From: Bryobacteraceae bacterium | Lineage (GTDB): Bacteria; Acidobacteriota; Terriglobia; Bryobacterales; Bryobacteraceae | DNA: 64,000 bases | Assembly: GCA_963825845.1 (NCBI GenBank) | Contig: CAWGVL010000047.1 | Span: 40,416 to 104,415, forward strand | Reading direction: 5' to 3' | Part shown: piece after piece, positions 1 through 64,000 of the stretch | Layout: each line of letters starts with the position of its first letter | Position numbering within the stretch: position 1 is the stretch's first letter | Program-made: the position numbers and the translations under genes | The notes under the pieces: model-generated | Database searches by the model: none | The model's input: only the letters and a program-made list of their open reading frames with translations | What the model was told of the DNA's origin: nothing

Positions 1-614
1 ATCCGAGAAAACGTAAACGAAGCAATCCGTGCCCGGGAAGTCCGCGCGGTCTTTCCGGATGGCACGTCGAAGTCATGCCGACTTCCGCCGCTGTGCGCAA
101 GGCGCAGGAAATGGGACTTGACCTGATCCTGATCGCGCCCACGGCCGAGCCGCCCGTCGCCAAGGCGATGGATTATGGCCAATGGCAGTACGAAAACAAG
201 AAGAAACAGCACGACGCCAAGAGAAAGCAGCACATCATCCAGGTGAAGGAGCTGAAGTTCCGCCCCAACACCGACGACCACGATTACGATTTCAAGAAAA
301 ACCACGCCATTCGCTTTCTCAAGGAAGGCAACCGCGTGAAGGCGGTCGTGCAGTTCCGCGGCCGCGAAATCGCGCACGTCGATCTCGGCAAGAAGCTGCT
401 GATGCGGTTTGCCGGGACTTGCAGCAGTACGGCGCCGTCGAAGGGCAGCCGCGGCTCGAAGGCCGCAACGCGCACGTGATCATCAGTCCGGTAAGAAGGA
501 CAAGGCAAAGAGCCCGAAAGAAGAAGGCCGGCAGAGAACAGGAAACCGCGGCTCGCCGCGGATCCCCCGCCGCCTGCGCCCGAAGCGACCGGCGGCAGCT
601 GCACTGTCGGTTAA
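1..614 (+). pseudogene. infC: translation initiation factor IF-3, 5'-partial (window edge); reading frame broken at least twice as given (sequencing error or pseudogene)
   Basis: Frame 1 (1-72) reads IRENVNEAIRAREVRAVFPDGTSK. Frame 3 ORF 75-479 reads AAVRKAQEMGLDLILIAPTAEPPVAKAMDYG...KELKFRPNTDDHDYDFK...VVQFRGREIAHVDLGKKLL. Frame 2 from ~417 reads [26 protein letters not shown]. The pieces are colinear with IF-3 N-domain, linker and C-domain. Breaks lie near 70-75 and 414-418. The 3' end, somewhere between ~495 and 614, is unresolved. Confidence 0.85.
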
Positions 615-1137
615 TAAAACAGGTATTTCCGCCACTGATCGTCGCTCTTCCCGAGCAGACGCATCAGATGGCGACTGGTGTGCAGGCTGAACGGCCGAGG
701 CGCTGCGAGCCAGTTTCATGCCCGCTTCCTCCGGCGTGCGATTCCCCTTGCGGTTATTGCAGGAATGGCAGCACGCCACCAGGTTTTCCCAGGTGGTTTC
801 GCCGGCCGCGAGCGCGGAATCACATGATCAAGCGTCAGATCGCCGCCGGCGGAGTGCGCAGGCAGTACTGGCAAGTGTAGCGGTCGCGCATCAGGATGTT
901 TTTGCGCGATAGGGCGCGGGTTTGATGCGGGATGCGGCGGTATTCGAGCAGCCGGATGACAGAGGGGAGCGTCAGGTTATGCGCGGGAGGAATGGATTGC
1001 AACGGGGCGTGCTCTTCTGCGGTGGCCACGCCTTTCAACACCAGCACGAGCGCGCGCCGCGCAGCACAAACGTTGATCGGCTCGTAGCTCGCGTTCAGAA
1101 CGAGAACCGGTCTGCCCAAACGATCCACTACTGGCAT
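611..1137 (-). pseudogene. small HNH endonuclease, frame broken at least 3 times as given
   Basis: ORF 835-1137 reads [13 protein letters not shown]...[21 protein letters not shown] follows in a second frame. [30 protein letters not shown] follows in the frame of ORF 483-779. [27 protein letters not shown]-stop (TAA at 611-613) is in a third frame. The HNH motif (H..N..H, CxxC pairs) is recognisable. Confidence 0.75.
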
Positions 1138-1222
1138 CGACTAAGCTCCTCCAATTCGCTCCCTCTAAGAGGGTCGCTCAACTTCTAAGAGGGGCAGCCG
1201 CACGCCATTACGAGCGAACCGG

Positions 1223-1945
1223 CTAAACCCTCGTCAGACTCTTCCTTCGGTCCGCTCGAGCAAGGGTCAACACGGTCACCCGCTTCGCCCCCGCTCGTTT
1301 CAGCACCGCCGAGCAGGCGCTTGCCGTCGCGCCTGTCGTCAATACGTCGTCTATGAGCAAGACGTGTCGACCTTGCACCTCCTGACGACGCTTTACTTCA
1401 AATGCGCCGGCGACATTCGTCCGTCGCTGCGCGCGTGTCAATCCTGCCTGCGGATCTGTTCGTTTTCGCCGCTGTAAGCTTTTCGCCAGCGGGATTCCGG
1501 TACGCTTGGCCAGGAACTTAGCCAGCAACTCCGATTGATTGAAGCCGCGCTCCAGCCGCTTGCGCCAATGCAGCGGCATTGGAACAATCACATCGAAGTT
1601 CTGCTCTCGCGGCAGAGCTCCGTTCAGCAATCGACCAAGAGGAGAGGCCAGCGGCTTCACACCGCCGTACTTGAATACGTGAATCAGCTTCCGCAACGTC
1701 CCGTCGTATTCGCCGTACGAGTAAACGGCATCAAATCCATTCAGGCCGCTCCGGCATAGAGCACACCGGCCGTTTTCGTCGAGGGGAGCCGAGTTCAGAA
1801 AAGGACTCCGGCAATCAACGCAGAAGTACTCTGCGAGAAAAGGCTTAGGGGCGTCGAGACACGTGAGGCAGACTGGGATTCTGGAGACGTTTTCGAGGCG
1901 CTGGCCGCATACGCGGCAATCGTCAGGGAAGACGAGGTTAAACAG
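1223..1945 (-). CDS. comF: ComF family protein (phosphoribosyltransferase domain with N-terminal double zinc ribbon); start codon unresolved
   Basis: ORF 1223-1696 ends with the PRT motif HVLLIDDVLTTGATA. In frame upstream (1697-1945) it reads LFNLVFPDDCRVCGQRLENVSRIPVCLTCL...FCVDCRSPF...GRCALCRSG, the ComF-type CxxC zinc ribbons. There is no ATG/GTG/TTG in frame above 1696, although the frame stays open to 2044. Confidence 0.75.
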   Translation of the reverse strand: MFNLVFPDDCRVCGQRLENVSRIPVCLTCLDAPKPFLAEYFCVDCRSPFLNSAPLDENGRCALCRSGLNGFDAVYSYGEYDGTLRKLIHVFKYGGVKPLASPLGRLLNGALPREQNFDVIVPMPLHWRKRLERGFNQSELLAKFLAKRTGIPLAKSLQRRKRTDPQAGLTRAQRRTNVAGAFEVKRRQEVQGRHVLLIDDVLTTGATASACSAVLKRAGAKRVTVLTLARADRRKSLTRV

Positions 1946-2080
1946 CGCTGAGGGGATTACCCTTACTGCGCGAGAATCGATGTGCGACGTAACTGTTTTT
2001 AGCCATCGAGTGGGGAAGATCCACCTCCACCGAGCAAAAACATTCTAGCACGTTATTGATCGGACTTGCAGACACTCCCC

Positions 2081-2128
2081 TGTAGCTGTAGCTGTAGCTG
2101 TAGCTGTAGCTGTAGCTGTAGCTGTCGC
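2081..2128. repeat. hexanucleotide microsatellite (TGTAGC)x7 plus one degenerate unit TGTCGC
   Basis: Read directly: seven perfect head-to-tail TGTAGC units at 2081-2122, then TGTCGC at 2123-2128. It is intergenic, abutting the stop (2128-2130) of the next gene and lying upstream of comF. Confidence 0.95.
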
Positions 2129-3492
2129 TAGCGCTTCGGCTCGAAAGGTGGATACGGCAGGGTGTCTGGAACCACGCGAACGGCAGATGTCACTTTCAGC
2201 GGGTACTTCCCGACCGCAGGGTATGTCAACTCGACAAAGTACGCGGACCAGCCCGTATCAGGCTTGTCGACCTTCGCCACCCACTCTCCGCGTTTCGGGC
2301 TCTGAACGGGTGAATCCTTCCACGACCGCCCGATCGTATCCACCCGAAAATCCCGAGCCTTGGGATTCGTCGCTTGCCACAGTTTCACCGCCGAGGGTTC
2401 ACCCGAAGCCTTGACGCGAATCGTTCCGTCGTTCTCGAACTTCCAAGTTACTTTGGGCCGGGCGCGCTCATTCAGAAAGGCATCGTAGTACGCCTGAACA
2501 TTGTCGAAAGCGTCGGTGCCCCGCATTGAATGCTCGCTATTCGGTACGTATCGCAGATACTTCTCACCCTTTAGATCGTCGAAGTAGAACTGCGAGGAAT
2601 CCGGCAGAAAGAACTGATCCCCAGTGGCATTCACCAAATACTTCGGGATCGTCAGCCGGTCCCGATACTCATATGGATCCTCGATTTTCATCAGAGCGCG
2701 ATATTCGGGCGTGCCCTGCCAATCGGTTATCTTCATATCCACATAGTCCTTGATCGCAGGAGCCCAAAACCCATAGGCCTGCCAGTGATGTCGAAACGAA
2801 GCCTCAACATTGAGCAGGTCAATGACGATCGGAATGATGGCCGTGACACGCTTATCAACTGCGGCCGTGGCCCATGTCGTCCACCCCCGCTTGGAGGCGC
2901 CGGAGACCACAAACTTATCGACGACTACCTTACCGCCCGCTTCGCTCGCGCAGAATGCCGTCACGGTGTCCATCGCTCGAACCGCGCTCTTCGTCATCGG
3001 CAGTCGCGCCGGCCATTTCTCATCGCCACCTCGTAGGAATTTGTCCCATGAGTATGCGATCAACTCATCCTCTACCCGTCCCTTGCTCTCCCCTGCAAAC
3101 ACGATCGGTTGATTCGGAACCATTCGCAACTCCGTTACAACCGTACCCGTATCGATGGCCATCGACGTCAGATTCGCCGGGGGTTGCGCCGGCGCGTTAG
3201 ATCCGTTCGCTCCACCGGTGATGAACAGCAGACCAGTAGAATGCTTCAGTTCCTTCGGCTTGATAATCGTGACCCAGTGGCGCCACTCCGGCCGGTCCAC
3301 CTCGGCAGCCGAGCGCCATGTTTGGGACGTCATGTCCAGCACGTACGCCGTGTACCCGTCGCCTGAAAGCGTCTTTATGACCTCAAATCTATAGCTCGGA
3401 TCAGGGGACGCGACATACCGGTCCAGCGCAGTCTGCTTTTCGGCTGTGAGTATTTGGGTGAGAAATAAACAAATCAGGAGCGCTCGGAGCAC
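2128..3492 (-). CDS. secreted PhoPQ-activated pathogenicity-related protein family (PqaA-type) protein
   Basis: 454-aa ORF with an N-terminal signal-like segment MLRALLICLFLTQILTA. LDRYVASPDPSYRFEV...GLLFITGG...VVSGASKRGWTTW...ATGDQFFLPDS matches my memory of the PhoPQ_related family. The family name is recalled from memory and has not been searched. Confidence 0.6.
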   Translation of the reverse strand: MLRALLICLFLTQILTAEKQTALDRYVASPDPSYRFEVIKTLSGDGYTAYVLDMTSQTWRSAAEVDRPEWRHWVTIIKPKELKHSTGLLFITGGANGSNAPAQPPANLTSMAIDTGTVVTELRMVPNQPIVFAGESKGRVEDELIAYSWDKFLRGGDEKWPARLPMTKSAVRAMDTVTAFCASEAGGKVVVDKFVVSGASKRGWTTWATAAVDKRVTAIIPIVIDLLNVEASFRHHWQAYGFWAPAIKDYVDMKITDWQGTPEYRALMKIEDPYEYRDRLTIPKYLVNATGDQFFLPDSSQFYFDDLKGEKYLRYVPNSEHSMRGTDAFDNVQAYYDAFLNERARPKVTWKFENDGTIRVKASGEPSAVKLWQATNPKARDFRVDTIGRSWKDSPVQSPKRGEWVAKVDKPDTGWSAYFVELTYPAVGKYPLKVTSAVRVVPDTLPYPPFEPKR

Positions 3493-3568
3493 GGTTCTTC
3501 GTCCTTTCTACGCGTTTATTCGATAGGGCGCCGAGAACAGATACTACCACGAACATTTTCGACAACCT

Positions 3569-4138
3569 ATGAAAAGATCGTTATTGTCAGGCTTACTGCT
3601 GTCACAGATCGGGCTGTTTGCTGTCGAACCGGCTCGATATGAGTTCAAGGTTTTAGCCACTTCGAAAACGTCGACCATGGAGAAGGAGATGAACAACGCC
3701 GCCGAGGCGGGGTACTCGTTCCAAGGCGTCATGGGAGGCGAGACAGCGTTCGGCGGCAAAGAAGTAGTGGTAATCATGGGCCGGACGGCGGGCCGGAAGC
3801 TAAGAACCTATAAACTCCTCGCCGCCAATAAGACATCCACGCTCGAGAAGGAAATGCAGGACGCCGCCGATGCAGGTTACGAGTACAAGGGACAAACAAT
3901 TTTCGAATCCGCGTTCGGTGGCCGTGAAGTCAGCGTGATTATGGAGCGCGATCTGGAATCGTCATCGAAAGGAACGAGATATAGATTGATTGCCACAGCA
4001 CGTACGTCCACGCTTGAGAAAGAGCTCGCGGAGTCAGGCGTCCAAGGCTACGCTGTCGTCGGAATGACCGTATCAAAGACTGCATTCGGCGGTAACGAGG
4101 TTGTAAGCATCCTTAAGCGCGCCGGCTCCGCAGAGTAG
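3569..4138 (+). CDS. secreted protein made of three tandem ~55-aa repeats (weak DUF4177-like resemblance); function unknown
   Basis: Signal-like N-terminus MKRSLLSGLLLSQIGLFA. Three repeats follow: YEFKVLATSKTSTMEKEMNNAAEAGYSFQG...FGGKEVVVIM / YKLLAANKTSTLEKEMQDAADAGYEYKG...FGGREVSVIM / YRLIATARTSTLEKELAESGVQGYAVVG...FGGNEVVSIL. Confidence 0.6.
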   Translation: MKRSLLSGLLLSQIGLFAVEPARYEFKVLATSKTSTMEKEMNNAAEAGYSFQGVMGGETAFGGKEVVVIMGRTAGRKLRTYKLLAANKTSTLEKEMQDAADAGYEYKGQTIFESAFGGREVSVIMERDLESSSKGTRYRLIATARTSTLEKELAESGVQGYAVVGMTVSKTAFGGNEVVSILKRAGSAE

Positions 4139-4182
4139 TGTGTACGAAATAGCTGCCATTTTTACCGTTCGCTTCTCTCGGG

Positions 4183-5517
4183 ATGCCGAGCGTTATGAAC
4201 CCGCGATATGATGTCGCCTTGGGGACCAACGTTTCAGTACAACCGAAGACAAAGACACCTGCCTGGTGGCAGCAGGAAGATTGGATGGCGGTGTGGCTCG
4301 GCGGCTTCTTTCTCGTCGCGGTTCTGCTTGGCCTGCGTCTACCGCTGCCCGCATTCAAATGGTCGGACTCGGCCTCTCTTGGAACAATCGCCAGCTCGGG
4401 CGTTCTCGGACAACTGGCCCTCATCTGTGGTATCTATCTGGCTACATCTTTACCAGGCGCCGTTGCGCTCGGCGCCAAGGCGGGTCGCTACGTCACTGGT
4501 TTCCCGTTCGTCTTCGTACTTGCCTGGCTCGCGCAGGTAGCCGCCGGCAATGCGACCGCCAATTACTGGGGAATCGAGTACGTCATTTTCGCGCTGATCT
4601 TGGGCCTGTTTGTCAGCAATGTGATTGGGGTACCTGCATGGCTGCAGGAGGCAGTCCGGACCGAGTACTACATCAAAACGGGCCTCGTGATCATGGGGGC
4701 CACCATTCTGTTTCAGGAGATTATGACCGCGGGCGCTCTCGGCATGCTCCAGGCGGTGGCGGTTGTCATTGTGATCTGGTATCTCACGTTCTGGCTCGCG
4801 AAGCGGTTGCGCCTCGACGATGAGTTCGCGGCCATGCTCGCCTCGGCTGTTTCCATTTGCGGTGTATCGGCCGCCATCGCAACGTGCGGCGCCATACAAG
4901 GCGATCGACGGAAGCTCAGCTACGTCGCGTCACTAGTGCTAATCGTGGCAGTCCCGATGATCGTTATCCAGCCCTGGATTATCCGCGGCATCAACATGCC
5001 GGACATTGTGGGTGGAGCTTGGCTCGGAGGCACACTCGACACGACCGGATCCGTTGTCGCGGCCAGCGCATTGATCAGCGAAACCGCGATGAAGATCGGG
5101 ACCATCGTGAAGTTCTCCCAGAACGTACTCATCGGCTTCGCAGCATTCTTCCTTTCTATCTGGTGGACGATACGCCGTCCCGTCGAAGGTCAGGAACGCC
5201 CGACCGTAGGGGTAATCTGGGAGCGCTTCCCGAAGTTCGTCCTCGGCTTCATCGTCTCATCGCTCGTATTTTCGCTGCTCGTCGATGCGAATACTGTCAA
5301 AGCTACGAAATCCTTGATTGGCGGCCTGCGCACGTGGTGGTTCGCCCTAGCGTTCACGTCCATCGGATTGGAAACGAAGTTCACTGACCTGCTGTCGATG
5401 GAAGGTGGAAGGCCGTTCGTCGCCTTTATGGGAGGCCAGTTCGCGAACCTGATATGGACTCTGCTCCTGGCTTATTTGATCTTCGGGGGTGTCTTCTTCG
5501 CCCCTCCGTCGATCTAG
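4183..5517 (+). CDS. multi-pass inner-membrane protein, YeiH/UPF0324-like (putative sulfate exporter family), tentative
   Basis: 444-aa ORF, hydrophobic throughout with about 10 or more TM stretches. The segment GLVIMGATILFQEIM...ASAVSICGVSAAIATCGAI resembles UPF0324 proteins. The family assignment is from memory only. Confidence 0.5.
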   Translation: MPSVMNPRYDVALGTNVSVQPKTKTPAWWQQEDWMAVWLGGFFLVAVLLGLRLPLPAFKWSDSASLGTIASSGVLGQLALICGIYLATSLPGAVALGAKAGRYVTGFPFVFVLAWLAQVAAGNATANYWGIEYVIFALILGLFVSNVIGVPAWLQEAVRTEYYIKTGLVIMGATILFQEIMTAGALGMLQAVAVVIVIWYLTFWLAKRLRLDDEFAAMLASAVSICGVSAAIATCGAIQGDRRKLSYVASLVLIVAVPMIVIQPWIIRGINMPDIVGGAWLGGTLDTTGSVVAASALISETAMKIGTIVKFSQNVLIGFAAFFLSIWWTIRRPVEGQERPTVGVIWERFPKFVLGFIVSSLVFSLLVDANTVKATKSLIGGLRTWWFALAFTSIGLETKFTDLLSMEGGRPFVAFMGGQFANLIWTLLLAYLIFGGVFFAPPSI

Positions 5518-5747
5518 CGAGAATTGGCCATTTTGGAGCACTCGGGCTTTCGCTTTGACCATCGGGAGCCCTTCAAATCCAACGCGCTGATACAGGTCGC
5601 TGGACGCATCGCGTACGAGACCGGAGACGCGAACAACGTCGACCCCTCATGCAGAATCCTGCAGGCGGACGCCGGCGAGCGAGAATGTCTAAAGGCTCGC
5701 TTGACTGTACTATAAAACTAGTACAGTATTATCCTCGGAGGGTATCG

Positions 5748-6180
5748 ATGCATTCTTTCGCAATCGCGATTCTTCTTGCCTACACCGAGCTGACTTCGTC
5801 GCAGTTTGTCGGAAAATGGGAAGGCAAGTTCAACGATCTTCCCGCCATTGAAATCACCCTTGTCCCCGACCAGGACCGCATCAGCGGTACGATCGGATTC
5901 GTTTTTCAGCAGCGCAGAGCGGATGGCAGTTGGGAGGCAAAGGACATTCACACCACTCCCATTCTTTCGCCGAACGTGCAAGGCGGCCACTCTGACTTTC
6001 GAGACCGCGCACCACAAATCGCACGGCAGCGCTGAATTCGGCCCGAATGTACGTTTTCAGATGACGGTCGTAAACAGCACCGAGGCACGCCTATTCAAGA
6101 TCGGCGACGGAAATCCTTCGGGACCAGGGCTGAAGCTCACGAAAACGAACGGTCGGAAGCAAAAAGGGCCGAGACGTTAA
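5748..6180 (+). pseudogene. small secreted hypothetical protein, one frame break near 5975-5985
   Basis: GGAGGG lies 7 nt before the ATG at 5748. MHSFAIAILLAYTELTSSQFVGKWEG...ILSPNVQG continues in the frame of ORF 5806-6180 as TLTFETAHHKSHGSAEFGPNVRFQMTVVNSTEARLFKIGDGN. No family recognised. Confidence 0.4.
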
Positions 6181-6189
6181 TCTCGGCCC
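6161..6189 (-). terminator. intrinsic terminator of rpoD (perfect 9-bp stem, 6-nt loop, U5 tail on the minus strand)
   Basis: GGGCCGAGA (6166-6174), loop CGTTAA, TCTCGGCCC (6181-6189). On the minus strand the stem is followed by TTTTT (6165-6161). It lies 26 nt downstream of the rpoD stop. The loop contains the TAA of the convergent plus-strand ORF. Confidence 0.65.
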
Positions 6190-6215
6190 TTCGCACAACT
6201 AAATTAAATTGCTAA

Positions 6216-7751
6216 CTAACGTGCCGCAAGCAGCGCACGCAGGTGTCGAGCCCGCTCAGGTGAGCGAAGTTGGCGGAGCGCCTTCGCTTCAATCTGCCGG
6301 ATGCGTTCACGCGTAACGTCGAACTCCTGCCCGATCTCCTCGAGGGTATGTTCACGTTCACACCCGATACCGAAGCGGAGCCGAATAACCTTCTCCTCCT
6401 TGGGAGAAAGCGTCTTCAGGATATTTGCCGTCTCATCGCGAACGTTGGAATCGATGACCGCATCGACTGGGGAACCTACCCACCGGTCCTCGATCAAGTC
6501 GCCCAGCGCAGACTCACCGTCGCGTCCAACCGGTGTCTCGAGAGAGACCGGATCGCGAGAGATCGTCTTCAGCTTTTGCACCTTCTCAACCGGAATATCC
6601 ATCCGGCGGCTGATTTCATCATTCGTCGGAGCACGACCCAGTTCCTTCTCGAGTTCACGAGTTGCCCGGAGGAACTTGTTCATGCTCTCGTTCATGTGCA
6701 CCGGAATACGAATCGTACGAGACTGGTCCGCGATGGCTCGCGTGATCGCCTGCCGTATCCACCAGGTGGCATATGTAGAGAACTTATAGCCGCGGCGATA
6801 CTCGAACTTGTCGGCCGCGCGCATCAGACCGATATTGCCTTCCTGGATCAAATCCAGAAGGTGCAGACCGCGGTTCACATACTTCTTTGCCACCGAAACG
6901 ACGAGTCGAAGGTTGGCCTCAACCAGATCCTTCTTGGCCTTCTCAGCCTCGATCTCACCATGCCGGATGACCAGCAAGGTATGCCGCAGATCGGAAAGGC
7001 TGGCGCCCGCCATCAACTCACGCTTCCGAGCCTCGCGCTTGAGCTCCCGAACCCGCGCCTGATTCGCTGGATCGCTGTGATCATCCAGACGCTTCAATTC
7101 GGATTCGATTTGGGCCAGTTCGTCGGCAGCCCGCTCCAGTTCTTTCCCGAACTGCTTCCAGCGGCTGCCCAGAAATGGAATAGCCCGAATCCCCTTGGAT
7201 GTCTCGACTCGCGCACGGCTGTACTTCATGACAGCCTTTTTGCGGAGCTTTTTGTTGGTCGGCGTAACCGCGTTCGCCTTATCCATCAACTGCTGCTGCT
7301 TCTTGTACAACGCAGAAACATCAGCAAAGAGTTGCTTGGCTTCTTCCCGGCGCTTCTTGTCCGCCGGACTGCCCTCTTCGATCTCCGCATTGCCGAGATC
7401 CACCAGGTCATCAAGATCCTGGATCTCCCGCTTGATATTTTCAGCGATCTCAACTACCAGTTGCTGAACAAGAGGCGACCGGCTGATCGACTTCTGCATC
7501 CGGAGCTTCCCGCGCTCCATTTTGCGGGCGAGGCTAACCTCACCATCGCGGGTCAGAAGGGGTACGGCACCCATTTCGCGCAAATAAACGCGAACGGGAT
7601 CGTCCGTATAGATCGATTCTTCTACTGGTGCGCCAGCTTGTGGATCGTCGGTATCCTGCTCTTCTGGATGAAAAAATGCTGTATCGTCGTCAAAAGGAAT
7701 GCCAAGCGGCTCTGTCGCGTCGCCTATATACTGATCTTCAAAATGATCCAC
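6216..7751 (-). CDS. rpoD: primary RNA polymerase sigma factor (sigma-70)
   Basis: 511 aa with an acidic N-terminus. Region 2 reads [56 protein letters not shown]. Region 4 reads [26 protein letters not shown]. Confidence 0.95.
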
Positions 7752-7893
7752 TTCAGACTCACCTCCCCGCTATAAGAATGCAATGTTCAAGGGAGTGCCC
7801 GGGGGTTGGCCTCCGCAGTGCCGGAATACCTGTGGAAAACCATCCGGCGATGGTAGGAGACGACTGCAAAAGATGTGTACGCAGTGCAGGTCC

Positions 7894-7922
7894 AGTATAG
7901 CACCAATCTTCTGCCGAGTTAA
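7894..7922 (-). promoter_or_regulatory. candidate sigma-70 promoter for rpoD
   Basis: Minus strand reads TTAACT (7922-7917), 17 nt, TATACT (7899-7894), with TGC immediately upstream of the -10. This would give a ~135-nt leader. It is a consensus match only. Confidence 0.3.
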
Positions 7923-7997
7923 GCCCTATGTACAAGATGTTTCTAACGGCTTTCCGTTTCAAGTAATTCTTACAGTAGGACTTCTGCTGCCCTTGTA

Positions 7998-8507
7998 CTA
8001 TTTGGATGCGCGCCGATGCCCCGACGTAACACCTCTGAGTTGTTTTATGCCCTCTTTTTGCTTCACCAAATCGCTGACCTCCCGGAGAAACGCATCCACG
8101 TCCTGGAAATCCCGGTAGACCGAGGCGAATCGAACGTAAGCAATCTTATCCAGTCCCTTCAGGCTCTCCATAAGCAGTTCCCCTATCTCTACAGTCGATA
8201 ACTCCCGATCCGAGGTTTCCGACAGTTTCGTCTCAACGTCATCAATGATTTCCGCCAGCTTCCCCATGCTGATAGGCCGTTTCTCACTGGCTTTCACGAG
8301 ACCCTGCATCACTTTCTGACGGTCAAACTTCTCACGCCGGCCATCTTTCTTGACAACCATGTAAGGAATCTCATCAATCCGCTCGTATGTCGTAAATCGA
8401 CGAGCGCATTTCAGGCACTCTCGGCGGCGTCGGATCGACTCGCCTTCTTTGCTCTCTCTCGAGTCAATGACCTTGTCTTCCGGATAGGTGCAAAACGGGC
8501 AACGCAT
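7998..8507 (-). CDS. nrdR: transcriptional repressor NrdR
   Basis: MRCPFCTYPEDKVIDSRESKEG..RRRRECLKCARRFTTYE is the zinc ribbon. It is followed by an ATP-cone: VVKKDGRREKFDRQKV...AYVRFASVYRDFQDV. Confidence 0.93.
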   Translation of the reverse strand: MRCPFCTYPEDKVIDSRESKEGESIRRRRECLKCARRFTTYERIDEIPYMVVKKDGRREKFDRQKVMQGLVKASEKRPISMGKLAEIIDDVETKLSETSDRELSTVEIGELLMESLKGLDKIAYVRFASVYRDFQDVDAFLREVSDLVKQKEGIKQLRGVTSGHRRASK

Positions 8508-8511
8508 ACCC

Positions 8512-9567
8512 TCAGCTAAGACGCTCCGTATCTATATTTCTCAATTCACGCCACTTCAGCCCCTCATGCACCGCCAGCAAAACCCCAATCGGAGCTACAA
8601 ACACGTACATCGTGAGCCAGATCACGATAGCGACTGCTGTCGCTGCCGCGAAGTCAACCCCAAACAGCTCCGTCAGAATAACGACAGATGCAACTTGCAT
8701 TCCCCCGCCGATTCCCGGAATCTGAACTATACTTCCAAACGCGACGAATCCGATGAATACTGCGCTGTCGACGACTGAAAACGTAGACGTTTGCGGAAAC
8801 GACCTCAGCAGGCACCAGGTCGCGCCCACGATAATCGCCCATTCCGCGATACTGTAGGCAAGGATCTGGGCCGTAAACAATCCGCTCCGCGATGCCTGCA
8901 TGCCACCGGCGAAGGAGACGAGGATGTTTTCGATCCGGCCGCGGAAACGCTCGGGAATCGCGGGTAGGGCATCCCGGATTCTGCGCTGGGCAGCCTCCGA
9001 GAAGATGCTGATCATCACCAACACGCCGACGCAAACCAGGCAGAGCACCGCAACCACGACGCCGCCCGTCCGGAGGAGCCACTGCATTCCCGGCCCTAAA
9101 TTCGCCGGATGGATCTGAACCTGGGTCAGCGCAAAACCGAAAATCACCAAAACCAGGAGTAAATCCCAGATGCGTTCCAGTATCCAGATCGCCATTTGTG
9201 CCGAGAACGAAGTACCCTCTCGCGCCGCAATCAGATATGGACGGATCAATTCCCCTGGGCGGCCTAATATCACAATTCCTGTAAATCCGATTACAGTTGC
9301 ACTCAGGATCTTATGGAATCGGGAATGAGGGGCAAAGGGCCGCATCATCACCTGCCAGCGGAGGGCTCGCCCCACGTAAGTCAACAGCACCAGCGCGATC
9401 CCCAGGCTCAACCAACCTGGATGAAGGTGCGTGAACGTTGTCCGAAACCGCTGCCATTCGAAGTCGGACCCGCCGAGCCGCCATAGCAAAAGCGCGATGG
9501 CCAGCAGACCACCTACCACGGCCAATATGATCGTGACCGGTCTGCCGGCCAATCGCTGTGTGCGCAA
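8512..9567 (-). CDS. flippase-like / lysylphosphatidylglycerol-synthase-TM-region (UPF0104) family membrane protein
   Basis: 351-aa polytopic membrane ORF. N-terminal pattern LLWRLGGSDFEWQRFRTTF..LHPGWLSLGIALVLLTYVGRALRWQVMM is typical for this family (from memory). Confidence 0.55.
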   Translation of the reverse strand: MRTQRLAGRPVTIILAVVGGLLAIALLLWRLGGSDFEWQRFRTTFTHLHPGWLSLGIALVLLTYVGRALRWQVMMRPFAPHSRFHKILSATVIGFTGIVILGRPGELIRPYLIAAREGTSFSAQMAIWILERIWDLLLVLVIFGFALTQVQIHPANLGPGMQWLLRTGGVVVAVLCLVCVGVLVMISIFSEAAQRRIRDALPAIPERFRGRIENILVSFAGGMQASRSGLFTAQILAYSIAEWAIIVGATWCLLRSFPQTSTFSVVDSAVFIGFVAFGSIVQIPGIGGGMQVASVVILTELFGVDFAAATAVAIVIWLTMYVFVAPIGVLLAVHEGLKWRELRNIDTERLS

Positions 9568-9602
9568 CCTGTTCTATGATAGGGCCGATACCACAGAAAC
9601 CG

Positions 9603-9631
9603 TGAACTTCCGAGGTAGCTTTCTCGTTCTA
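9603..9631 (+). promoter_or_regulatory. candidate ECF-type (autoregulated) promoter: TGAAC-N17-CGTT
   Basis: TGAAC at 9603-9607 and CGTT at 9625-9628, exactly 17 nt apart, ~40 nt upstream of the ECF sigma ORF. This matches the AAC / CGT hallmark of many ECF promoters. Confidence 0.4.
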
Positions 9632-9668
9632 GCTAACAGGAGTAAGGAAAGGCTGGAGCCGTTGGCGA

Positions 9669-10349
9669 ATGCCTGAGACGGAGAGCGAGATGTCGGCAGC
9701 CGCAATAGTTCAAGCAAGTCCGCGTCAGGACTTGCCTCGGTTCTTCGGCGAAACAAAGGATGCCGGCCAGGACACTCGTACTTTGGATCCTGATTATCCA
9801 TTAGTTGAGCAGTGCCTCAGCGGAAGTGAAGCCGCCTGGGAAGAACTCGTCCGCGTTCACACGCGGCGTGTGTACTCGGTATGTTTCCGGTTTACTGGCG
9901 CGGATTCCGAAGCCCAGGATCTCACTCAGGAGGTCTTCCTCCGCGTTTTCCGTACGCTTAGGAGTTTTCGAACCGGTGAGGGAACTTTCGGAGTCTGGCT
10001 GAACCGGCTCACCCGGAATTTGCTGATCGATCACTACCGCCGGACCAAGCAGGAACGCAGTACCGATTCTATAGAAGAGCAATTGCCCCGAATCGAAGAG
10101 TCGAACGCGATTACTGCCCGGACAGATAGCATGCTCGCCGGACGCGAAGCAAGCGAACTCCTGCAGGGAGCGTTGAAAAAGCTCTCGCCGGAACTACGTG
10201 AAACAGTGATCCTGCGCGACATTGAGGAATTGGAGTACCGGGAGATCGCGCAGGTGTTGCAGGTGCCCGAGGGCACCGTCAAGTCGAGGCTAAACCGGGG
10301 ACGTGCCGAACTGGCGCGGCTCTTGAGGCGCCATCGCGCGACGGTGTAA
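9669..10349 (+). CDS. ECF (RpoE-like) RNA polymerase sigma factor
   Basis: Region 2: AWEELVRVHTRRVYSVCFRFTG..AQDLTQEVFLRVFR..FGVWLNRLTRNLLIDHYR. Region 4: RETVILRDIEELEYREIAQVLQVPEGTVKSRLNRGRAEL. An alternative start is ATG 9690, preceded by GGAG. Confidence 0.85.
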   Translation: MPETESEMSAAAIVQASPRQDLPRFFGETKDAGQDTRTLDPDYPLVEQCLSGSEAAWEELVRVHTRRVYSVCFRFTGADSEAQDLTQEVFLRVFRTLRSFRTGEGTFGVWLNRLTRNLLIDHYRRTKQERSTDSIEEQLPRIEESNAITARTDSMLAGREASELLQGALKKLSPELRETVILRDIEELEYREIAQVLQVPEGTVKSRLNRGRAELARLLRRHRATV

Positions 10350-10356
10350 GGAAACC

Positions 10357-10902
10357 ATGAATTGCACTGATTTCGAGATTCTGCTTTGCGATTACATGGA
10401 CGGGACGCTTGACGAGGCGCGCCGCTCCGAACTCGAAGCCCATCAGCTGGAGTGTGCGTCTTGCGCAGAACTGGCGAAAGATGTGGCGGGCGCTGTTGCA
10501 TTCATCGCCCGAGTCCCTCAGGTTGAGCCGCCGCCCGAACTGCTGGCGAAGATCGCCTTTGACATCCCCCAGGAAAGTAGTCCGAAGCGCGGGCTGAAGG
10601 CGCGGATCTCCGGTTGGCTGCGCCCCGTGGTTCAACCAAGGTTCGCCATGGGCATGGCAATGACGATTCTGTCGTTCTCTATGCTCGGACGGTTTTCAGG
10701 GATTGAAGTAAGAGACTTGAAGCCCTCCGATTTGCAGCCGGCCAAAGTATGGGCTGCCGTCGACGACCGGGCACACCGGGCCTGGGGTCGAGCCGTGAAG
10801 TATTACGAAAATCTGCGCCTGGTCTACGAGGTCCAGTCGCGGCTACAGGAATGGTCCGAACAGGACGAACGGAAAAACCGCGAAGGAACAGAAAAGAAAT
10901 GA
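10357..10902 (+). CDS. anti-sigma factor (zf-HC2 type) with one TM segment
   Basis: MNCTDFEILLCDYMDGTLDEARRSELEAHQLECASCAEL is a putative-zinc-finger anti-sigma N-terminus (H-x3-C-x2-C). It starts 7 nt after the sigma gene. One TM segment: FAMGMAMTILSFSMLG. Confidence 0.7.
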   Translation: MNCTDFEILLCDYMDGTLDEARRSELEAHQLECASCAELAKDVAGAVAFIARVPQVEPPPELLAKIAFDIPQESSPKRGLKARISGWLRPVVQPRFAMGMAMTILSFSMLGRFSGIEVRDLKPSDLQPAKVWAAVDDRAHRAWGRAVKYYENLRLVYEVQSRLQEWSEQDERKNREGTEKK

Positions 10903-11585
10903 ATTGCGCCAATCATCCCGACACGGCTGCGGTCGCTTACTGCAGAGTTTGCGGTAAGCCTCTTTGCCAGGTTTGCCAAAGGCAGGCGCAGGGTACCGTG
11001 TATTGCCAGGAGCATGAGCCTGCGGCCGCTGCAGCGAACCCCTACACAGCGCCGCCGGCCGCGTCGCCGTACGCGGCCCCTTATGCGCCGACTCCCGGAG
11101 CGCCGTCCCCGGGGCTCGCCTTTGTACTCGGCCTCATCCCCGGTGTGGGAGCGATTTACAACGGGCAATACGCCAAAGGTGTAATTCACGTGATCTTACT
11201 CGGCATTCTAATCAGCATCGTCAGTTCCGACTCGGCACACGGATTCGAGCCTTTGTTCGGCATGCTGATTCCTCTCCTGTTCTTTTACATGGCGTTCGAG
11301 GCGTACCACACCGCGGCAAAACGTCTCCGCGGCGAACCCGTCGATGAGTTCTCGAGTATTCTCACGGTTGGCCGCGCGGGACGGGGTTTCCCGATCGGAC
11401 CGATTCTCCTGATTCTCATGGGCGTCGTGTTTCTTCTTGAAACGCTGGATATCGTCCGTCTGTACCAAATTGTCAGATACTGGCCGGTTTTTCTGATCCT
11501 CCTCGGCTGCTACATGCTTTACATTCGGCTGCGCGGTGACGAGCCGGCAATCCCCGCCGAGTCCGAGGTTTCAAATGAACGCTAG
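10899..11585 (+). CDS. membrane protein with N-terminal B-box/zinc-ribbon-like Cys cluster and Pro/Ala-rich linker; function unknown
   Basis: The ATG at 10899 overlaps the upstream TGA (ATGA). CANHPDTAAVAYCRVCGKPLCQVCQ...VYCQEH. Then AANPYTAPPAASPYAAPYAPTPGAP. Then four TM-like segments (GLIPGVGAIYNGQYAKGVIHVILLGILI ...). Confidence 0.6.
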   Translation: MNCANHPDTAAVAYCRVCGKPLCQVCQRQAQGTVYCQEHEPAAAAANPYTAPPAASPYAAPYAPTPGAPSPGLAFVLGLIPGVGAIYNGQYAKGVIHVILLGILISIVSSDSAHGFEPLFGMLIPLLFFYMAFEAYHTAAKRLRGEPVDEFSSILTVGRAGRGFPIGPILLILMGVVFLLETLDIVRLYQIVRYWPVFLILLGCYMLYIRLRGDEPAIPAESEVSNER

Positions 11586-11853
11586 CGCCTGGCAAATCAT
11601 CCGCGCCGTGCGCGGACCCGTTCTGCTCATCACGTTCGGTAGTTTGATGGCCTTGAACCACATGGACACGCTCAGTTTTGAGCGCACTTGGCCGATTCTG
11701 ATCATCGTGTACGGACTTTTCAAGCTGTTGGAGAGAATGATGGCGCGCCCGGTACCTCCGACATGGCCGCAACCGGGGTACACGCCGCCATATCCGCCGT
11801 ATCAAGCGCCACCGCCACCAACAACGCAATACCCTCAAGGAGGCGCCCAATGA
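11575..11853 (+). CDS. small two-TM membrane protein with Pro-rich tail; function unknown
   Basis: ATG 11575, with GAGG 7 nt upstream, overlaps the previous ORF by 11 nt. MNASAWQIIRAVRGPVLLITFGSLMAL...WPILIIVYGLFKLLE, then PPTWPQPGYTPPYPPYQAPPPP. The ORF track offers an alternative start at 11536. Confidence 0.5.
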   Translation: MNASAWQIIRAVRGPVLLITFGSLMALNHMDTLSFERTWPILIIVYGLFKLLERMMARPVPPTWPQPGYTPPYPPYQAPPPPTTQYPQGGAQ

Positions 11854-13274
11854 CCCGCAGTTCTATTGTTGGACCCATCATTCTGATCCTGATCGGGGGG
11901 TTATTTCTCGCGAACAATCTGCGGCCCGATATCCCGATGCTCGAATTCCTGGGTCGGTTCTGGCCGTTCATGCTGATCGCGTGGGGAGCGGTTCGGTTGG
12001 TTGAAATCCTTATCTGGACCTTGCGAGGTAAGCCTCTGCCAGTAAACGGCATCTCAGGAGGCGAATGGTTCCTGGTGATCTTCTTGAGCCTCATCGGAAC
12101 TGGCCTGTATGCCTTCCATACCAGCGTTGGCTGGCCGCCGACCAGAATTCGCATGCACGGCATCGAGATGTTCGGCGAAGCCTTCGACTACACGATCGAA
12201 GAGAAAAAGACTCAGATTGGCAAGAACCGCCGTGTAATCCTTGAAAACCTTCGAGGGAATAGTCGCATCACCGGGGCCGACACCACCGACATCATCGTCT
12301 CCGGGCGCAAAACCGTGCGATCCATGTCGAGGGACTCGGCTGACAACGTGAATCGCAACACTCAACTTGAAGTCATCGAGCAGGCTGACGCGATCGTAAT
12401 CCGCACCAACCAGAACCGCGCTGCGGAAGAGCGGTACGTCACGGCGGACCTCGAGATCACGCTTCCGAAAGGCGTCAACATCCAAGCCCGAGGACGCGAC
12501 GGCGACTTCGAAGTCAACAACTTGCAAGGCAGAGTGGAGATTGATAGCGACCATGCCGGCGTTCGGGTGCAGAACCTCGCCGGCGACCTTCGCGTTAATG
12601 TTCGGCGCAGCGATCTGATCCGAGCCGAAACGGTCCAAGGCACCGTTGAGTTGCAGGGTCGCGGCAACGATGTTGAACTCGAAAACGTTCAGGGCCAGGT
12701 GACAATCGATGGCTCTTGGGGCGGCGAATTGCACTTCCGCAATCTTGCGAAGCCCATTCGGTTCCAGGGAATACAGGCCGAACTTCAGGTTCAGAAAATA
12801 GCGGGCGATCTCCGGCTGGGCCGAGGCTTCGTCAACGGAGATTCCATCACAGGGCCAATAATTCTCCGAGGCCACACGAAAGGCTGTTGCGATGTACGTC
12901 TCACCGACTTCAGTTCGTCTCTCGAAATCGCAGTTCAGCGCGGAGACGTGGAACTCAGGCCTGGCCGGACGTTACCGAAAATGGATGTCGAAGTTCGAAA
13001 CGGCACTGTCGACCTGGCGATACCCGGTGACGCCAAGTTCACCCTCAAAGCCCAAGTAGCTAAAGGTGAAGTTGAGAACGAGTACGGAGATGCTCTGCGA
13101 GTTTCCGACGAAGGTCGCGGCGGCTCGATCACCGGAAATGTGGGAGAAGGTCCGTCGATCGCAATCACGACGGAGCGCGGACATATCGCGATCCGCAAAG
13201 CCGACGATTTTCCCGCAGTAGCGCCACTTACCCCGCAGCCACCTCGATCTCCTTTGCCGCCGAGGTCTGAGTAG
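11850..13274 (+). CDS. membrane-anchored DUF4097-like (putative adhesin / LiaF-C-like beta-repeat) protein
   Basis: ATG 11850 overlaps the upstream TGA, with AAGGAGG 7 nt upstream. Four N-terminal TM segments are followed by a periodic beta-repeat region (GDFEVNNLQGRVEIDSDHAGVRVQNLAGDLRVNVRRSDLIRAETVQGTVELQGRGNDVELENVQGQVTIDG...). Confidence 0.65.
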   Translation: MTRSSIVGPIILILIGGLFLANNLRPDIPMLEFLGRFWPFMLIAWGAVRLVEILIWTLRGKPLPVNGISGGEWFLVIFLSLIGTGLYAFHTSVGWPPTRIRMHGIEMFGEAFDYTIEEKKTQIGKNRRVILENLRGNSRITGADTTDIIVSGRKTVRSMSRDSADNVNRNTQLEVIEQADAIVIRTNQNRAAEERYVTADLEITLPKGVNIQARGRDGDFEVNNLQGRVEIDSDHAGVRVQNLAGDLRVNVRRSDLIRAETVQGTVELQGRGNDVELENVQGQVTIDGSWGGELHFRNLAKPIRFQGIQAELQVQKIAGDLRLGRGFVNGDSITGPIILRGHTKGCCDVRLTDFSSSLEIAVQRGDVELRPGRTLPKMDVEVRNGTVDLAIPGDAKFTLKAQVAKGEVENEYGDALRVSDEGRGGSITGNVGEGPSIAITTERGHIAIRKADDFPAVAPLTPQPPRSPLPPRSE

Positions 13275-13276
13275 GA

Positions 13277-14077
13277 TTGATCGTCGCCATTCTCGGATGT
13301 GGCTACACAGGCGAACGTGTCGCGCACAGAATGCTCCAGCGCGGCGCGCGCGTCATGGGCACATCGCGCCACCCGGATCGCCTCCCGTCGATTCCGGGGT
13401 TAGAGACCATAAAACTGGACGTAAGCGAGCCGTTCTCGCTAGACTTCATTCCCGGCGAAGCCCTGATTCTGCATTCCATTCCGCCACTCGACGACGATAA
13501 TCCCGAATCCATCCCGCAAGCGTTGAGTGACCGGCCCGCGCGGGTCGTTTATCTCTCCTCCACCGGTGTATACGGCGGCCAAAAGGACGTAGATGCATCC
13601 ACATCTCCCTCTCCGAGGCATCCCCGCGAGCAGCAGCGACTCGCAGCCGAAGCCGCGATCAGCGCAGGACCTTGGTCCTCGATGATTCTCCGCCCCGCTG
13701 CAATCTACGGTCCCGGACGCGGAGTCCACGTCAGCATGGAGGAAGGACGTTTTCGCCTCGTGGGCAGCGGCGACAACTTCGTCTCTCGCATCCATGTCGA
13801 CGACCTGGCAGCCCATGTTGAAGCTGCCCTGTTGAGTGGCATCACGGGAGCTTGGCCAGTCGCTGACGACCATCCTTGTACGTCCCAGGAGATCGCGTCA
13901 TACTGCTCCCATCTCCTGAACGTTCCGATGCCGGAAACAATGGATCGAGACCACGCGCACCCGACTCGGCGAGCCGATCGTCGCGTCGATGGACGCGCTG
14001 TTCGCGACAAACTGGGAATCCGTCTCTCATTCCCTTCGTATCGAGAAGGAATACCCGCCAGTTTGAAAAAAGCCTAA
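13277..14077 (+). CDS. NAD(P)-binding Rossmann-fold protein (NAD-dependent epimerase/dehydratase family)
   Basis: TTG start 2 nt after the previous stop. MIVAILGCGYTGERVA is a GxGxxG motif. ...VYLSSTGVYG..., 266 aa. Confidence 0.6.
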   Translation: MIVAILGCGYTGERVAHRMLQRGARVMGTSRHPDRLPSIPGLETIKLDVSEPFSLDFIPGEALILHSIPPLDDDNPESIPQALSDRPARVVYLSSTGVYGGQKDVDASTSPSPRHPREQQRLAAEAAISAGPWSSMILRPAAIYGPGRGVHVSMEEGRFRLVGSGDNFVSRIHVDDLAAHVEAALLSGITGAWPVADDHPCTSQEIASYCSHLLNVPMPETMDRDHAHPTRRADRRVDGRAVRDKLGIRLSFPSYREGIPASLKKA

Positions 14078-14121
14078 AACTTTCCTCAAGTTAGTACCCC
14101 CCCAGCCGAAAAGCTTCACAA

Positions 14122-16362
14122 ATGGCGGTGGAAGTGCTTATCTCTCAGAACGCGCAGCAGTCGGACGCGGCTGCTGTCGCAAGCCAATTGCAAGCTCTGC
14201 AGTTCGCATTCGATTCTTCAGAGCGAAAGGCATTCGAGCAGGCGCTGGAGGCAAGCGAACGTCGGTATAGAGACTTGTTCGACAACGTGCTGACCGGCGT
14301 TTACCGTATTACCGCTGAGGGATCGATCTTACTCGCCAATCCGGCACTCCTGCGCATGCTCGGAGCAACTTCGATTAAGGACGCGCGAATCCGCCGGGTC
14401 GACCCGGGGGCGTATGCCCGCAGCACCGATCGCGAAGGGCACGTCCGTTCCCTGGAAACGAATTGGATCAAGAACGACGGGGAGTATCTCACCGTTCGGG
14501 AAACCGCCCGTTCCGTCAAGGACGCAACGGGATGCGTTCTCTTCTACGAAGGGATAGTCGAAGACATCACCAGCGAGAAGAAGGCGGAGATGTTCGACCG
14601 GGGTTGCCGGCATGTCCTCGAAATGGTCGCCCGCAATGAGCCGCTGAACGATGTACTCGCGCGAATCGCCGCACTGCTGGAGTCACAAGCGCCAGGTAGA
14701 ACCTGCTCCGTCGCGCTTCGCCGCGGGGACCGGCTATATCCGATTCCCAGCTCGAAAGTGGGCGCGAGTTCGTCGCAATCCGGCTTGCCCCTGCGAAAAG
14801 GCTTCGGCTGCTGCGCGGAGGCGGTGGAATCCAAGCAAACGATTGTCGCTCCGAACGTCGAAGCATCCGCGCTATTCTCGAATGTCCGCGAAGTATTTGG
14901 GCTGCTCGGAATTCAGGGCGCGTGGAGCACCCCCATCTGTTCCGACGGCGAGGTGAAAGGGACTATCGCCATGTTCCGGCATGAGACGGGAGTTCCGCAC
15001 AGCCAGGAGCTTGCCCTCACGGAAACAGCGAGCCGGCTGGCGGCTGTAGCGATCGAGCATCGCCGTCTTTACGACAACATGCATCGTCAGGCAACGAGAG
15101 ATCCCTTGACGGGCCTGCCGAATCGCTTCGTTTTCGAGGAGACTCTAGCTGACCGCTTGCTCGACGCTCGGAACTTAGCCCTCCTCTGGATCGATCTCGA
15201 TCGCTTTAAGGAAGTAAACGATTCTCTCGGCCATCGCGTCGGTGACGCGCTGATCAAGGAAGTCGCGGACCGTCTTAGAGACTGCACCGGTGGCTCCGGA
15301 CTCCTCGCCAGAACCGGCGGTGACGAGTTCGCAATCATCCTCCATCCCGTCATGGGCCGAAAGCACGCAGAAGCTTGCGCAATGAGACTCCTTGCCGCGC
15401 TTCAACCCGCGTTCCAGATCGGTGAGTACGAGTTGTTCATCACGGCAAGCATCGGGGTAAGCATGTCGCCCGATGACGCGACGACCGCGGCCGAGTTGCA
15501 GCAGAAAGCCGACGCGGCGATGTATCGCGCCAAAAACAGTGGCAAAAACTGCTATGCGTTCTTCGAAGCCGAGTTGGAGCGTGGAGCGCGCGAGCGGCTG
15601 GAGATCGAAACCCGCCTCCGCCGAGCGCTACAAAACGGCGAGCTTCGACTCTTCTATCAACCGCAAGTCGACCTGCAGGGCCGGCTTGAAGGAATGGAGG
15701 CGCTCCTGCGGTGGCAGCATCCTAAGCGCGGCATGATTGCCCCGACTGAGTTCATCTCGATTGCGGAGGAAACCGGACTTATCGTTCCCATCGGATCGTG
15801 GGTTATCCGCGAAGCATGCCGCCAGTGTGCTGAATGGCATAAAGCCGGCTACAAAAACCTGAAAGTCGCCGTGAACGTCTCAGCGCTCCAGTTTTATTTC
15901 TCTGACCTGCTGGAGATCGTTCGTAATGCATTGAGCACGTACAATCTACCCGCTCAGTGCCTGGAGTTGGAACTCACCGAGAGCCTCATCATGCGCAACT
16001 CTGACGAATCGACCAAAGAATTGCAGCGGCTGCGGGCTTTAGGTCTCACGGTCGCCATCGACGACTTCGGTACCGGATACTCTTCGCTCAGCTATTTGCA
16101 AAAACTACCTGTCGACCTCCTGAAGATCGACAAATCCTTCCTTCAGGACGTGGAGGTGGTCAGCACGTGCGCACTGATCAAAGCGATTACTGCCGTTGCG
16201 CACAGCCTCGGGCTCCGGGTTGCTGCCGAAGGAATAGAAACGCAGGTTCAACTCGATTCCATTCGTGCGATCGGAGTGGATCTGGCGCAAGGATTTCTGT
16301 TTGGGAAGCCGATGTCGAGCGAAGTGGCGACCGGGTATCTAGAATCGGCGCAGCTCATTTAG
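14122..16362 (+). CDS. PAS-GAF-GGDEF-EAL signalling protein (diguanylate cyclase / c-di-GMP phosphodiesterase)
   Basis: PAS: YRDLFDNVLTGVYRITAEGSILLANPA. GGDEF: DPLTGLPNR...RTGGDEFAIIL. EAL: FYQPQVDL..GMEALLRW...ELELTES...IDDFGTGYSSLSYL..LKIDKSF. Both catalytic signatures are present. Confidence 0.9.
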   Translation: MAVEVLISQNAQQSDAAAVASQLQALQFAFDSSERKAFEQALEASERRYRDLFDNVLTGVYRITAEGSILLANPALLRMLGATSIKDARIRRVDPGAYARSTDREGHVRSLETNWIKNDGEYLTVRETARSVKDATGCVLFYEGIVEDITSEKKAEMFDRGCRHVLEMVARNEPLNDVLARIAALLESQAPGRTCSVALRRGDRLYPIPSSKVGASSSQSGLPLRKGFGCCAEAVESKQTIVAPNVEASALFSNVREVFGLLGIQGAWSTPICSDGEVKGTIAMFRHETGVPHSQELALTETASRLAAVAIEHRRLYDNMHRQATRDPLTGLPNRFVFEETLADRLLDARNLALLWIDLDRFKEVNDSLGHRVGDALIKEVADRLRDCTGGSGLLARTGGDEFAIILHPVMGRKHAEACAMRLLAALQPAFQIGEYELFITASIGVSMSPDDATTAAELQQKADAAMYRAKNSGKNCYAFFEAELERGARERLEIETRLRRALQNGELRLFYQPQVDLQGRLEGMEALLRWQHPKRGMIAPTEFISIAEETGLIVPIGSWVIREACRQCAEWHKAGYKNLKVAVNVSALQFYFSDLLEIVRNALSTYNLPAQCLELELTESLIMRNSDESTKELQRLRALGLTVAIDDFGTGYSSLSYLQKLPVDLLKIDKSFLQDVEVVSTCALIKAITAVAHSLGLRVAAEGIETQVQLDSIRAIGVDLAQGFLFGKPMSSEVATGYLESAQLI

Positions 16363-17425
16363 CGCCGACGGGCGTACCATCGCGGATCTCATCCGAAGCT
16401 CGCCGCACGAGAACATCGCCTTCCTGAATGTCAGGACTGATTAACTCGACCAGATCTCCGATGCTCCGGCCTTTGCGGACATCTACCCACTCGGCGCGTC
16501 CGCCCCGAACCCGGACGACAAAGGTGCGCTCCGTCGTGGTCACTACCGCAGTCGGAGGAGCCAGCAAGGAATGCCGGCGCTGACGAACAGGCCAGTCCAC
16601 CTGGGCGTACATCCCGGGAGAAAGCTTGCCATTCGTGTTAATAACGTCCGCCTCCACCGGCATCGTGCGCGTTTTCAGATCGAGAGATCGCGGGATTCGC
16701 GCAATGGTTCCGCGGAAGGATTCCCCCGCGAAGGCCGAGACGGTGAACATCACGGACCCGCCGCGAACGACGCTCCCGGCTTCCGTTTCCGGAACAGGCA
16801 CGATCAAACGAAGCCGCGATACTTGCTCAATGCGGACTAGCCTCTCGCGACCGGGTCCAACGAGCGCCCCCGGATGGACATCTCGTTCCGTCACAACGCC
16901 GTCGAATGGCGCCGTGATCCGAAGATACTTCAGGTTTTCCCGTAGGGGTTCCACAGCCGCGGCAGCGGAACGCTTCGAACTCTCGAGCGCCGCTACTACC
17001 GCGCGGGCGGCAGCAACCGCCTTTTCCGCCGTGATCAGTTCATTCCCGGCGATAGCACCCGCCGTCGCGGACGCCGCGTTCATTCGATCATACGTACTCT
17101 GCGCGGAAGCCAACTTCGCTTCCGCCTCTGCACGCTGCGACTCGATGATCTCGACTTTTGATACAGCTTCAGCAACCTGGGCCTGCATCTCAGGGGCGCT
17201 TAGCTCGGCGATCACCTGTCCTTTCTGAACGGCGGATCCTCGGTCAACGCTGATCTTCTCGAGATAGCCGGTTACCCGCGCATAGATGTCGACCGCTTGA
17301 TAGGGAGCCAGATCTCCAGTCAACTTGACCGAACGCTCCACCGCCTGACTCGTGACCTTAACCGTTTCGACCTGCGCAAATGCGTTGCAAGCCGCGAGCA
17401 CCGCCACTGCGCTAACGAGCTTCAT
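16355..17425 (-). CDS. efflux RND transporter periplasmic adaptor (membrane fusion protein)
   Basis: Start taken at MKLVSAVAVLAACNAFAQ (ATG 17425, GGTGG upstream). The lipoyl/hairpin pattern reads VDIYARVTGYLEKISVDRGSAVQKGQVIAEL...coiled coil...ITAPFDGVVTERDVHPGALV. Confidence 0.85.
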   Translation of the reverse strand: MKLVSAVAVLAACNAFAQVETVKVTSQAVERSVKLTGDLAPYQAVDIYARVTGYLEKISVDRGSAVQKGQVIAELSAPEMQAQVAEAVSKVEIIESQRAEAEAKLASAQSTYDRMNAASATAGAIAGNELITAEKAVAAARAVVAALESSKRSAAAAVEPLRENLKYLRITAPFDGVVTERDVHPGALVGPGRERLVRIEQVSRLRLIVPVPETEAGSVVRGGSVMFTVSAFAGESFRGTIARIPRSLDLKTRTMPVEADVINTNGKLSPGMYAQVDWPVRQRRHSLLAPPTAVVTTTERTFVVRVRGGRAEWVDVRKGRSIGDLVELISPDIQEGDVLVRRASDEIRDGTPVGAK

Positions 17426-20400
17426 ACCACCTGCTTTCCGGATCTGTAGGATCAAGCGAAACGCTACCCGCCCCGGCCCGCGATTGCAGAATTGCATAGA
17501 GTCCGGGCAATACGAGCAGGGTCGCGAATGTCGCCGCTACCAGCCCGCCAATAACCGCACGGCCCAGCGGAGCAGTCTGCTCAGCCCCTAGCGCAATCGG
17601 GATCATGCCCGCGATCATCGCGGTTGCGGTCATTAACACGGCCCGAAGCCGGTCCCGAGCGCCAGTAGCGGCGGCTTCCACTGCATTCCCGGTCGCTACT
17701 CGGGTTCGCTCCGCAAAGCTGACCAGCAGAATCGCGTTCGCGACGGCGATGCCCATCGCCATAATCGCCCCCGTGAACGATTGGACGTTTAGGGTCGTAT
17801 TGGTAAGCAACAACGCCACAGCCACACCCAATAAGACAGCAGGCAGCATCAGCACAATACTCAGTGAGAGCCGGAACGATTGAAAGGCTGCGGCCAGCAA
17901 CAGGAATATTGCTCCGATTGACAGCGCCAGCCCTAGACGAAGGCCGCTCAGCGTCTCCTCCAATGGGGGAATCTGGCCACGCAAGTTCACGGTCACGCCG
18001 CGAGGAGGAGTTCCTGCCCGCTGAACAGCCGCTCGGATCGCCTTCGAGGCATCTCCCAGCGGCACACCCTCCACGTTGGCCGTGAACGACACCACGCGCT
18101 GCATGTTGTAGCGATCGATCTCTCCCGCCGTTTTTCCCAGCTTCACACTAGCGACATCTCCGAGCAGAGGGCGCGTTCCTCCGTTGGACATCACTGGGAG
18201 ATTCCGAACATCATCGACCGAAGCCATGCGGTTCTGCGGGATCTCCACCTGAATCTGGAACGCGTTGCCGCTCGCGGGGTCACGCCAATAATTCGGCTCG
18301 ACAAAACGGCTCGAAGACGTTGCCGCCACCAGTGAGCGCGTCACGTTGGATGCTGTCAGTCCATACTGCCCTGCCCTGTCGCGGTCGACCGCGACTTCTA
18401 GCGTCGGATAATCGAACGGCTGTGAAGTTTCGAGGTCGCGAAGGAACTTCAGCTTCACCAGTTCCGCCCGGACTTTCTGTGCATGCTCGCGATTGGCCCC
18501 CATCGCCGGACCTTGTATGGCAACCTCAACCGGAGTGGGTGACCCGAAGCTCAATACCTGACCGATAATGTCACCCGCCTCGAAGCTGATGGCCGTGTCC
18601 GGCATCGCTTTCGCGAATCGGGCCCGCAAGCGTTCATTCAGCTCCTCGCCCCTGAACGGGCGCCCGGCTTGAGCGCCACCTTCAACACCGCTTCATGCGG
18701 GCCAGCCGTCCACAGATAGATCGTATTGATTGGATAACTGGGAGGCTGAACACCGATAAATCCCGTGCTGATGGCCACGTTGTCCGCGCCCACCTCCTCC
18801 CGGATCACATCAAGGGCCCGCAGCGCCATCACTTCCGTCCGCTCGATTCGGGTACCCGTCGCGGCCCGCAGCCGGATCTGGAACTGATTCGTGTCGGCGG
18901 ACGGAAACAATTCCGTCCCAATACGTGGCAGAAGTATCCATAAACAGAACCCGACCACCACTGCATACCCCATCGTCGCCAACCACCGGAAGCCGAGCAC
19001 GCGATCCAGAGTTCGGCCGTATGCCGAACGCAACCTGGACTGGCGTTCACCTTGACTGGAGCGCTCTCGCATCAACCAGACGGAAAGCACGGGCACAACC
19101 GAGCTCGAGAGCGCATACGATGCCAACATCGCGAAACCCACAGCCAGAGACAGCGGCACGAACAGCTGCCTCGCGATCCCAGCCATAAACAAGGAGGAGA
19201 CAAACACCGAAAGGATGCAAAGCATCGACAGCAATCGCGCCGTCGCGGTCTTATTGGCAGCATTCAGCACAGCGTGTGGCCGGGAGAGTCCGGCCGACAT
19301 ATGGGTATGGATGTTCTCGATCTCAACCGTAGCTTCATCGACCAAAACGCCCACGGCAAGCGCCAGTCCGCCAAGAGTCATGATGTTGATGGTTTGGCCG
19401 AATGCCCATAACATCACGACGGAGGAGAGCAGCGCGATCGGGATCGTGGTAATGACGATCAAGGCGCTGCGCCAATCGCGCAGGAAAAGCAGGACGACCA
19501 GTCCGGTCAACACCGCCCCAAGTACACCCTCGTTGATCAAGCTGCGAATCGCGTCCACCACATACCGCGATTGATCGAACTCGAGGCTGATTTTCACGTC
19601 CTGCGGCACGACCGCTTGCATAGCAGGCAGCGCTCGTTTCACACGATCGATGACGGCCAACGTGCTCGCATCGGAACGTTTGGTGACAGGAATGTAAACG
19701 GTTCGCTTGCCGTTCACATGAGCGTAGCCTGTGACGATATCGGTGCCGTTCTCGACGATCCCGATGTCTCGCAAATATACATTCGGTCCGTTTCTCGCAC
19801 GAACAGGAGCATCCATCAGTTCCGGCAAATTCGCGCCTATTGTTGCGTTCGTTGACGCGAACCGGGTTACATCCCCGGTGCGCACGTTGCCGGAAGGTTG
19901 CACACTGCTGGAGGTATTGACGGCAGCAATCGCCTCCCCTGGCGAGATGCCATACGCGCGCATCCGATCAGGATCGAGACGAACGACAATCGTCCGCTGA
20001 TTCCCGCCAAATGGCGGAGGCGCTGAAACACCTTGCAATGTCGCAAAGAGCGGACGCACGCGATTAAGCGCGAAATCCTGCATCTCTCCGGGCGAGCGCG
20101 CAGGACTCGAGAACACGAGTTGTCCGACTGGTACGCTACCCGCATCGAATCTCGTAATGAACGGAGGAACAGCGCCCGGCGGCATGAACGCGCGCGAACG
20201 GTTTACATACGCAACCACTTCCGCCATCGCCTGATTCATATCCGTGTCCTCATGAAACACGAGCTTCATCAGGGCGACGCCTTGGATGTTCTTCGATTCA
20301 ACGTGTTCAATGCCAGTGATGTAGAGGAAGTGATACTCGTAGTAATACGTGAGGAAGCCTTCCATCTGCGCGGGATCCATGCCGCCATACGGCTGCGCCA

Positions 20401-20539
20401 CATAAATAGCCGGATCACCGAGCTTTGGAAAAATATCTGCCGGCATGCGGCGAATCGCCAATCCGGCTGCGAGCACGATCGCGAGCACAGCGACCGCTAC
20501 GCTTACCGGTCGGCGCATGGCTCCAATTACGAGCCACAT
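17412..20539 (-). pseudogene. efflux RND transporter permease (AcrB/CzcA superfamily), one frame break near 18665
   Basis: ORFs 18638-20539 (633 aa) and 17412-18629 (405 aa) are colinear halves. ...VLKVALKPG continues in a neighbouring frame as [31 protein letters not shown], so a single-base indel in ccggg is implied. Confidence 0.9.
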
Positions 20540-21873
20540 TACTTCTGCACCTCGCTCAGGAACGGCTGCAGATCGCCCTGTGCAGCAGCCACCGCAAGCC
20601 GGGCCCGCCAGATATTCAGACGAGCCAGCGCATCATCGATCTCCGCGTTCGTGAGCAGGCGCTGCGCATCCGCCAATTCGGTCAAATTCGCCAGACCCGA
20701 TTCATACCGGGCTCGCGCCTGACGTTCACCCGCTCGCGCCGCATCCACTTGCGTCGGAGTTTGTGCCGCAATACGAATAGTTGCATCTAAAGCAGCCTCA
20801 GCCCGAAGTACGCGGGTACGAATCTCCAAGGCGATTTGTTGCTCGCGCGCCTGTTCCGTCCCAACGCGCGCCTGCTCGGCAGCTTTGCGCGCACGAAGAG
20901 AGGGAAATTCCAGCGCCGGAAACGTGACAGTCAGTCCGACAGCCCAGTTCTGAATATTCGGCCCGATGCCCGCCAGCGCGCCTCCCGTAGTCCCATCCGG
21001 ATTTGCGCCTGTGCCCCGAGCATAGCTCGATGCCTGTGTCATAAAACGGGGATACCAGCTTCGATCAAGAGCATGCGCCCGCGCCGATGCCTCTTTCAAT
21101 GCAGCCTGCTGCTCTACCAACAACGGATGCGTGGCTGAGGACGTCTGATCAAGCGCAGGAGTTCGGCGAGACAGATCCGTCTCGGCGGCTCCAAGGGCGA
21201 CCCCCGTCATTTGTTCGATGACGATCCTGGCTTCGCTGACCGCGCGCTCGGCTTGGATGACCTGCGTTTCCGATACCGACACATCCGCGCGGCTACGCGA
21301 AGCATCGGCGCCTGGCCGCAGGTCGGAGTTCACCAGGGCGACGACAATACGATCGACAGTTCGGGCACGGTCGCGCTGCGCCTCGGCCGCCCGAACGGTC
21401 TCCTGCGCGGCAAGATAGGTTAGATACGCATCAGCTGCAGCCGTGGCCACATCCAGCCGGGTTCTTTCTACCGCCGCATCTGCGCGTACCCGACCCGCCT
21501 CAGCCGCCTCGATATTCGCCCGTCGAAGACCGAAATCGAAAGGTTCCCAAGAGACAAGAAACCCGACAGCGCTCCCCCAGACATTCGTCATGTCGTTCTC
21601 TGGGTTGGGCGGACCGGAGATCGTAGGTAGCGTCGATTGAGGGAGTAGCAGCCCGAAGATGTTGTTGCGGGTAGCTCGATTGATCTGCGCCAGAATATCA
21701 GCCCGCGGCAGATACGCCGTGCGCGCAAGTTGAATCGCAGCCGCCGCAGCCGCGGACTGCTGCTGTGAAACGCGGATGGACGGGTAGTTCTTTAACGCCA
21801 GATTGACAGCTTCGGGTAAAGTAGTGCCACTGAGCGCTGCTCCACACAGCACGGCCAGAATGCAGGCTCTCAC
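20539..21873 (-). CDS. TolC-family outer membrane efflux protein
   Basis: 444 aa, with the two-repeat OEP pattern ([13 protein letters not shown]...; [22 protein letters not shown]...). Its GTG start overlaps the lpxA stop, and its TAA overlaps the RND ATG by 1 nt. Confidence 0.8.
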
Positions 21874-22658
21874 GGACGACAGATCCCTCTTTCACTTCCT
21901 CGAACGAAGTCGACGAGATGCCGGACATGCACGGAGCCGCACTCGGTCAGGATACGATCCAGAGCTTGCTTCAACTTCAGTCCGGACCGGTATAACAACC
22001 GGTACGCGCGCTTTAGTTGTGATATATCCTCATCGGAGAACCCCGCGCGCTGGAGCCCGACAACATTTATTCCCACGGGCGTAACATCAAACCCTGAGTA
22101 TAAGAAATATGGAGGCACATCCGCATTCACACGTGTGTTACCGCCAATCATGGCGAGCGCTCCGATCTTTGAAAACTGGTGAACGACGACTCCGCCCGAG
22201 ATAAACGCGCGATCCCCGATCTCCACGTAGCCGGCCACCAGGGCGCAACTGGCAATCACTGTGCCACTCCCGATCCGCGCGTTGTGCGCAATGTGTCCGG
22301 AGGTCATGATGTAGTTCTCATCTCCGATCGCCGTCTTCGTTTCAGGTTTTGTACCGCGCGAGATGGTGTAGTGCTCCCGGATTTTGTTGCGGCTGCCGAT
22401 TTCGAGATAGCTGCGCTCACCCGTGAAGGTTTTATCAAGCGGGTCCGTACCCAGGACAGTACCGGCCGAGATCTCATTCCGGTCGCCCATCGAGGTCCAT
22501 CGCTTCACGAAGACATACGGCTCGAGCAGGCATTCATTGCCCAGCACAACATCGGACTCAACGATGCAGAACTCACCGACCGAGCACTGGGGTCCAATGA
22601 CGGCGTCCGGATGGATGCGCGCAGTTGGAGCGATGTGCGCAGACGGGTCGATTGGCAT
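21870..22658 (-). CDS. lpxA: acyl-ACP--UDP-N-acetylglucosamine O-acyltransferase
   Basis: 262 aa. Hexapeptide repeats (IHPDAVIGPQCSVGEFCIVESDVVLG...) plus the LpxA C-terminal domain: PYFLYSG...GINVVGLQRAGFSDEDISQLKRAYRLLYRSGL. Confidence 0.9.
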   Translation of the reverse strand: MPIDPSAHIAPTARIHPDAVIGPQCSVGEFCIVESDVVLGNECLLEPYVFVKRWTSMGDRNEISAGTVLGTDPLDKTFTGERSYLEIGSRNKIREHYTISRGTKPETKTAIGDENYIMTSGHIAHNARIGSGTVIASCALVAGYVEIGDRAFISGGVVVHQFSKIGALAMIGGNTRVNADVPPYFLYSGFDVTPVGINVVGLQRAGFSDEDISQLKRAYRLLYRSGLKLKQALDRILTECGSVHVRHLVDFVRGSERGICRP

Positions 22659-22677
22659 TCCTTTGTATCATACAAGC

Positions 22678-23688
22678 GTGCTTGTAAAGGACATCGCGGC
22701 GCTGCTTGATTCGACCTTCGATGGAGAAGGAGATCGGGACATTGTTGGCGCTGCACCTCTCGAATCAGCGGGGGTGAATGAGATCAGCTTTGTAGGAAGT
22801 CGCAAGTTCGCCGATGCGGCAAAGACGTCGACGGCCGGATGCCTGATTGTCCCTCACGACTATGAGGCGGCGATAGGGCAGACGGTCATCCGCGCGGGTA
22901 ACCCAAGAGCCGCATTTGCCGCGGCGCTAGGCAAACTCTATATGGAGCCGGCGCCGCCCTCAGGAGCCCACGCCAGTGCTGTGATTGCTGAGTCAGCCAA
23001 GGTCCATCCGTCGTGTTCTATAGGTCCGCACGTGACGATCGGCAATGATTCCGTCATCGAGGAAGGTACGGTCGTAGGTCCAGGCTGCTCAATTGGCGCG
23101 TACGTGCGCATTGGTCCGGGATCCAAACTGCATGCGCGGGTCACTATATACACCGACATCTCCATCGGAGCCCGCGCCGTTCTGCATTCCGGCTGCGTCA
23201 TCGGAGCAGACGGCTTCGGGTTTGCGCTCACAGGGGACCGATACCAGAAGTTCCCGCAAGTCGGGCGCGTCGAAATCGGAGATGACGTGGAAATCGGAGC
23301 CAATTCCTGCATCGACCGCGCCGCCCTCGGAGTCACAACCATTGGGGAGGGCACAAAGCTGGACAACATGGTCCACATCGGGCATAACTGCCGCATTGGC
23401 AGGCACGTGGTCATTGCGGCGCAGACAGGACTCTCGGGCGCAGTGGTCGTCGAGGACTACGCTGTCATTGGCGGACAGGTCGGCATTGGCGATAAGGCTC
23501 GCATCGAGACGCGAGCGGTTCTGGGATCGGGCAGCGGTGTCCTTACGTCGAAGATCGTCCGCTCGGGTCAAGTTGTCTGGGGCACGCCCGCGCGGCCGCT
23601 CAAAGAGTACCTGCACCAGCTCGCGAACATGGCAAAGATTGCGGAACTCCGGGCGGAGGTAGCGGAGTTGAAAAAACGTCTCGGATGA
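22678..23688 (+). CDS. lpxD: UDP-3-O-acylglucosamine N-acyltransferase
   Basis: GTG 22678, in frame within ORF 22423-23688. VLVKDIAALLDSTFDGEGDRDIVGAAPLESAG..ISFV is the LpxD N-domain. Then long hexapeptide repeats, ...GADGFGF..., and a coiled C-terminus. Confidence 0.85.
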   Translation: MLVKDIAALLDSTFDGEGDRDIVGAAPLESAGVNEISFVGSRKFADAAKTSTAGCLIVPHDYEAAIGQTVIRAGNPRAAFAAALGKLYMEPAPPSGAHASAVIAESAKVHPSCSIGPHVTIGNDSVIEEGTVVGPGCSIGAYVRIGPGSKLHARVTIYTDISIGARAVLHSGCVIGADGFGFALTGDRYQKFPQVGRVEIGDDVEIGANSCIDRAALGVTTIGEGTKLDNMVHIGHNCRIGRHVVIAAQTGLSGAVVVEDYAVIGGQVGIGDKARIETRAVLGSGSGVLTSKIVRSGQVVWGTPARPLKEYLHQLANMAKIAELRAEVAELKKRLG

Positions 23689-24083
23689 TCGTTGTTGTCG
23701 GTGGCAGTTCCCGCAACGTAGGCAAGACCGGGGTGATGTGCGAAATCATCAGCGCGACTCGTGAAGCCGGGTGGACCGCGCTGAAGATCAGCCCCCATGA
23801 CCACCAGCCCGGTCACTTCGGAGACACAGATCGCTTCGCCGCCGCAGGAGCAGTGAACTCGGAACTTCTTAAAGACCCGAATGCGTGGACCTCTTTCGAA
23901 GGCAACTTGATCATCGAGTCGAATGCAATCCTCGATGTTATGACACCAGACGTATTCGTCTTCGTGGCAGGAAACGGCGAGTGGAAATCATCGGCGATGA
24001 AACATGCGGCTGAAGCTGATTTCACCGTTAGCGGTCACGCGACACCGGAACTCATCGAACGCATTTGCTCATTGCTCACATAA
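23685..24083 (+). CDS. small MobB-like P-loop protein (tentative)
   Basis: The ATG overlaps the lpxD stop (ATGA). MIVVVGGSSRNVGKTGV (degenerate Walker A) ...ALKISPHDH...DTDRFAAAGA...LIIESN parallels MobB blocks (GKTT / IKHxHH / DS..AGA / LVEG), recalled from memory. Confidence 0.4.
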   Translation: MIVVVGGSSRNVGKTGVMCEIISATREAGWTALKISPHDHQPGHFGDTDRFAAAGAVNSELLKDPNAWTSFEGNLIIESNAILDVMTPDVFVFVAGNGEWKSSAMKHAAEADFTVSGHATPELIERICSLLT

Positions 24084-24109
24084 TCAGCGCAGCCGATCAA
24101 GCGACCAGG

Positions 24110-25477
24110 TCATTCGCCCCCAAGCACCCGCAGCTGCTCTCGGCTAAACCGGAGGTCCTCGACGAAGCGGCGGTACTCCTCCTCCTGTCGCTCGGGTACC
24201 CGAAGGATAAAGGACGGGTGCACGGTCGCGGTCACTCCCATCGAATGCCTGTGACGCACGACTGTCCCTCTCAATTCCGAGACCTTCGCCACGCGTCCGA
24301 CCACCGAAAGAACCGCTGTATTCCCGAGGCAAACGATGAGCTTGGGACGAATCAAAGCCAATTCGGCTTCGAGCCAGGGCTGGCACGCCGCAATTTGTCC
24401 CCGGGTTGCCGTCTTATGGATTCGAGCCTTGCCTCGCTCCTCAAAGCGGAAGTGCTTGACCGCGTTCGTCAAATACACGGAGCCGCGGTCGAGTCCGACC
24501 TCCCCCAGGGCACGATCCAGGATTTGCCCCGCGGGTCCAACGAACGGCATTCCTTCGCGATCCTCCTGGTCACCCGGCTGTTCGCCGACCAGGACCATCT
24601 TGGCATTCGGCGGGCCATATCCAAAGACCGGCTGGGTCGCAGATTCACATAGCTCGCACCCGCGGCAGTTACGAACGGCTTCGCGCAGTACCGGAAAACT
24701 GGCATTCGTCGGAACGAACTCAGCCGCTGACCTTGGGTTCGTTTCGCACATTCGGCGTTCCCGAGACCTCGCGTCCACGATCAGGCCCGGCGCAATGGAC
24801 GTCTCGGGCATCGTCGCCCAGTGCCGGCCCGGAACGTGAGTTCTGAGCAATTTTTCATTCACTCGAGCCGGGTTGAAAATCGATGCGTAATAAGCGCGCC
24901 AAAGCTCCTCCAACTCGTCGTCAGACGGAGCCTCCGACGCCGGAACTCCCGGACCGAAAGTGAGTTCAGCCAGATCCCAGTGCGCGCTTTGATCGGGCGT
25001 GAGGATGCTCCATTTCATCGACCCGAACCGCTCCGCAAACCAGGGGGCCATCCTGTCAACGATGAAGTGATCGGGCCGATGCCACGCGACGTAGCGATCG
25101 CCCACCTGCCGAAACCGGACGAACGCCTTCATGCGGTGCATATCGTGATGGATCTGCTTCTGCATCGTGTACAGGCGGCTGACGTCGGGGTCGCTCTCGA
25201 TTTCGAGTAAATGACGTTCACCGTTCACCGTTCGGAACAGCACACGATAAAGCAACGCCCACTTCGCTTCATCGCGATGGCACGCAATTCCTTTCGCTAC
25301 GTCAAGAAAGGCCTTGGAAACTGTGATCGCGCGACCGGTTGGCGGCGGCATCTCAGCAGCAAATAAAGTCGGTTCGGACGTCCACAGAACGTCTTCTGGC
25401 GGCACACCGGCGGAGAGCAACTGGCGAGCCGCATCCCGCCAACCCGCAAAAGTGCGCTCAAACGCCGCGACGATCAC
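24110..25477 (-). CDS. fusion protein: DUF4130 (probable DNA metabolism protein) N-terminal domain + family-4, UdgX-like uracil-DNA glycosylase C-terminal domain
   Basis: N-terminal half: HDMHRMKAFVRFRQVGDRYVAWHRPDHFIVDRMAPWFAERF. C-terminal half: CRGCELC, VLVGEQPG (motif A), FVGPAG, YLTNAVKHFRFEERGKARIHKTAT, ATVHPSFILR (motif B). Confidence 0.8.
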   Translation of the reverse strand: MIVAAFERTFAGWRDAARQLLSAGVPPEDVLWTSEPTLFAAEMPPPTGRAITVSKAFLDVAKGIACHRDEAKWALLYRVLFRTVNGERHLLEIESDPDVSRLYTMQKQIHHDMHRMKAFVRFRQVGDRYVAWHRPDHFIVDRMAPWFAERFGSMKWSILTPDQSAHWDLAELTFGPGVPASEAPSDDELEELWRAYYASIFNPARVNEKLLRTHVPGRHWATMPETSIAPGLIVDARSRERRMCETNPRSAAEFVPTNASFPVLREAVRNCRGCELCESATQPVFGYGPPNAKMVLVGEQPGDQEDREGMPFVGPAGQILDRALGEVGLDRGSVYLTNAVKHFRFEERGKARIHKTATRGQIAACQPWLEAELALIRPKLIVCLGNTAVLSVVGRVAKVSELRGTVVRHRHSMGVTATVHPSFILRVPERQEEEYRRFVEDLRFSREQLRVLGGE

Positions 25478-26697
25478 AACTCACCCGTGACCGCGGCGAC
25501 CGTGGAATCGAAGAGGCTCATCTGGCGAAACGAGCCGGGCAGTGAAACCGTGTCTAGCCGCAGCACTGCCGGACTATAATCCGCCGCCACAATGAATGAC
25601 TTCGCTTTGCTCAGGGGCACTCGTAATTGAACAAGGTCCGCCAACCGCAGCCGTGCGTATCTGCGAATCTTCAACATTCGTTTGACATTACGCACGCCGA
25701 AGCCCGGGACGCGCAGAAGTTCCGCCTGCGACGCCTTGTTCACGTCAACCGGGAACCTATGCCGGTTTCGCAGCGCCCATTCGAGCTTGGGGTCTTTATC
25801 AAGCGGCAGGTTCGGCTGACCCGGGACGGTCAATTCTGACGAATCGAACCCATAGAAGCGCATCAGCCAGTCCGCTTGATACAACCGATGCTCCCGCACC
25901 AGCGGCGCACGATCGACTGGCAAGCGGCCGTCTGAATATGGGATCGGGCTGAAGCCGGAGTAGTAAACACGACGTAGATTGTAAGCGGAGTAGAGGTGCG
26001 CAGACGTCGTCAGGATCGTAGCGTCCGTAGTCTCCGTAGCGCCGACAACCATCTGGGTGCTCTGGCCTGCTGCATACGGCTGTCGTATCTCCTTCGCTTC
26101 GGTGATTCCGTCGCGGATCTGACTCATGGACGTCTCGATCTCGTTATGGCTTTTCGCCGGAGCGAGACGATCGAGGTCGGCTTGCGTCGGAAGCTCGATA
26201 TTCGCGCTAAGGCGATCCGCCCACCGCCCCGCCTGCAACAAGAGCTCACGCGATGCGCCGGGTACTGCCTTCAGGTGAATATACCCGCCGAAGGAGTGAT
26301 CTTCCCGCAGCGACCGGGCAACCTCGACGAGGTCTTCCATCGTGTAGTCAGGACTCTGAATTACCCCGGAGCTTAGGAATAGGCCTTCGATATAGTTTCG
26401 TTTGTAGAACTCGAGAGTGAGAGTAATGACTTCCTGAGGAGTAAAGCGTGCTCGTGGAGTGTCACTCGACACACGGTTCACGCAATATGCGCAATCGTAA
26501 ACACAGTAGTTTGTGAGGAGAATCTTAAGAAGAGAGATACATCGCCCGTCCGGCGTGTAGCTATGGCAGATTCCTACGCCGGCGCCATTGCCGAGCCCCC
26601 CTTCCGGCCTCTTCCGGTTTGAACCGCTGCTGGCACAGGAAGCGTCGTACTTCGCCGCATCGGCTAAGATCCGCAGCTTGGATTGCACATCCATCAC
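25474..26697 (-). CDS. putative DNA modification/repair radical SAM protein with C-terminal helix-hairpin-helix
   Basis: CVYDCAYCVN is a CxxxCxxC motif. HhH-like: ASQAELLRVPGFGVRNVKRMLKIRR. Its stop overlaps the start of the DUF4130/UDG gene (ATGA at 25474-25477). Confidence 0.8.
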   Translation of the reverse strand: MMDVQSKLRILADAAKYDASCASSGSNRKRPEGGLGNGAGVGICHSYTPDGRCISLLKILLTNYCVYDCAYCVNRVSSDTPRARFTPQEVITLTLEFYKRNYIEGLFLSSGVIQSPDYTMEDLVEVARSLREDHSFGGYIHLKAVPGASRELLLQAGRWADRLSANIELPTQADLDRLAPAKSHNEIETSMSQIRDGITEAKEIRQPYAAGQSTQMVVGATETTDATILTTSAHLYSAYNLRRVYYSGFSPIPYSDGRLPVDRAPLVREHRLYQADWLMRFYGFDSSELTVPGQPNLPLDKDPKLEWALRNRHRFPVDVNKASQAELLRVPGFGVRNVKRMLKIRRYARLRLADLVQLRVPLSKAKSFIVAADYSPAVLRLDTVSLPGSFRQMSLFDSTVAAVTGEL

Positions 26698-26766
26698 AGG
26701 AGAATACCAGGCGAAACTGCTCGTATTCTCTCATACATTGATGAACGACGTAAGCGAACGTAAGAT

Positions 26767-28504
26767 TTAAATACCGTCGCCGCCGAGACCACGCTCATCC
26801 GGCCGGACGAACCCCCGCGCCTCAAGGAGGCGTGTAATCTGCTCCATGGCTTCAGAGTCGTTGGACAAAAGCGTCTGCGGGTCGATGTCCACGAACTGTT
26901 CGGCGCCGACGAGTTGCCGCGCGCGATCGCGTTCAGCGCCCTGATCGGACGAAATCGTGCAGATGGTGATCAGCCCAGCTGCGCTGGACATCTTCGCGAG
27001 TTCGGGCAGCAAGTGGCTCTCAACATCATCGGCAAGGACGTGGACCATGCATCCCCGATCGAACAGTTCACGCTCGAGCAGGTAAGCCACATCAGTCCGG
27101 GCCGTCATCCAGATGGTGACCGGTCGATGTCCCGCGCGCTCCCAGCGTTCCGCTGCCGTCAACCGACTGCGCTCGAACTCCACTCCGGCGAGGACAGATT
27201 TACGGGAGGAGTCATCCCTAACAACTCGCTCGGCGATCATTCCGGCGCCGACGGTCAGATTCGTAACTGGATCGATCAGAATGAATGCGCCGGTTCCGCG
27301 ATTCCTCCGGTACGCATCGAAGAAGATCGGGCGATGGGTCTCAATCGAGACAACGCCGATCTCGTTTAATTCCAGCTTTGACGACTGAATTTTCGATAGA
27401 TCGTTGATATTGACTCGATGATGGAGATGACTGATATTCGCCCGGACCTGCTGCGACGTGTGTTTCAGCAGATACGGCCGGTCGACCTGCATAGGATCGG
27501 TCGCCATCCAGACTATCGTCGCTTCAAAACGTCGCGACACATGCGGCATGCGAGAGGGCCGGACCAACATGTCGCCCCGGCTGATGTCGATCTCATCATC
27601 CAGACAGACCGTTACCGATTGCGGCGCATAAGCTTCTTCCAGATCACCGTCGAATGTAACGATCGACTTCACACGACTCGTCCGACCAGACGGCAGCACC
27701 ATCACCCGATCGCCGCGCTTGATGACTCCCGAAGCAACCTGACCGGCGTACCCACGAAAATCAAGCGTTGGCCGGACAACATACTGTACAGGGAAACGCA
27801 TCTCTTCGCCGAACTGAAGCTGAATCGGAACGGTTTCAAGAATATGCAGCAGCGTGCCGCCGCGATACCACGGCGTTCGCGGACTGACGCTGACCACGTT
27901 ATCCCCCTCCAGCGCGCTGATGGGAATGAAATGGACGTTCGAAAGATTCAAATCGCGCGCGAATTCCTGGAAATCCGCACAGATGTTCGTGAATACCTCC
28001 TCGCTATAGTCAACAAGGTCCATTTTATTCACGGCAACAACAACGTGAGGGATCGCAAGCAGCGAAGCGATAAACGCATGCCGGCGAGACTGCGGCAGAA
28101 CACCTTTGCGCGCGTCGACTAGAACAATGGCAAGCTGCGCGGTAGATGCGCCCGTCGCCATGTTGCGCGTGTACTGCTCGTGGCCAGGTGTGTCGGCAAT
28201 GATGAATTTGCGTTTCGGAGTGGTGAAATACCTGTATGCGACATCGATCGTAATTCCCTGCTCGCGTTCGGCCTTTAAGCCGTCCGTGAGCAGCGAGAAA
28301 TCGATCGGGCCGGCCGGAACGATTCACCGACGCCTTTTTCACCGACGCCAGTTGATCTTCGTAGACACCTTTGGAATCGTAAAGCAAACGGCCAATCAGT
28401 GTGGATTTTCCATCGTCCACACTTCCGGCGGTGGTGAATCGAAGAAGTTCTTTGTGCTGCTCCTGCTCGAGGAACTCGTCGATCGCGGATTGTGCTGCGG
28501 CCAT
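26767..28504 (-). pseudogene. cysN: sulfate adenylyltransferase subunit 1 (CysN GTPase) with degenerate APS-kinase-like C-terminal domain; one frame break near 28310
   Basis: ORF 28025-28504 reads [32 protein letters not shown]. After ccggccggccc, the frame of ORF 26767-28161 reads [55 protein letters not shown]...NKMDL. Confidence 0.9.
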
Positions 28505-29432
28505 TTAGAAATAACCCTCGCGCTTCTTCAGCTCCATCGAGCCTTCCTGATCGTGGTCGATGATGCGATTTTCGCGTTCGGAGCGGCGCATGAGAAACAG
28601 TTCTTCGATAATCTTCGGGAGCGTGTCCGCAGCGGAACGAATTGCGCCCGTACAAGGCGTGCATCCGAGCGACCGCATGCGGGACATCACCATCTTGGGC
28701 TTCTTCACCCGGCAGAAGCGGTGGGTCGTGCTCGATGGGCAGCAGCGACTCGCCGCGAACGACCATCGGGCGTTCCTTCGCAAAATACAGCGGAACAATC
28801 GGAATGTTCTCGAGGTGGATGTACTGCCACACATCCAGTTCCGTCCAGTTGGAGAGCGGAAACACTCGGATCGTCTCGCCTTTGTCGATTCGCGCGTTAT
28901 AGATGTTCCACAATTCGGGACGCTGGTTTTTCGGATCCCATTGTCCGTAGGCGTCACGGAACGAATAGATTCGCTCTTTCGCGCGGGACTTCTCTTCATC
29001 GCGCCTGGCTCCGCCAAACGCCGCGTCAAAACCGTACTTCCCCAATCCATCCAGCAGCGCCCGCGTCTTGAGGAAGCCGCAGCACTTCTGAGTACCAAGC
29101 TTGTAGGGGTTGGCTCCGTCCGCTATCGCCTCCTCATTCCTGTACACCAGCAGGTTCGCTCCGATCGACCCAGGATACTGGTCTCGGAACTCAATCATTT
29201 CGCGGAACTTGAAGCTCGTATCGATATGCAGGAGAGGGAACGGGATCGGGCCGGGATAGAAGGCTTTCTGGGCCAGACGCAGCATCACCGACGAGTCTTT
29301 GCCAATAGAGTACAGCATCACCGGTTTTGCGAACTCGGCAGCTACTTCACGGATGATATGAATACTTTCCGCTTCGAGAGCGCGTAAGTGAGTCAGGGTG
29401 CGGGAAGAGATGGCTTCGGCTACGGCGCTCAT
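28505..29432 (-). pseudogene. cysD: sulfate adenylyltransferase subunit 2; one frame break near 28700-28712
   Basis: ORF 28275-29432 reads [35 protein letters not shown]...[33 protein letters not shown]...LLPGEE. The frame of ORF 28505-29098 continues [23 protein letters not shown]...[11 protein letters not shown]-stop. The TAA is directly followed by the cysN ATG. Confidence 0.9.
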
Positions 29433-29462
29433 GCTACACAGTGGTACTAGCAGCAGGATACC

Positions 29463-31085
29463 ATGCGAATCTGGAAGAAGTCTATCGGGATAGGGGTCAT
29501 ACTCGGTTTAGTTGCTGTCGGGATTACAGTTGCACAAAGTCACCTGATATCTGGAGACCGCGTCAAAGCTCACGTTCGATACCTTTCGAGCGACCTCCTG
29601 GAAGGCAGGGGCGTTGGCACAAGAGGCGGCCAACTCGCCGAAGAGTACCTCGCGGCGCAGTTAGCTGTCTTCGGAGCCAAACCAGCCGGCGAGAACGGAA
29701 CGTATTTCCAGAGAGTTCCTCTCGTCGGTGTCGAAACATCACCCTCCTCTGAACTATCTGCCATCCGCGATGGTAAAGCCGTCAACTTCAAGTGGCAGGA
29801 CGACTTCGTGGGGACGACTCATCAACAGCAGGCAAACGTAGCCTTCGATGCCGAGGCGATCTTTCTCGGCCACGGAATCATAAACGAACAGGAAAAGTGG
29901 GACGACTACAAAGGAACTGACGTAAAGGGAAAAGTCGTGGTGGTCTTTACGAATGAGCCGCAACCGGAGAACCCTGATGTTTTTAAGGGCCGGGCACTAA
30001 CCTATGCCGGACGCTGGGTCTACAAATTTGAAGAGGCGGCACGGCAGGGCGCCCTCGGGTGTCTGATTATCCACACGACACCCACCGCCGGCTACGGCTG
30101 GGAAGTCGTTCGCAATTCGTGGAGCAAGGAAGATCCTCAGATGCTCTTGGAGCCGGGTCAGAAACCGCTCGCGTTTGCGGGCTGGGTGACACAGGCGGCC
30201 GGCGAGAAACTTCTCGGGTTGTCGAAGCGTACCGTTGACGAACTCCTGCGAGCGGCCGATTCGCGCGATTTCCGCCCCATCCCACTCGGCGTGACCTTGA
30301 AAGGGAATCTGACAGCCAAGATCCGCAAAATCGAAAGTCGAAACGTCCTTGGCATACTACGGGGTAGCGACCCCAAACTGCGCAATGAGCATGTGATGTA
30401 TAGCGCGCATTGGGATCACCTAGGGATGGCCCTGCCGGTCAACGGTGATGCCATCTACAACGGCGCGATCGATAACGCGACCGGCGTTGGCGTCGTCCTC
30501 GACACCGCCCGAGCATTCGGAGCATTGCGGGAGATGCCCCGCCGGTCGGTCCTATTTGCGTTCTGGACCGCAGAGGAGAGCGGTCTCCGAGGAGCCGAGT
30601 ACTACTCGCATCACCCTGTGTTCGCGCCCGCAACAACGGCCGTCAACCTCAACTACGACGCCCTGTTTCCATCCGCGCGGACACGCGACGTCGTCGTCAG
30701 CGGCGCGGAACGGACAAGCACCTGGACGATGGTTCAGGAGGCGGCGCGCCAGCATGAATTCGAAATTGCCCCAGACCCGCGTCCCGAGCAGGGAAGCTAT
30801 TACCGATCCGATCACTTCATGCTGGCTCGAATCGGTATACCCGCGTTCAAGATCGGCCTCGGCACGAAGATCTATGGCAAGCCGGACAATCTTGCCGATA
30901 GCGAGTTCGTCGACTACAACACGAAACGGTACCACCAACCCGGAGACGAGTTCCGGGATGACTGGGATTTCACGAGTCTCGAACACATCGGACGCTTCGG
31001 ATTTACGCTTGGGTTGAACATCGCGAATCAGGAATCTTTGCCGCGTTGGAATCCGGGCGATGAGTTTGCTGTCGCGGGCCGTTAA
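29463..31085 (+). CDS. secreted M28-family aminopeptidase with protease-associated (PA) insert
   Basis: Signal/TM segment [24 protein letters not shown]. Metal ligand blocks: [57 protein letters not shown]. Confidence 0.75.
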
Positions 31086-31106
31086 TGCAGTCTAAGATGA
31101 CGAAGT

Positions 31107-32465
31107 CTAATGTGCCGGCCGGAGTATCATCTTCACTCCGTGTCGCGTTCGAAGCGTAATCTGCGGATGGGGCTCGATAATCTGGTTCGGGACAAGATTG
31201 AATTTCCAGCGCTGTGCGATCGTCGCCAACAGGAGCACGCCTTCCATCCAGGCAAACCGCTCCCCTATGCAGACCCTCGGTCCTCCGCCGAATGGGAAGT
31301 ACGCGAACTTGGGGCGGCTCTGCTTCGCTTCCGGGCTGAAGCGCTCGGGATCAAAGCGCTCCGGATTGGGATAGTAACGGGGATGCCGCTGCATCACGTA
31401 CGGGCTAAGCAGGCAGATCGCCCCATGCGGCACCTGGTAGTTATAGATGCGAGTATCATTCAGGACCATGCGACCCACCGCCCACGCGGGCGGATACAAT
31501 CTCAGCGTTTCGGCGAAGACCTTCTCGGTGTATGACAGATTCGGCAAATCTTCATAGGTTGGGAGGCGGTTCCCGAGCAACGCATCGATCTCGGTCCGCA
31601 ATTTCTCCTCGACTTCAGGATTCTGCGAAAGAGCGTACCAGGTCCAGGTAAGAGCCGTCGCTGTCGTCTCATGTCCGGCAAGGAACAAGGTCAAAGCTTC
31701 GTCACGGACCTGCCGGTCGGTCATGCCGCCCGATCCCTGTTCGTCCACGGACATCAGGAGCATGGACAACAGATCACCTTGGTCAATACCGCTCGCGCGA
31801 CGTTCCGAGATCATGTTGTAGATCGTTTTATCCAGGAACTTTCGAGCGCGTTTCGCTCTCCGGAGCTTGGGCAGAGGCAGCCGTTGGATCACGCGCTGAA
31901 TGGCAGCATCATGGTACCAAACGTACCCAGCACGTCGGTCAAGCGCGCGCCCTATATCCTTTGCGTCCTTTTCTACATCCTTGCTAAATAATGTGCGGCC
32001 AACAATCGCGAGCGTAACTCGCATCATCTCCTCGGCCATATCCCGAGTCTCACCCGGTCTCCATCGATCCGTAATGTCGCGCGCAGAAGATGCCATGGTA
32101 GCCGCGTACGAGACCAGCCGATCGCGATAAAAGGCGGGCTGAACCAGACGCCGCTGCCGGAGGTGAAATTCTCCTTCGCTGGTAAGGAGCCCCTCGCCGA
32201 GCAGCACCTTGGCTCGTTGGAGCATCCGGCTTTTTATGAAATTCCGGTGGTACGTGACCAGGACATCCTGAATGAAGTCGGGCCGGTTCAGCAGGTACAT
32301 ATGCTGCCGGCCGATTTTGAAATAGGCGATGTCACCGTACTCGCGCGCGACATCAAGGAGAAAATCGGCAGGGCGACGCCGGAACTCAGGTAGTAAACCG
32401 ATAATGGGGCGACCAGCGGGTCCAGGCGGACGTCCGAGGGTGTTACGGAGCGCCACGCTGTCCAC
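31107..32465 (-). CDS. cytochrome P450
   Basis: PPGPAGRPIIGLLPEF near the N-terminus. AGHETTA (I-helix), ETLRLYPP (ExxR), and the heme loop FPFGGGPRVCIGERFA. Confidence 0.9.
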   Translation of the reverse strand: MDSVALRNTLGRPPGPAGRPIIGLLPEFRRRPADFLLDVAREYGDIAYFKIGRQHMYLLNRPDFIQDVLVTYHRNFIKSRMLQRAKVLLGEGLLTSEGEFHLRQRRLVQPAFYRDRLVSYAATMASSARDITDRWRPGETRDMAEEMMRVTLAIVGRTLFSKDVEKDAKDIGRALDRRAGYVWYHDAAIQRVIQRLPLPKLRRAKRARKFLDKTIYNMISERRASGIDQGDLLSMLLMSVDEQGSGGMTDRQVRDEALTLFLAGHETTATALTWTWYALSQNPEVEEKLRTEIDALLGNRLPTYEDLPNLSYTEKVFAETLRLYPPAWAVGRMVLNDTRIYNYQVPHGAICLLSPYVMQRHPRYYPNPERFDPERFSPEAKQSRPKFAYFPFGGGPRVCIGERFAWMEGVLLLATIAQRWKFNLVPNQIIEPHPQITLRTRHGVKMILRPAH

Positions 32466-32649
32466 TTGACGGAATCGGTTTGGACGGGCGCTGGTCGTCC
32501 TTCCGCTTACTCAGACAATCGGGACACAAACACGAGACTTTCGTGCAGGTCGGTACTGCCAGCGTCGGAGTCTGACGGAAGCACCAACATGCTGCCTCAG
32601 GCGTGCATTCAAACGACGCTCCGCATTCCGGACAGATAACGTCAGCCAT
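32443..32649 (-). CDS. small cysteine-rich CWC-type protein
   Basis: 68 aa: MADVICPECGASFECTPEAACWCFRQ...CLCPDCL. The ATG overlaps the ispF stop by 1 nt. Its 3' end overlaps the P450 start by 23 nt. Confidence 0.5.
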   Translation of the reverse strand: MADVICPECGASFECTPEAACWCFRQTPTLAVPTCTKVSCLCPDCLSKRKDDQRPSKPIPSSGQRGAP

Positions 32650-33128
32650 CAGTCCCGGACCAACGTAACGATCGCTTGAGCTTCGGCTGATCGGCCTTCT
32701 CCGACGGGTCCCACCTCCTCGCTGGTCTTGAACTTAACAGAGATGCGATCGAGCGGTTCACCCAGCTGCTGAGCCAGAGTCTCGCGAATCGTGACACGGT
32801 AATCCTTCAGCTTCGGACGCTCCAGGATCACAGTGGAATCAACATTCGAGATGCGGTATCCCGCGGCCTTCGCAAGCTCACAGGCATGCCGCAGAAATTG
32901 CAGGCTGTCAGCTCCTTTCCAACGGGCATCGGTATCGGGGAAATGCATTCCGATGTCGCCGAGCCCGGCAGCTCCTAGGATCGCGTCCGTGATCGCATGC
33001 GCAAGCACGTCAGCGTCCGAGTGTCCTTCCAGGCCGATCTCCGATTGAATTCGGACACCTCCGAGGATCAATGGCCTGCCAGGCGCAATCCTGTGATTGT
33101 CCCAACCCAGTCCCGTGCGGATGTCCAC
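32649..33128 (-). CDS. ispF: 2-C-methyl-D-erythritol 2,4-cyclodiphosphate synthase
   Basis: GLGWDNHRIAPGRPLILGGVRIQSEIGLEGHSDADVLAHAITDAILGAAGLGDIGMHFPDTD, 159 aa. Confidence 0.93.
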   Translation of the reverse strand: MDIRTGLGWDNHRIAPGRPLILGGVRIQSEIGLEGHSDADVLAHAITDAILGAAGLGDIGMHFPDTDARWKGADSLQFLRHACELAKAAGYRISNVDSTVILERPKLKDYRVTIRETLAQQLGEPLDRISVKFKTSEEVGPVGEGRSAEAQAIVTLVRD

Positions 33129-33129
33129 G

Positions 33130-33855
33130 TCAGGATGCCTTGCGTTCTGCGATCTCGAGAGAATGAAACAGCCGCGCCAACTCCATATCAGTTGGGCGGG
33201 TAATCTTGATGTTGCGTTCGCTGCCCGGAACTACGCTGACTTCAACCTGTTCCAGCCGCTCCACCAAACTTGACTCGTCGGTGCCGATGAAGCCGTCTTC
33301 GCGGGCTTTCGCGAACGCTTGTTGAATGAGATCGTAACGGAAAACTTGGGGCGTCTGCGTAAGAATGAGCCGTTCTCGCGTCAGGGTCTGCCGAATCTTA
33401 TTAAGATGCACGAGCTTGACTGTATCGACAGGGACGATGCCGACGATAGCGGCCCCGGTGGCCTCCGCCTCTCGAATCACTCGTTCGATCGTCGGGACAT
33501 CGATGAACGGTCGAACGGCGTCATGGACCGCGACTAGATCGATGTCAGGCGCGAGACTTGCGAGTGCGTTCTCGACCGACTGCTGTCTGGATTCACCGCC
33601 CTCGACAACCCGGATTGGCTTCGATTGCGGCTCGGCCGCGACCAGGTCAGCCGCCCAAGCCCGGTCTTCCGGCCGGATCGCGATTACGATTTCCGAGATG
33701 AGCGAGCATGCCACGAACTTCCGAACCGTGTGAACCAGAATCGGAAGATTGTCCAGAAGCATGAACTGCTTCCGACTGGTACCCGCTTTCTCCGGTTGCA
33801 GGCGTCCCATGCGGGTGCCGAGCCCGGCGGCAGGTAGAATGACAGAAACTTTCAT
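33130..33855 (-). CDS. ispD: 2-C-methyl-D-erythritol 4-phosphate cytidylyltransferase
   Basis: VILPAAGLGTRMG...KQFMLL...VAVHDAVRPF...TQTPQVFRYDLI, 241 aa, ending 1 nt before ispF. Confidence 0.9.
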   Translation of the reverse strand: MKVSVILPAAGLGTRMGRLQPEKAGTSRKQFMLLDNLPILVHTVRKFVACSLISEIVIAIRPEDRAWAADLVAAEPQSKPIRVVEGGESRQQSVENALASLAPDIDLVAVHDAVRPFIDVPTIERVIREAEATGAAIVGIVPVDTVKLVHLNKIRQTLTRERLILTQTPQVFRYDLIQQAFAKAREDGFIGTDESSLVERLEQVEVSVVPGSERNIKITRPTDMELARLFHSLEIAERKAS

Positions 33856-33891
33856 GACCGGACCTTCATTCTACCGCAGTAAAATGTGAGG

Positions 33892-34961
33892 CTTACGGCT
33901 GGGGCGCTACAGCGCTGGTTTCGCGCTGCTTGCGATCATCGGCCTGCGGCTTTTCGTAAATCGCGTGCATACGGTCATCGAACTTGCCGAAAATCATCTT
34001 GCCGGCCGTGGTCTGGAGAAACGCTCGTGACCGAAATATCGATCGTCTTCGAGATCAGGCGGCGCGCGTTGTCCACAACAACCATGGTCCCGTCGTCCAG
34101 GTACGCGACGCCCTGATTGTATTCTTTGCCTTCTTTAAGGACGAAGACACGCATGATCTCGCCAGGCAACACGATAGGCTTCAACGCGTTCGCAAGCTCG
34201 TTAATATTCAGCACCGTCACGCCGTGTAACTGCGCAACCTTGTTTAGGTTGAAGTCGTTCGTCATGACCTTGCATTTATGGAGTTTGCCGAGTTCGACAA
34301 GCTTCATGTCGACATCTCGGATGTGAGCGAAATCTTCTTCGAGAATTGCCACGGCGATGTGGGGCATTTTTTGCAGCCTTTGAAGAACATCGAGGCCGCG
34401 ACGCCCGCGATTGCGCTTCAACGAGTCCGCTGAATCTGCTACCAACTGGAGTTCTCTCAAGACGAATTGAGGAATAGCCAGCCCGCCATCGATAAAGCCG
34501 GTTTCGGCGATGTCAGCTATGCGACCGTCGATGATGACACTCGTGTCGAGAATATGAAATTTCGAGCTGGGCAGGTCGGTGACAACAACCGGAGGAGCGC
34601 CGACGCTGAAACTCAGCAATTCGCCGCGAGCGCCGCCCAGAGTCAGCCCGAGGAAACCACCTAGAATCAGCAACGATATCTGCACGAACGGCGCAATTTC
34701 AGATCCTGGCCGCGCGGCTGAGCCGATGATCATTGACGCAAGCAGAGCTATGGCAACGCCGATCAGAGATCCACAAGCTGCGCCGATCAACTGTTTCGCT
34801 GTTGCGTGCCGAAGTCTCCATTCGATTATTACTATGATTAGCCCGCATGCCGCGCCGAGACAGGCTGAGATTACGGGATCGAGTTGAAAGGGACGAAAAT
34901 AGTAACCGACCGCACCTAAGAGAAGGACGGCCAGCACTCGGAGGATTTGTAGGTCAATCAC
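33892..34961 (-). pseudogene. PIN and TRAM domain membrane protein (YacL-like); one frame break at 34019-34021
   Basis: ORF 33975-34961 has four TM segments, then a PIN domain (HILDTSVIIDGRI...) and a TRAM domain (...GVAYLDDGTMVVVDNARRLISKTIDISVTSV). Removing one T from gtttctcc continues LQTTAGKMIFGKFDDRMH...APQP-stop (TAA 33892-33894). Confidence 0.75.
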
Positions 34962-35133
34962 GGAGCCCCCCTGCCGGGAATCGCTCGGCCTGCACGCACG
35001 GAAATGCGGGCAAAATATTAAACGATTTTATCGCCGGCGACAGCAGGACTGCAATTATACAAGAAAAGCGGGAAGCGGGTTGCGATAAAGCGGAAGTACC
35101 GATTGGGGGAGGCGGTGGAAGAGCGGGCCTGGC

Positions 35134-35559
35134 TTAGAGCGCCTTGGCCAGCTCTTCCGCGAACGCGCTCTGTGGAGCTGTCGGTCGCTTGTGCTTCTTG
35201 CCACCCCGGCGATTCCGGTCGAAAGCTGCGCCAGCAGGAGCACCGGCAGCGGGAGCCTGTTGTTGCTGCGAACCACGAACGCCTTCGACGGCTTTCTGGT
35301 TCTTGGACTTGGGCGGCTGGGCTGGATTGGCGCGGAGCAAACGGTCTTCGAGGGGAGCGCGATCGAAGCGGCGGATGATCGCGTTCATTTCTTCTGCGTT
35401 GGGGGCGTCGATGAAAGCGAAGCCTTTGGATTCCTGAGTTTCGGGATTGCGGATGACCTTGACAGCGTCGGACACCAGACCTTCGGCGGTGAGCCAGGAC
35501 CTGATATCGTCCGCGGTCACCCAGACCGGGAGGTTTCCGAGAAATACGGTAAAGCTCAT
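35134..35559 (-). CDS. RRM-type RNA-binding protein with Gln/Ala/basic C-terminal tail
   Basis: RNP2 TVFLGNL and RNP1 KGFAFIDA. 141 aa. Tail: QQQQAPAAGAPAGAAFDRNRRGGKKHKR. Confidence 0.8.
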   Translation of the reverse strand: MSFTVFLGNLPVWVTADDIRSWLTAEGLVSDAVKVIRNPETQESKGFAFIDAPNAEEMNAIIRRFDRAPLEDRLLRANPAQPPKSKNQKAVEGVRGSQQQQAPAAGAPAGAAFDRNRRGGKKHKRPTAPQSAFAEELAKAL

Positions 35560-35725
35560 TCTTATTGTTGTTTTCTACTCCGTGGGGATTGACTTCGGGA
35601 CCGGGTTGGAGGCGCAGCCCATGAAAGCATCTCTATACTAACACATCACTTGCGGCGTGGAAAGAGACCTTTGAGGAATGCAGAAATGGCCGCATGTTGG
35701 TACAATGGCGAAAGCCCGCAAACAC

Positions 35726-35815
35726 GGTGAGGTGCGAGAGTGGTTGAATCGGGCGGTCTCGAAAACCGTTGAACCTTCACGGGTTCCGTGGGTTCGAATC
35801 CCACCCTCACCGCCA
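35726..35815 (+). tRNA. tRNA-Ser (anticodon CGA), CCA encoded
   Basis: Acceptor GGTGAGG/CCTCACC. Anticodon arm GCGGT-CTCGAAA-ACCGT (T33, CGA, A37). Long variable arm. T arm GTGGG-TTCGAAT-CCCAC. Ends GCCA. An extended -10-like TGGTACAAT sits at 35698-35706. Confidence 0.9.
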
Positions 35816-35897
35816 TTTTAGAATCAGTCTTTTACGCGGAAAGCCCCGCAAACCTCGAGCAATTTTGGGTAATGCCTCCGGTATGATCGGGCCGTTT

Positions 35898-36951
35898 ATG
35901 GCACTCAATCTTATACCGCAGTCATCGTTGCCATTGCGTTGGCGGCCGAGCGCTGCACCGATGACGTACGAAGCCGATGAGCTTCGCCGCAGTTCGAAAA
36001 CCGCAGCTGTCCTATATACACGTCCGGCACACTGGGCGGACGATTCAAGCGGAAGAATACGGAACGAGCGAAATGGGACGAAGCTAAGTCCATCGTGAGG
36101 GCGTGGGAAGAAGCTTGTTCCTGGGGCGGCTCGGTCAAAGTGGAGACATCGGGTCCAGCAGCACCCACTGCCATCGCCCAGCCTGCGGCACGCATTACCA
36201 TCGTCGATGCAATGGCTGCCTTCCTTGCGATCCGTGAAGGTCGAAAATTGCACCGTCGACATTACGGAAGTACCGGACTTTCTGTAGACAGCTGCGGGCC
36301 TTGCAGATGATAGGGGCTACATCATGTTGGACGAGTTTAGCGCTGCGGACGTTGACGGCTTCTATTCCCGATGGCAGCTTGGTCCCCGCGCGAAGGGCAA
36401 AGCTCCGGGTACCCTGCGGGCGTTCTCCCGGTTCGCAGTCGCGCGCGAGTGGTTGATCAAGAATTCGGTGACCAGTGACCCGAAGCCTCCCCTTGGTGCC
36501 AATCCTGTGGCCAACGAATTCCCGTTCACGGATGAAGAACTCGATCGCATCTACGGGCGTGCGATCGGATCCGGGCTACCGAGTGGACGAACGGCCACAC
36601 AACCGGTATCTGGACCGGAGAAGACGTAAAGGACTTCATCTACTTGTCGGCGCAGACGGGTCTGCGGATTTCGGACGCGACCGTCGTTTTACCAGCGGGG
36701 ATTCAGACAGGCTGGAAACCGTGACCGACCCTTGGCGCAGACGACTAAACAAGGTGTTTGCTCCGGGCCGGGAATTTCGCCCAGACTCCCACGCCCCACC
36801 GATTCCGTCATACGTTTGCGCGCGTTCTGGTTCAGCGTGGCGTGCCCGTTTCGGATGTCGCGGATCCACCGGGCGACGACGAGGTGACCGTGCGCGAGTA
36901 TCATGCACGCTGGTATCTGAACGGCAGGCCCGGTTGACCACCATCCTGTGA
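35898..36951 (+). pseudogene. tyrosine-recombinase (phage-type) integrase remnant: several frame breaks plus internal deletion
   Basis: Pieces lie in at least 4 frames: MALNL...MTYEADELRRS; KWDEAKSIVRAWEEA; ITIVDAMAAFLAIREGRK; MLDEFSAADVDGFYSRWQLGPRAKGKA..LRAFSRFAVAREWL; GEDVKDFIYLSAQTGLRISDA; HRFRHTFARVLVQRGVPVSDV; RQARLTTIL-stop. Only ~40 codons separate LRISDA from HRFRH, which is too short. Confidence 0.7.
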
Positions 36952-37257
36952 GAGGCGTTCGACGGAGATCCTAAACCGAGGTTGTTGGTCTCGCACCGCA
37001 AGCGCGTATAAGCCCAGCAATCCCGTTTTTTAGCGAGGCACATTGGATAGATCCGCTGATTTTGTTCGAGGGCTATAAGCTCTGCGGAGCGGAGCATAAC
37101 GACAGTCGGTATCGGTAGATGATCACGCGTACACAACTCACCCTCGTGTAGAGCACTGCCGCCCCGTTTCGGTGTGTTGACACATGTGAGGATGCACTCC
37201 CTTCAAAATCAAAACGGCTCATTTCGGCTCGTTTTTATTTACGTGCGGCCGCCGAGT

Positions 37258-37900
37258 TCACCGGCCGAGAGAACTATACAACGCCCTCGCGCGCGGATGG
37301 GTGTTTGCGACGCGCCGGAAAGAGAGAATGGTCGGGTCGCTGTAAGACGTGTTAGTAGTCCCAAGACTCGTGTCGGAGTGGCAGTGGTTAAGCATTTGGC
37401 GAACCGCCACCTGGGCATAAATCGGTCCATTAGCGCTATGAACCGAGCGTTGTGTGGTCGGCGCCAGCAGGTGCACCATCTCATGAACAATGATGTATTC
37501 GAGGCATTCCGGTGGCTTCTTCGCCAGTTCCGTGTTCAGGCGAATCGTGCCTGCACGGTCGTTGCAACTCCCCCATTTGGTTTTCATTCGCTGGACGAAG
37601 AATCGCTCAACTCTCACTCCCATTCTTGGCGCCTAGCGGGCGATCATAGATGAAATCGTCTCCTTGAGCAGTCGGCGATACCACTCGTCAACAACCGCCT
37701 GTCTCGCCTCTTCGCTCGTTCCGGGACGCACCCGCAGTATCAGCTTTCCCTGTTTGAGCTCGACCATGGCGGAGCATCAACCTCGATAACCCTGAGCACG
37801 CACCGCTTACCAGAGATGTAGTGGCTCTCGCGGTCGAGATACTCGCGGGTCGCCTCACGTTCCTGCTCCCGGAGCTTTTTCTGTTGCTGCCTTATCCGGG
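37258..37900 (-). pseudogene. DUF45 / YgjP-like M48-type metallopeptidase remnant (in-frame TAG plus frame breaks)
   Basis: MVELKQGKLILRVRPGTSEEARQAVVDEWYRRLLKETISSMIAR-TAG(37633-37635)-APRMGVRVERFFVQRMKTKWGSCN...ECLEYIIVHEMVHLL (HExxH). HNARFIALMDRFMPRW follows in another frame. The upstream piece ESHYISGKRCVLRVIEV is in a third frame. Confidence 0.65.
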
Positions 37901-37904
37901 GAGT

Positions 37905-38450
37905 TTGGAGACGGCGAACACTCGGATCGTGTCGCCGCGCATTCGCGCTGGTGCTGAGATCCGAACTGTGCCAGACGCGATACTATTCTGTGGCATTCGA
38001 TACGCTGCATGATGCCATTGCGAATCCCGAAAATCGGCCGGGTTGAGTTCCGCGTCAGGTATGTTGCTACAAGAGAGACGGTTCAAGCCGAATCGCGCTT
38101 GAGCAATGAGAGTCGACTTAAACGCGAGTGTCTCGTTGAGCGAAAAGAATTGCGTTCGCGCGTGGAAGGTATGCTCAAAGCCGGGACGGTGTTGCCGATG
38201 TACGTGGGCTCTATGCTCCTACTGATCGATGCTGTAGTAGCCGTGCAACTGGTCATTCCGACTGAACGTGTGACTGATGTCGATGCCCATTTGATCGTTG
38301 TCGACTGGAGCCGAAGCCGAGCCGAAAAACCCGCGACGTGCCACCGGAGTCGATGAATTCCGCCAGTGGAAGAAGATAACCGGGGGAGTTGATCTTCGTT
38401 TCCGGAGATCGGAGCCAAACAGGGGATTTGACACCGTCGACGGTCTGCCG
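37905..38450 (-). pseudogene. fragment of a TonB-dependent-receptor-like / carboxypeptidase-regulatory-like outer membrane protein (tentative)
   Basis: Short pieces in different frames: FFGSASAPVDNDQMGIDISHTFSRNDQLHGYY and ARFGLNRLSCSN resemble barrel strands of acidobacterial TonB-dependent receptor-like proteins. No start, plug domain or C-terminus is present. Confidence 0.3.
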
Positions 38451-38451
38451 G

Positions 38452-39308
38452 CTAATAGGCAGTCAGGCCCACTTTCCGAAACTGCGCACAAGCTTCTCCG
38501 ACCTGATCCGCAGAAGGCGGATGACTATCGCGCAGTTTGTAATCGAGTCTCAGCGAGTCCCATTTAAAACGACCCAGTTGATGGAACGGCAACACATCAA
38601 CTCGAAGTACCACGTTAAGCCTCGCAGCAAAACGGGCAATGTTTTCGATGTCCCGCGGATCGTCCGTCAACCCGGGTACCAACACAAAGCGAAGCCATAT
38701 CGCTCTGTTTCGAGTGGCAAGGCGACGTGCGAAATTGAGGACCGGCTCGACATCCAGACCGGTAAGACGAAGGTGCCGGTCCGCGATCAAACGCCTTGAT
38801 ATCAAGCAATACCAGGTCAATCGTATTCAGGTCTTCGTCGGTCAGTCGATCGCCAAAGTACCCATTAGTATCCAACGCGGTGTGGATGCCCATAGCCCTG
38901 TGCTGCGGCAAAGAGTTTCGCGGCAAACCGGTGCTGCATGAGCGGCTCTCCACCGCTCAGAGTGAAACCACCCGACATGATCCTCAACCCATGCCGGTAC
39001 TTGCGCAACTCCTCCACTGCAGTCTCGATGGTACCGGAATGCCATTCATCATGTTCCAGGTATCCGGGTTATGACAATACAGGCAGCGGAACTGGCATCC
39101 TGATGTCCAAGCGACAACACGGACGCCCGGACCGTCGACGGTGGAACCGGTGGTAAACGAATGCAGGAATCCCATATCGCCGCTGGCTAGCGCCGATCTG
39201 GACATCCGATCCGGGCACATCCGCTAGCGAGCCTACGCGAAGTTCATGCGGGCTTTTCGCCTGCAGCGGAGTTTGTCGCGCTGTTTGAGCTACAGGCATG
39301 AGATTCAT
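38452..39308 (-). pseudogene. pflA: pyruvate formate-lyase activating enzyme (radical SAM), at least 3 frame breaks
   Basis: [39 protein letters not shown] (ORF 38984-39220). [50 protein letters not shown]...LVLLDIKA (ORF 38615-38953). LRFVLVPGLTDDPRDIENIARF...DVLPFHQLGRFKW (ORF 38452-38820). An ATG at 39308 overlaps the pflB stop. Confidence 0.85.
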
Positions 39309-41559
39309 CGTCCATGGAAGGTGCGGTTGATCACGTCCATCTGCTGCTCGCGCGTCAGGCGCACGAAATTCACTGCATAACCGGATACTCGTATGGTGAG
39401 GTGCGGATATTTTTCCGGGTGATCCATCGCATCCATCAACATGTCACGATTGAGAACGTTGACGTTAATGTGGTAATCCCGTAGTACTAAAGTAAGCATC
39501 CAGCATGCTCGGTGAGATTGGTAATCTGATCCGCCGGAACACGGCCCAGACCTTGCGGTACGAGCGAAGCGGTAAGAGAGATGCCGTCCTCCGCATCGCG
39601 ATAGGGAATCTTGGCGACGGAGGCAGCAGCGGCCTGAATTCCATGGCTGTCCCTGCCGTGCATCGGGTTGGCGCCGGGAGCAAACGGTTCTCCCTTACGC
39701 CGCCCATCCGGAGTGTTGCCGGTAGCTTTGCCGTATACGACATTCGAAGTGATCGTCAGAATGGACTGTGTATGACGCGCATTGCGATAAGTGGGATATT
39801 TCCTCAACTTGTTCATGAACGTGCTCACAAGCCAAGCGGCAAGTTGATCCACGCGATTGTCGTTATTTCCGAATTTCGGAAATTCGCCTTCGGTCAAGAA
39901 GTCGGTATCAAGGCCGGATTCGTCCCGGATCGACACGCACTTTTGCATAGCGTATCGCCGAAAGACTGTCGGCGACCACGGACAGGCCCGCCATACCAAA
40001 AGCCATGGTACGAACGGGAGCGTAGTCATGCAGCGCCATCTCGATACGCTCATAGGCATACTTGTCGTGCATGTAGTGGATTACGTTCATCGCATTGACA
40101 TAAACGCCCGCAAGCCAGTCCATCATCTCGTTCGAATCCGCCACAACATCGTCGATATCAAGGTAATCGCCTTCTACGTCCCCAGAGGCCGGCGCGATCT
40201 GCTCGCCGGTGATTTCGTCCCTCCCTCCGTTGATCGCATACAGCAGGCACTTGGCGAGATTGGCACGTGCGCCGAAAAACTGCATCTGCTTACCGATCAG
40301 CATGGGTGAGACACAGCAGGCAACGGCGCCATCATCTCCCCAGGCACGGCGCATAATATCGTCGCTTTCAAACTGAATAGAGCTGGTATCGATGGCTACC
40401 CGGGCGGCAAACGTTAAATCCGTCAGGCAAGCGCGGCGAATACCAGATAGTAAGGTTCGGCTCCGGTGCGGGACCTAAGTTATAGAGGGTTTGCAGAAAC
40501 CGAAAGCTGGATTTTGTCACCAGCGGCCGTCCATCGTCGCCACATCCCGCGATCGATTCGGTAACCCAGGTGGGATCGCCCGCGAAGAGTTCATCATAGT
40601 CGGGTGTGCGCAGAAAACGGACGATACGCAGCTTGATTACAAAATCATCGACGATTTCCTGGGCCTGCTCCTCAGTGATCACACCGGCCTCAAGATCGCG
40701 CTGAAATAGATATCAACGAAGGTCGATACCCGGCCCAACGACATGGCAGCGCCGTTCTGTTCCTTCACTGCCGCCAGATAGGCAAAGTAGAGCCACTGTA
40801 CCGCTTCGCGGGCATTGCTCGCCGGGCGGGAGATGTCGAAGCCGTACTTCCAAGCCATCTCCTGGGTTTCCTGCAGCGCGCGTATATGTTCGCTGAGTTC
40901 TTCGCGGTCGCGAATGATTTCTTCGGTCGACATGGCCGTGTCGAGGCTACGCTTCTCAGCTTCCTTGACCGCAATGAGGCGAGACAAACCATACAGTGGC
41001 ACACGCCGATAATCACCGATGATACGGCCCCTTCCGTAAGCGTCGGGAAGCCCTGTCAGGATATGAGAACTCCGGCACTTTCGGATATCCGCCGTGTACG
41101 CATCGAAGACACCATTGTTGTGGGTCTTGCGATACCTGGAAAAAGTTTCAACCACATGCGGGTCAGCTTCATAGCCATACGCCTTAAAAGCAGTCAAAAC
41201 CATTCGCAAACCGCCGTTAGGCATGATTGCGCGCTTCAGCGGCGCATCGGTCTGCAGCCCTACGATAATTTCCCGATCACGGTCGATATAGCCAGGCTCA
41301 TGAGCGGTGATCGAACTCGGAATCTGGGAAATGTCCAAGACACCTTTTCGACGTTCTTCTAGAAGAGTTCATTCAGCAGATCCCAGATTTTGTTCGTACG
41401 CTCGGTTGCGGATGCAAGAAACGATTCATCTCCTTGATAGGGTTGTAATTGTGCTGAATGAAATCCCGAACGTTGATCTCCTTCTGCCAAAGACCCCCTT
41501 TGAAATCCGCCAGGGAAAACGAGTTCCTTCGCTGTTTCGGGCAGTGCTGTTGCAGCCAT
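39305..41559 (-). pseudogene. pflB: pyruvate formate-lyase (glycyl radical enzyme), at least 7 frame breaks
   Basis: Colinear pieces: GLWQKEINVRDFIQHNYNP / YQGDESFLASATERT; ORF 40679-41338 (GLPDAYGRGRIIGDYRRVPLYG); 40368-40682 ([16 protein letters not shown]); 39908-40354 (ACCVSPM catalytic Cys pair); 39487-40059 ([20 protein letters not shown]); 39305-39499 (TIRVSGYAV glycyl-radical motif). Confidence 0.9.
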
Positions 41560-41579
41560 AGTGATTCCTCTCTCCTTGT

Positions 41580-42772
41580 CTATGCGTGGGCCGCGATCAA
41601 CCCGAGCAGCAGGCCCATATGCCGGGCGATCATCAGCTCTTCATTGGTCGGAATGACCCACGCGAAACTTTGCTTCCGCGCGACGAAATAAGGGAATCGC
41701 CGTGGACGTTGGCATTCATCATCGAGCTCAATTCCAGCCATGCGGACGATCGGCAGATCCGCCTCCGGATTTCAGCGGAGTTCTCTCCGATTCCGGCGGT
41801 GAAGACAAGTCCGTCAACTCCTCCCAAGTACGGCGGCCAGTGCGCCGATCTCTTTCGCCGCACGGTAGACGAAGTAGTCAACGGCGAGGCGCGCTTCTGG
41901 TTCAGGGCTCTCGAAGAAGATCGCGCATATCGTTGCTCATCCCTGAGATGCCAAGCAGGCCAGATTTTTTATAGAGCATCGTTCGGCACTCATTCGCAGT
42001 CATTCGCAGATTTTGAAACAGGTGCAGAATGACGCCAGGATCGAGGGAGCCCGGCCTTGTGCCCATGCAGAGTCCGTCGAGCGCTGTAAACCCGAGGCTG
42101 CAATCGACACTCTTGCGGTCCTTCATCGCGCAAAGACTGGCGCCGCTTCCAAGGTGAGCTACGATGACTCGTCCTTCGGCGATCTCGGGCGATATCTGCG
42201 GCAACGCCGTCGCGATGTATTCGTAGGAGAGACCGTGAAAGCCATATCGCTGCACGCCTGACTCGCGAATTTTCGCGGAAGTGGAACCAACTGTGCGAGG
42301 GGAGACTGGGTCCGATGGAAGCTTGTATCGAAGCAGGCTACCTGAGGCACATTCGGCAGCCGTTCGAAGACTGCGTGAATCGCGGCGAGATTGTGCGGCT
42401 GATGCAGCGGGGCAAGCGGCTCCAAGGCGTGCAAATCAGCGAGAACCTGCTCGTAATTACTGTTGGTCCCGTATATTGCGAGCCGCCATGCACTACACGA
42501 TGTCCAACGCCGAGGACCCGCGCGCCCGCATACGTGGATCTGAGCCACCCGGCGAGCGCACCGAGGGCACTACGCTGATCTGGATCGAGGTATCGAGTTG
42601 ATCGTCGACAAGGGCTCACCTGCGCTATACGGGCAGAAATGCGCGGGGACGTGCCGATCCCGTCGATCTGCCCTCTTGAGGCCAGCTTCCAACTCTCGCC
42701 CGACGGTCTCACAAACACACAGAATTTCAGACTTGACGATCCTGCATTTAGCACAAGCGCGTAATCATCCAT
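41580..42772 (-). pseudogene. ackA: acetate kinase, at least 4 frame breaks
   Basis: MDDYALVLNAGSSSLKF...GVGHRVVHGG (frame of ORF 42338-43147). [10 protein letters not shown]...VACFDTSFH (42159-42548). [12 protein letters not shown]...[12 protein letters not shown] (41902-42255). GVDGLVFTAGIGENS (41633-41881). VIPTNEELMIARHM-...-stop at 41580-41582. Confidence 0.85.
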
Positions 42773-43713
42773 GACTGACGCTCCTCGTTTGTTCTTTGCG
42801 GCGCGCGTGTGCCACCAAAGCAGGCAACCGCACAACTGGCAATCCGGGAGCGTACAGCTGTCGGCGCGGCTGGTCAGAACTATCGGGACTCGTGCGCCGA
42901 GCACTAATCCTGCGCTATCGGCATTTGCGAGAAAGGTAAGTTGCTTGGCGAGAATGTTACCGGCCTCAAGATCCGGGGCAAGTAGGATGTCGGGATCGCC
43001 GGCAACAGGCGGAATGATTTTCTTGGTCTTCGCAGCCTGCTTGCTGATGGCATTATCAAAGGCGAGAGGGCCGTCGAGAATGCCTCCAGTGATCTGCCCT
43101 CGTTCCGCCATTTTGCACAGCGCGGCGGCATCGATCGTCGCAGGCATTTTCGAAGTAACCGTCTCGACTGCAGCAAGAATGGCGATTTTGGGTTCCTTTA
43201 ACCTAGTGAGATCGCCATGTCGATAGCGTTCTGGCAGATGTCGACTTTGTCTTCGAGGGTTGGGGCGATGTTGATCGCCGCATCCGTCACGATAAGCACC
43301 TTGTGGTACGTGGGGACATCCATGATGAACACATGGCTAATACGGCGTCCGGTTCGCAGCCCCGTGTCGCGCGCGACGACAGCCCCCAGCAGTTCGTCCG
43401 TATGCAGGCTGCCCTTCATCAGCATTTCTGCCCTGCCCTCGCGCACCAGCTGCACCGCTCTCACAGCTGAATCATGGCTGTGTGGCGCGTCGATGATTTC
43501 GATTCCGCTGATGTTCAATTGTGATGATTTCGCTATGTCCCTGAGCTTGTCCGCAGGGCCGACAAGAATGGGAGTGATCAGGCCCCTGGCGCCGGCTTCG
43601 AGGGCGCCCTCGAGCGCCGATTGCTCGCAAGGGTGAACGACAGCGGCGGGTACGGGCGCCAAGCCCGCGCAGCGCTCGAGAAGTCGCTCGTATTTTCCCG
43701 TTCCAGGATTCAT
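42765..43713 (-). pseudogene. pta: phosphate acetyl/butyryl-transferase (short PTA_PTB family), at least 2 frame breaks; 3' end approximate
   Basis: ORF 43198-43713 reads VVHPCEQSALEGALEA...ITPILVGP...LMKGSLHTDELL...VTDAAINIAPTLEDKVDI. ORF 42338-43147 then reads MPATIDAAALCKMAERGQI.GGILDGPLAFDNA...GDPDILLAPDLEAGNILAKQL...GARVPIVLTSRADS. The C-terminal tail frame is ambiguous. Confidence 0.75.
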
Positions 43714-44951
43714 GCAGCCTCCACAGCAGTTTTTAGTTCGACACGCACGTGGCGGCCGGTTTCCTTCAGGGCAAGCGTTAGCACCATAGCGAGCGCTACG
43801 CCGTAGAGAAGCGGTTCAAATGTGACTTGGTATCGCTCGAGAGGCGTCCTCTCAGCCGCCCCGAGACCTTTCATGATCGATCCAAAAACCGGGCCTACGA
43901 GCGCACTAAACGTTAAGTTCAGAAAGCTGACCACACCCGTTGCCGTCCCACTAAGGCTCGGTGGGTTGGCTTCCTTGCTGACCGTATAAGTCAGCATCGA
44001 AGCCCCGGACGCGACACCGGCTATCAAGCCAACGAAATACGGCGGGAACACACCGGTTTGCCCATACAAAATCCAGGCGAGACAAGCTAGGAGCACGAAT
44101 GCTCCACCCACGATCACCGGCTTCCTGCGGCCTATACGATCGGAGAGCAGACCCAGCAGAGGACAACCAATAATCCACCCAAGCGGGACCATCGACGAAC
44201 GCATAACCGCATCGCCATAGTTAAATCCGTGCGCCTCCTGTAAGAATCGAACCCCCCAAATCATGTCGAAGATGGTGGTTGGAATGAAGAGGAGTCCTGC
44301 AATGAGACCACACAGAATGGTCTGAGGGTTCTTCAACACGGTAAACAGCGTTGCAACGGAACCTTTTTCCGAATCGAGGTTGCTCGAACGGCCGGGAAGA
44401 AGAAAGAACAGAACGGCCCCTATCAGTACGCCAGTCAGTCCCATCCCGGCCCAAAAAACAGCCCACGGCAAGCCTCTCGCGATCATCGGCCCTACAAGAA
44501 TCTGTCCCGCCCATCCACCGGCCATTCCGAACATCTGCGCGGCGCCCGTTAGGGTCGCTGCCAGCGACGACGGAAAGCTGTTGCTGGCTATATAAATGGT
44601 CCCGACTAGGGCAAACGCTCCTCCGGCGCCTTGAACTATCCGACCCACGGTGGCAAACGTCAAATCCCCGCTCGCAAAGAGCAACGAACCCAATCCAGTG
44701 AGAAGAGCGCCAGCCGGCAGTACTGCCCTTGCTCCGAACCGGTCAATGACCGCGCCGGCTATCAGGCTGAATGCGGAGTAGCCATAGTAGAAAACACCGA
44801 CCATCGATGCCGCTGCGATGGCAGTGAGGTTGTAGGCATCGGACAATTGCGGCAACATTACCGCAGGCGCCGAGCGGAGCGCGTACTGAAAAAAGTAAAA
44901 GGTAGCTGCGAGAAGCCACGCGATTCCGGCCGCGCCTGTGAGCGTTCGCAT
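43710..44951 (-). CDS. MFS transporter (substrate unknown)
   Basis: 413 aa with ~12 TM segments. GAVIDRFGARAVL is the MFS loop 2-3 motif. The stop overlaps the pta ATG (ATGA at 43710-43713). Confidence 0.8.
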   Translation of the reverse strand: MRTLTGAAGIAWLLAATFYFFQYALRSAPAVMLPQLSDAYNLTAIAAASMVGVFYYGYSAFSLIAGAVIDRFGARAVLPAGALLTGLGSLLFASGDLTFATVGRIVQGAGGAFALVGTIYIASNSFPSSLAATLTGAAQMFGMAGGWAGQILVGPMIARGLPWAVFWAGMGLTGVLIGAVLFFLLPGRSSNLDSEKGSVATLFTVLKNPQTILCGLIAGLLFIPTTIFDMIWGVRFLQEAHGFNYGDAVMRSSMVPLGWIIGCPLLGLLSDRIGRRKPVIVGGAFVLLACLAWILYGQTGVFPPYFVGLIAGVASGASMLTYTVSKEANPPSLSGTATGVVSFLNLTFSALVGPVFGSIMKGLGAAERTPLERYQVTFEPLLYGVALAMVLTLALKETGRHVRVELKTAVEAA

Positions 44952-44963
44952 TATCGAGCCCCG

Positions 44964-46601
44964 TTAGCAGAGTACGAGCGCCGCGAGTCCCGCCTCGGAC
45001 GTTTCTTTATATTTCGGATTCATGTCTTTGGCGGTCATCGCCATTGCAGCGATGCAGGTATCGAGGTCCACGCGCCGTCTGGTTTCGATCTCGTTGGAGG
45101 CGATGGTATATGCGGTCCAAGCCTTCACAGCCCCGAAGGCACAACGCTCGATGCAAGGTACTTGCACGAATCCGGCAATCGGGTCGCAGGTCATACCCAG
45201 ATGGTGCTCCAAAGCAGACTCGGCGCCATTTGCCGCCACCATAGGTCCCGCGAACTGTGACTCGGCCACCATAGCCGCACCCATAGCCGAGGCCACTCCA
45301 ATCTCAGCCTGACAACCGCCTTCCGCAGCCGATAAGGTGGCATTATGTTTGCACAAGTAGCCGACCGCAGCAGCAGCCAAAAACCCATTTCGGAGCGCCT
45401 GTGGTTGAACTTTGCGGTAATCGCGAAGACCCTTCACCAGCGCGGGAAGCACGCCGGCGGACCCTCCCGTGGGAGCTGTCACAATAATGTGCCCGCGCGC
45501 ATTTTCCTCAGAGGCGGCCAGTGCGGCAGCAGATAGTGTCGCAATGGCACGATCAGTTTGGAATTCGTTGCTCTGCGCGCGTTTGAATACGGTTGCGGCT
45601 TTGCTTTGAAGCCTGATGGGACCGGGCAGCACTCCTTCCGCTTTCAGCCCGGTGTTTACCATTCCCATCATTACGTCCGTGACTTGGTCGATGAAGTCCC
45701 AAACCTGTTTCTCGCTCTTCCCCGAGATAGCCATTTCGTTGACGAGCATCACTTTTGAGAGTGGGATCTTCTTGTCTACTACGTGGCGCAACAGCTCCTT
45801 CATCGTGGAGTATGGGTATTTCGGTTGGCCCTTGTCGGGCGGTTTGTAGCCCTTCCATTCGATGAAGCCGCCACCGACCGAGTAATACTCCAATTCGTAC
45901 AGCTTTTCCTGGCCTGCCATCAACACGGCGCGCATCGTGTTCGGGTGCGGATAAGTACCCTTTGTGTCGTCGAACACGACATCGTTCAGAGTGAGGTTAA
46001 GGTTTGTAGGACCAAGAACGAGTTTGTGCTGTTGGCCGGGATTTGCGGCCAAGCCGTCGAGAAACTCGGGCGGACAGGTTGCCGGGGCTTTGCCTAGCAG
46101 TCCGGCGAGCGCGGCACGGTCGGTGCCGTGGCCTTTCCCGGTCGCACTGAGACTTCCAAAGAGATTCACTTTCACTGCGGTGGCTCGCTTGAGCTGATCT
46201 TCAGGGAGCTTCGAGATTCGCTGGTAGAAGTCGTAGGTGATCCGCATCGGCCCCATGGTGTGAGAACTCGAGGGTCCGGGCCCCATCTTGAAGAACTCGT
46301 CAATCATGGTCATGACCGGAGCTTTGGACTTCTGGACGACATCGAGGTCGGGAGAGACCATTGACACCGGCACCACCGAGGCTTCTGGCGCCGCTTGCAC
46401 CTTCACTTCCTTCTGAGTAGAGCAGCCACTGAGAATTGCCGCGGCTCCTCCCAAAGCGGTGCGCGCCATCTCGCGCCGGCTCATGGATGCCGAATTCTTT
46501 TTCCCTGAGCTGGTTGTCGAACAAGACCCGCACGCGCTTGTGCCGCAGTCGCCGCAACCATCGCCGGCGCTTTTAATCACAGGGAATAGCTTTTCCATCA
46601 A
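44964..46601 (-). CDS. sdaA: L-serine ammonia-lyase (iron-sulfur, single-chain) with ~95-aa N-terminal extension
   Basis: The core starts at MTMIDEFFKMGPGPSSSHTMGPMRI and runs through GSLSATGKGHGTD...TGGSAGVLPA...LSAAEGGCQAEIG...GMTCDP. The ATG at 46601 is preceded by AAGGAG at 6-7 nt. The extension is described under findings. Confidence 0.85.
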   Translation of the reverse strand: MMEKLFPVIKSAGDGCGDCGTSACGSCSTTSSGKKNSASMSRREMARTALGGAAAILSGCSTQKEVKVQAAPEASVVPVSMVSPDLDVVQKSKAPVMTMIDEFFKMGPGPSSSHTMGPMRITYDFYQRISKLPEDQLKRATAVKVNLFGSLSATGKGHGTDRAALAGLLGKAPATCPPEFLDGLAANPGQQHKLVLGPTNLNLTLNDVVFDDTKGTYPHPNTMRAVLMAGQEKLYELEYYSVGGGFIEWKGYKPPDKGQPKYPYSTMKELLRHVVDKKIPLSKVMLVNEMAISGKSEKQVWDFIDQVTDVMMGMVNTGLKAEGVLPGPIRLQSKAATVFKRAQSNEFQTDRAIATLSAAALAASEENARGHIIVTAPTGGSAGVLPALVKGLRDYRKVQPQALRNGFLAAAAVGYLCKHNATLSAAEGGCQAEIGVASAMGAAMVAESQFAGPMVAANGAESALEHHLGMTCDPIAGFVQVPCIERCAFGAVKAWTAYTIASNEIETRRRVDLDTCIAAMAMTAKDMNPKYKETSEAGLAALVLC

Positions 46602-46838
46602 GGGCTCCTTTTATATGCCTCCGGCGCGCATCCAGTCGTGGGCTGATGCGGCACGATGATTCAGGTTCAGGATTTCAGGATTCTTTTCCTGGGGCTGCAG
46701 CGTCGAGTCCTTGCGAGTACACGGAAGCCAGCGCAGTTCGACTGGCTCAGGTCGAGGGCTTGTCGCCCGCGACTCATTCGCGCTGCAGAACTGCGGAGGG
46801 AGGACGGCGCCAGAGGTTCGCTTCGCCGAAGTCTGCCG

Positions 46839-47588
46839 TCACTGAATCTTCCAGTCAGACAGCAGTTGAAATTCCAGACGTGTTTCCGCGGGAATCTTGA
46901 GATGAGGTTGGCCGCTGGCGGACAATGCCGCACCGCCCGCGCCACCGGCCAGGGCGCCTATTGCCGCGCCCGATCCTCCGCCCGCGATCCCGCCTATGAT
47001 TGCTCCCAAGCCCGCGCCGCCGGCAACTTTCCTCGTCGATTTCTTTCCCTCACCCGCTGTTTTCGACTGCGCAACGCTTGTCACCACCTGATACGCGCGG
47101 CCCCGAACAGAAATCGAGTTTACCTTCAACTCGATCAGATCGCTCCCTTTGAATCGCCCGCCTTGGTCGACTTTGGCGGCTACAAGGACGACATCCGCGC
47201 CGCGCGGCACGATCACATCTCCCCCTAACATGATTGGGTCATCGACGGTTCCGCGAAATTGCGCTCCGGCTTTAGTAGAGTCAACATCGATCATCTCGCC
47301 GACGCGCACGCGAAATGGAGTGCCGGCCGGTACCATCACCGGAGGCCGAGCGTCGGATTCGTCCCGAGATCGCGCGTTTGCCTGAAAGAAGTTAAAAGAA
47401 AAAACCCCTTCAACCGGAGGCTTATTAGCTTGGGCGGATGGGGTTACGATGTCGCCATACCGAAAGCTTCCTCCGGCGAAGGCGCCGTCGAGAGCTTTCC
47501 CGTCGCGAGATCGACCGGTATCCGCCCCAAGCCACGAAGTTCCCCCGGTGAGCGTGAGGATTAGTACCTGAACCCAGACTTGTTTCAT
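46839..47588 (-). CDS. secreted protein with C-terminal glycine-zipper segment; function unknown
   Basis: Start taken at MKQVWVQVLILTLTGGTSWLGA (ATG 47588), because upstream ORF-track residues lack coding character. C-terminus: GGAGLGAIIGGIAGGGSGAAIGALAGGAGGAAL. Confidence 0.5.
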   Translation of the reverse strand: MKQVWVQVLILTLTGGTSWLGADTGRSRDGKALDGAFAGGSFRYGDIVTPSAQANKPPVEGVFSFNFFQANARSRDESDARPPVMVPAGTPFRVRVGEMIDVDSTKAGAQFRGTVDDPIMLGGDVIVPRGADVVLVAAKVDQGGRFKGSDLIELKVNSISVRGRAYQVVTSVAQSKTAGEGKKSTRKVAGGAGLGAIIGGIAGGGSGAAIGALAGGAGGAALSASGQPHLKIPAETRLEFQLLSDWKIQ

Positions 47589-47766
47589 AGTCGTTTCTCG
47601 AAGTGAAGTTCCGCCGGATTGATGCGACTCTCGCGTCGCGAGGTTTACAAAATCACTCCTAGCGTCAAGCGCGCCTGAACCCTCTGTGTACGAATATGTT
47701 GGACCCTGCAGGATCAAGGTGGAATCTGAGCTTTGACACGGAATCTTTGACCTGGAGGAACTGACA

Positions 47767-50055
47767 TTGAGTCCACAGTTGCCTGTCCACGTACTCGTAA
47801 GACTCATCGCGTTCGGAGTTCTTGTCTGCTTCAGAATACTCGCTGCCGAAGCACCGCAGCCCGAAAAGGCGATTGCGACCGACCCGGGCTGGCCCCGGCA
47901 GTATGGCGACGAAAGCGGGAAGCTACTCATCTATCAGCCGCAGGTTGATAGCTGGGAAGCCTTCCGCCGGATGAAAGCGAGGTTTGCGGTTGCGCTGACA
48001 CCAAAAGGGAGACAAGCGATGTACGGCACCCTAGTGGTGGAAGCGAACACTTCCATTGACATGGATTCGCGCACCGTGGCGCTTTCGGATTTCGCCGTTG
48101 GAGATGTACGCTACTCTTCCGCATTGAGCGAATCTGAAACACAGCGATTGCAGTCATTGACGTTAGCTTTGTTTCCCAAAGTGCCGACTAACGTGTCACT
48201 CGATCGAGTGTTGGCATACATGGACACTACCAAGATCCAAGCACGTAATACTGCGGTATCGCTCGATCCACCCCCGATCCTTGTCAGCATGCAACCGGCA
48301 ATTCTAGTGATCATCGACGGCGAGCCGGTATTCTTGGACATCGAAAACACGAAGCTGCAGAAAGTATTGAATACCAACTGGGACTTGTTCCTAGAAACGA
48401 AGAGTAAAAAATTCTACCTGCGGAACGGCAAATCATGGCTCTCGGCGAAAGAGCTGTCCGGCGCCTGGAAGAATGAGACGAAACTGCCCGATGACTTTCG
48501 CAAACTTCCCGATACCGAAGAATACAAGGAAGTGAAGCAAACAGCCGCGTCCCCGCAGAAGACCGAAACGGTCACGTTGGTAATCGCGGTAAATAAACCG
48601 TCGGAAATTATCGTTATAGCGGGCAAGCCCGTATTGGAGGCGGTGACGGGAACCGAACTGAGTTGGGTCAGCAACACGGATTGCGATCTGTTCTACGCTG
48701 CAGGCGATCATAATTACTATTTCCTTACGTCAGGACGTTGGTTCCGTACCTCTGATCTGCGAGCAGGCAAGTGGGAGGCCGCGACCAACTCCCTTCCGCC
48801 GGACTTCAAGAAGATTCCGACCGGTCACCCGCGCGCCCACGTACTCGCAGCGGTGCCCGGTACGAGGCAGGCCCAAGATGCCGTGCTGATGGCTTCCATC
48901 CCGCAAACGGCGGCAATCGATCGCAAGACAGCGCAAGCGAAGGTGGAGTATGTCGGCGGTGAGCCCAAATTTCAGGCGATCTCCGGCACCAACCTTTCTT
49001 ATGCGACAAACACCCCAAGCGACGTATTGCGAGTCGGCGACTCTTATTATCTTTGCCTGGATGGGGTGTGGTTTGTCGCCTCTTCACCCAAGGGCACGTG
49101 GAGTCTAGCGGACAAGGTTCCCAGTGAGATCTACCAAATTCCTTCTGAGTCTCCAAAACATAATGTCACCTATGTGACCGTACAGCAATCGACGCCTGAA
49201 ACTGTAGTCTACAGCTACACGCCGGGATACACGGGAGTGTACGTTTCATACGGCGTCGCGATGTGGGGTACCGGATATTATTACCCACCATATTACGGAT
49301 GGGGCTACTATCCGTACCCAGTTTACTGGCCATATGGCTACTACACCTATGGCGCGAGCGCCTGGTACAACCCGATGACAGGCGCCTACGCGCGAGGGGG
49401 CGCCGTATATGGTCCGTACGGAGGATACGGGCGCGCAGCCGCTTATAACCCCTCTACTGGACGATACTCATGGGGGCAGACGGCGTGGGGGCCATACGGA
49501 GCGGCGGCTTCGGGAGGCTTCTACAATCCCAATACAGGAGCGTGGGGCGGCAGGGCCGCGGCGTCGAACGGGTATCAAACCTGGGGGAGTAGCGTTGTCG
49601 GACGCGGCAATCAAACGGCGCGAACTGCGTCGTATTCGGACAGCCGGGGCACAGTGGCGGGCATAAAGGGATCAGGCGGAGGCGCGGCAATTGCAGCCCG
49701 AGGTAATCAGGGCCAGGGCTTCGCCGCACGGTCGGCAGCGGGGGACATCTACGCCGGCAGGGACGGTAACGCGTACAAAAGGGACCAGTCGGGACAGTGG
49801 TACAAGAACAACGGCGGATCCTGGGAAGGCATACAGCAGCGCCCGACTCGAGACCAGACCGGCAATGCAGCTCAGTCTCGAAGCGGAGCAGGGTCTGCGG
49901 GAACGTCGCAATCAGTGGAAGCATTAAACCGGGATGCGGCGGCCAGAAGTAGGGGCAACTACAACTCCGGAAGAGCCGCTACGACGAGGTCAACGGGGAG
50001 TTATAGCGGCTCGCGCTATGGAGGCTACGCAGGCCGAGGGGGCAGACGCAGATAA
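47767..50055 (+). CDS. large secreted protein: three ~65-aa internal repeats plus Tyr/Gly/Trp/Pro-rich C-terminal low-complexity region; function unknown
   Basis: TTG start, signal-like VRLIAFGVLVCFRILAAEA. Repeats carry GEPVFLDIENTKLQKVLNTNWDLF..YL..GKSWL...GAWK...LPDDFRKLP and two paralogous copies. The tail has YNPMTG / YNPSTG / YNPNTG units. Confidence 0.6.
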   Translation: MSPQLPVHVLVRLIAFGVLVCFRILAAEAPQPEKAIATDPGWPRQYGDESGKLLIYQPQVDSWEAFRRMKARFAVALTPKGRQAMYGTLVVEANTSIDMDSRTVALSDFAVGDVRYSSALSESETQRLQSLTLALFPKVPTNVSLDRVLAYMDTTKIQARNTAVSLDPPPILVSMQPAILVIIDGEPVFLDIENTKLQKVLNTNWDLFLETKSKKFYLRNGKSWLSAKELSGAWKNETKLPDDFRKLPDTEEYKEVKQTAASPQKTETVTLVIAVNKPSEIIVIAGKPVLEAVTGTELSWVSNTDCDLFYAAGDHNYYFLTSGRWFRTSDLRAGKWEAATNSLPPDFKKIPTGHPRAHVLAAVPGTRQAQDAVLMASIPQTAAIDRKTAQAKVEYVGGEPKFQAISGTNLSYATNTPSDVLRVGDSYYLCLDGVWFVASSPKGTWSLADKVPSEIYQIPSESPKHNVTYVTVQQSTPETVVYSYTPGYTGVYVSYGVAMWGTGYYYPPYYGWGYYPYPVYWPYGYYTYGASAWYNPMTGAYARGGAVYGPYGGYGRAAAYNPSTGRYSWGQTAWGPYGAAASGGFYNPNTGAWGGRAAASNGYQTWGSSVVGRGNQTARTASYSDSRGTVAGIKGSGGGAAIAARGNQGQGFAARSAAGDIYAGRDGNAYKRDQSGQWYKNNGGSWEGIQQRPTRDQTGNAAQSRSGAGSAGTSQSVEALNRDAAARSRGNYNSGRAATTRSTGSYSGSRYGGYAGRGGRRR

Positions 50056-50101
50056 TTCCGGCATCATCCTCTCGCGTAATCGTGTCGAAATGGAGCTGTT
50101 C

Positions 50102-51283
50102 CTAGTGGGGTCTCGAGGCACTCTGCCAGGAACTTCCATGTCCGATTCGTGACATGATGTTCGACCACCCGGAGAGGAGATCGACTGGCCTCCTGATATT
50201 GAACTCGTAACCTCTCCAATACCTCACGGCGGCTGCTATCCAATCGCTGCCGCCCCTCGCAGCCCAGCCAGGATTGTAGCTCAAATAGAAGACAGGACAA
50301 CCTACCTCACCGAGCCCACTCAACATGCGATATTCCAATCTCGAGTGATCTGCTATCTTCGGACTTACAAAGATCAAGGCATCCGAGTGGTCCCGCACAA
50401 CCTGTTCTCCGGCAAGCTGCACCAAGAAGTCAGTGCTTGACCCCTTTTCAGCGAGTTGACTGAGAGCGACCGTACCCGGATAGAAAGAACTAACGGCTTT
50501 GTCAAGAGCAGCCAAATCGATCTGCTTCACGTTATCTTCTTTGAGAATTATCTTGCGGTGCTCAAGATTGAAGCCAATCAATGAGAAGCTGCCAATGCAA
50601 GGCTCTCGAGAGATGCCTTGAAGAATCGATAGGAGTGTCTGTTTCTCTTCCGGCAACAATGCGGCCGCTCCCCTCCGCTGTGAACCTATATGGGCCAGGA
50701 TGGTGACCGCCGGACGCGTTTCCGTCTCGGACACCGATCTTTTCCCAGGAACCAGTTCGTTGGACCCAACTACCGATCCGGCCTCGAGGGCGATCATAGG
50801 GTGCTCTGCTGCCGAAGGGAACCGAACGGAAATCTTCCAGTGAGCTGAGCAAACCCGATCCAGCCCATAACGCATCAGCCAATCTACTTTGTAATTCCCC
50901 GTGCCGACCGTAAACGCCCCGTCGAGAGTGATGGCGCCAGCGGAATCATTCGAGATGGGCGGCAGCTTCCATTGCTGTTTGAAGTAGGTAGGCGGAATCG
51001 TATTGTCATCAGGGGTCACACGGAACATGACATTGAGGATATCGCCGACGTTCGCGAGGTCATGAAGCTGGAGCCGCGCCTGATAACCCGTATGAAAGCC
51101 TAAATCAAAGCCCAATCTCGGCTCGACAGGCTTTACTTCACACGGCAGCGACATTCTTTTTCCCTGAGTATTAAGGACAGCAGCATCAAAGGGAAGCAGC
51201 TGCCCCCCTCCTCCGGGGAACAGGCCGCGCATCGGTACCTGGGCGCGAAGTGCAACTTGAACACAGTAGTACGCAACGTACAA
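50102..51283 (-). CDS. hypothetical protein (C-terminal half has an alternating beta/alpha, VWA-like feel; unverified)
   Basis: 393-aa ORF with good coding character but no signal peptide and no recognisable motif. It may be 5'-truncated, because its start MYVAYYCVQVALRAQ is unconvincing. Confidence 0.4.
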   Translation of the reverse strand: MYVAYYCVQVALRAQVPMRGLFPGGGGQLLPFDAAVLNTQGKRMSLPCEVKPVEPRLGFDLGFHTGYQARLQLHDLANVGDILNVMFRVTPDDNTIPPTYFKQQWKLPPISNDSAGAITLDGAFTVGTGNYKVDWLMRYGLDRVCSAHWKISVRFPSAAEHPMIALEAGSVVGSNELVPGKRSVSETETRPAVTILAHIGSQRRGAAALLPEEKQTLLSILQGISREPCIGSFSLIGFNLEHRKIILKEDNVKQIDLAALDKAVSSFYPGTVALSQLAEKGSSTDFLVQLAGEQVVRDHSDALIFVSPKIADHSRLEYRMLSGLGEVGCPVFYLSYNPGWAARGGSDWIAAAVRYWRGYEFNIRRPVDLLSGWSNIMSRIGHGSSWQSASRPH

Positions 51284-51585
51284 TCGCGGGTACCTTCATA
51301 TTGATTACCCGGCGCAGAGATGTCGCGCCAATGGCTGTCGCTCTAAAGTTTTGCGCGAAACGTGGGATGCGACATTATCGCCAGTCGCCTCAAAATGGAC
51401 CAAATTTGTGGACCTGAATTGCCCCAAATTGGGGCAGTGCTGCCCTCATTTGCGGTCAAGATCAACAACTTTTGTTGAAAACAAAGCAAATTCGACGCCT
51501 AGCTTCGATGGCATCCCGGTTGCCCTTCTTTTCGATGCTTTCTCACAATCTTTATTTGGCTGATTGTGAAATGGAGGGATGTAAC

Positions 51586-52272
51586 ATGCAGGCTACGGCT
51601 GCTGGGTTTGACCAGTGCGATTCCGCGCTCGTGGATATGGCTCGCACTGGGAACAAAGACGCGTTTGGAGAGTTGATACGTCGACATCATCGAAGGTGTG
51701 TAGACTTAGCGACTCTTTTTCTCCGCAATCACGGCGATGCGGAGGATCAGGTGCAGATCGCTTGTTCAAAAGCGTACGTGCGCCTGGATCAGTTTCAGGG
51801 CGAAGCGGAATTTGTTACCTGGCTATCGCGGATCGTCACAAACGAGTGTCTCATGTTCATGCGGGAGAGGCGGCGCGCGCGATTCGTGTACCTGGATGAC
51901 CCGTGGCGACAGCCGGATGCTCCGCGTATGGAACTGCCCGCGTGCGGCCCCGACCCTGAGGGCGAGTTAGCTCTTGACGAGTTGAAACAACTGTTGAGAA
52001 GTGAGATTCGGCGTGTTCCCCCCTTGCTGCGCAATGTAATGGTGCTTCGTGACCTTCAGGGACTGACCATAAAGGACGTAGCGGAGACATTGCAAATTGG
52101 TGTACCAGCGGCGAAATCGCGGCTTTTACGGGCCCGCGCGGAGTTGCGTCTGAGGATCAAGCAGCGGTGCGATGGTGGCGGAAATCTACCGGCGTTGTCG
52201 AGGTCGGCGGCTCCACTCAGGCGTGTGGCGCAGTATCGCTCGATGTGCCCACTTTTGGCAACTGAGACGTAG
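51586..52272 (+). CDS. ECF-type RNA polymerase sigma factor with ~35-aa C-terminal extension
   Basis: ATG 51586 lies 7 nt after GGAGGG. Region 2: FGELIRRHHRRCVDLATLFLRNHGDAEDQVQIACSKAY...FVTWLSRIVTNECLMFMRE. Region 4: RNVMVLRDLQGLTIKDVAETLQIGVPAAKSRLLRARAEL. Confidence 0.8.
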   Translation: MQATAAGFDQCDSALVDMARTGNKDAFGELIRRHHRRCVDLATLFLRNHGDAEDQVQIACSKAYVRLDQFQGEAEFVTWLSRIVTNECLMFMRERRRARFVYLDDPWRQPDAPRMELPACGPDPEGELALDELKQLLRSEIRRVPPLLRNVMVLRDLQGLTIKDVAETLQIGVPAAKSRLLRARAELRLRIKQRCDGGGNLPALSRSAAPLRRVAQYRSMCPLLATET

Positions 52273-52595
52273 AACGGGCGCAATTTCGGGATAATGTACG
52301 CGATGAAACAGGGTCGTACGACAAGCGTTTGTATGTCGGAGTGTGTACCCGTACTTGCAACTGCTCCCTTTTGGGGCACAGCAGGGGGCCACAAAGGTTT
52401 GTTGTGCGCATAAGGCTACCCGCCGATTAAGAGCGTGGACCACAACAGCAGCGTGTATTCGATCTTGCATTCGATGCGACGATTCCAGCGACACGTCAAA
52501 GACGTGATGGATCGTCGCAGCGATTGCTTTGGCCTCCCTTTTATTTCTTTCCCGGTCCTTTCCCGGCTGTCCTGCTAACAGGCCTGATCGCTTAT

Positions 52596-53515
52596 CTAAT
52601 ATGATTTCCCGATCCACGAATACTGCCAAGCGGCGGAGAAGGTCTGGAAACTCCCGCCTATTCTTGTCACCGCTCCGCGGCTGTGGCTGAACTTCAAAGA
52701 GTGGCGCGGACCAAGCGGCGCCGAAACTGTCAAGCCGACGCGGGAGTCCCTATGCTGGTCCTGTTTTCCCATACCGTTGATCGAGGAACGTCCACCCATC
52801 CAGAAATTGCTATCGAACGAGGCCCATAAGCGTGGTTTGATGTAGTAGCCGGCGTGAGCTTCGAAAGCCACTATCGGGTCCTGGGTTCGTTTTGCATCGC
52901 CTGGATAGAAGTTAGTATTTGAGGTAAATAGCCAAACTCCGGTGTAACCTTCCACGATCGACGCGCTGCCATTTGCGCGTAAAGCCAATCTCCGGTTTAA
53001 AAGCCCAGCGATTCGAACCTATGTTGATGATTCGGGCGCGATCGTTCTGGCCGAGAGGGATCACAGTCGTGAGGCTGACCCCGATCAACCGCTTTTCATG
53101 CCACCCCAAAAACTCCTTCGCGCGCATCGCCGGCCCCCCCACAAGATTCATGGAGACACGTATACGCGCATCGGCCAGTCCCGAAGGGCTCACCTTCGCC
53201 TCGATTCCGTTTACAATGCCACTGAAGCTTCCTGTCGCATACGGCATCGAGAGGACCAGGTTTGACGATCGTCCCAAAACTGCTAGATGAGTGGTAGTAA
53301 CTCAGAACCGACGTCTGGAAAGAGCCCTTTGCATCGTCGATAGGAACTGAGGGATCGAATGTGATCTCTCCTTCGTTCCAACTGTGAGAAAATGTGACGG
53401 CGTTGGAACCTATCGGCGTAATAACATACGCGCGTGGAGCGAGATCCTGTGCACGCGCCAGCGTAGCAATCACAAAGGCGATAAGCCACGCCCCATTCTC
53501 GGATCTCACTATCAA
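52596..53515 (-). pseudogene. outer-membrane beta-barrel protein (transporter / MetA-pathway phenol-degradation-like family, tentative), 2 frame breaks
   Basis: Three colinear ORFs in three frames: 53096-53515 (signal AWLIAFVIATLARAQD, then APRAYVITPIGSNAVTFSHSW), 52912-53277 (IINIGSNRWAFKPEIGFT), 52596-52988 (alternating-hydrophobic strands, ending FSAAWQYSW). Confidence 0.5.
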
Positions 53516-54779
53516 GCGAATTCCTGGGGGCGTGATGCAATTCCCGCTTCTTTGGACCTAAGGAATCTTCGGTTTCCACCCTCTCCGCGACCGGTACAGT
53601 GACGGAGTCCTCGCCAATAGTGTGCGTCGCGATGCAGGCTCTGTTTATCGTCCAGGCGTTTACCCGGGGAAGGTTGCTTACCGAATTGTCCGAGGCATAC
53701 CGAAAGTACACACACCGCCGTTCCTGCCGCGGGCCACGATTGCAGCAGCGAGAAATAATCTACATCTATTCCTGGCTGGGCGCATCACGGCGTGCAGTTT
53801 ACATGCCGGTGAAAGCCTAGAGGAAAGAGGAGTGCTTTTCTCGAGAACACTCGAGCGATCCGATTTCCTTACAGGAATCATCTCTGTCCTTTCCTACGCG
53901 GCGCCGTCGCGCACCGCGCGATGCGTCACGAGCCGCTGTTGGTTCTTCGGAAATCTCAGGTTAACGAGCCATTCGGAATGACAATGACCTCGACGACATG
54001 GACGCGACGCCGACACTTTTGTCCGACGGCGGCGGTACAAAGTTCAGTGCCCGCTCAGAAGGCCGCAGCGAACGATGCCTCTCTGCCATCGAACAGCGGA
54101 AGAAGCCAAGCAAAACCTACTACACCAGACTGGGGATGCTGTTAGTAATGAAACCGAAACTCGGATTGAGCCGCCTGCAAGTACTGCTGATCGGCACGTG
54201 TTGCGCCATATGGCCGCAATCCATCTCCGCAGTAACACCCAAGGCGGCCGCTGATGTCATTCCAATACTGGTAAACACATATTTATCAGCTGATATACCA
54301 ATCCCGGCAATAGCGACTAGAAGCACAGCGACGAATACACCCGGCGAATGGCTATTAAGCAGGCCCGTGGCGGTGTTTGGAATGGTGGGCTTGGGGATGA
54401 TTGTTGCCGCCATATCCGTTCGACTTGTTTGCTTGTCGCCGCCGCCGCACGATGCGTCCACCGATCCCTCGCGAGCGCGTCGAACGACGGAAAGACGCAC
54501 CGCGTACGACACCGGTGACAGCCTTGAATCCAGGAGTCTTGGTGTCGTAGACTTTATACCCATTTCCATCATGCGCCGAACGGGTTATACACAACAAAGC
54601 CGGTCTGCTGAATGGCCGCAGAAGGGCGAGCTGAACAGTGGTACTCTATCAGCGGGTTTACGCGGAAACAACGTCTGTGACTGGGAGTATTCAGAGCACT
54701 GCGTTGCATCTTAGCTACGTTGGGTCAAGTTTCGTCTCGCGCCTGCGCCGGGCGATTATGATCAATTCTGCCGTGAGTC

Positions 54780-56481
54780 ATGAGTTCTCTCCTGTTGCAG
54801 GAACGGTTTGCGCACATGAGTAATGCATCACGGCCCGCGAATCCCACAAGTCGTGAGGAGTGCGAGCGGCATAGCTTGAATAGCAAAGGGATTATTCTAG
54901 CCGTTGATGACACATCAGAATCGCTCAGAATCCTGACGGAGATCCTTGTCTCGCAAGGTTATGATGTACGCCCGGCCGATAGCGGCGAGCTAGCACTCGC
55001 TTCGATCGAGGCGACGCAACCTGAACTTATCCTGTTGGATATTCGCATGCCCGGTATGGACGGGTTCGAGGTTTGCCGCCGGCTTAAAGGCAGATCTGAA
55101 AGTCATCGCATCCCCGTGATATTTCTCAGCGGCGTAACCGACACGAAGGATCGTGTCGAAGGATTGAGACTCGGCGCGGTCGACTTCATCTCTAAGCCAT
55201 TCGAGCAAGAAGAACTATTAGCACGCATACGCACTCATCTCGAACTGAGCCGGCTGCGGGCCAGCCTGGAGGAAATGGTCGCGGAGCGGACAGCACATTT
55301 GAATGCTGCGAACCAACGATTGCGGCTGGAACTTGGCGAGCGCCTGCGCGCAGAGTGGGCGTTGCGCGAAAGCGAAGAGCGGTTCCGCAGCATGGCGGAC
55401 AACGCGCCGGTGGTTATCTCGGACGTCCGGGGCAGACGCGAAAGTTAATTTCGTCAACAGATACGCAATGAAGTTTACGGGTCGAGAGTTCGGAGAACTC
55501 ACAGGCGATGGCTGGATGGAGGTCGTGCACCCTGAAGACCTCGCGGTGAAGTATACGGAAGATCTCTCCGCGAACGCGGCTGGCCGCGAGCTGCGTACGG
55601 AGTACCGCGTACGCCGTGCGGACGGCGCTTACCGTTGGATGTTCGATACCGCCACTCCGCGCATTCTAGTGGATGGCTCGTTCGCGGGTTATATCGGCAT
55701 CGTCCTGGACATCAGCGACTGGAAGCAGCATCAGCAGGAACTCCTGGCTACCCAGAAACTCGAGAGCCTGGGTGTGCTTGTTTCGGGTGTGGCCCACAAC
55801 TTCAACAACATCATGGGAGCTATCATTGCCGAAGCGGATCTCGCGCTATCCGAGCTTCCCGAGGGCTCGACGCGTGGCAATGTGGAGCGAATCAGCGCGA
55901 CGGCTATTCGAGCCGCTAATCTCGTTAATTTATTGACGGCGTACTCGGCCAGCGGACCAAGTGGCGCACTCGCACCAGTCAGTGTGTCCAGCGTTGTAGA
56001 GGAGATTCTTCAACTGATCAAGGCGACCGTTTCCCGAAACATCACGTTCTCGATAGATCTTGCCCGAAAACTACCGTCGGTCCGCGCCGATCTTTCTCAG
56101 TTCCGGCAGGTCGTCCTGAACCTGCTAACGAACGCCTGTGAGTCACTCCCAAACCAAGCAGGCTCAGTTTCCGTGAGTACTTCGGGAGTATCGATGGGCG
56201 CCAAAGAGTTGGCGGCAAATCGATTGACCCTGCCGCCAGGAAAGTATGTCAGGCTCTACATCCAGGACAGCGGCTGCGGCATCCCGATTGAACTCCAATC
56301 GAAGATCTTCGATCCTTTCTATACCACGAAATTCCTCGGACGCGGACTCGGATTGGCCGCAGTTCAGGGCATCGTGCGCAGCCTTGGGGGTAGTATTACT
56401 GTTGAAAGCAACCCGGGGCGAGGCTCAGTGTTCGAAGTTCTACTCCCTTGCGTGGAAGCCGTTGACGTGAGCCGCACTTAA
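54780..56481 (+). pseudogene. hybrid signalling protein REC - coiled coil - PAS - HisKA - HATPase; one frame break near 55425
   Basis: ORF 54780-55448 reads ILAVDDTSESL...LILLDIRMPGMDGFEV...FLSG.TD...FISKPF...ESEERFRSMADNAPVVI. ORF 55303-56481 reads WTSGADAKVNFVNRYAMKFTG..., the H-box GVAHNFNNIMGAI, the N-box VVLNLLTNACES, and G-boxes DSGCGI / GRGLGLAAV. Confidence 0.85.
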
Positions 56482-56882
56482 ACTCTGGGGAGGACGCTTT
56501 CAAGTAGTTCAATAAGAAGGGCAAGTCGAAAAGGCTTCTGAATGAAGGAATCAACTTGTAGGCCCTCAAACGAGGGCTCGACCACATCCTGACTGAATGC
56601 ACTAGTGAGTACTACCATAATCCCGGGTCTGATGCGGCGAGCCTCCTTGAGGACGTCGTGGCTCGGTAATCCAGGCAGAGTAACATCCAGCATGAGAAGC
56701 GTGAGACGCTCTCCGTGAACGCGTAGCTGATCCACCGCGGCGGTACCATCTGAGGCGGCCAGTACCTCGAATCCTTTCTTTTGCAGTATCTTCGCTACTG
56801 CGTTCCGAAGCGTCTCTTCGTCTTCGACGAGCAGGATAGCGACCCGCTGCTCGTGCCCGTCAGTGCAATTAACCGAGGTCAT
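56478..56882 (-). CDS. single-domain response regulator (receiver only)
   Basis: Start taken at MTSVNCTDGHEQR. VAILLVEDEETLRNAV...LLMLDVTLPG...VVLTSA...FIQKPF. Its 3' end overlaps the convergent kinase stop by 4 nt. Confidence 0.75.
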   Translation of the reverse strand: MTSVNCTDGHEQRVAILLVEDEETLRNAVAKILQKKGFEVLAASDGTAAVDQLRVHGERLTLLMLDVTLPGLPSHDVLKEARRIRPGIMVVLTSAFSQDVVEPSFEGLQVDSFIQKPFRLALLIELLESVLPRV

Positions 56883-57381
56883 ACGAGCCTCAGACGGAGA
56901 TTCGACGCCAGGCCAGAAATGTTGGGATGCGGAAACCCTGGCGTGTGTGCTGGTGTTGCGGTCGGTGTCACGATGTTTTGCAACGTTCGACGACGGTTGC
57001 CCTCTCGTCTGACCAGGTAGCTGCATAACTATCGGTATGGATGCTGGGGATCTACGCCCCCGGCGAGCTTCCTCAACGATTCCGGACTGGCAGAACTAAT
57101 ATTGCTGTGAACCGATATACCGCGCTTTGCAAAGTTAACGTGCGAAGGTCCATCAACGCTGCCACTACATAGACGCAGAGGGCCTCGGGAAATTCCGTGT
57201 TCACACGGATTTTCTCGACATCGTCGATTTCTGCGTTACAACTAACAATCGGGTTACTGACATAGATTGTTTGCACCGCTTCTCTCAACTCGTGTTGAAT
57301 GACTCCAAAAACTAAGCCGAGCAATTTCGCTGGAGCATCCCATATCGGGCTTACGGGCAAGTATCATGGGTATGAAGTACT

Positions 57382-57732
57382 ATGGGGAAATTACTCTTTG
57401 CAGTTTCAATAATGGTGATCGGCCTTGCCGGCTCGGCTCTTGCTCATGCAGTTCTCGTCGCCGCAGTACCGCCCGTTCGCGGATCCGTTTCCGGTCCAGA
57501 AGTTGTGTTCCGCCTCCAGTTCAACTCCCGGATCGACGCAGCACGTTCAACTTTGAAGCTGGTTTTGCCCGACACGAAGATCCTTTCTCTCCCCATGGGA
57601 CCCCAACCTTCACCAGACAGCCTAACTGCGCGATCGACGGATTTGAAACCCGGAAGTTACACGCTACTCTGGCAGGTGCTCGCGACAGACGGGCACATCA
57701 CGCGGGGTGAAGTGCCGTTCGCGGTCCGGTAG
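57382..57732 (+). CDS. copC: copper resistance protein CopC (periplasmic copper-binding)
   Basis: Signal MGKLLFAVSIMVIGLAGSALA, then the mature N-terminus HAVLV. ...YTLLWQVLATDGHITRGEVPFAV is the typical CopC C-terminus. 116 aa. Confidence 0.8.
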   Translation: MGKLLFAVSIMVIGLAGSALAHAVLVAAVPPVRGSVSGPEVVFRLQFNSRIDAARSTLKLVLPDTKILSLPMGPQPSPDSLTARSTDLKPGSYTLLWQVLATDGHITRGEVPFAVR

Positions 57733-57737
57733 GAAAC

Positions 57738-59378
57738 GTGCTGACGCAACTTCTGGATGTATTTAGCTTCATCTCGGTGCTCCTACGCGGTGCAGCATCG
57801 CGTTCCAGTCGCTGATCCTCGGCGGAGTCGTATTTAGTTTCTGGGTTCTCAAGCCACTGAGTGAACTCCTCGATTCGCCGGCTGACGACGTCGTGGGATC
57901 GAGTAGACGCCTGATCACGTGGTCCGCCTTGGCGCTCGCTTTGGTGCAGATTGGTTACGTCACGGCGGATTCGGTGTTGCTCACGGGAACGACTGGTCTC
58001 GGGTGGCGTGATCTTGCAGGCGCTGGTTTCTTTGTTTCTGGAGGCACTAGCGCAGTCGCGGCGCTGATCACCGCAGAAATCGTAAGACGCCGAGGCTCGA
58101 CGCCACCACCAGCGCTGATGGCTGCGTCAATGATCATCCTAAGCACGCTTGTGGCGACGAGCCATGCAGCCGGACGAATGGAAGGGCGCACGGCCCTCTT
58201 GGCGTTGAGTGCCATCCACATGCTGGCAGTCGGGTGTTCGATCGGCGGATTACCTTACTTCTGCTCACACTGAAACGAGCGCCGAATCTCGTGATCCGCC
58301 GCTGGGTCTGTCACCGATTTTCGAAGCTGGCAACGCTGAGCGTCGTGGTACTCGCCGCTGCGGGATGGCTGCTGTCATGCGTGTATGTAGGTTCTCGCGA
58401 AGCAGTTTACGGCACTGCCTATGGAGCGATGGTCGTGTCTAAAGTGATACTCTTTGCAGTTCTGCTGCTTCTCGGAGGGCTAAATTTTTTGATCGTCCGC
58501 CGAATCTCCACCGCGGATGACGAAGTCATCACCAAGCTGCGGCGGTTCGCCGAAGCGGAAATTGGCATTGGGTTTACGGTCATTTTCGCTGCAGCTTCGC
58601 TGACTTCGCAGCCGCCCGCGGTAGATCTCAGCGCGGACCGTGTTGCACTATCCGAGATTGTGCAGAGGTTTACGCCACAATGGCCTACCTTCAGCACGCC
58701 GCCAGTCGAATCTCTGTCACCAGCTACCCCCTTGTTTGTTGACACTGAAGAAAACACTTCCCATGCTCCGCAGTCGACGTGCCTGGGACTTTGTACCAAC
58801 CCAGCACGGCTAGTGATATAGCGTGGTCCGAATATAATCATCACTGGTCCGGGGCTATCGTTCTCCTTGTGGGATTATTAGCGCTTGGGGCGCGAGTGCC
58901 CGCGCTTTCCTGGGCTCGTAACTGGCCCCTTGCCTTTTTAGCTCTCGCCGTATTCTTGTTCCTCCGCGCTGACCCCGAGAACTGGCCATTAGGTCCGCGA
59001 GGTTTTTGGGAGAGTTTCCTGGTGGCAGAGGTGCTCCAGCATAGGTTATTTGTGGTCCTTATCGTCCTGTTCGGATTTTTCGAATGGGGGGTTACAACGG
59101 GACGGATCTCCTCTCCTCGGGCAGCACTTGTCTTTCCAGGAGTTTGTGCTGTCGGAGGCGCGCTGCTGCTGACTCACGCGCACCCGCTCGGGAATATCCG
59201 ACAAGAACTCTTATCAGAACTGAGTCATATACCTCTCGGAATCCTGGGCGTCGTTGCGGGGTGGTCACGATGGCTCGAGTGGCGTACTGCCGACAATTCG
59301 CGCGGAATTCTTTGCTACATATGGCCTGCTTGTTTTGTGCTGGTCGGAGTGATACTCCTTAACTACCGCGAGAGCTGA
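57738..59378 (+). pseudogene. copD: CopD-family copper resistance membrane protein with extra C-terminal membrane domain; at least 3 frame breaks
   Basis: GTG 57738 lies 5 nt after the copC stop. Colinear hydrophobic pieces occur in frames 0/2/1/0: LTQLLDVFSFISVLLRG; ORF 57893-58273; ORF 58234-58821 (VSKVILFAVLLLLGGLNFLIVRR); ORF 58779-59378 (HHWSGAIVLLVG...LLLTHAHP). Confidence 0.7.
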
Positions 59379-59615
59379 ACAACAGCGTCTTGAAAGACGA
59401 CCGTCTGGTGAGATTTCACCATATGGCATCCAAGCTGCTGCAGACTCATCACGGTCGAGAGAGTGCGCCGGGATTCAGGGTGTAATCTCCCTGGCCATAA
59501 ACAACGCTCAGGACGACTCAACCCGTAAATGACAGGGTGAGGGGCGCACATACAAAAATTTGCAGCCAATTGGCTGTGGCGGTTAATCATGCCTGTGTCG
59601 ATTCCCGGCTGACTA

Positions 59616-62129
59616 ATGGCAGTGTGTAATCACCTCATTACGGAAAGGCGCATTTGCAAGATTCTCTTCGGTCTGTTGGCACTGTTGGTTATCCCCGGAA
59701 CGGCGCAGGACAAGGCTCCGGCCGGGGTGGCGACTGCAGCGCCTCAATCGATTTCCCTCACGCAAGTCGCGCAGCGCAGCGAGGAACTGACGCGTACCTT
59801 GCGAGAAATCTCACGACGCTTACCCACGGATTCTGACCTGGCGGCCTTCGAAACAAACTTCCGAGAGCAGGAGAACCTTGTTCGTGCCAGGCTTGCAGAC
59901 TCAGAGATTGCTGTCACGACTGGCGCCACGCTGTTGGATATTCGCGGGTTGTTGCGAGATTGGCGAACCTACTCCGCTGTGAATCAGAACAGCGAAAGAC
60001 CCTGGGCAAGTGGGGTACGACGTGCGAGCACAACCTAACGCTTCTGAATAACGAGCGGCAGGTGTGGGAAGCCACACTTCAAACTCTAATGAGCGTTCCG
60101 GAGCTCAGTTCTTTGGAGGGGCGCGCGCGGTCAACAATAGCGGACATTCAGGCTGTAAGTGGCGTTGCAGAACAACGCTTGCGAACTGTGTTAGATCTCC
60201 AAGCCCGCGTGTCCAAACAGGCCCTCCTCGTGGCCGATATTGTCGAGAAGCTCGAGGCAGTAAGGCAGGGTTTCCAGGCGAGATGTTCTATCCGGACGCG
60301 CCGCCAATTTGGCGAGCGCTGCCGGAGCGCGGGAACGAGACGATAGCCACTGTCCTAAGCCGGTCAATAGCGCGTTTCTACTCCGATTCTGTAGCTTCGC
60401 AAAGGTTCACAAAGGCGGCCTCTTCCGAGGTGTTCTTTTTATCGTGTTCGCGGTTGCAATCAGCCGCCGTCTCCGCCGCGTGATCCTGAATATCGGATCG
60501 CAGGATGAAACGTTGCGCGGGCGGCGCTCATATTGAAGCGACCTGTTTCGCTCGCAGTGCTAATAGCGGCGAATTTGATCACGTTGTCATCGCCGAACGC
60601 ACGCACGATGTTGTTTCTTCTGATCAGTATTTTTCTTCTTCCTATCACCCGCTTGCTTCCGCTCTACACCCCAGCAGCGCGGCTAGTGTATTTTATGGCT
60701 GGTTTTTACGGACTTAATATATGTGTGGGTACTTTGGATGCTGACCCCGTTATACGACGGTGGTTGATTGCCCTCATCTTTGCGACCGCCGCTTGTATTC
60801 TTGGCTGGTGGGGCAGACCTGAACGGCTGCATCAAGCGGATCGACGCGAGGGAAGCCTGCAAGAAGATGGTATTCCTTTTGTTCGTTGGAGTTTTACTGG
60901 TGATACCTATTCTCGTCGCCAACGTGCTTGGATTCCTCCTGTTGAGCTATCTGCTCCGACTGACCCTCCTGCTCTGTTCCTGCTTTGGCCTCCTTCTATA
61001 TACCTCCGTTCGCACAATGAGAACGCTGTTCGCGGCCATGCTCCGGCTCCCCCGGCTACGTTCTCTCGCCTCCGTCCGACTGCACGAACACGCGTTAGTG
61101 CGCTGGGCTGAACTGGTCATGAAGGGCAGTGCAGTTTTTTGCTGGCTCTATATCACGCTTACGATGCTCGAGTTGCAGGAGCCCGCTCGCGAGACCTTGG
61201 CAGCAATCCTCAATGCAAGGCTCGGAATCAGAGCATTCAATTTCTCGCTCGGCGACGTCCTTGCCTTCCTGAGCGTTCTAGTTTTTGGATACCTGATCGC
61301 GAGTGGGTGCCGATTCATCCTTCGAGAAGAGATCCTCCGGCATTGGCGGTTAGCGCGTGGCGTCCCGGAAACGATTGCGACTTCTTTGCACTACACGCTG
61401 CTTCTACTCGTATTTCTGATGTCGCTGAGTGCGGGCGGAATCGAGCTTGGCAAGCTTACGCTGTTAACGGGAGCGTTGGGAGTTGGGCTCGGGTTTGGGC
61501 TGCAGAACATTGTGAACAACTTTGTGTCCGGATTGATACTGCAATTCGAACGGCCGATCCGCGTCGGCGACGTTCTGGAGGTCGGAACCCTGAGCGGGGA
61601 AGTTCGCCGCATCGGAATCCGTGCAAGTACAATGCGAACCTTTCAAGGCGCTGAAGTGATCATTCCGAATTCAACATTCATTTCCGGCCAGGTCGTGAAC
61701 TGGACATTGAGTGAGCCCGTACGGCGAGTAGAGGTGCCTGTTCCCGTCGCTTACGGCACCGATCCGGAGCGTGTTATCAAGATGCTTCTTGAAATAGCCG
61801 TCAGTCACTCCGAGGTGTTGCGGCGACCAGAGCCCGTTGCAGTGTTTAAGGGTTTCGGAGAAAGCTCCCTCGACTTTCTGCTGATGTTCTGGGCGGATCA
61901 GGACACTCACTTCCGGCTACGTAGCGACATTTCGATCAGGATCAACGTCGCGCTGCGGGAAGAAGGGATTGAAATACCCTTCCCACAAAGGGAAGATATC
62001 GAGTACACTCATCGGACGGCATACCCAAATTTACACAGCCGGCCTCTCTCGCAGCTAGGTCGGAAAGTCGTGGTCAGTAGGGTTTCTGAATACTCCAGGC
62101 TGATGCCGTCAGCCGATGTATTAGTTTAG
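59616..62129 (+). pseudogene. mechanosensitive ion channel, MscS family with long N-terminal periplasmic/coiled-coil and multi-TM extension (MscK-like); at least 5 frame breaks
   Basis: The conserved MscS core is in ORF 60768-62129: GALGVGLGFGLQNIVNNFVSGLILQFERPIRVGDVLEV.TLSGEVRRIGIRASTMRTFQGAEVIIPNS. Upstream pieces lie in ORFs 59616-, 59960-, 60064-, 60309- and 60533-, in alternating frames. Confidence 0.75.
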
Positions 62130-62248
62130 ATTACGATCTTCTGGTTTCATCGGAACTCCAAAAAAAGTAGATCTGCGGTCTCGTGAAAACAATCCCCAAG
62201 GTCGAGCCGGAAGGGCTTCATTAGGTTGACCGAAGAGAGGTTTTCAAG

Positions 62249-62815
62249 ATGAGGATTAATCGCCTGATTCTGTCGCTATTGGCGGTGGGCGTATGCTGCC
62301 TTGGCCAGGATGTGCGTTACAACTTTGCCGCTGGCCAAGATTTCTCAAAATACCACACGTACAAATGGGTGCAGATCAGCGGCACGGAGAAGGTGAACCA
62401 ACTTGCAGAACAGCAACTGCAGGCGGCCGTGGACGCAGAGATGACCAAGAAAGGGCTAAAGCGAACGGATGGCGACAATGCTGACCTGCTTATTGGATAT
62501 CAAGCGGCAATAGGACAGGAGAAGGAGTATACGTCTTTTAACAGCGGTTGGGGTACTGGCCCAGGTTGGTACGGCGGCGGATGGTACGGAGCATACGGCG
62601 GAATGGGTGGCACGACCAGCGGGCAGACTTCTACCATCTACGTGGGACAGATTGGTCTCGACATGTATGATCCGGCCCAGAAACAACTCGTTTGGCGCGG
62701 GAATGCATCGAAGACGCTGGACACCAAAGCTAAGCCCGACAAGCAGAAGAAAAATCTCGAGAAAGCTATGGCGAAGCTGCTGAAGAACTTCCCACCGCCG
62801 CCCAAGAAGAGCTAG
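62249..62815 (+). CDS. DUF4136-like lipoprotein with Gly/Trp/Tyr-rich insert
   Basis: MRINRLILSLLAVGVCCLGQ, then DVRYNFAAGQDFSKYHTYKWV...DLLIGY...GLDMYDPAQKQLVWRG. Insert: GWGTGPGWYGGGWYGAYGGMGG. The family name is from memory. Confidence 0.6.
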   Translation: MRINRLILSLLAVGVCCLGQDVRYNFAAGQDFSKYHTYKWVQISGTEKVNQLAEQQLQAAVDAEMTKKGLKRTDGDNADLLIGYQAAIGQEKEYTSFNSGWGTGPGWYGGGWYGAYGGMGGTTSGQTSTIYVGQIGLDMYDPAQKQLVWRGNASKTLDTKAKPDKQKKNLEKAMAKLLKNFPPPPKKS

Positions 62816-63749
62816 ACAGGCCGCTGAATCCCGATCGGTGCTCAGTATCAGCGGCAAATTTCGTGCCCGGCCGGCCTGCGCGCCGGGCCACGCTGATGCC
62901 CATGATTGCATTGTTAGCCGACACTATTCCATTCTCGCGATGCTTCCAGGAATGTAGCTCCCTGATTTCGTTGCCGTTCTACTGCAGATGAGATGCTTTT
63001 TCCATCGCGCTAAGGCATGGCCGCGACAATGTGCGTGTTTATCAGCAATGCCGCGTTTGGCTTTCGCACACCGCTCGTAGGTGTACCTTCATCCCTTGGT
63101 TGCGCGATCATGCATTAGCGTTGCGTGCAAAAGTTTAGACCTTCCTTCCGGCGCCTTCATCAATCGATCGTCAATCCGTCGCCAGCGTGCTCGCAGTCTC
63201 GGGAAATGTTTTAAGGGCTGTGGGTGGCGGCCAAGCGTCAAGTGCGCGTTGCACGGTGACCTAAGGTCGATGGAGAATATCGCAATGAAAAAGGCTTTAC
63301 ATCGCCTTGGGCTCGGACTAAGAGTCTTGGCTGTCGCCTTCCGCGCGCGAAACTCCTGCGCCGACGCCTGTCCGGACTATGAAGAGTTGGTGCAACGGCG
63401 AGTTTTGATCGCTGGTATTGGGGCAGTCGACAACGGGGTCGATGTGCAGCATCACTTCCGGTGAACGTCTGCGATCCCGAAAACGCTCGAAAAGCGTGGG
63501 CAGTCTATGAGAGACATTTGTGAGGAGGCGAAGTTGCGTCGCGCCGAAGGTCTGGTTTGCACCATTTGGCGGAAACACTCCGACGCCGACGAAGGGATAT
63601 CGAAGGGCGTCTACGATTGAGTAGCCCGTCCTGGGAGTCCCAAACAAGAAAATCAGTAACCATCAAAGAATCAGAGCGGGCGGGGATTGTCCCTGCGGGC
63701 CGATTCCGCGGAGGTTGGAAACACGCGAAGAAACGGGGAGTGTCGTGTA

Positions 63750-64000
63750 ATGACAACTCGCAAATGGCTGCCGGTGACGTTACCCTTTTCCATCGGTTTG
63801 ATGGCAAGCGCTGTCTACTCCTCTTTCGCAATCTCCTCAGAATCCTGGGGACAAGTGCTAGGGAGTCTTTACTACATCCCGATCGTGATAGCCGCGATAG
63901 TTCCAGGAGTTCCGTCAGCGTTCACCGTGGCGCTCGCGGCAGGTATAGTTCACACTGTAGCCGCCACATTAGGTCACGGAGATCATTGGATCGGACCGAT
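63750..64000 (+). CDS. membrane protein, 3'-partial (runs off window); possibly the sensor domain of a signalling protein
   Basis: ATG 63750 lies 9 nt after GGGGAG. MTTRKWLPVTLPFSIGLMASAVYSSFAI...LYYIPIVIAAIVPGVPSAFTVALAAGIVHTVAATLGHGDHWIGP. There is no stop before the window end. Confidence 0.4.
   Translation, partial: MTTRKWLPVTLPFSIGLMASAVYSSFAISSESWGQVLGSLYYIPIVIAAIVPGVPSAFTVALAAGIVHTVAATLGHGDHWIGP

Follow-up and report, generated by a model that had tools for sequence, protein, structure and literature searches.

The locus considered here pairs a radical-SAM gene with a gene that fuses a DUF4130 domain to a uracil-DNA glycosylase (UDG) domain of the UdgX type, and it raises the question of what a radical enzyme and such a glycosylase might do together on DNA. 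Evaluating the pair within the window (the whole analysed stretch of 64,000 nucleotides) and among related loci, we found a typical member of a widespread and already catalogued module, which very probably belongs to the DNA-damage response and carries a crosslinking domain of the UdgX type.

The gene pair and its linkage across bacteria

The radical-SAM gene (25474..26697, minus strand) encodes 407 aa if read from the GTG at 26697 and 406 aa if read from the ATG at 26694, and the ATG is probably the start since relatives are 404-406 aa long and begin MDVQ. The fusion gene (24110..25477, minus strand) encodes 455 aa, with GTG as its start codon in the coding-strand reading. The two share a 4-nt stop/start overlap (25474..25477, minus strand) that would couple their translation; a preliminary description of this DNA had placed the overlap correctly but had given it as ATGA, where the coding strand reads GTGA. 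That description had left the strand of both genes unstated. Close junctions of this kind are common, as 57 of 74 related loci have an overlap or a gap of at most 15 nt (4-nt overlap in 27, 1-nt overlap in 12, gap of at most 15 nt in 18). Both frames (25474-26697 and 24110-25477) were confirmed to be open, and translation recovered the motifs quoted previously (CVYDCAYC, LRVPGFGVRNVKRMLKIR, GEQPG, KARIH and HPSFILR) where they had been placed. The pair sits between cysDN and lpxDA behind an upstream spacer of only 69 bp, and because cysN lies those 69 nt ahead of the radical-SAM gene on the same strand, read-through transcription is possible. It is true, as had been pointed out, that the pair is intact next to a frame-broken cysN (a single 1-nt insertion when compared with an intact relative, with cysD likewise broken by one 1-nt insertion), but this contrast carries little weight because single-base frame breaks occur in several genes of the window and may stem from errors in the assembly.

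To place the pair among its relatives, we evaluated 80 loci (Acidobacteriota, Planctomycetota, Verrucomicrobiota, Myxococcota, Bdellovibrionota, Gemmatimonadota, Proteobacteria and others). The expected linkage was recovered, with the radical-SAM gene directly followed by DUF4130, with or without a UDG, in 77 of the 80 loci from many phyla, while no other neighboring gene was conserved (the next commonest occurred in at most 9/80). UdgX was fused to DUF4130 in 60/80 loci, DUF4130 lacked any UDG in 14/80, and DUF72 was fused to DUF4130 in place of UdgX in 2 loci, both from Gemmatimonadota; DUF72 has been described as a UV-damage-endonuclease-like (UVDE-like) TIM barrel of damage-response neighborhoods. 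The best explanation is that the radical-SAM/DUF4130 pair represents the core and UdgX an exchangeable lesion-recognition module. The family numbers quoted earlier (TIGR03916, TIGR03915 and TIGR03914) proved exact, all three models scored above their curated cut-offs, and both proteins are already named by NCBI annotation models. The families are indeed listed ones, as the preliminary description had it, but the module is better documented than its phrase "unknown role" implied, with SOS regulation, an Acinetobacter regulon and an AlphaFold 3 complex all published.

The DUF4130-UdgX fusion protein

The UDG domain (aa 250-446; 24140..24730, minus strand) was delimited using TIGR03914 and the Mycobacterium smegmatis UdgX structures. 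It scored 264.5 bits with the TIGR03914 "UdgX family" model (cut-off 189.95), far higher than the 140.5 bits obtained with the generic family-4 model TIGR00758 (cut-off 125), matched PF03167 in Pfam, and aligned over its whole length with the M. smegmatis UdgX structures (E=5e-53). UdgX is defined by a GEQPG motif A, with Glu52 and with Gln53 replacing the family-4 Ala/Gly, and its H109 forms the covalent bond with C1' at the abasic site (PMC10359453). In the fusion protein, motif A reads GEQPG (aa 298-302 against 51-GEQPG-55; 24572..24586, minus strand), such that E299 and Q300 correspond to UdgX E52 and Q53; the R-loop reads KARIH (aa 350-354, inside FRFEERGKARIHKTAT; 24416..24430, minus strand), with R352 at UdgX R107 and H354 at UdgX H109; motif B reads HPSFILR (24200..24220, minus strand), with H420 and R426 aligned to UdgX H178 and R184; and D303/D306 take the places of UdgX D56/D59. 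The sequence features of the UdgX class were all found, namely motif A, the R-loop Arg/His, motif B and the preference for TIGR03914 over TIGR00758. The protein had been proposed to be a non-standard family-4 UDG that keeps the RIH of the UdgX loop, and we can support this by a residue-for-residue alignment with the R-loop (105-KRRIH-109) and by the conserved residues of motifs A and B; because RIH aligns with that R-loop, the possibility that the segment lies elsewhere drops out.

Deviations from the mycobacterial sequence are small. Only UdgX R106 is replaced in the R-loop (by Ala), at a position that varies across the family, and motif B keeps the H, P, S and R of the published pattern HPS(S/A)(L/V)(L/V)R, with its middle F and I outside the pattern and the whole motif within the variation of 63 radical-SAM-linked UDG domains (e.g., HPSYLLR, HPSAILR, HPSWVLR). 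These linked domains retain the equivalents of E52 (61/63), Q53 (60/63), R107 (60/63) and H109 (61/63), and with H178 and R184 added the UdgX residues are kept in 60-61 of the 63. As aligned, the UDG domain retains every residue known for uracil excision and covalent bonding to the abasic sugar by UdgX (E299/H354, equivalent to the E52/H109 dyad, as well as Q300, R352, D303/D306, H420 and R426), and covalent crosslinking by the fused domain is predicted by extrapolation from the stand-alone mycobacterial enzyme. We found no literature report of an SDS- and heat-resistant uracil-DNA complex for a DUF4130-fused member, and the UdgX literature calls the physiological role of UdgX largely unknown.

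The N-terminal DUF4130 domain (aa 6-226; 24800..25462, minus strand) is a predicted adaptor for the radical-SAM protein. It was identified by TIGR03915 (200 bits, E=5.6e-59, cut-off 112; NCBIfam) and PF13566 (133 bits, cut-off 27; Pfam), and the same two-domain architecture was present in all of the best 120 homologues of the fusion protein. Its AlphaFold2 model (pLDDT 85) gave weak Foldseek matches (best E=0.013), mostly to PAP phosphatase, RecJ, DhhP and Cdc45, a weak resemblance that suggests a degenerate DHH/DHHA1-like fold and is consistent with the published family description; the catalytic residues of DHH-type relatives are reported as not conserved in DUF4130. For a homologous pair, an AlphaFold 3 complex of DUF4130 and the radical-SAM protein published in 2026 has an ipSAE of 0.80, an interface of 3,666 Å^2 and a narrow channel suited to single strands; DUF4130 is predicted to lie where MiaB has its TRAM domain. 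By analogy with that modeled complex, we think it somewhat probable that DUF4130 docks the radical-SAM protein here as well.

The radical-SAM protein and its upstream region

The radical-SAM protein scored 551 bits with TIGR03916 ("rSAM_link_UDG"; E=2e-165, cut-off 343.5; NCBIfam), was matched by Pfam Radical_SAM, and shares 55-68% identity with homologues in other phyla; conservation reaches at least 97% at more than 100 positions among 81 sequences. Its assignment as a radical-SAM enzyme with a CVYDCAYC motif, made earlier, is secured by the score above the curated cut-off and by the motif itself at 26482..26505 (minus strand), whose C65, C69 and C72 are the ligands of the SAM-binding [4Fe-4S] cluster and are invariant (81/81 sequences); the model cut-off, the CX3CX2C motif and an adjoining TIGR03915 gene together define TIGR03916, and the protein has all of these. 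An N-terminal Cys3-His motif (C21, C44-H45 and C53; 26539..26637, minus strand) was also present in 81/81 sequences from many phyla and is a candidate second site that may bind metal or a second Fe-S cluster. The region is disordered in the AlphaFold2 model (pLDDT <50), as is usual for cofactor loops, and we know of no published auxiliary-cluster motif that fits the spacing C-x22-CH-x7-C.

New in this analysis are this invariant extra Cys3-His motif and the finding that the protein has no specific likeness to spore photoproduct lyase (SPL). Foldseek matches were generic (HydE, MiaB, TsrM, viperin, BioB, LipA, RlmN; TM ≤0.39), and a profile search of PDB sequences gave cluster-loop matches to HydG and ThiH only. 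SPL was absent among the 50 best Foldseek matches, and the SPL/SplB family models of NCBIfam and Pfam did not match the protein. With generic fold matches and SPL outside the best 50, nothing points specifically to photoproduct reversal. Membership of the SPL family (SplB, COG1533) was considered and rejected, as neither sequence nor fold is closer to SPL than to other radical-SAM families.

A C-terminal helix-hairpin-helix had been claimed for this protein. The segment (VDVNKASQAELLRVPGFGVRNVKRMLKIR; 25663..25749, minus strand), within which LRVPGFGVRNVKRMLKIR lies, has an R-x-P-G-x-G core (R329, P331, G332, G334) that is at least 97% conserved among 81 sequences and has helices modeled by AlphaFold2 at pLDDT >90, but its match to Pfam HHH_3 is sub-threshold (18.3 bits, E=0.0026, cut-off 27) and that to the ComEA-related 2duy is weak (E=0.037). 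Non-sequence-specific DNA binding is predicted for it. Literature searches returned no biochemical report on the radical-SAM protein and no text mentioning UdgX together with "radical SAM", in line with the earlier statement that neither the radical-SAM partner nor the fused form has been described biochemically.

Evaluating upstream regions for regulatory signatures, we found boxes of the type GAAC-N7-GAAC/GTTC-N7-GTTC in 22 loci at a distance of 25-97 nt upstream (-26 to -50 in 16), with almost all of these loci from Alphaproteobacteria, and CTGT-N8-ACAG boxes 18-32 nt upstream in 4 beta/gamma loci. The LexA operator is canonical in these proteobacterial relatives, whereas the window has only a degenerate motif, the direct repeat TTCGCCTGGTATTC (TTCGC-N6-TTC, period 11; 26702..26715, minus strand), which ends 4 nt before the GTG at 26697 and thereby 7 nt before the ATG at 26694. 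The repeat is a candidate LexA-type operator: it recurs at the same position in 12/81 loci (Acidobacteriota and Gemmatimonadota types) and in 0/81 distal control regions, is conserved in an 80%-identical relative (L085), and is not enriched across the window (6 found, 4.3 expected). The LexA motif of Acidobacterium capsulatum is reportedly GTTC-N7-GTTC. Enclosing the direct repeat is an inverted repeat, GAGAATAC-N15-GTATTCTC (26700..26730, minus strand), which could form either a 5'-leader hairpin or a palindromic operator; a similar one occurs in L085, and the folding z-scores are modest (-1.9 and -1.7). No sigma-70 consensus promoter was found upstream of the pair. Published work describes SOS regulation of this module under the name COG1573-COG4277 operon, a "putative BER system", in Verrucomicrobia, Alphaproteobacteria and Bacteroidetes, and imuA-imuB-dnaE2 and umuDC are members of the same regulons; in Acinetobacter, the DdaA regulon of DNA damage includes the genes for the radical-SAM and TIGR03915 proteins, which desiccation also induces.

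Proposed explanation and comparison with known systems

The explanation we favor, and to which we would give an even chance of holding as a whole, is that the locus represents a self-contained, translationally coupled two-gene DNA-damage-response module of Bryobacterales-like Acidobacteriota, in which UdgX caps abasic sites derived from uracil and a radical enzyme directed at DNA docks onto DUF4130. DNA damage would induce the pair, through LexA-type control in most lineages and other regulators elsewhere, and both proteins would be made 1:1 and complexed via DUF4130, a catalytically dead RecJ/DHH-like nucleic-acid-binding scaffold in this scheme. The UdgX domain would find uracil (chiefly deaminated cytosine within the damaged or single-stranded DNA that sets off SOS), excise it and covalently cap the abasic site such that the site is not cleaved. 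This cap would anchor the radical-SAM/helix-hairpin-helix enzyme on the DNA, where its 5'-deoxyadenosyl radical would act on a neighboring DNA substrate. Quite tentatively, the chemistry might be light-independent direct processing of a pyrimidine lesion beyond the reach of excision repair, with UdgX handling the uracil that such lesions would leave behind. Covalent anchoring of a multi-turnover enzyme would permit one event only, which fits the lesion-reversal guess poorly.

Among alternatives, the radical-SAM/DUF4130 pair could serve as a resolvase of the UdgX-DNA crosslink that breaks or converts the His-C1' linkage, which would make the abasic-site cap reversible. Fusion and coupling would then enforce a 1:1 ratio of suicide protein to enzyme, selection acts on the crosslinking residues of the fused form, and for resolution the UdgX literature invokes only RecA-dependent routes or proteases and no dedicated pathway. 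We nonetheless regard this as unlikely: the pair is UDG-less in 14/80 loci and occurs with DUF72 in 2, so its substrate cannot be the UdgX adduct only; no such partner is encoded within 6 kb of the mycobacterial UdgX gene; and chemical precedent is absent. Damage-induced DNA modification or mutagenesis, in which the radical-SAM enzyme alters bases (e.g., thymine) and the UDG makes abasic sites for error-prone synthesis, draws on the description of DUF4130 by Aravind and colleagues as a [quoted passage not shown], on the regulons shared with imuA-imuB-dnaE2 and umuDC, and on a database name that leaves "modification" as an option. This seems distinctly improbable, as no mutagenic polymerase gene is conserved alongside the module in the 80 loci, the DHH-type catalytic residues are reported as not conserved in DUF4130, and a crosslinking UdgX blocks the abasic site rather than exposing it.

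Modification of RNA (tRNA or rRNA) in the manner of MiaB and RlmN, with a regulatory or incidental UDG link, would account for these two enzymes among the Foldseek matches and for DUF4130 at the predicted TRAM position, and helix-hairpin-helix domains occur in RlmN/Cfr too; yet equally good scores go to HydE, BioB and viperin, 60/80 loci fuse the partner to a domain that excises uracil specifically from DNA and two others to a UVDE-like domain, and at least three unrelated regulators control the genes as part of regulons for DNA damage, making this very improbable. Still less can be said for ordinary base-excision repair by a turning-over family-4 UDG beside an unrelated radical-SAM neighbor: the TIGR00758 cut-off is passed (140 bits against 125) and the operon has been called a "putative BER system", but the UdgX model scores far higher (264 bits), Q53 and the R-loop His, which abolish turnover, are conserved, and radical-SAM adjacency in 77/80 loci spans phyla. 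An anti-phage pair directed at uracil-containing phage DNA has next to no probability, for while UdgX would as a general property crosslink and inactivate dU-rich DNA and the Acinetobacter regulator controls damage-response and defence genes alike, neither protein matched a PADLOC family (E up to 0.01), the loci lie outside defence islands with no conserved neighbors, LexA boxes and housekeeping synteny (cysDN, lpxDA) favor a core repair function, and a search of 2.9 million viral contigs brought up only 2 relatives.

Returning to the damage-response module, its UDG domain (aa 250-446) aligns end to end with M. smegmatis UdgX (MSMEG_0265; PDB 6AIL, 6AJO, 6IOD and others), sharing GEQPG, the R-loop Arg/His, D56/D59, the His/Arg of HPSxxxR and aligned Cys residues. 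Whereas the mycobacterial protein stands alone (208-211 aa, neither partner within 6 kb), the domain here is the C-terminal half of a 455-aa protein, and the two differ in the R-loop (KARIH here, KRRIH there), in the stretch N-terminal to it (FEER-GK here, 2 residues shorter than FTRAAGGK), in motif B (HPSFILR here, HPSSLLR there) and in a fourth family-4-type Cys, C383, which is Leu in M. smegmatis UdgX. Compared with the TIGR03916/TIGR03915/TIGR03914 module at large, gene order, fusion and coupling match the majority of the 80 loci, and the local peculiarities are the cysDN/lpxDA embedding, the short spacer and the degenerate TTCGC-N6-TTC in place of a canonical LexA box.

To our knowledge, SplB (COG1533) is the only radical-SAM DNA-repair enzyme with known chemistry. 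The protein here resembles it in being a radical-SAM enzyme that is under SOS control in many bacteria and presumably acts on DNA, and one comparative study termed the family "SplB-like", but it differs in its Cys3-His motif, C-terminal helix-hairpin-helix and obligatory DUF4130 partner. In concept, the module also resembles SRAP (YedK/HMCES), a damage-response protein that covalently caps abasic sites against strand cleavage and shares an SOS gene-neighborhood network with it. SRAP, which acts through an N-terminal Cys thiazolidine, is unrelated to UdgX in fold and chemistry, has no radical-SAM partner, and binds pre-existing abasic sites, whereas UdgX creates the site by excising uracil. MiaB, RimO and RlmN, among the best fold matches, likewise combine a partial TIM-barrel radical-SAM core with a separate nucleic-acid recognition module and a second conserved Cys set N-terminal to the core, but identity is only 13-19% (TM ≤0.39), and at this locus the accessory module is a separate polypeptide and the context is DNA damage rather than translation.

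Sequence motifs and predicted structure of the gene pair

Evaluating the two genes by ORF calls and translation, we found both reading frames and every peptide motif quoted in the preliminary description where they had been placed, all on the minus strand and with motif coordinates confirmed by translation. The radical-SAM gene (25474-26697, a 407 aa ORF) encodes CVYDCAYC (26482-26505) and a helix-hairpin-helix (HhH) stretch (25663-25749), and the gene directly downstream, a fusion of DUF4130 and a UdgX-type uracil-DNA glycosylase (UDG) (24110-25477, a 455 aa ORF), encodes GEQPG (24572-24586), KARIH (24416-24430) and HPSFILR (24200-24220). The overlap of the two genes, earlier read as ATGA, needs correction: the coding strand at 25474-25477 reads GTGA, so the fusion gene begins with GTG. 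For the radical-SAM gene, the ATG at 26694 is the more likely true start, because its closest relatives are 404-406 aa long and begin MDVQ. Profile searches returned exactly the three TIGRFAM accessions named in the preliminary description, namely TIGR03916 for the radical-SAM protein and, in the fusion protein, TIGR03915 at aa 6-226 (NCBIfam profile match) and TIGR03914, ‘UdgX family uracil-DNA binding protein’, at aa 230-444 (264 bits vs a cut-off of 190), with Pfam in accord (Radical_SAM, DUF4130, UDG).

The radical-SAM protein keeps 55-68% identity across phyla, with more than 100 positions at least 97% conserved, and this conservation is far above that of its fusion-protein partner. Its HHH_3 match falls under the Pfam threshold; across 81 homologues, though, conservation of the hairpin's R-x-P-G-x-G core is 97% or higher, and the one PDB sequence match was to a ComEA-type HhH. 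Just ahead of the CX3CX2C SAM-cluster motif, on its N-terminal side and in a part that the AlphaFold2 model cannot place, lies a Cys3-His set (C21, C44-H45, C53; C-x22-CH-x7-C; 26539-26637, minus strand) that is retained in 81/81 radical-SAM sequences, including all 80 surveyed loci. This set could plausibly form a second metal or Fe-S site, and we found no mention of it for this family in the literature surveyed.

One comparative study (Aravind 2013) labelled the radical-SAM family ‘SplB-like’, after spore photoproduct lyase (SPL). The AlphaFold2 model of the protein (pLDDT 76, core >90) matched generic barrels only (HydE, MiaB, TsrM, viperin, BioB, LipA, RlmN; TM no higher than 0.39), SPL was absent from its 50 best structural matches, and the sequence profile had no matches past the cluster loop and the HhH. 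With no SPL family match and SPL outside those 50, the label is unsupported and we rejected an SPL-like assignment. The DUF4130 domain was modelled at pLDDT 85 and has no significant PDB match; its weak fold matches are mostly DHH/DHHA1 proteins (PAP phosphatase, RecJ, DhhP, Cdc45), in independent agreement with a 2026 preprint. That preprint finds DUF4130 to be without conserved catalytic residues, and predicts a large, confident DUF4130/radical-SAM interface together with a narrow channel fit for single strands.

The UDG domain matched the M. smegmatis UdgX structures over its full length (PDB search, E=5e-53). Its GKARIH segment aligns directly beneath the GKRRIH of that enzyme, bearing out the earlier proposal that the RIH segment is the UdgX loop. 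In an alignment of 63 UDG domains, window residues E299, Q300, D303, D306, R352, H354, H420 and R426 correspond to UdgX E52, Q53, D56, D59, R107, H109, H178 and R184, the set that holds the class-defining residues and those making the covalent His109-C1' bond to the abasic site (PMC10359453). By this alignment, the window fusion is predicted to carry the complete UdgX crosslinking apparatus. The defining residues are retained in 60-61 of the 63 radical-SAM-linked UDG domains, and the property selected in the fused context thus appears to be crosslinking, not ordinary glycosylase turnover.

Linkage and architecture across genomes

Scanning one genome per species with the radical-SAM profile yielded 598 relatives, of which the best 80 were analysed; as these were chosen by similarity to the query protein, the architecture proportions below may be biased and are not an unbiased census. 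The 80 loci span Acidobacteriota, Planctomycetota, Verrucomicrobiota, Myxococcota, Bdellovibrionota, Gemmatimonadota and Alpha-, Beta- and Gammaproteobacteria, plus one Hymenobacter and one Vampirovibrio. The conserved linkage that had been claimed holds across these many phyla, a same-strand DUF4130 gene following the radical-SAM gene in 77/80 loci. The DUF4130-UDG fusion is present in 60/80, with the halves split by a frame break in 1 further locus, and DUF4130 occurs without a UDG within 6 kb in 14/80. Two Gemmatimonadota loci carry, directly behind the radical-SAM gene, a DUF4130-DUF72 fusion instead of the UDG (L018, 1890-3809; L038, 7263-9224; Pfam E=5.5e-54). DUF72 is a TIM barrel described as close kin of UV-damage endonuclease (UVDE) and as enriched in damage-response neighbourhoods, and we found no description of this version of the module in the literature. 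These architectures make the radical-SAM/DUF4130 pair the constant core of the module, with an exchangeable lesion-recognition domain at the C-terminus.

There is no conserved third gene in the module, the next real gene cluster occurring in at most 9/80 loci; neighbour clusters 2-4 were rejected as extra members, being antisense shadow ORFs of the two genes themselves. At the junction (74 loci), the genes overlap by 4 nt in 27 and by 1 nt in 12, and lie no more than 15 nt apart in 18, which makes translational coupling a trait of the family. In two Xanthomonas loci (L051, L056) and two others (L013, L041), the radical-SAM gene does not overlap DUF4130-UdgX but is set 300-730 nt away from it.

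Regulation and genomic neighbourhood

Upstream of the radical-SAM start, we found a GAAC-N7-GAAC or GTTC-N7-GTTC direct repeat at 25-97 nt in 22 loci, nearly all alphaproteobacterial, with the box at -26 to -50 in 16 of them; in the four Bradyrhizobium/Tardiphaga loci, GTTC-N7-GTTC stands at -50 to -97. A CTGT-N8-ACAG box lies 18-32 nt upstream in four beta/gamma loci. These boxes are the established LexA operators of the respective classes. Three Xanthomonas/Lysobacteraceae loci (L051, L056, L057) have none of the LexA box types scanned. SOS regulation of a UDG operon, ‘COG1573-COG4277’, has been reported by the Erill laboratory for Verrucomicrobia, Alphaproteobacteria and Bacteroidetes (PMC8565304). 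Acinetobacter relies on the WYL activator DdaA rather than LexA, and there the radical-SAM and TIGR03915 genes belong to the DNA-damage regulon; the radical-SAM gene is also desiccation-induced. That unrelated regulators govern the genes in different lineages argues strongly for a damage-response role.

For the window pair, the signs of such regulation are weaker. The radical-SAM gene follows cysN on the same strand after 69 nt, with no canonical LexA box upstream (alpha, E. coli, Gram-positive, Xanthomonas and cyanobacterial types) and no sigma-70 consensus or promoter-like site around the module. Three kinds of signal were considered and set aside: two terminator-like matches around the module, both inside coding sequence and fewer than chance expects; an upstream GTTC-N9-GTTC, which has the wrong spacing for a LexA box and is missing from a close relative (L085, a contig 80% identical); and a GAAT-N8-ATTC palindrome, whose sole exact window match lies inside a coding region (chance expectation 1.4). 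A direct repeat, TTCGCCTGGTATTC (26702-26715, minus strand), lies upstream of the gene, stopping 4 nt short of the GTG at 26697 and 7 nt short of the ATG at 26694. Its pattern, TTCGC-N6-TTC, has the period of 11 seen in GTTC-N7-GTTC and recurs at the same position in L085 and in ten other Acidobacteriota/Gemmatimonadota-type loci, amounting to 12/81 proximal regions vs 0/81 distal controls; across the window as a whole it shows no enrichment. LexA control of the window pair is a likely but tentative assignment, and TTCGC-N6-TTC is a candidate operator for the acidobacterial copies. The repeat is enclosed by an inverted repeat, GAGAATAC-N15-GTATTCTC (26700-26730, minus strand), a hairpin just upstream of the start codon that also occurs, with changed arms, in L085 (about 4958-4996). 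Its folding z-scores are only -1.9 and -1.7; it may act as a leader structure or an operator, or mark where the cysN transcript ends.

The nearest homologues come from Bryobacteraceae and other Acidobacteriota metagenome bins. Relatives keep the gene order M28 peptidase, cysD, cysN, radical-SAM/fusion pair, 132-aa ORF, lpxD, lpxA, and in them cysD (308 aa) and cysN (578 aa) are intact. As the preliminary description had it, the window pair is intact beside a broken cysN; judged against the intact genes of L085, cysN (26767-28504, minus strand) has a 1-nt insertion near 28317 (frame -1 to -2), and cysD (28275-29432, minus strand) likewise near 28705 (frame -3 to -1), neither in a long homopolymer. 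These breaks could be real pseudogenisation or assembly errors, and since they may be the latter, an intact pair amid broken neighbours says little. Another break probably affects an RND efflux permease gene, whose ORF (18638-20539, minus strand) covers profile positions 5-598 of about 1009 and is followed directly by a second ORF (17412-18629, minus strand). In a related contig (L086, ENA contig_172371), gene calling splits each of cysD, cysN and the radical-SAM gene into many short genes, fragmentation that is typical of indel-rich long-read assembly and a warning about frame breaks in these metagenome bins. The 132-aa ORF (23685-24083, plus strand) shares an ATGA with the lpxD stop and is convergent with the fusion gene; it begins with a P-loop-like GxxxxGKT (GGSSRNVGKTG), is conserved in synteny in a relative and has no family match in Pfam or NCBIfam.

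Proposed role and comparison with characterised UdgX

To summarize the biology, the radical-SAM gene and its DUF4130-UDG partner form a conserved, coupled, damage-regulated unit. We propose that, after damage, the two proteins would be made 1:1 and joined via DUF4130; the UdgX domain would cut out uracil and cap the abasic site covalently, and the radical-SAM/HhH enzyme, thus held on DNA, would perform its radical chemistry there. Our best guess for that chemistry, a tentative one to which the fold gives no clue, is a light-independent processing of a pyrimidine lesion that could not be excised for want of an intact complement.

The most interesting alternative is crosslink resolution. An improbable reading along this line makes the radical-SAM/DUF4130 complex the missing partner that renders UdgX capping either reversible or productive. 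Covalently bound UdgX would keep the complex at the lesion, where, perhaps with a second, sacrificial metal cluster at the Cys3-His site, it would break the His-C1' crosslink between DNA and protein or else repair the capped site of the single strand chemically. If so, radical-SAM action on a DNA-protein crosslink would have its first example, and UdgX would gain its long-sought physiological role. We prefer lesion processing to crosslink resolution because the core is found without UdgX and because two loci join it to a UVDE-like domain. A part in mutagenesis or modification is possible but improbable, as is RNA modification. Phage defence finds no support, neither protein having a PADLOC match and viral copies being almost absent, and plain base-excision repair is contradicted by the conservation of the Q53 and H109 equivalents.

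Much of the module is already public: curated models name it, with the window locus a typical member, the linkage appears in the TIGRFAM names and in Aravind 2013, and SOS control and the predicted complex are published. The interpretation that we followed up is therefore upheld and its novelty modest, the window locus offering nothing unique past being an intact acidobacterial example. What this analysis adds are the architecture counts, the finding that the characterised UdgX is an orphan, the replacement of UdgX by DUF72, the invariant Cys3-His set, the rejection of the SPL assignment and the candidate operator for acidobacterial copies. Our literature searches turned up no biochemical study of the radical-SAM partner or of a fused UdgX, and the TIGR03916 enzyme is among the most widespread radical-SAM families without a known reaction. 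Solving that reaction would make it, next to that of spore photoproduct lyase, the second DNA-repair chemistry known for radical-SAM enzymes, and would explain why bacteria produce a suicide glycosylase.

UdgX itself is in wide use as a tool (uracil mapping, base editors, DNA-protein conjugation), and the UdgX literature calls its physiological role largely unknown and makes no mention of the radical-SAM partner. Stand-alone genes encode the mycobacterial UdgX proteins that we compared (208-211 aa; identity to the crystallised enzyme 98% and 74%), and neither a radical-SAM nor a DUF4130 gene occurs within 6 kb of them. In two Mycolicibacterium loci (L081, L083), a Peptidase_M78 gene and two phage-type integrase genes are found a few kb away from the stand-alone udgX, which may for this reason sit at the edge of a mobile element. 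The mycobacterial UdgX is thus an orphan, whereas the common natural form of UdgX is fused to DUF4130 and coupled to the gene of an extremely conserved, damage-induced radical-SAM enzyme.

Follow-up and report, generated by a model that had tools for sequence, protein, structure and literature searches.

The locus raises the question of whether four broken genes beside two intact ones, in a six-gene cluster (sdaA, MFS, pta, ackA, pflB and pflA), record the recent decay of a fermentation pathway or an error in the sequence. The window, i.e. the whole 64,000-nucleotide stretch of DNA analyzed, comes from an uncultured bacterium of Bryobacteraceae-like affiliation within the class Terriglobia (Acidobacteriota). 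Our answer, with a probability of about 0.85, is that the cluster is an ordinary operon of functional type and that its distal frame breaks are single-base errors of sequencing or assembly, not decay.

The selective shredding of four genes should not be counted as biology. The locus serves instead as a worked example of how assembly frameshifts can be told from real pseudogenes without reads: the indel spectrum is inspected, nonsense codons are looked for once the indels have been repaired, and a relative-rate test sets the sequence against an intact orthologue and outgroups.

Gene content and layout of the operon

Gene identities were assigned with Pfam and NCBIfam (Table 1), and the six genes are arranged in tandem on the minus strand. 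SdaA scored 397.3 bits against TIGR00720 (cut-off 345.1), with the beta and alpha domains on one chain, and matched PDB 4RQO with E = 8e-82 in an alignment that begins at residue 100. By Pfam, the only membrane protein of the cluster is the MFS_1 protein; its best NCBIfam match, TIGR00893, is far below the cut-off, and it has weak similarity to anion:cation symporter-type families. PFL-like matches on the pflB fragments jointly span profile positions 48–647, together with Gly_radical. The signatures that the earlier note, made from the sequence alone, had read through the broken frames were all found in the repaired translations: ACCVSP (within VACCVSPM, where the active-site cysteines are adjacent) and the glycyl-radical motif RVSGYAV in PflB, and CQFRCLYC, a CxxxCxxC cluster-binding motif near the N-terminus, in PflA, whose orthologue in the relative L001 carries Radical_SAM and Fer4_12 domains.

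Table 1. Positions of the genes and other features discussed, counted from the first letter of the window.
Feature	Position	Strand	Description
sdaA	44964..46601	-	Intact; single-chain iron-sulfur L-serine ammonia-lyase; Pfam SDH_beta + SDH_alpha
SdaA N-terminal extension	46299..46601	-	About 100 codons; conserved in most relatives
MFS transporter gene	43710..44951	-	Intact; Pfam MFS_1
pta	42765..43713	-	Short phosphotransacetylase; broken frame; Pfam PTA_PTB on fragments + L001 alignment
ackA	41580..42772	-	Acetate kinase; broken frame; Pfam Acetate_kinase + L001 alignment
pflB	39305..41559	-	Glycyl-radical pyruvate formate-lyase; broken frame; Pfam PFL-like + Gly_radical
pflA	38452..39308	-	Radical-SAM PFL activase; broken frame; CQFRCLYC motif, L001 orthologue domains
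Indel-dense block	38432..43204	.	36 isolated single-base indels against the intact orthologous operon, plus a few of 2 nt

Read from the sequence, the junctions are tight: a 12-nt gap separates sdaA from the MFS gene, which overlaps pta by ATGA (43710–43713); pta (stop 42765–42767) and ackA (ATG 42770–42772) share the 8-nt overlap ATGGATGA, and the 20-nt spacer ACAAGGAGAGAGGAATCACT lies between ackA and pflB. This bears out the layout described in the earlier note, which had left pta and ackA as overlapping or adjacent. Its ATGA overlap of pflB and pflA at 39305–39308 is one of two possibilities: besides the ATG at 39306–39308, which overlaps the pflB stop (39305–39307), there is an in-frame ATG at 39297–39299, 5 nt past that stop, and this is the start called in L001. 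Taken over the window and L001, the five junctions are, in order, a gap of 12 nt, overlaps of 4 and 8 nt, a gap of 19–20 nt, and a gap of at most 5 nt.

The chemistry of these well-characterized families supports the previously proposed route from serine to acetate, formate and ATP. SdaA would convert L-serine to pyruvate and ammonium, PflB, activated by PflA, would convert pyruvate to acetyl-CoA and formate, and Pta and AckA would convert acetyl-CoA to acetate with formation of ATP. For the uncultured soil Terriglobia, among which the intact operon is widespread, it suggests that heterotrophs presumed to be aerobic can obtain ATP from serine when oxygen is absent, releasing acetate and formate.

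Distribution in relatives and unity of the operon

The earlier note had recommended a look at orthologous operons, and in many soil Acidobacteria these proved to be intact and in the same gene order. All six genes are intact and in this order in L001 (86% DNA identity over 9 kb), in a 144-kb JGI contig, in 21 of the 80 species-level loci from GTDB (some others being partial or truncated), in dozens of Terriglobia genomes, and in those soil metagenome contigs whose flanks reach far enough. The exact order is thus common in uncultured Terriglobia, and the intact operon is widespread among those of soil. Several nanopore-derived MAG loci yielded the genes as partial matches only.

A closer copy of the broken region did not emerge. 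No database record matched the MFS protein or two other intact proteins of the window exactly. In a scan of GTDB species representatives, which do not include the source species, the best full-length SdaA match was 73%, with a partial match of 83–89% in the related Bryobacteraceae MAG L076, and the best homologue of the repaired PflB (89%) came from the cluster representing the relatives of L001. No near-identical independent copy of the pta–pflA stretch was found that would display the intact sequence, a point against the error reading: an exact 26-mer from pflB had no match in metagenome contigs, and an AckA-based scan of these contigs returned nothing above 79% identity and hence no copy from the same strain. 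One contig (L002) is 99.3% identical to the window and spans only 44990–48621.

Two adjacent modules, sdaA-MFS and pta-ackA-pflB-pflA, could also have been placed side by side without forming one transcription unit. The sdaA-MFS pair is conserved also where the pfl genes are not adjacent and stands alone in 11 loci, mostly of Bacteroidota; pta-ackA-pflB-pflA directly follows sdaA without the MFS gene in four loci; other variants have pfl in convergent orientation to sdaA, or pta-ackA at another site; and tblastn coordinates put the sdaA-MFS spacing at about 100–140 nt in several Terriglobia. We nevertheless regard this arrangement as unlikely, given the shared strand, the tight junctions from the first to the last in both the window and L001, and the recurrence of the complete order in at least 21 species. 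Internal promoters or terminators, which the earlier note had said would split the six genes into unrelated units, are not indicated either, as predicted sites of both kinds within the operon were not above shuffled expectation. The six genes are thus probably co-transcribed. An FNR/CRP-type palindrome, TTGATNNNNATCAA, has three matches in the window, none of them near the sdaA promoter and not above chance.

Distribution and type of the frame breaks

Compared with L001, lasting frame changes number 3 in pta, at least 10 in ackA, at least 9 in pflB and at least 5 in pflA, a total of at least 27; the earlier note was right that the distal four genes are broken but, with at least 15 breaks, had undercounted them. 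Its observation that sdaA and the MFS gene are uninterrupted agrees with the alignment, in which no lasting frame change occurs across 3,436 nt from 46625 to 43205. At a uniform rate the probability of such a clean stretch, calculated from the L001 alignment, is about 1e-5, so the uneven damage is real, and a uniform error process would not be expected to have spared this part, as had been argued. The edge of the damage does not fall at the start of a gene, since the first indel (43204) lies 510 nt inside pta; these 510 nt are clean, and two further single-base indels follow in pta at 42858 and 42822. No sharp step in divergence from L001, of the kind a chimeric join would leave, was seen at the 43.2-kb boundary.

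Against L001, the 36 single-base indels of the block comprise 21 deletions and 15 insertions, 72% of them outside homopolymers compared with 58% in the background, and no indel is longer than 2 nt. The spectrum of natural pseudogenes, with its range of sizes, deletion bias and enrichment in homopolymers or repeats, was considered and does not describe these indels of 1–2 nt. Current long-read consensus errors are usually enriched in homopolymers and the indels of the block are not, which is a point against reading them as errors.

It is extremely improbable that the frameshifts are genuine and that the cell copes with them by programmed ribosomal frameshifting, transcript editing or phase variation. 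The genes are still recognizable, and nothing else speaks for it specifically; the changes number at least 27, run in both directions and have no slippery or homopolymer context, and the orthologues are ordinary uninterrupted open reading frames. As given, pflB has no uninterrupted reading frame, and we attribute its interruptions to sequence error.

Damage elsewhere in the window

Similar frameshift clusters occur in unrelated genes at 52.6–53.5 kb and 57.8–60.8 kb, and no frameshift occurs in window positions 1–35 kb. Since Pfam was mostly uninformative on the fragments of these blocks, full-length homologues were used in tblastn: a gene for an outer-membrane protein (52605–53512) is split across three frames, and so is a CopD-like gene at 57.8–59.4 kb. 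A related contig, L163 (contig_12560), was meant to provide a clean reference sequence for the third block and was set aside, as it is itself full of single-base indels, the same fault in a long-read contig of this lineage. In the alignment to L163, single-base gaps coincide with the frame changes of the window at about 57797, 58234, 59996, 60281 and 60512 or are no more than about 30 nt away from them; the frame change at about 58779 in the CopD-like gene is common to both and may be real.

Such clusters resemble those of frameshift-rich long-read metagenome assemblies, in which single-base indels split conserved genes (L163 and the nanopore-derived MAG loci are examples), with the differences that the errors here sit in discrete blocks instead of being evenly spread and show no enrichment in homopolymers. 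The likely source would be a long-read stretch of low coverage or without polishing, or else a consensus across mixed strains; the errors would be patchy along the contig and happen to cover 38.4–43.2 kb.

Selection signals after indel repair

We repaired the indels with L001 as the reference for comparison. The roughly 1,750 repaired codons of the four broken genes contain no nonsense codon, and amino-acid identity to L001 is 87–93% in these genes (AckA 87%, PflB 89%, PflA 93%) and 89–93% in the intact ones. Differences from L001 remain concentrated at third codon positions, e.g. 0.059, 0.057 and 0.379 at positions 1, 2 and 3 of pflB. In a relative-rate test with 11–12 outgroups, in which unique amino-acid changes were counted at sites conserved among the outgroups, the window and L001 each had 26 unique replacements in the four broken genes, and 12 and 8, respectively, in the two intact genes.

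These values bear directly on real and recent pseudogenization, in which selection on the oxygen-sensitive pta-ackA-pflB-pflA arm would have been relaxed while sdaA and the transporter were kept, as the earlier note had offered first. The damage is indeed concentrated in the four fermentation genes with sdaA and the MFS gene untouched, L076 holds a copy of this cluster that is truly degraded, and synteny with L001 is lost next to pflA, where tRNA-Ser and integrase-like and YgjP-like fragments are found. However, bacterial mutation-accumulation data contain roughly ten times fewer indels than substitutions, so about 36 indels should be accompanied by neutral substitutions in the hundreds and by over 10 nonsense codons. 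Instead, there are no nonsense substitutions, no excess of replacements and a normal codon-position bias; the indels are all of 1–2 nt without deletion or homopolymer bias, the damage boundary falls inside pta, and unrelated genes of the window carry the same type of lesion. We consider pseudogenization very improbable and rejected biological pseudogenes as an account of the block. Mutations confined to indels, with no trace of relaxed selection, look like a technical artifact, and this fits the local assembly or coverage problem that had been the second explanation, together with the lesions in unrelated genes and the boundary inside pta.

True decay in the Bryobacteraceae lineage takes another form: in L076 about 280 codons are deleted from sdaA, the pflB remnant is only 39–45% identical, and pflA is gone. 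The operon has truly been lost there, which shows that this lineage can lose it and counts against the error reading. As to the region adjoining pflA, a search of 35.6–44 kb for an att-like repeat of the 3′ end of tRNA-Ser found none. Rfam returned the tRNA only.

Comparison with known fermentation operons

The tdc system of Escherichia coli comprises the transporter TdcC, the dehydratases TdcB and iron-sulfur TdcG (an SdaA homologue), the keto-acid formate-lyase TdcE (a PflB homologue) and the acyl kinase TdcD (an AckA homologue). In tdcABCDEFG, serine and threonine catabolism is encoded in a common operon and TdcE is oxygen-sensitive (PMC9040844); this classical case means that the earlier remark that such a route had not been seen as one operon with a transporter was overstated. 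The present operon is an analogue of tdc and not a member of it, and would likewise serve, from one operon, the anaerobic fermentation of a hydroxy-amino acid, yielding a short-chain acid together with formate and ATP. By Pfam and NCBIfam, its six genes include no PLP-dependent TdcB, TdcC-type permease or TdcA/TdcR regulators, and TdcF is lacking too; unlike tdc, it has an MFS transporter, carries pta and the activase gene pflA within the operon, encodes an SdaA with a putative export-type N-terminal extension, and occurs with a different gene order in a soil acidobacterial host.

With enterobacterial focA-pflB-pflA and ackA-pta it shares PflB, PflA, AckA and Pta, the conversion of pyruvate to acetate, formate and ATP, and the adjacency of pflB and pflA. 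It differs in having no gene for a FocA formate/nitrite channel upstream of pflB, the MFS_1 protein being present instead, and in the order pta-ackA, joined with pfl and the serine dehydratase gene in one cluster.

The N-terminal extension of SdaA

The likely start of sdaA is the ATG at 46596–46598, preceded by a ribosome-binding site, AAGGAG, at 46605–46610. The extension that follows has no counterpart in the solved structure (4RQO). It contains a C-x2-C-x4-C-x2-C motif (46521–46556) and then, at 46422–46481, SRREMAR, a short hydrophobic stretch and a lipobox-like LSGC (SRREMAR...AAAILSGC), followed by a Pro/Ala/Ser-rich linker. The combination of four cysteines with a twin-arginine-like motif and a lipobox suggests an exported SdaA. 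We tentatively propose, at somewhat less than even odds, that the SdaA of this operon family is a Tat-exported, lipid-anchored iron-sulfur L-serine dehydratase outside the cytoplasmic membrane. To our knowledge no extracytoplasmic serine dehydratase has been characterized, and a literature search found none.

The putative export-type signal on SdaA calls the assumed import of serine by the MFS protein into question. If the proposal is true, serine would be deaminated in the periplasm, and the co-conserved MFS protein would import pyruvate, not serine, to feed the cytoplasmic PFL-Pta-AckA branch. With a functional signal the first step of the pathway would be extracytoplasmic, which would be new for the SdaA enzyme family, and C-x2-C-x4-5-C-x2-C, placed ahead of the twin-arginine motif, would add a new element to signals of this kind. 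Matches of the extension to lipoprotein-signal and Tat-signal models are sub-threshold (TIGR01409, 13 bits with a cut-off of 16.7, the non-Cys subtype only). Among 79 relatives, 35 keep RR-x-[FL]-G plus [LVA][ATV]GC, and others have the canonical DRRxFLM.

Gene content and conservation of the operon

The six genes at 38452-46601 all lie on the minus strand, and their junctions, read from the sequence, match those described in the earlier note: a 12-nt gap between sdaA and the MFS gene, an ATGA shared by the MFS gene and pta, an 8-nt overlap (ATGGATGA) between pta and ackA, a 20-nt spacer containing AAGGAGAGAGG between ackA and pflB, and either a 4-nt overlap or a 5-nt gap between pflB and pflA, depending on which of two candidate in-frame ATGs is taken for pflA. 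The sdaA product scored 397 bits against TIGR00720 (NCBIfam cut-off 345). In a consensus scan of the operon, promoter-like sites were not above shuffled sequence (3 vs 4.2 expected) and terminator-like sites showed no excess over it (10 vs 8.3 expected).

Features of the operon and of other frame-broken genes in the window
Feature	Position	Strand	Remarks
sdaA, single-chain iron-sulfur L-serine ammonia-lyase	44964-46601	minus	Pfam SDH_beta and SDH_alpha; NCBIfam TIGR00720
SdaA extension, ~100 residues before SDH_beta	46299-46601	minus	Also in L001 (ENA contig) and L003-L082 (loci of further relatives)
MFS transporter gene	43710-44951	minus	Pfam MFS_1
Fragments of pta, ackA, pflB and PFL activase gene	38452-43713	minus	PTA_PTB, Acetate_kinase, PFL-like and Gly_radical
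Phenol_MetA_deg-like outer-membrane protein gene, ~315 codons	52605-53512	minus	Two frameshifts, three frames
CopC/CopD-like genes and N-terminal half of MscS-type channel gene	57382-60800	plus	Broken into several frames

Close SdaA relatives come from soil metagenomes and, where named, belong to Bryobacteraceae or Terriglobia. The earlier note had asked whether orthologous operons are intact and keep the gene order, and they do: the ENA contig L001, which encodes a 93%-identical SdaA and shares 86% DNA identity with the window across 9 kb, carries sdaA-MFS-pta-ackA-pflB-pflA with all six genes intact and ordered as in the window, as does a JGI contig of 144 kb (SdaA 79% identical). The complete ordered set was also found in 21 of 80 loci from GTDB species representatives, the remainder including partial, truncated or rearranged versions, and AckA matches led to soil metagenome contigs that, given long enough flanks, all keep this order. 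The gene arrangement is thus real and recurs beyond the window. Our literature search found no paper describing it. Operons for amino-acid fermentation are known, and this one is a widespread form of them that had not been remarked on before.

Among known systems, the tdcABCDEFG operon of E. coli comes closest; it brings together a transporter, dehydratases, a keto-acid formate-lyase and an acyl kinase. That operon encodes anaerobic catabolism of serine and threonine (PMC9040844). The window cluster works like tdc yet is no member of the tdc family: TdcB, TdcC, TdcA and TdcR are missing, its transporter is an MFS protein, and it includes pta and pflA, unlike tdc. It also lacks FocA and is thus no focA-pfl operon. 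Following the established enzymology of these protein families, SdaA would convert L-serine to pyruvate and ammonium, PflB, with the radical-SAM protein PflA as its activase, would convert pyruvate and CoA to acetyl-CoA and formate, and Pta and AckA would yield acetate and one ATP. Since SdaA and PFL are both oxygen-sensitive, the six genes most likely form an anoxic ATP-yielding serine module.

Origin of the frame damage in pta-ackA-pflB-pflA

Measured against L001, the stretch 46625-43205 (3,436 nt) has zero frame changes, and lasting frame changes then number 3 in pta, at least 10 in ackA, at least 9 in pflB and at least 5 in pflA, which confirms the uneven damage described in the earlier note. 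The lesions comprise 36 isolated single-base indels (21 deletions, 15 insertions) and a few of 2 nt. Because the first indel sits 510 nt inside pta, the damage boundary does not coincide with a gene boundary.

The earlier note had weighed decay of the distal four genes under relaxed selection against a local assembly or coverage problem. Once the indels were removed for codon and protein comparison with L001, the four genes contained zero internal stops in ~1,750 codons, their protein identity to L001 was 87-93% (89-93% for the intact sdaA and MFS genes), and nucleotide differences still fell mostly at third codon positions. A relative-rate test with 11-12 Terriglobia outgroups, counting only at outgroup-conserved sites, gave 26 window-specific and 26 L001-specific replacements in the broken genes, and 12 and 8, respectively, in the intact ones. 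Mutation-accumulation experiments in bacteria yield roughly ten substitutions per indel; by that ratio, 36 neutral indels should be accompanied by hundreds of substitutions, with ~200 extra replacements at the tested sites and more than 10 nonsense codons, and none of this load is present in the repaired four genes.

Real decay of the cluster looks different. A related Bryobacteraceae MAG (MFD09368.bin.2.32) carries a degraded copy at 9926-16700 of locus L076, in which sdaA has lost ~280 codons internally, the pflB remnant retains an identity of only 39-45%, and no pflA is left, the next gene downstream encoding OmpA; some relatives have thus really lost the operon. The window pattern is unlike it and is that of an indel-only process over genes kept by normal purifying selection, which points to a technical artefact. 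We accordingly reject decay, given the lack of stops after repair, the 26 vs 26 replacements and the retained third-position bias, and prefer a local assembly problem, to which the indel-only lesions, the boundary inside pta and similar clusters in other genes all point.

Candidates for the cause are low coverage, a patch left unpolished and a consensus of mixed strains. The precise one stays inferred, because homologue and metagenome contig searches found no same-strain copy of the pta-pflA stretch, and the near-identical short-read contig L002 spans only 44990-48621 of the window. Over that span L002 differs from the window by 24 mismatches and 2 single-base gaps (99.3% identity), so the same population is present in its public source, JGI sample 3300012469. 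Non-homopolymer bases account for 72% of indels (background 58%); such an absence of homopolymer bias is not quite what polished nanopore data usually show.

Third codon positions of pflB (39305-41559) differ from L001 at 38%, compared with 23-30% in neighbouring genes, with low divergence at first and second positions; a different allele, recombination or strain mixture may account for this. Synteny with L001 stops right after the pflA stop, where L001 has an OmpA-family gene. The window has tRNA-Ser(CGA) followed by integrase-like and YgjP/SprT-like metallopeptidase fragments at 35726-38450, which may be an integrated-element remnant or a further part of the error block.

Frame breaks elsewhere in the window

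The artefact is patchy, and the operon is not its sole target. Codon-usage Viterbi segmentation and the ORF map showed frames spanning whole genes over 1-35 kb and clusters of frame switches at ~36-43.2 kb, 52.6-53.5 kb and 57.8-60.8 kb. For both the outer-membrane protein gene and the CopD-like gene, full-length homologues are colinear across three frames. When the window is aligned to L163, a related contig with a long-read-style name and 89% identity to the window, several of the window's frame switches, among them breaks in the genes at 57382-60800, coincide with a single-base gap or fall no more than ~30 nt from one. L163 in turn carries many single-base indels in places where the window is intact. 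One frame change, separating the CopD-like halves, is common to the window (~58779) and L163 (~10351); rather than an error, it may reflect a gene that is really split or a frameshift inherited from an ancestor.

Two long ORFs, 46839-47930 (minus) and 47767-50055 (plus), share ~160 nt at their 5' ends. A weak Gly-zipper match aside, family searches were uninformative for both, and their starts are probably set too far upstream.

N-terminal extension of SdaA

The most novel surviving reading concerns a putative SdaA export signal, not the frameshifts. The likely sdaA start ATG lies 6 nt after a good ribosome-binding site (AAGGAG), and the extension runs through the four-cysteine motif C-x2-C-x4-C-x2-C, the twin-arginine-like SRREMAR, a short hydrophobic stretch, a lipobox-like LSGC and a Pro/Ala/Ser-rich linker. 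The alignment with the solved Legionella enzyme starts no earlier than residue 100. This layout is kept in most Terriglobia and Bacteroidota relatives, and its place is taken by a canonical DRRxFLM twin-arginine motif in Bryobacterales and proteobacterial relatives. Signal models matched the extension below threshold only, and a literature search found no paper on an exported serine dehydratase. The extension suggests that SdaA may be an exported iron-sulfur serine dehydratase. The sdaA-MFS pair is kept even without adjacent pfl genes, and the best, weak similarity of the MFS protein is to anion:cation symporters. Together with the extension layout, this suggests, but does not prove, that serine would be deaminated in the periplasm and the pyruvate then imported.
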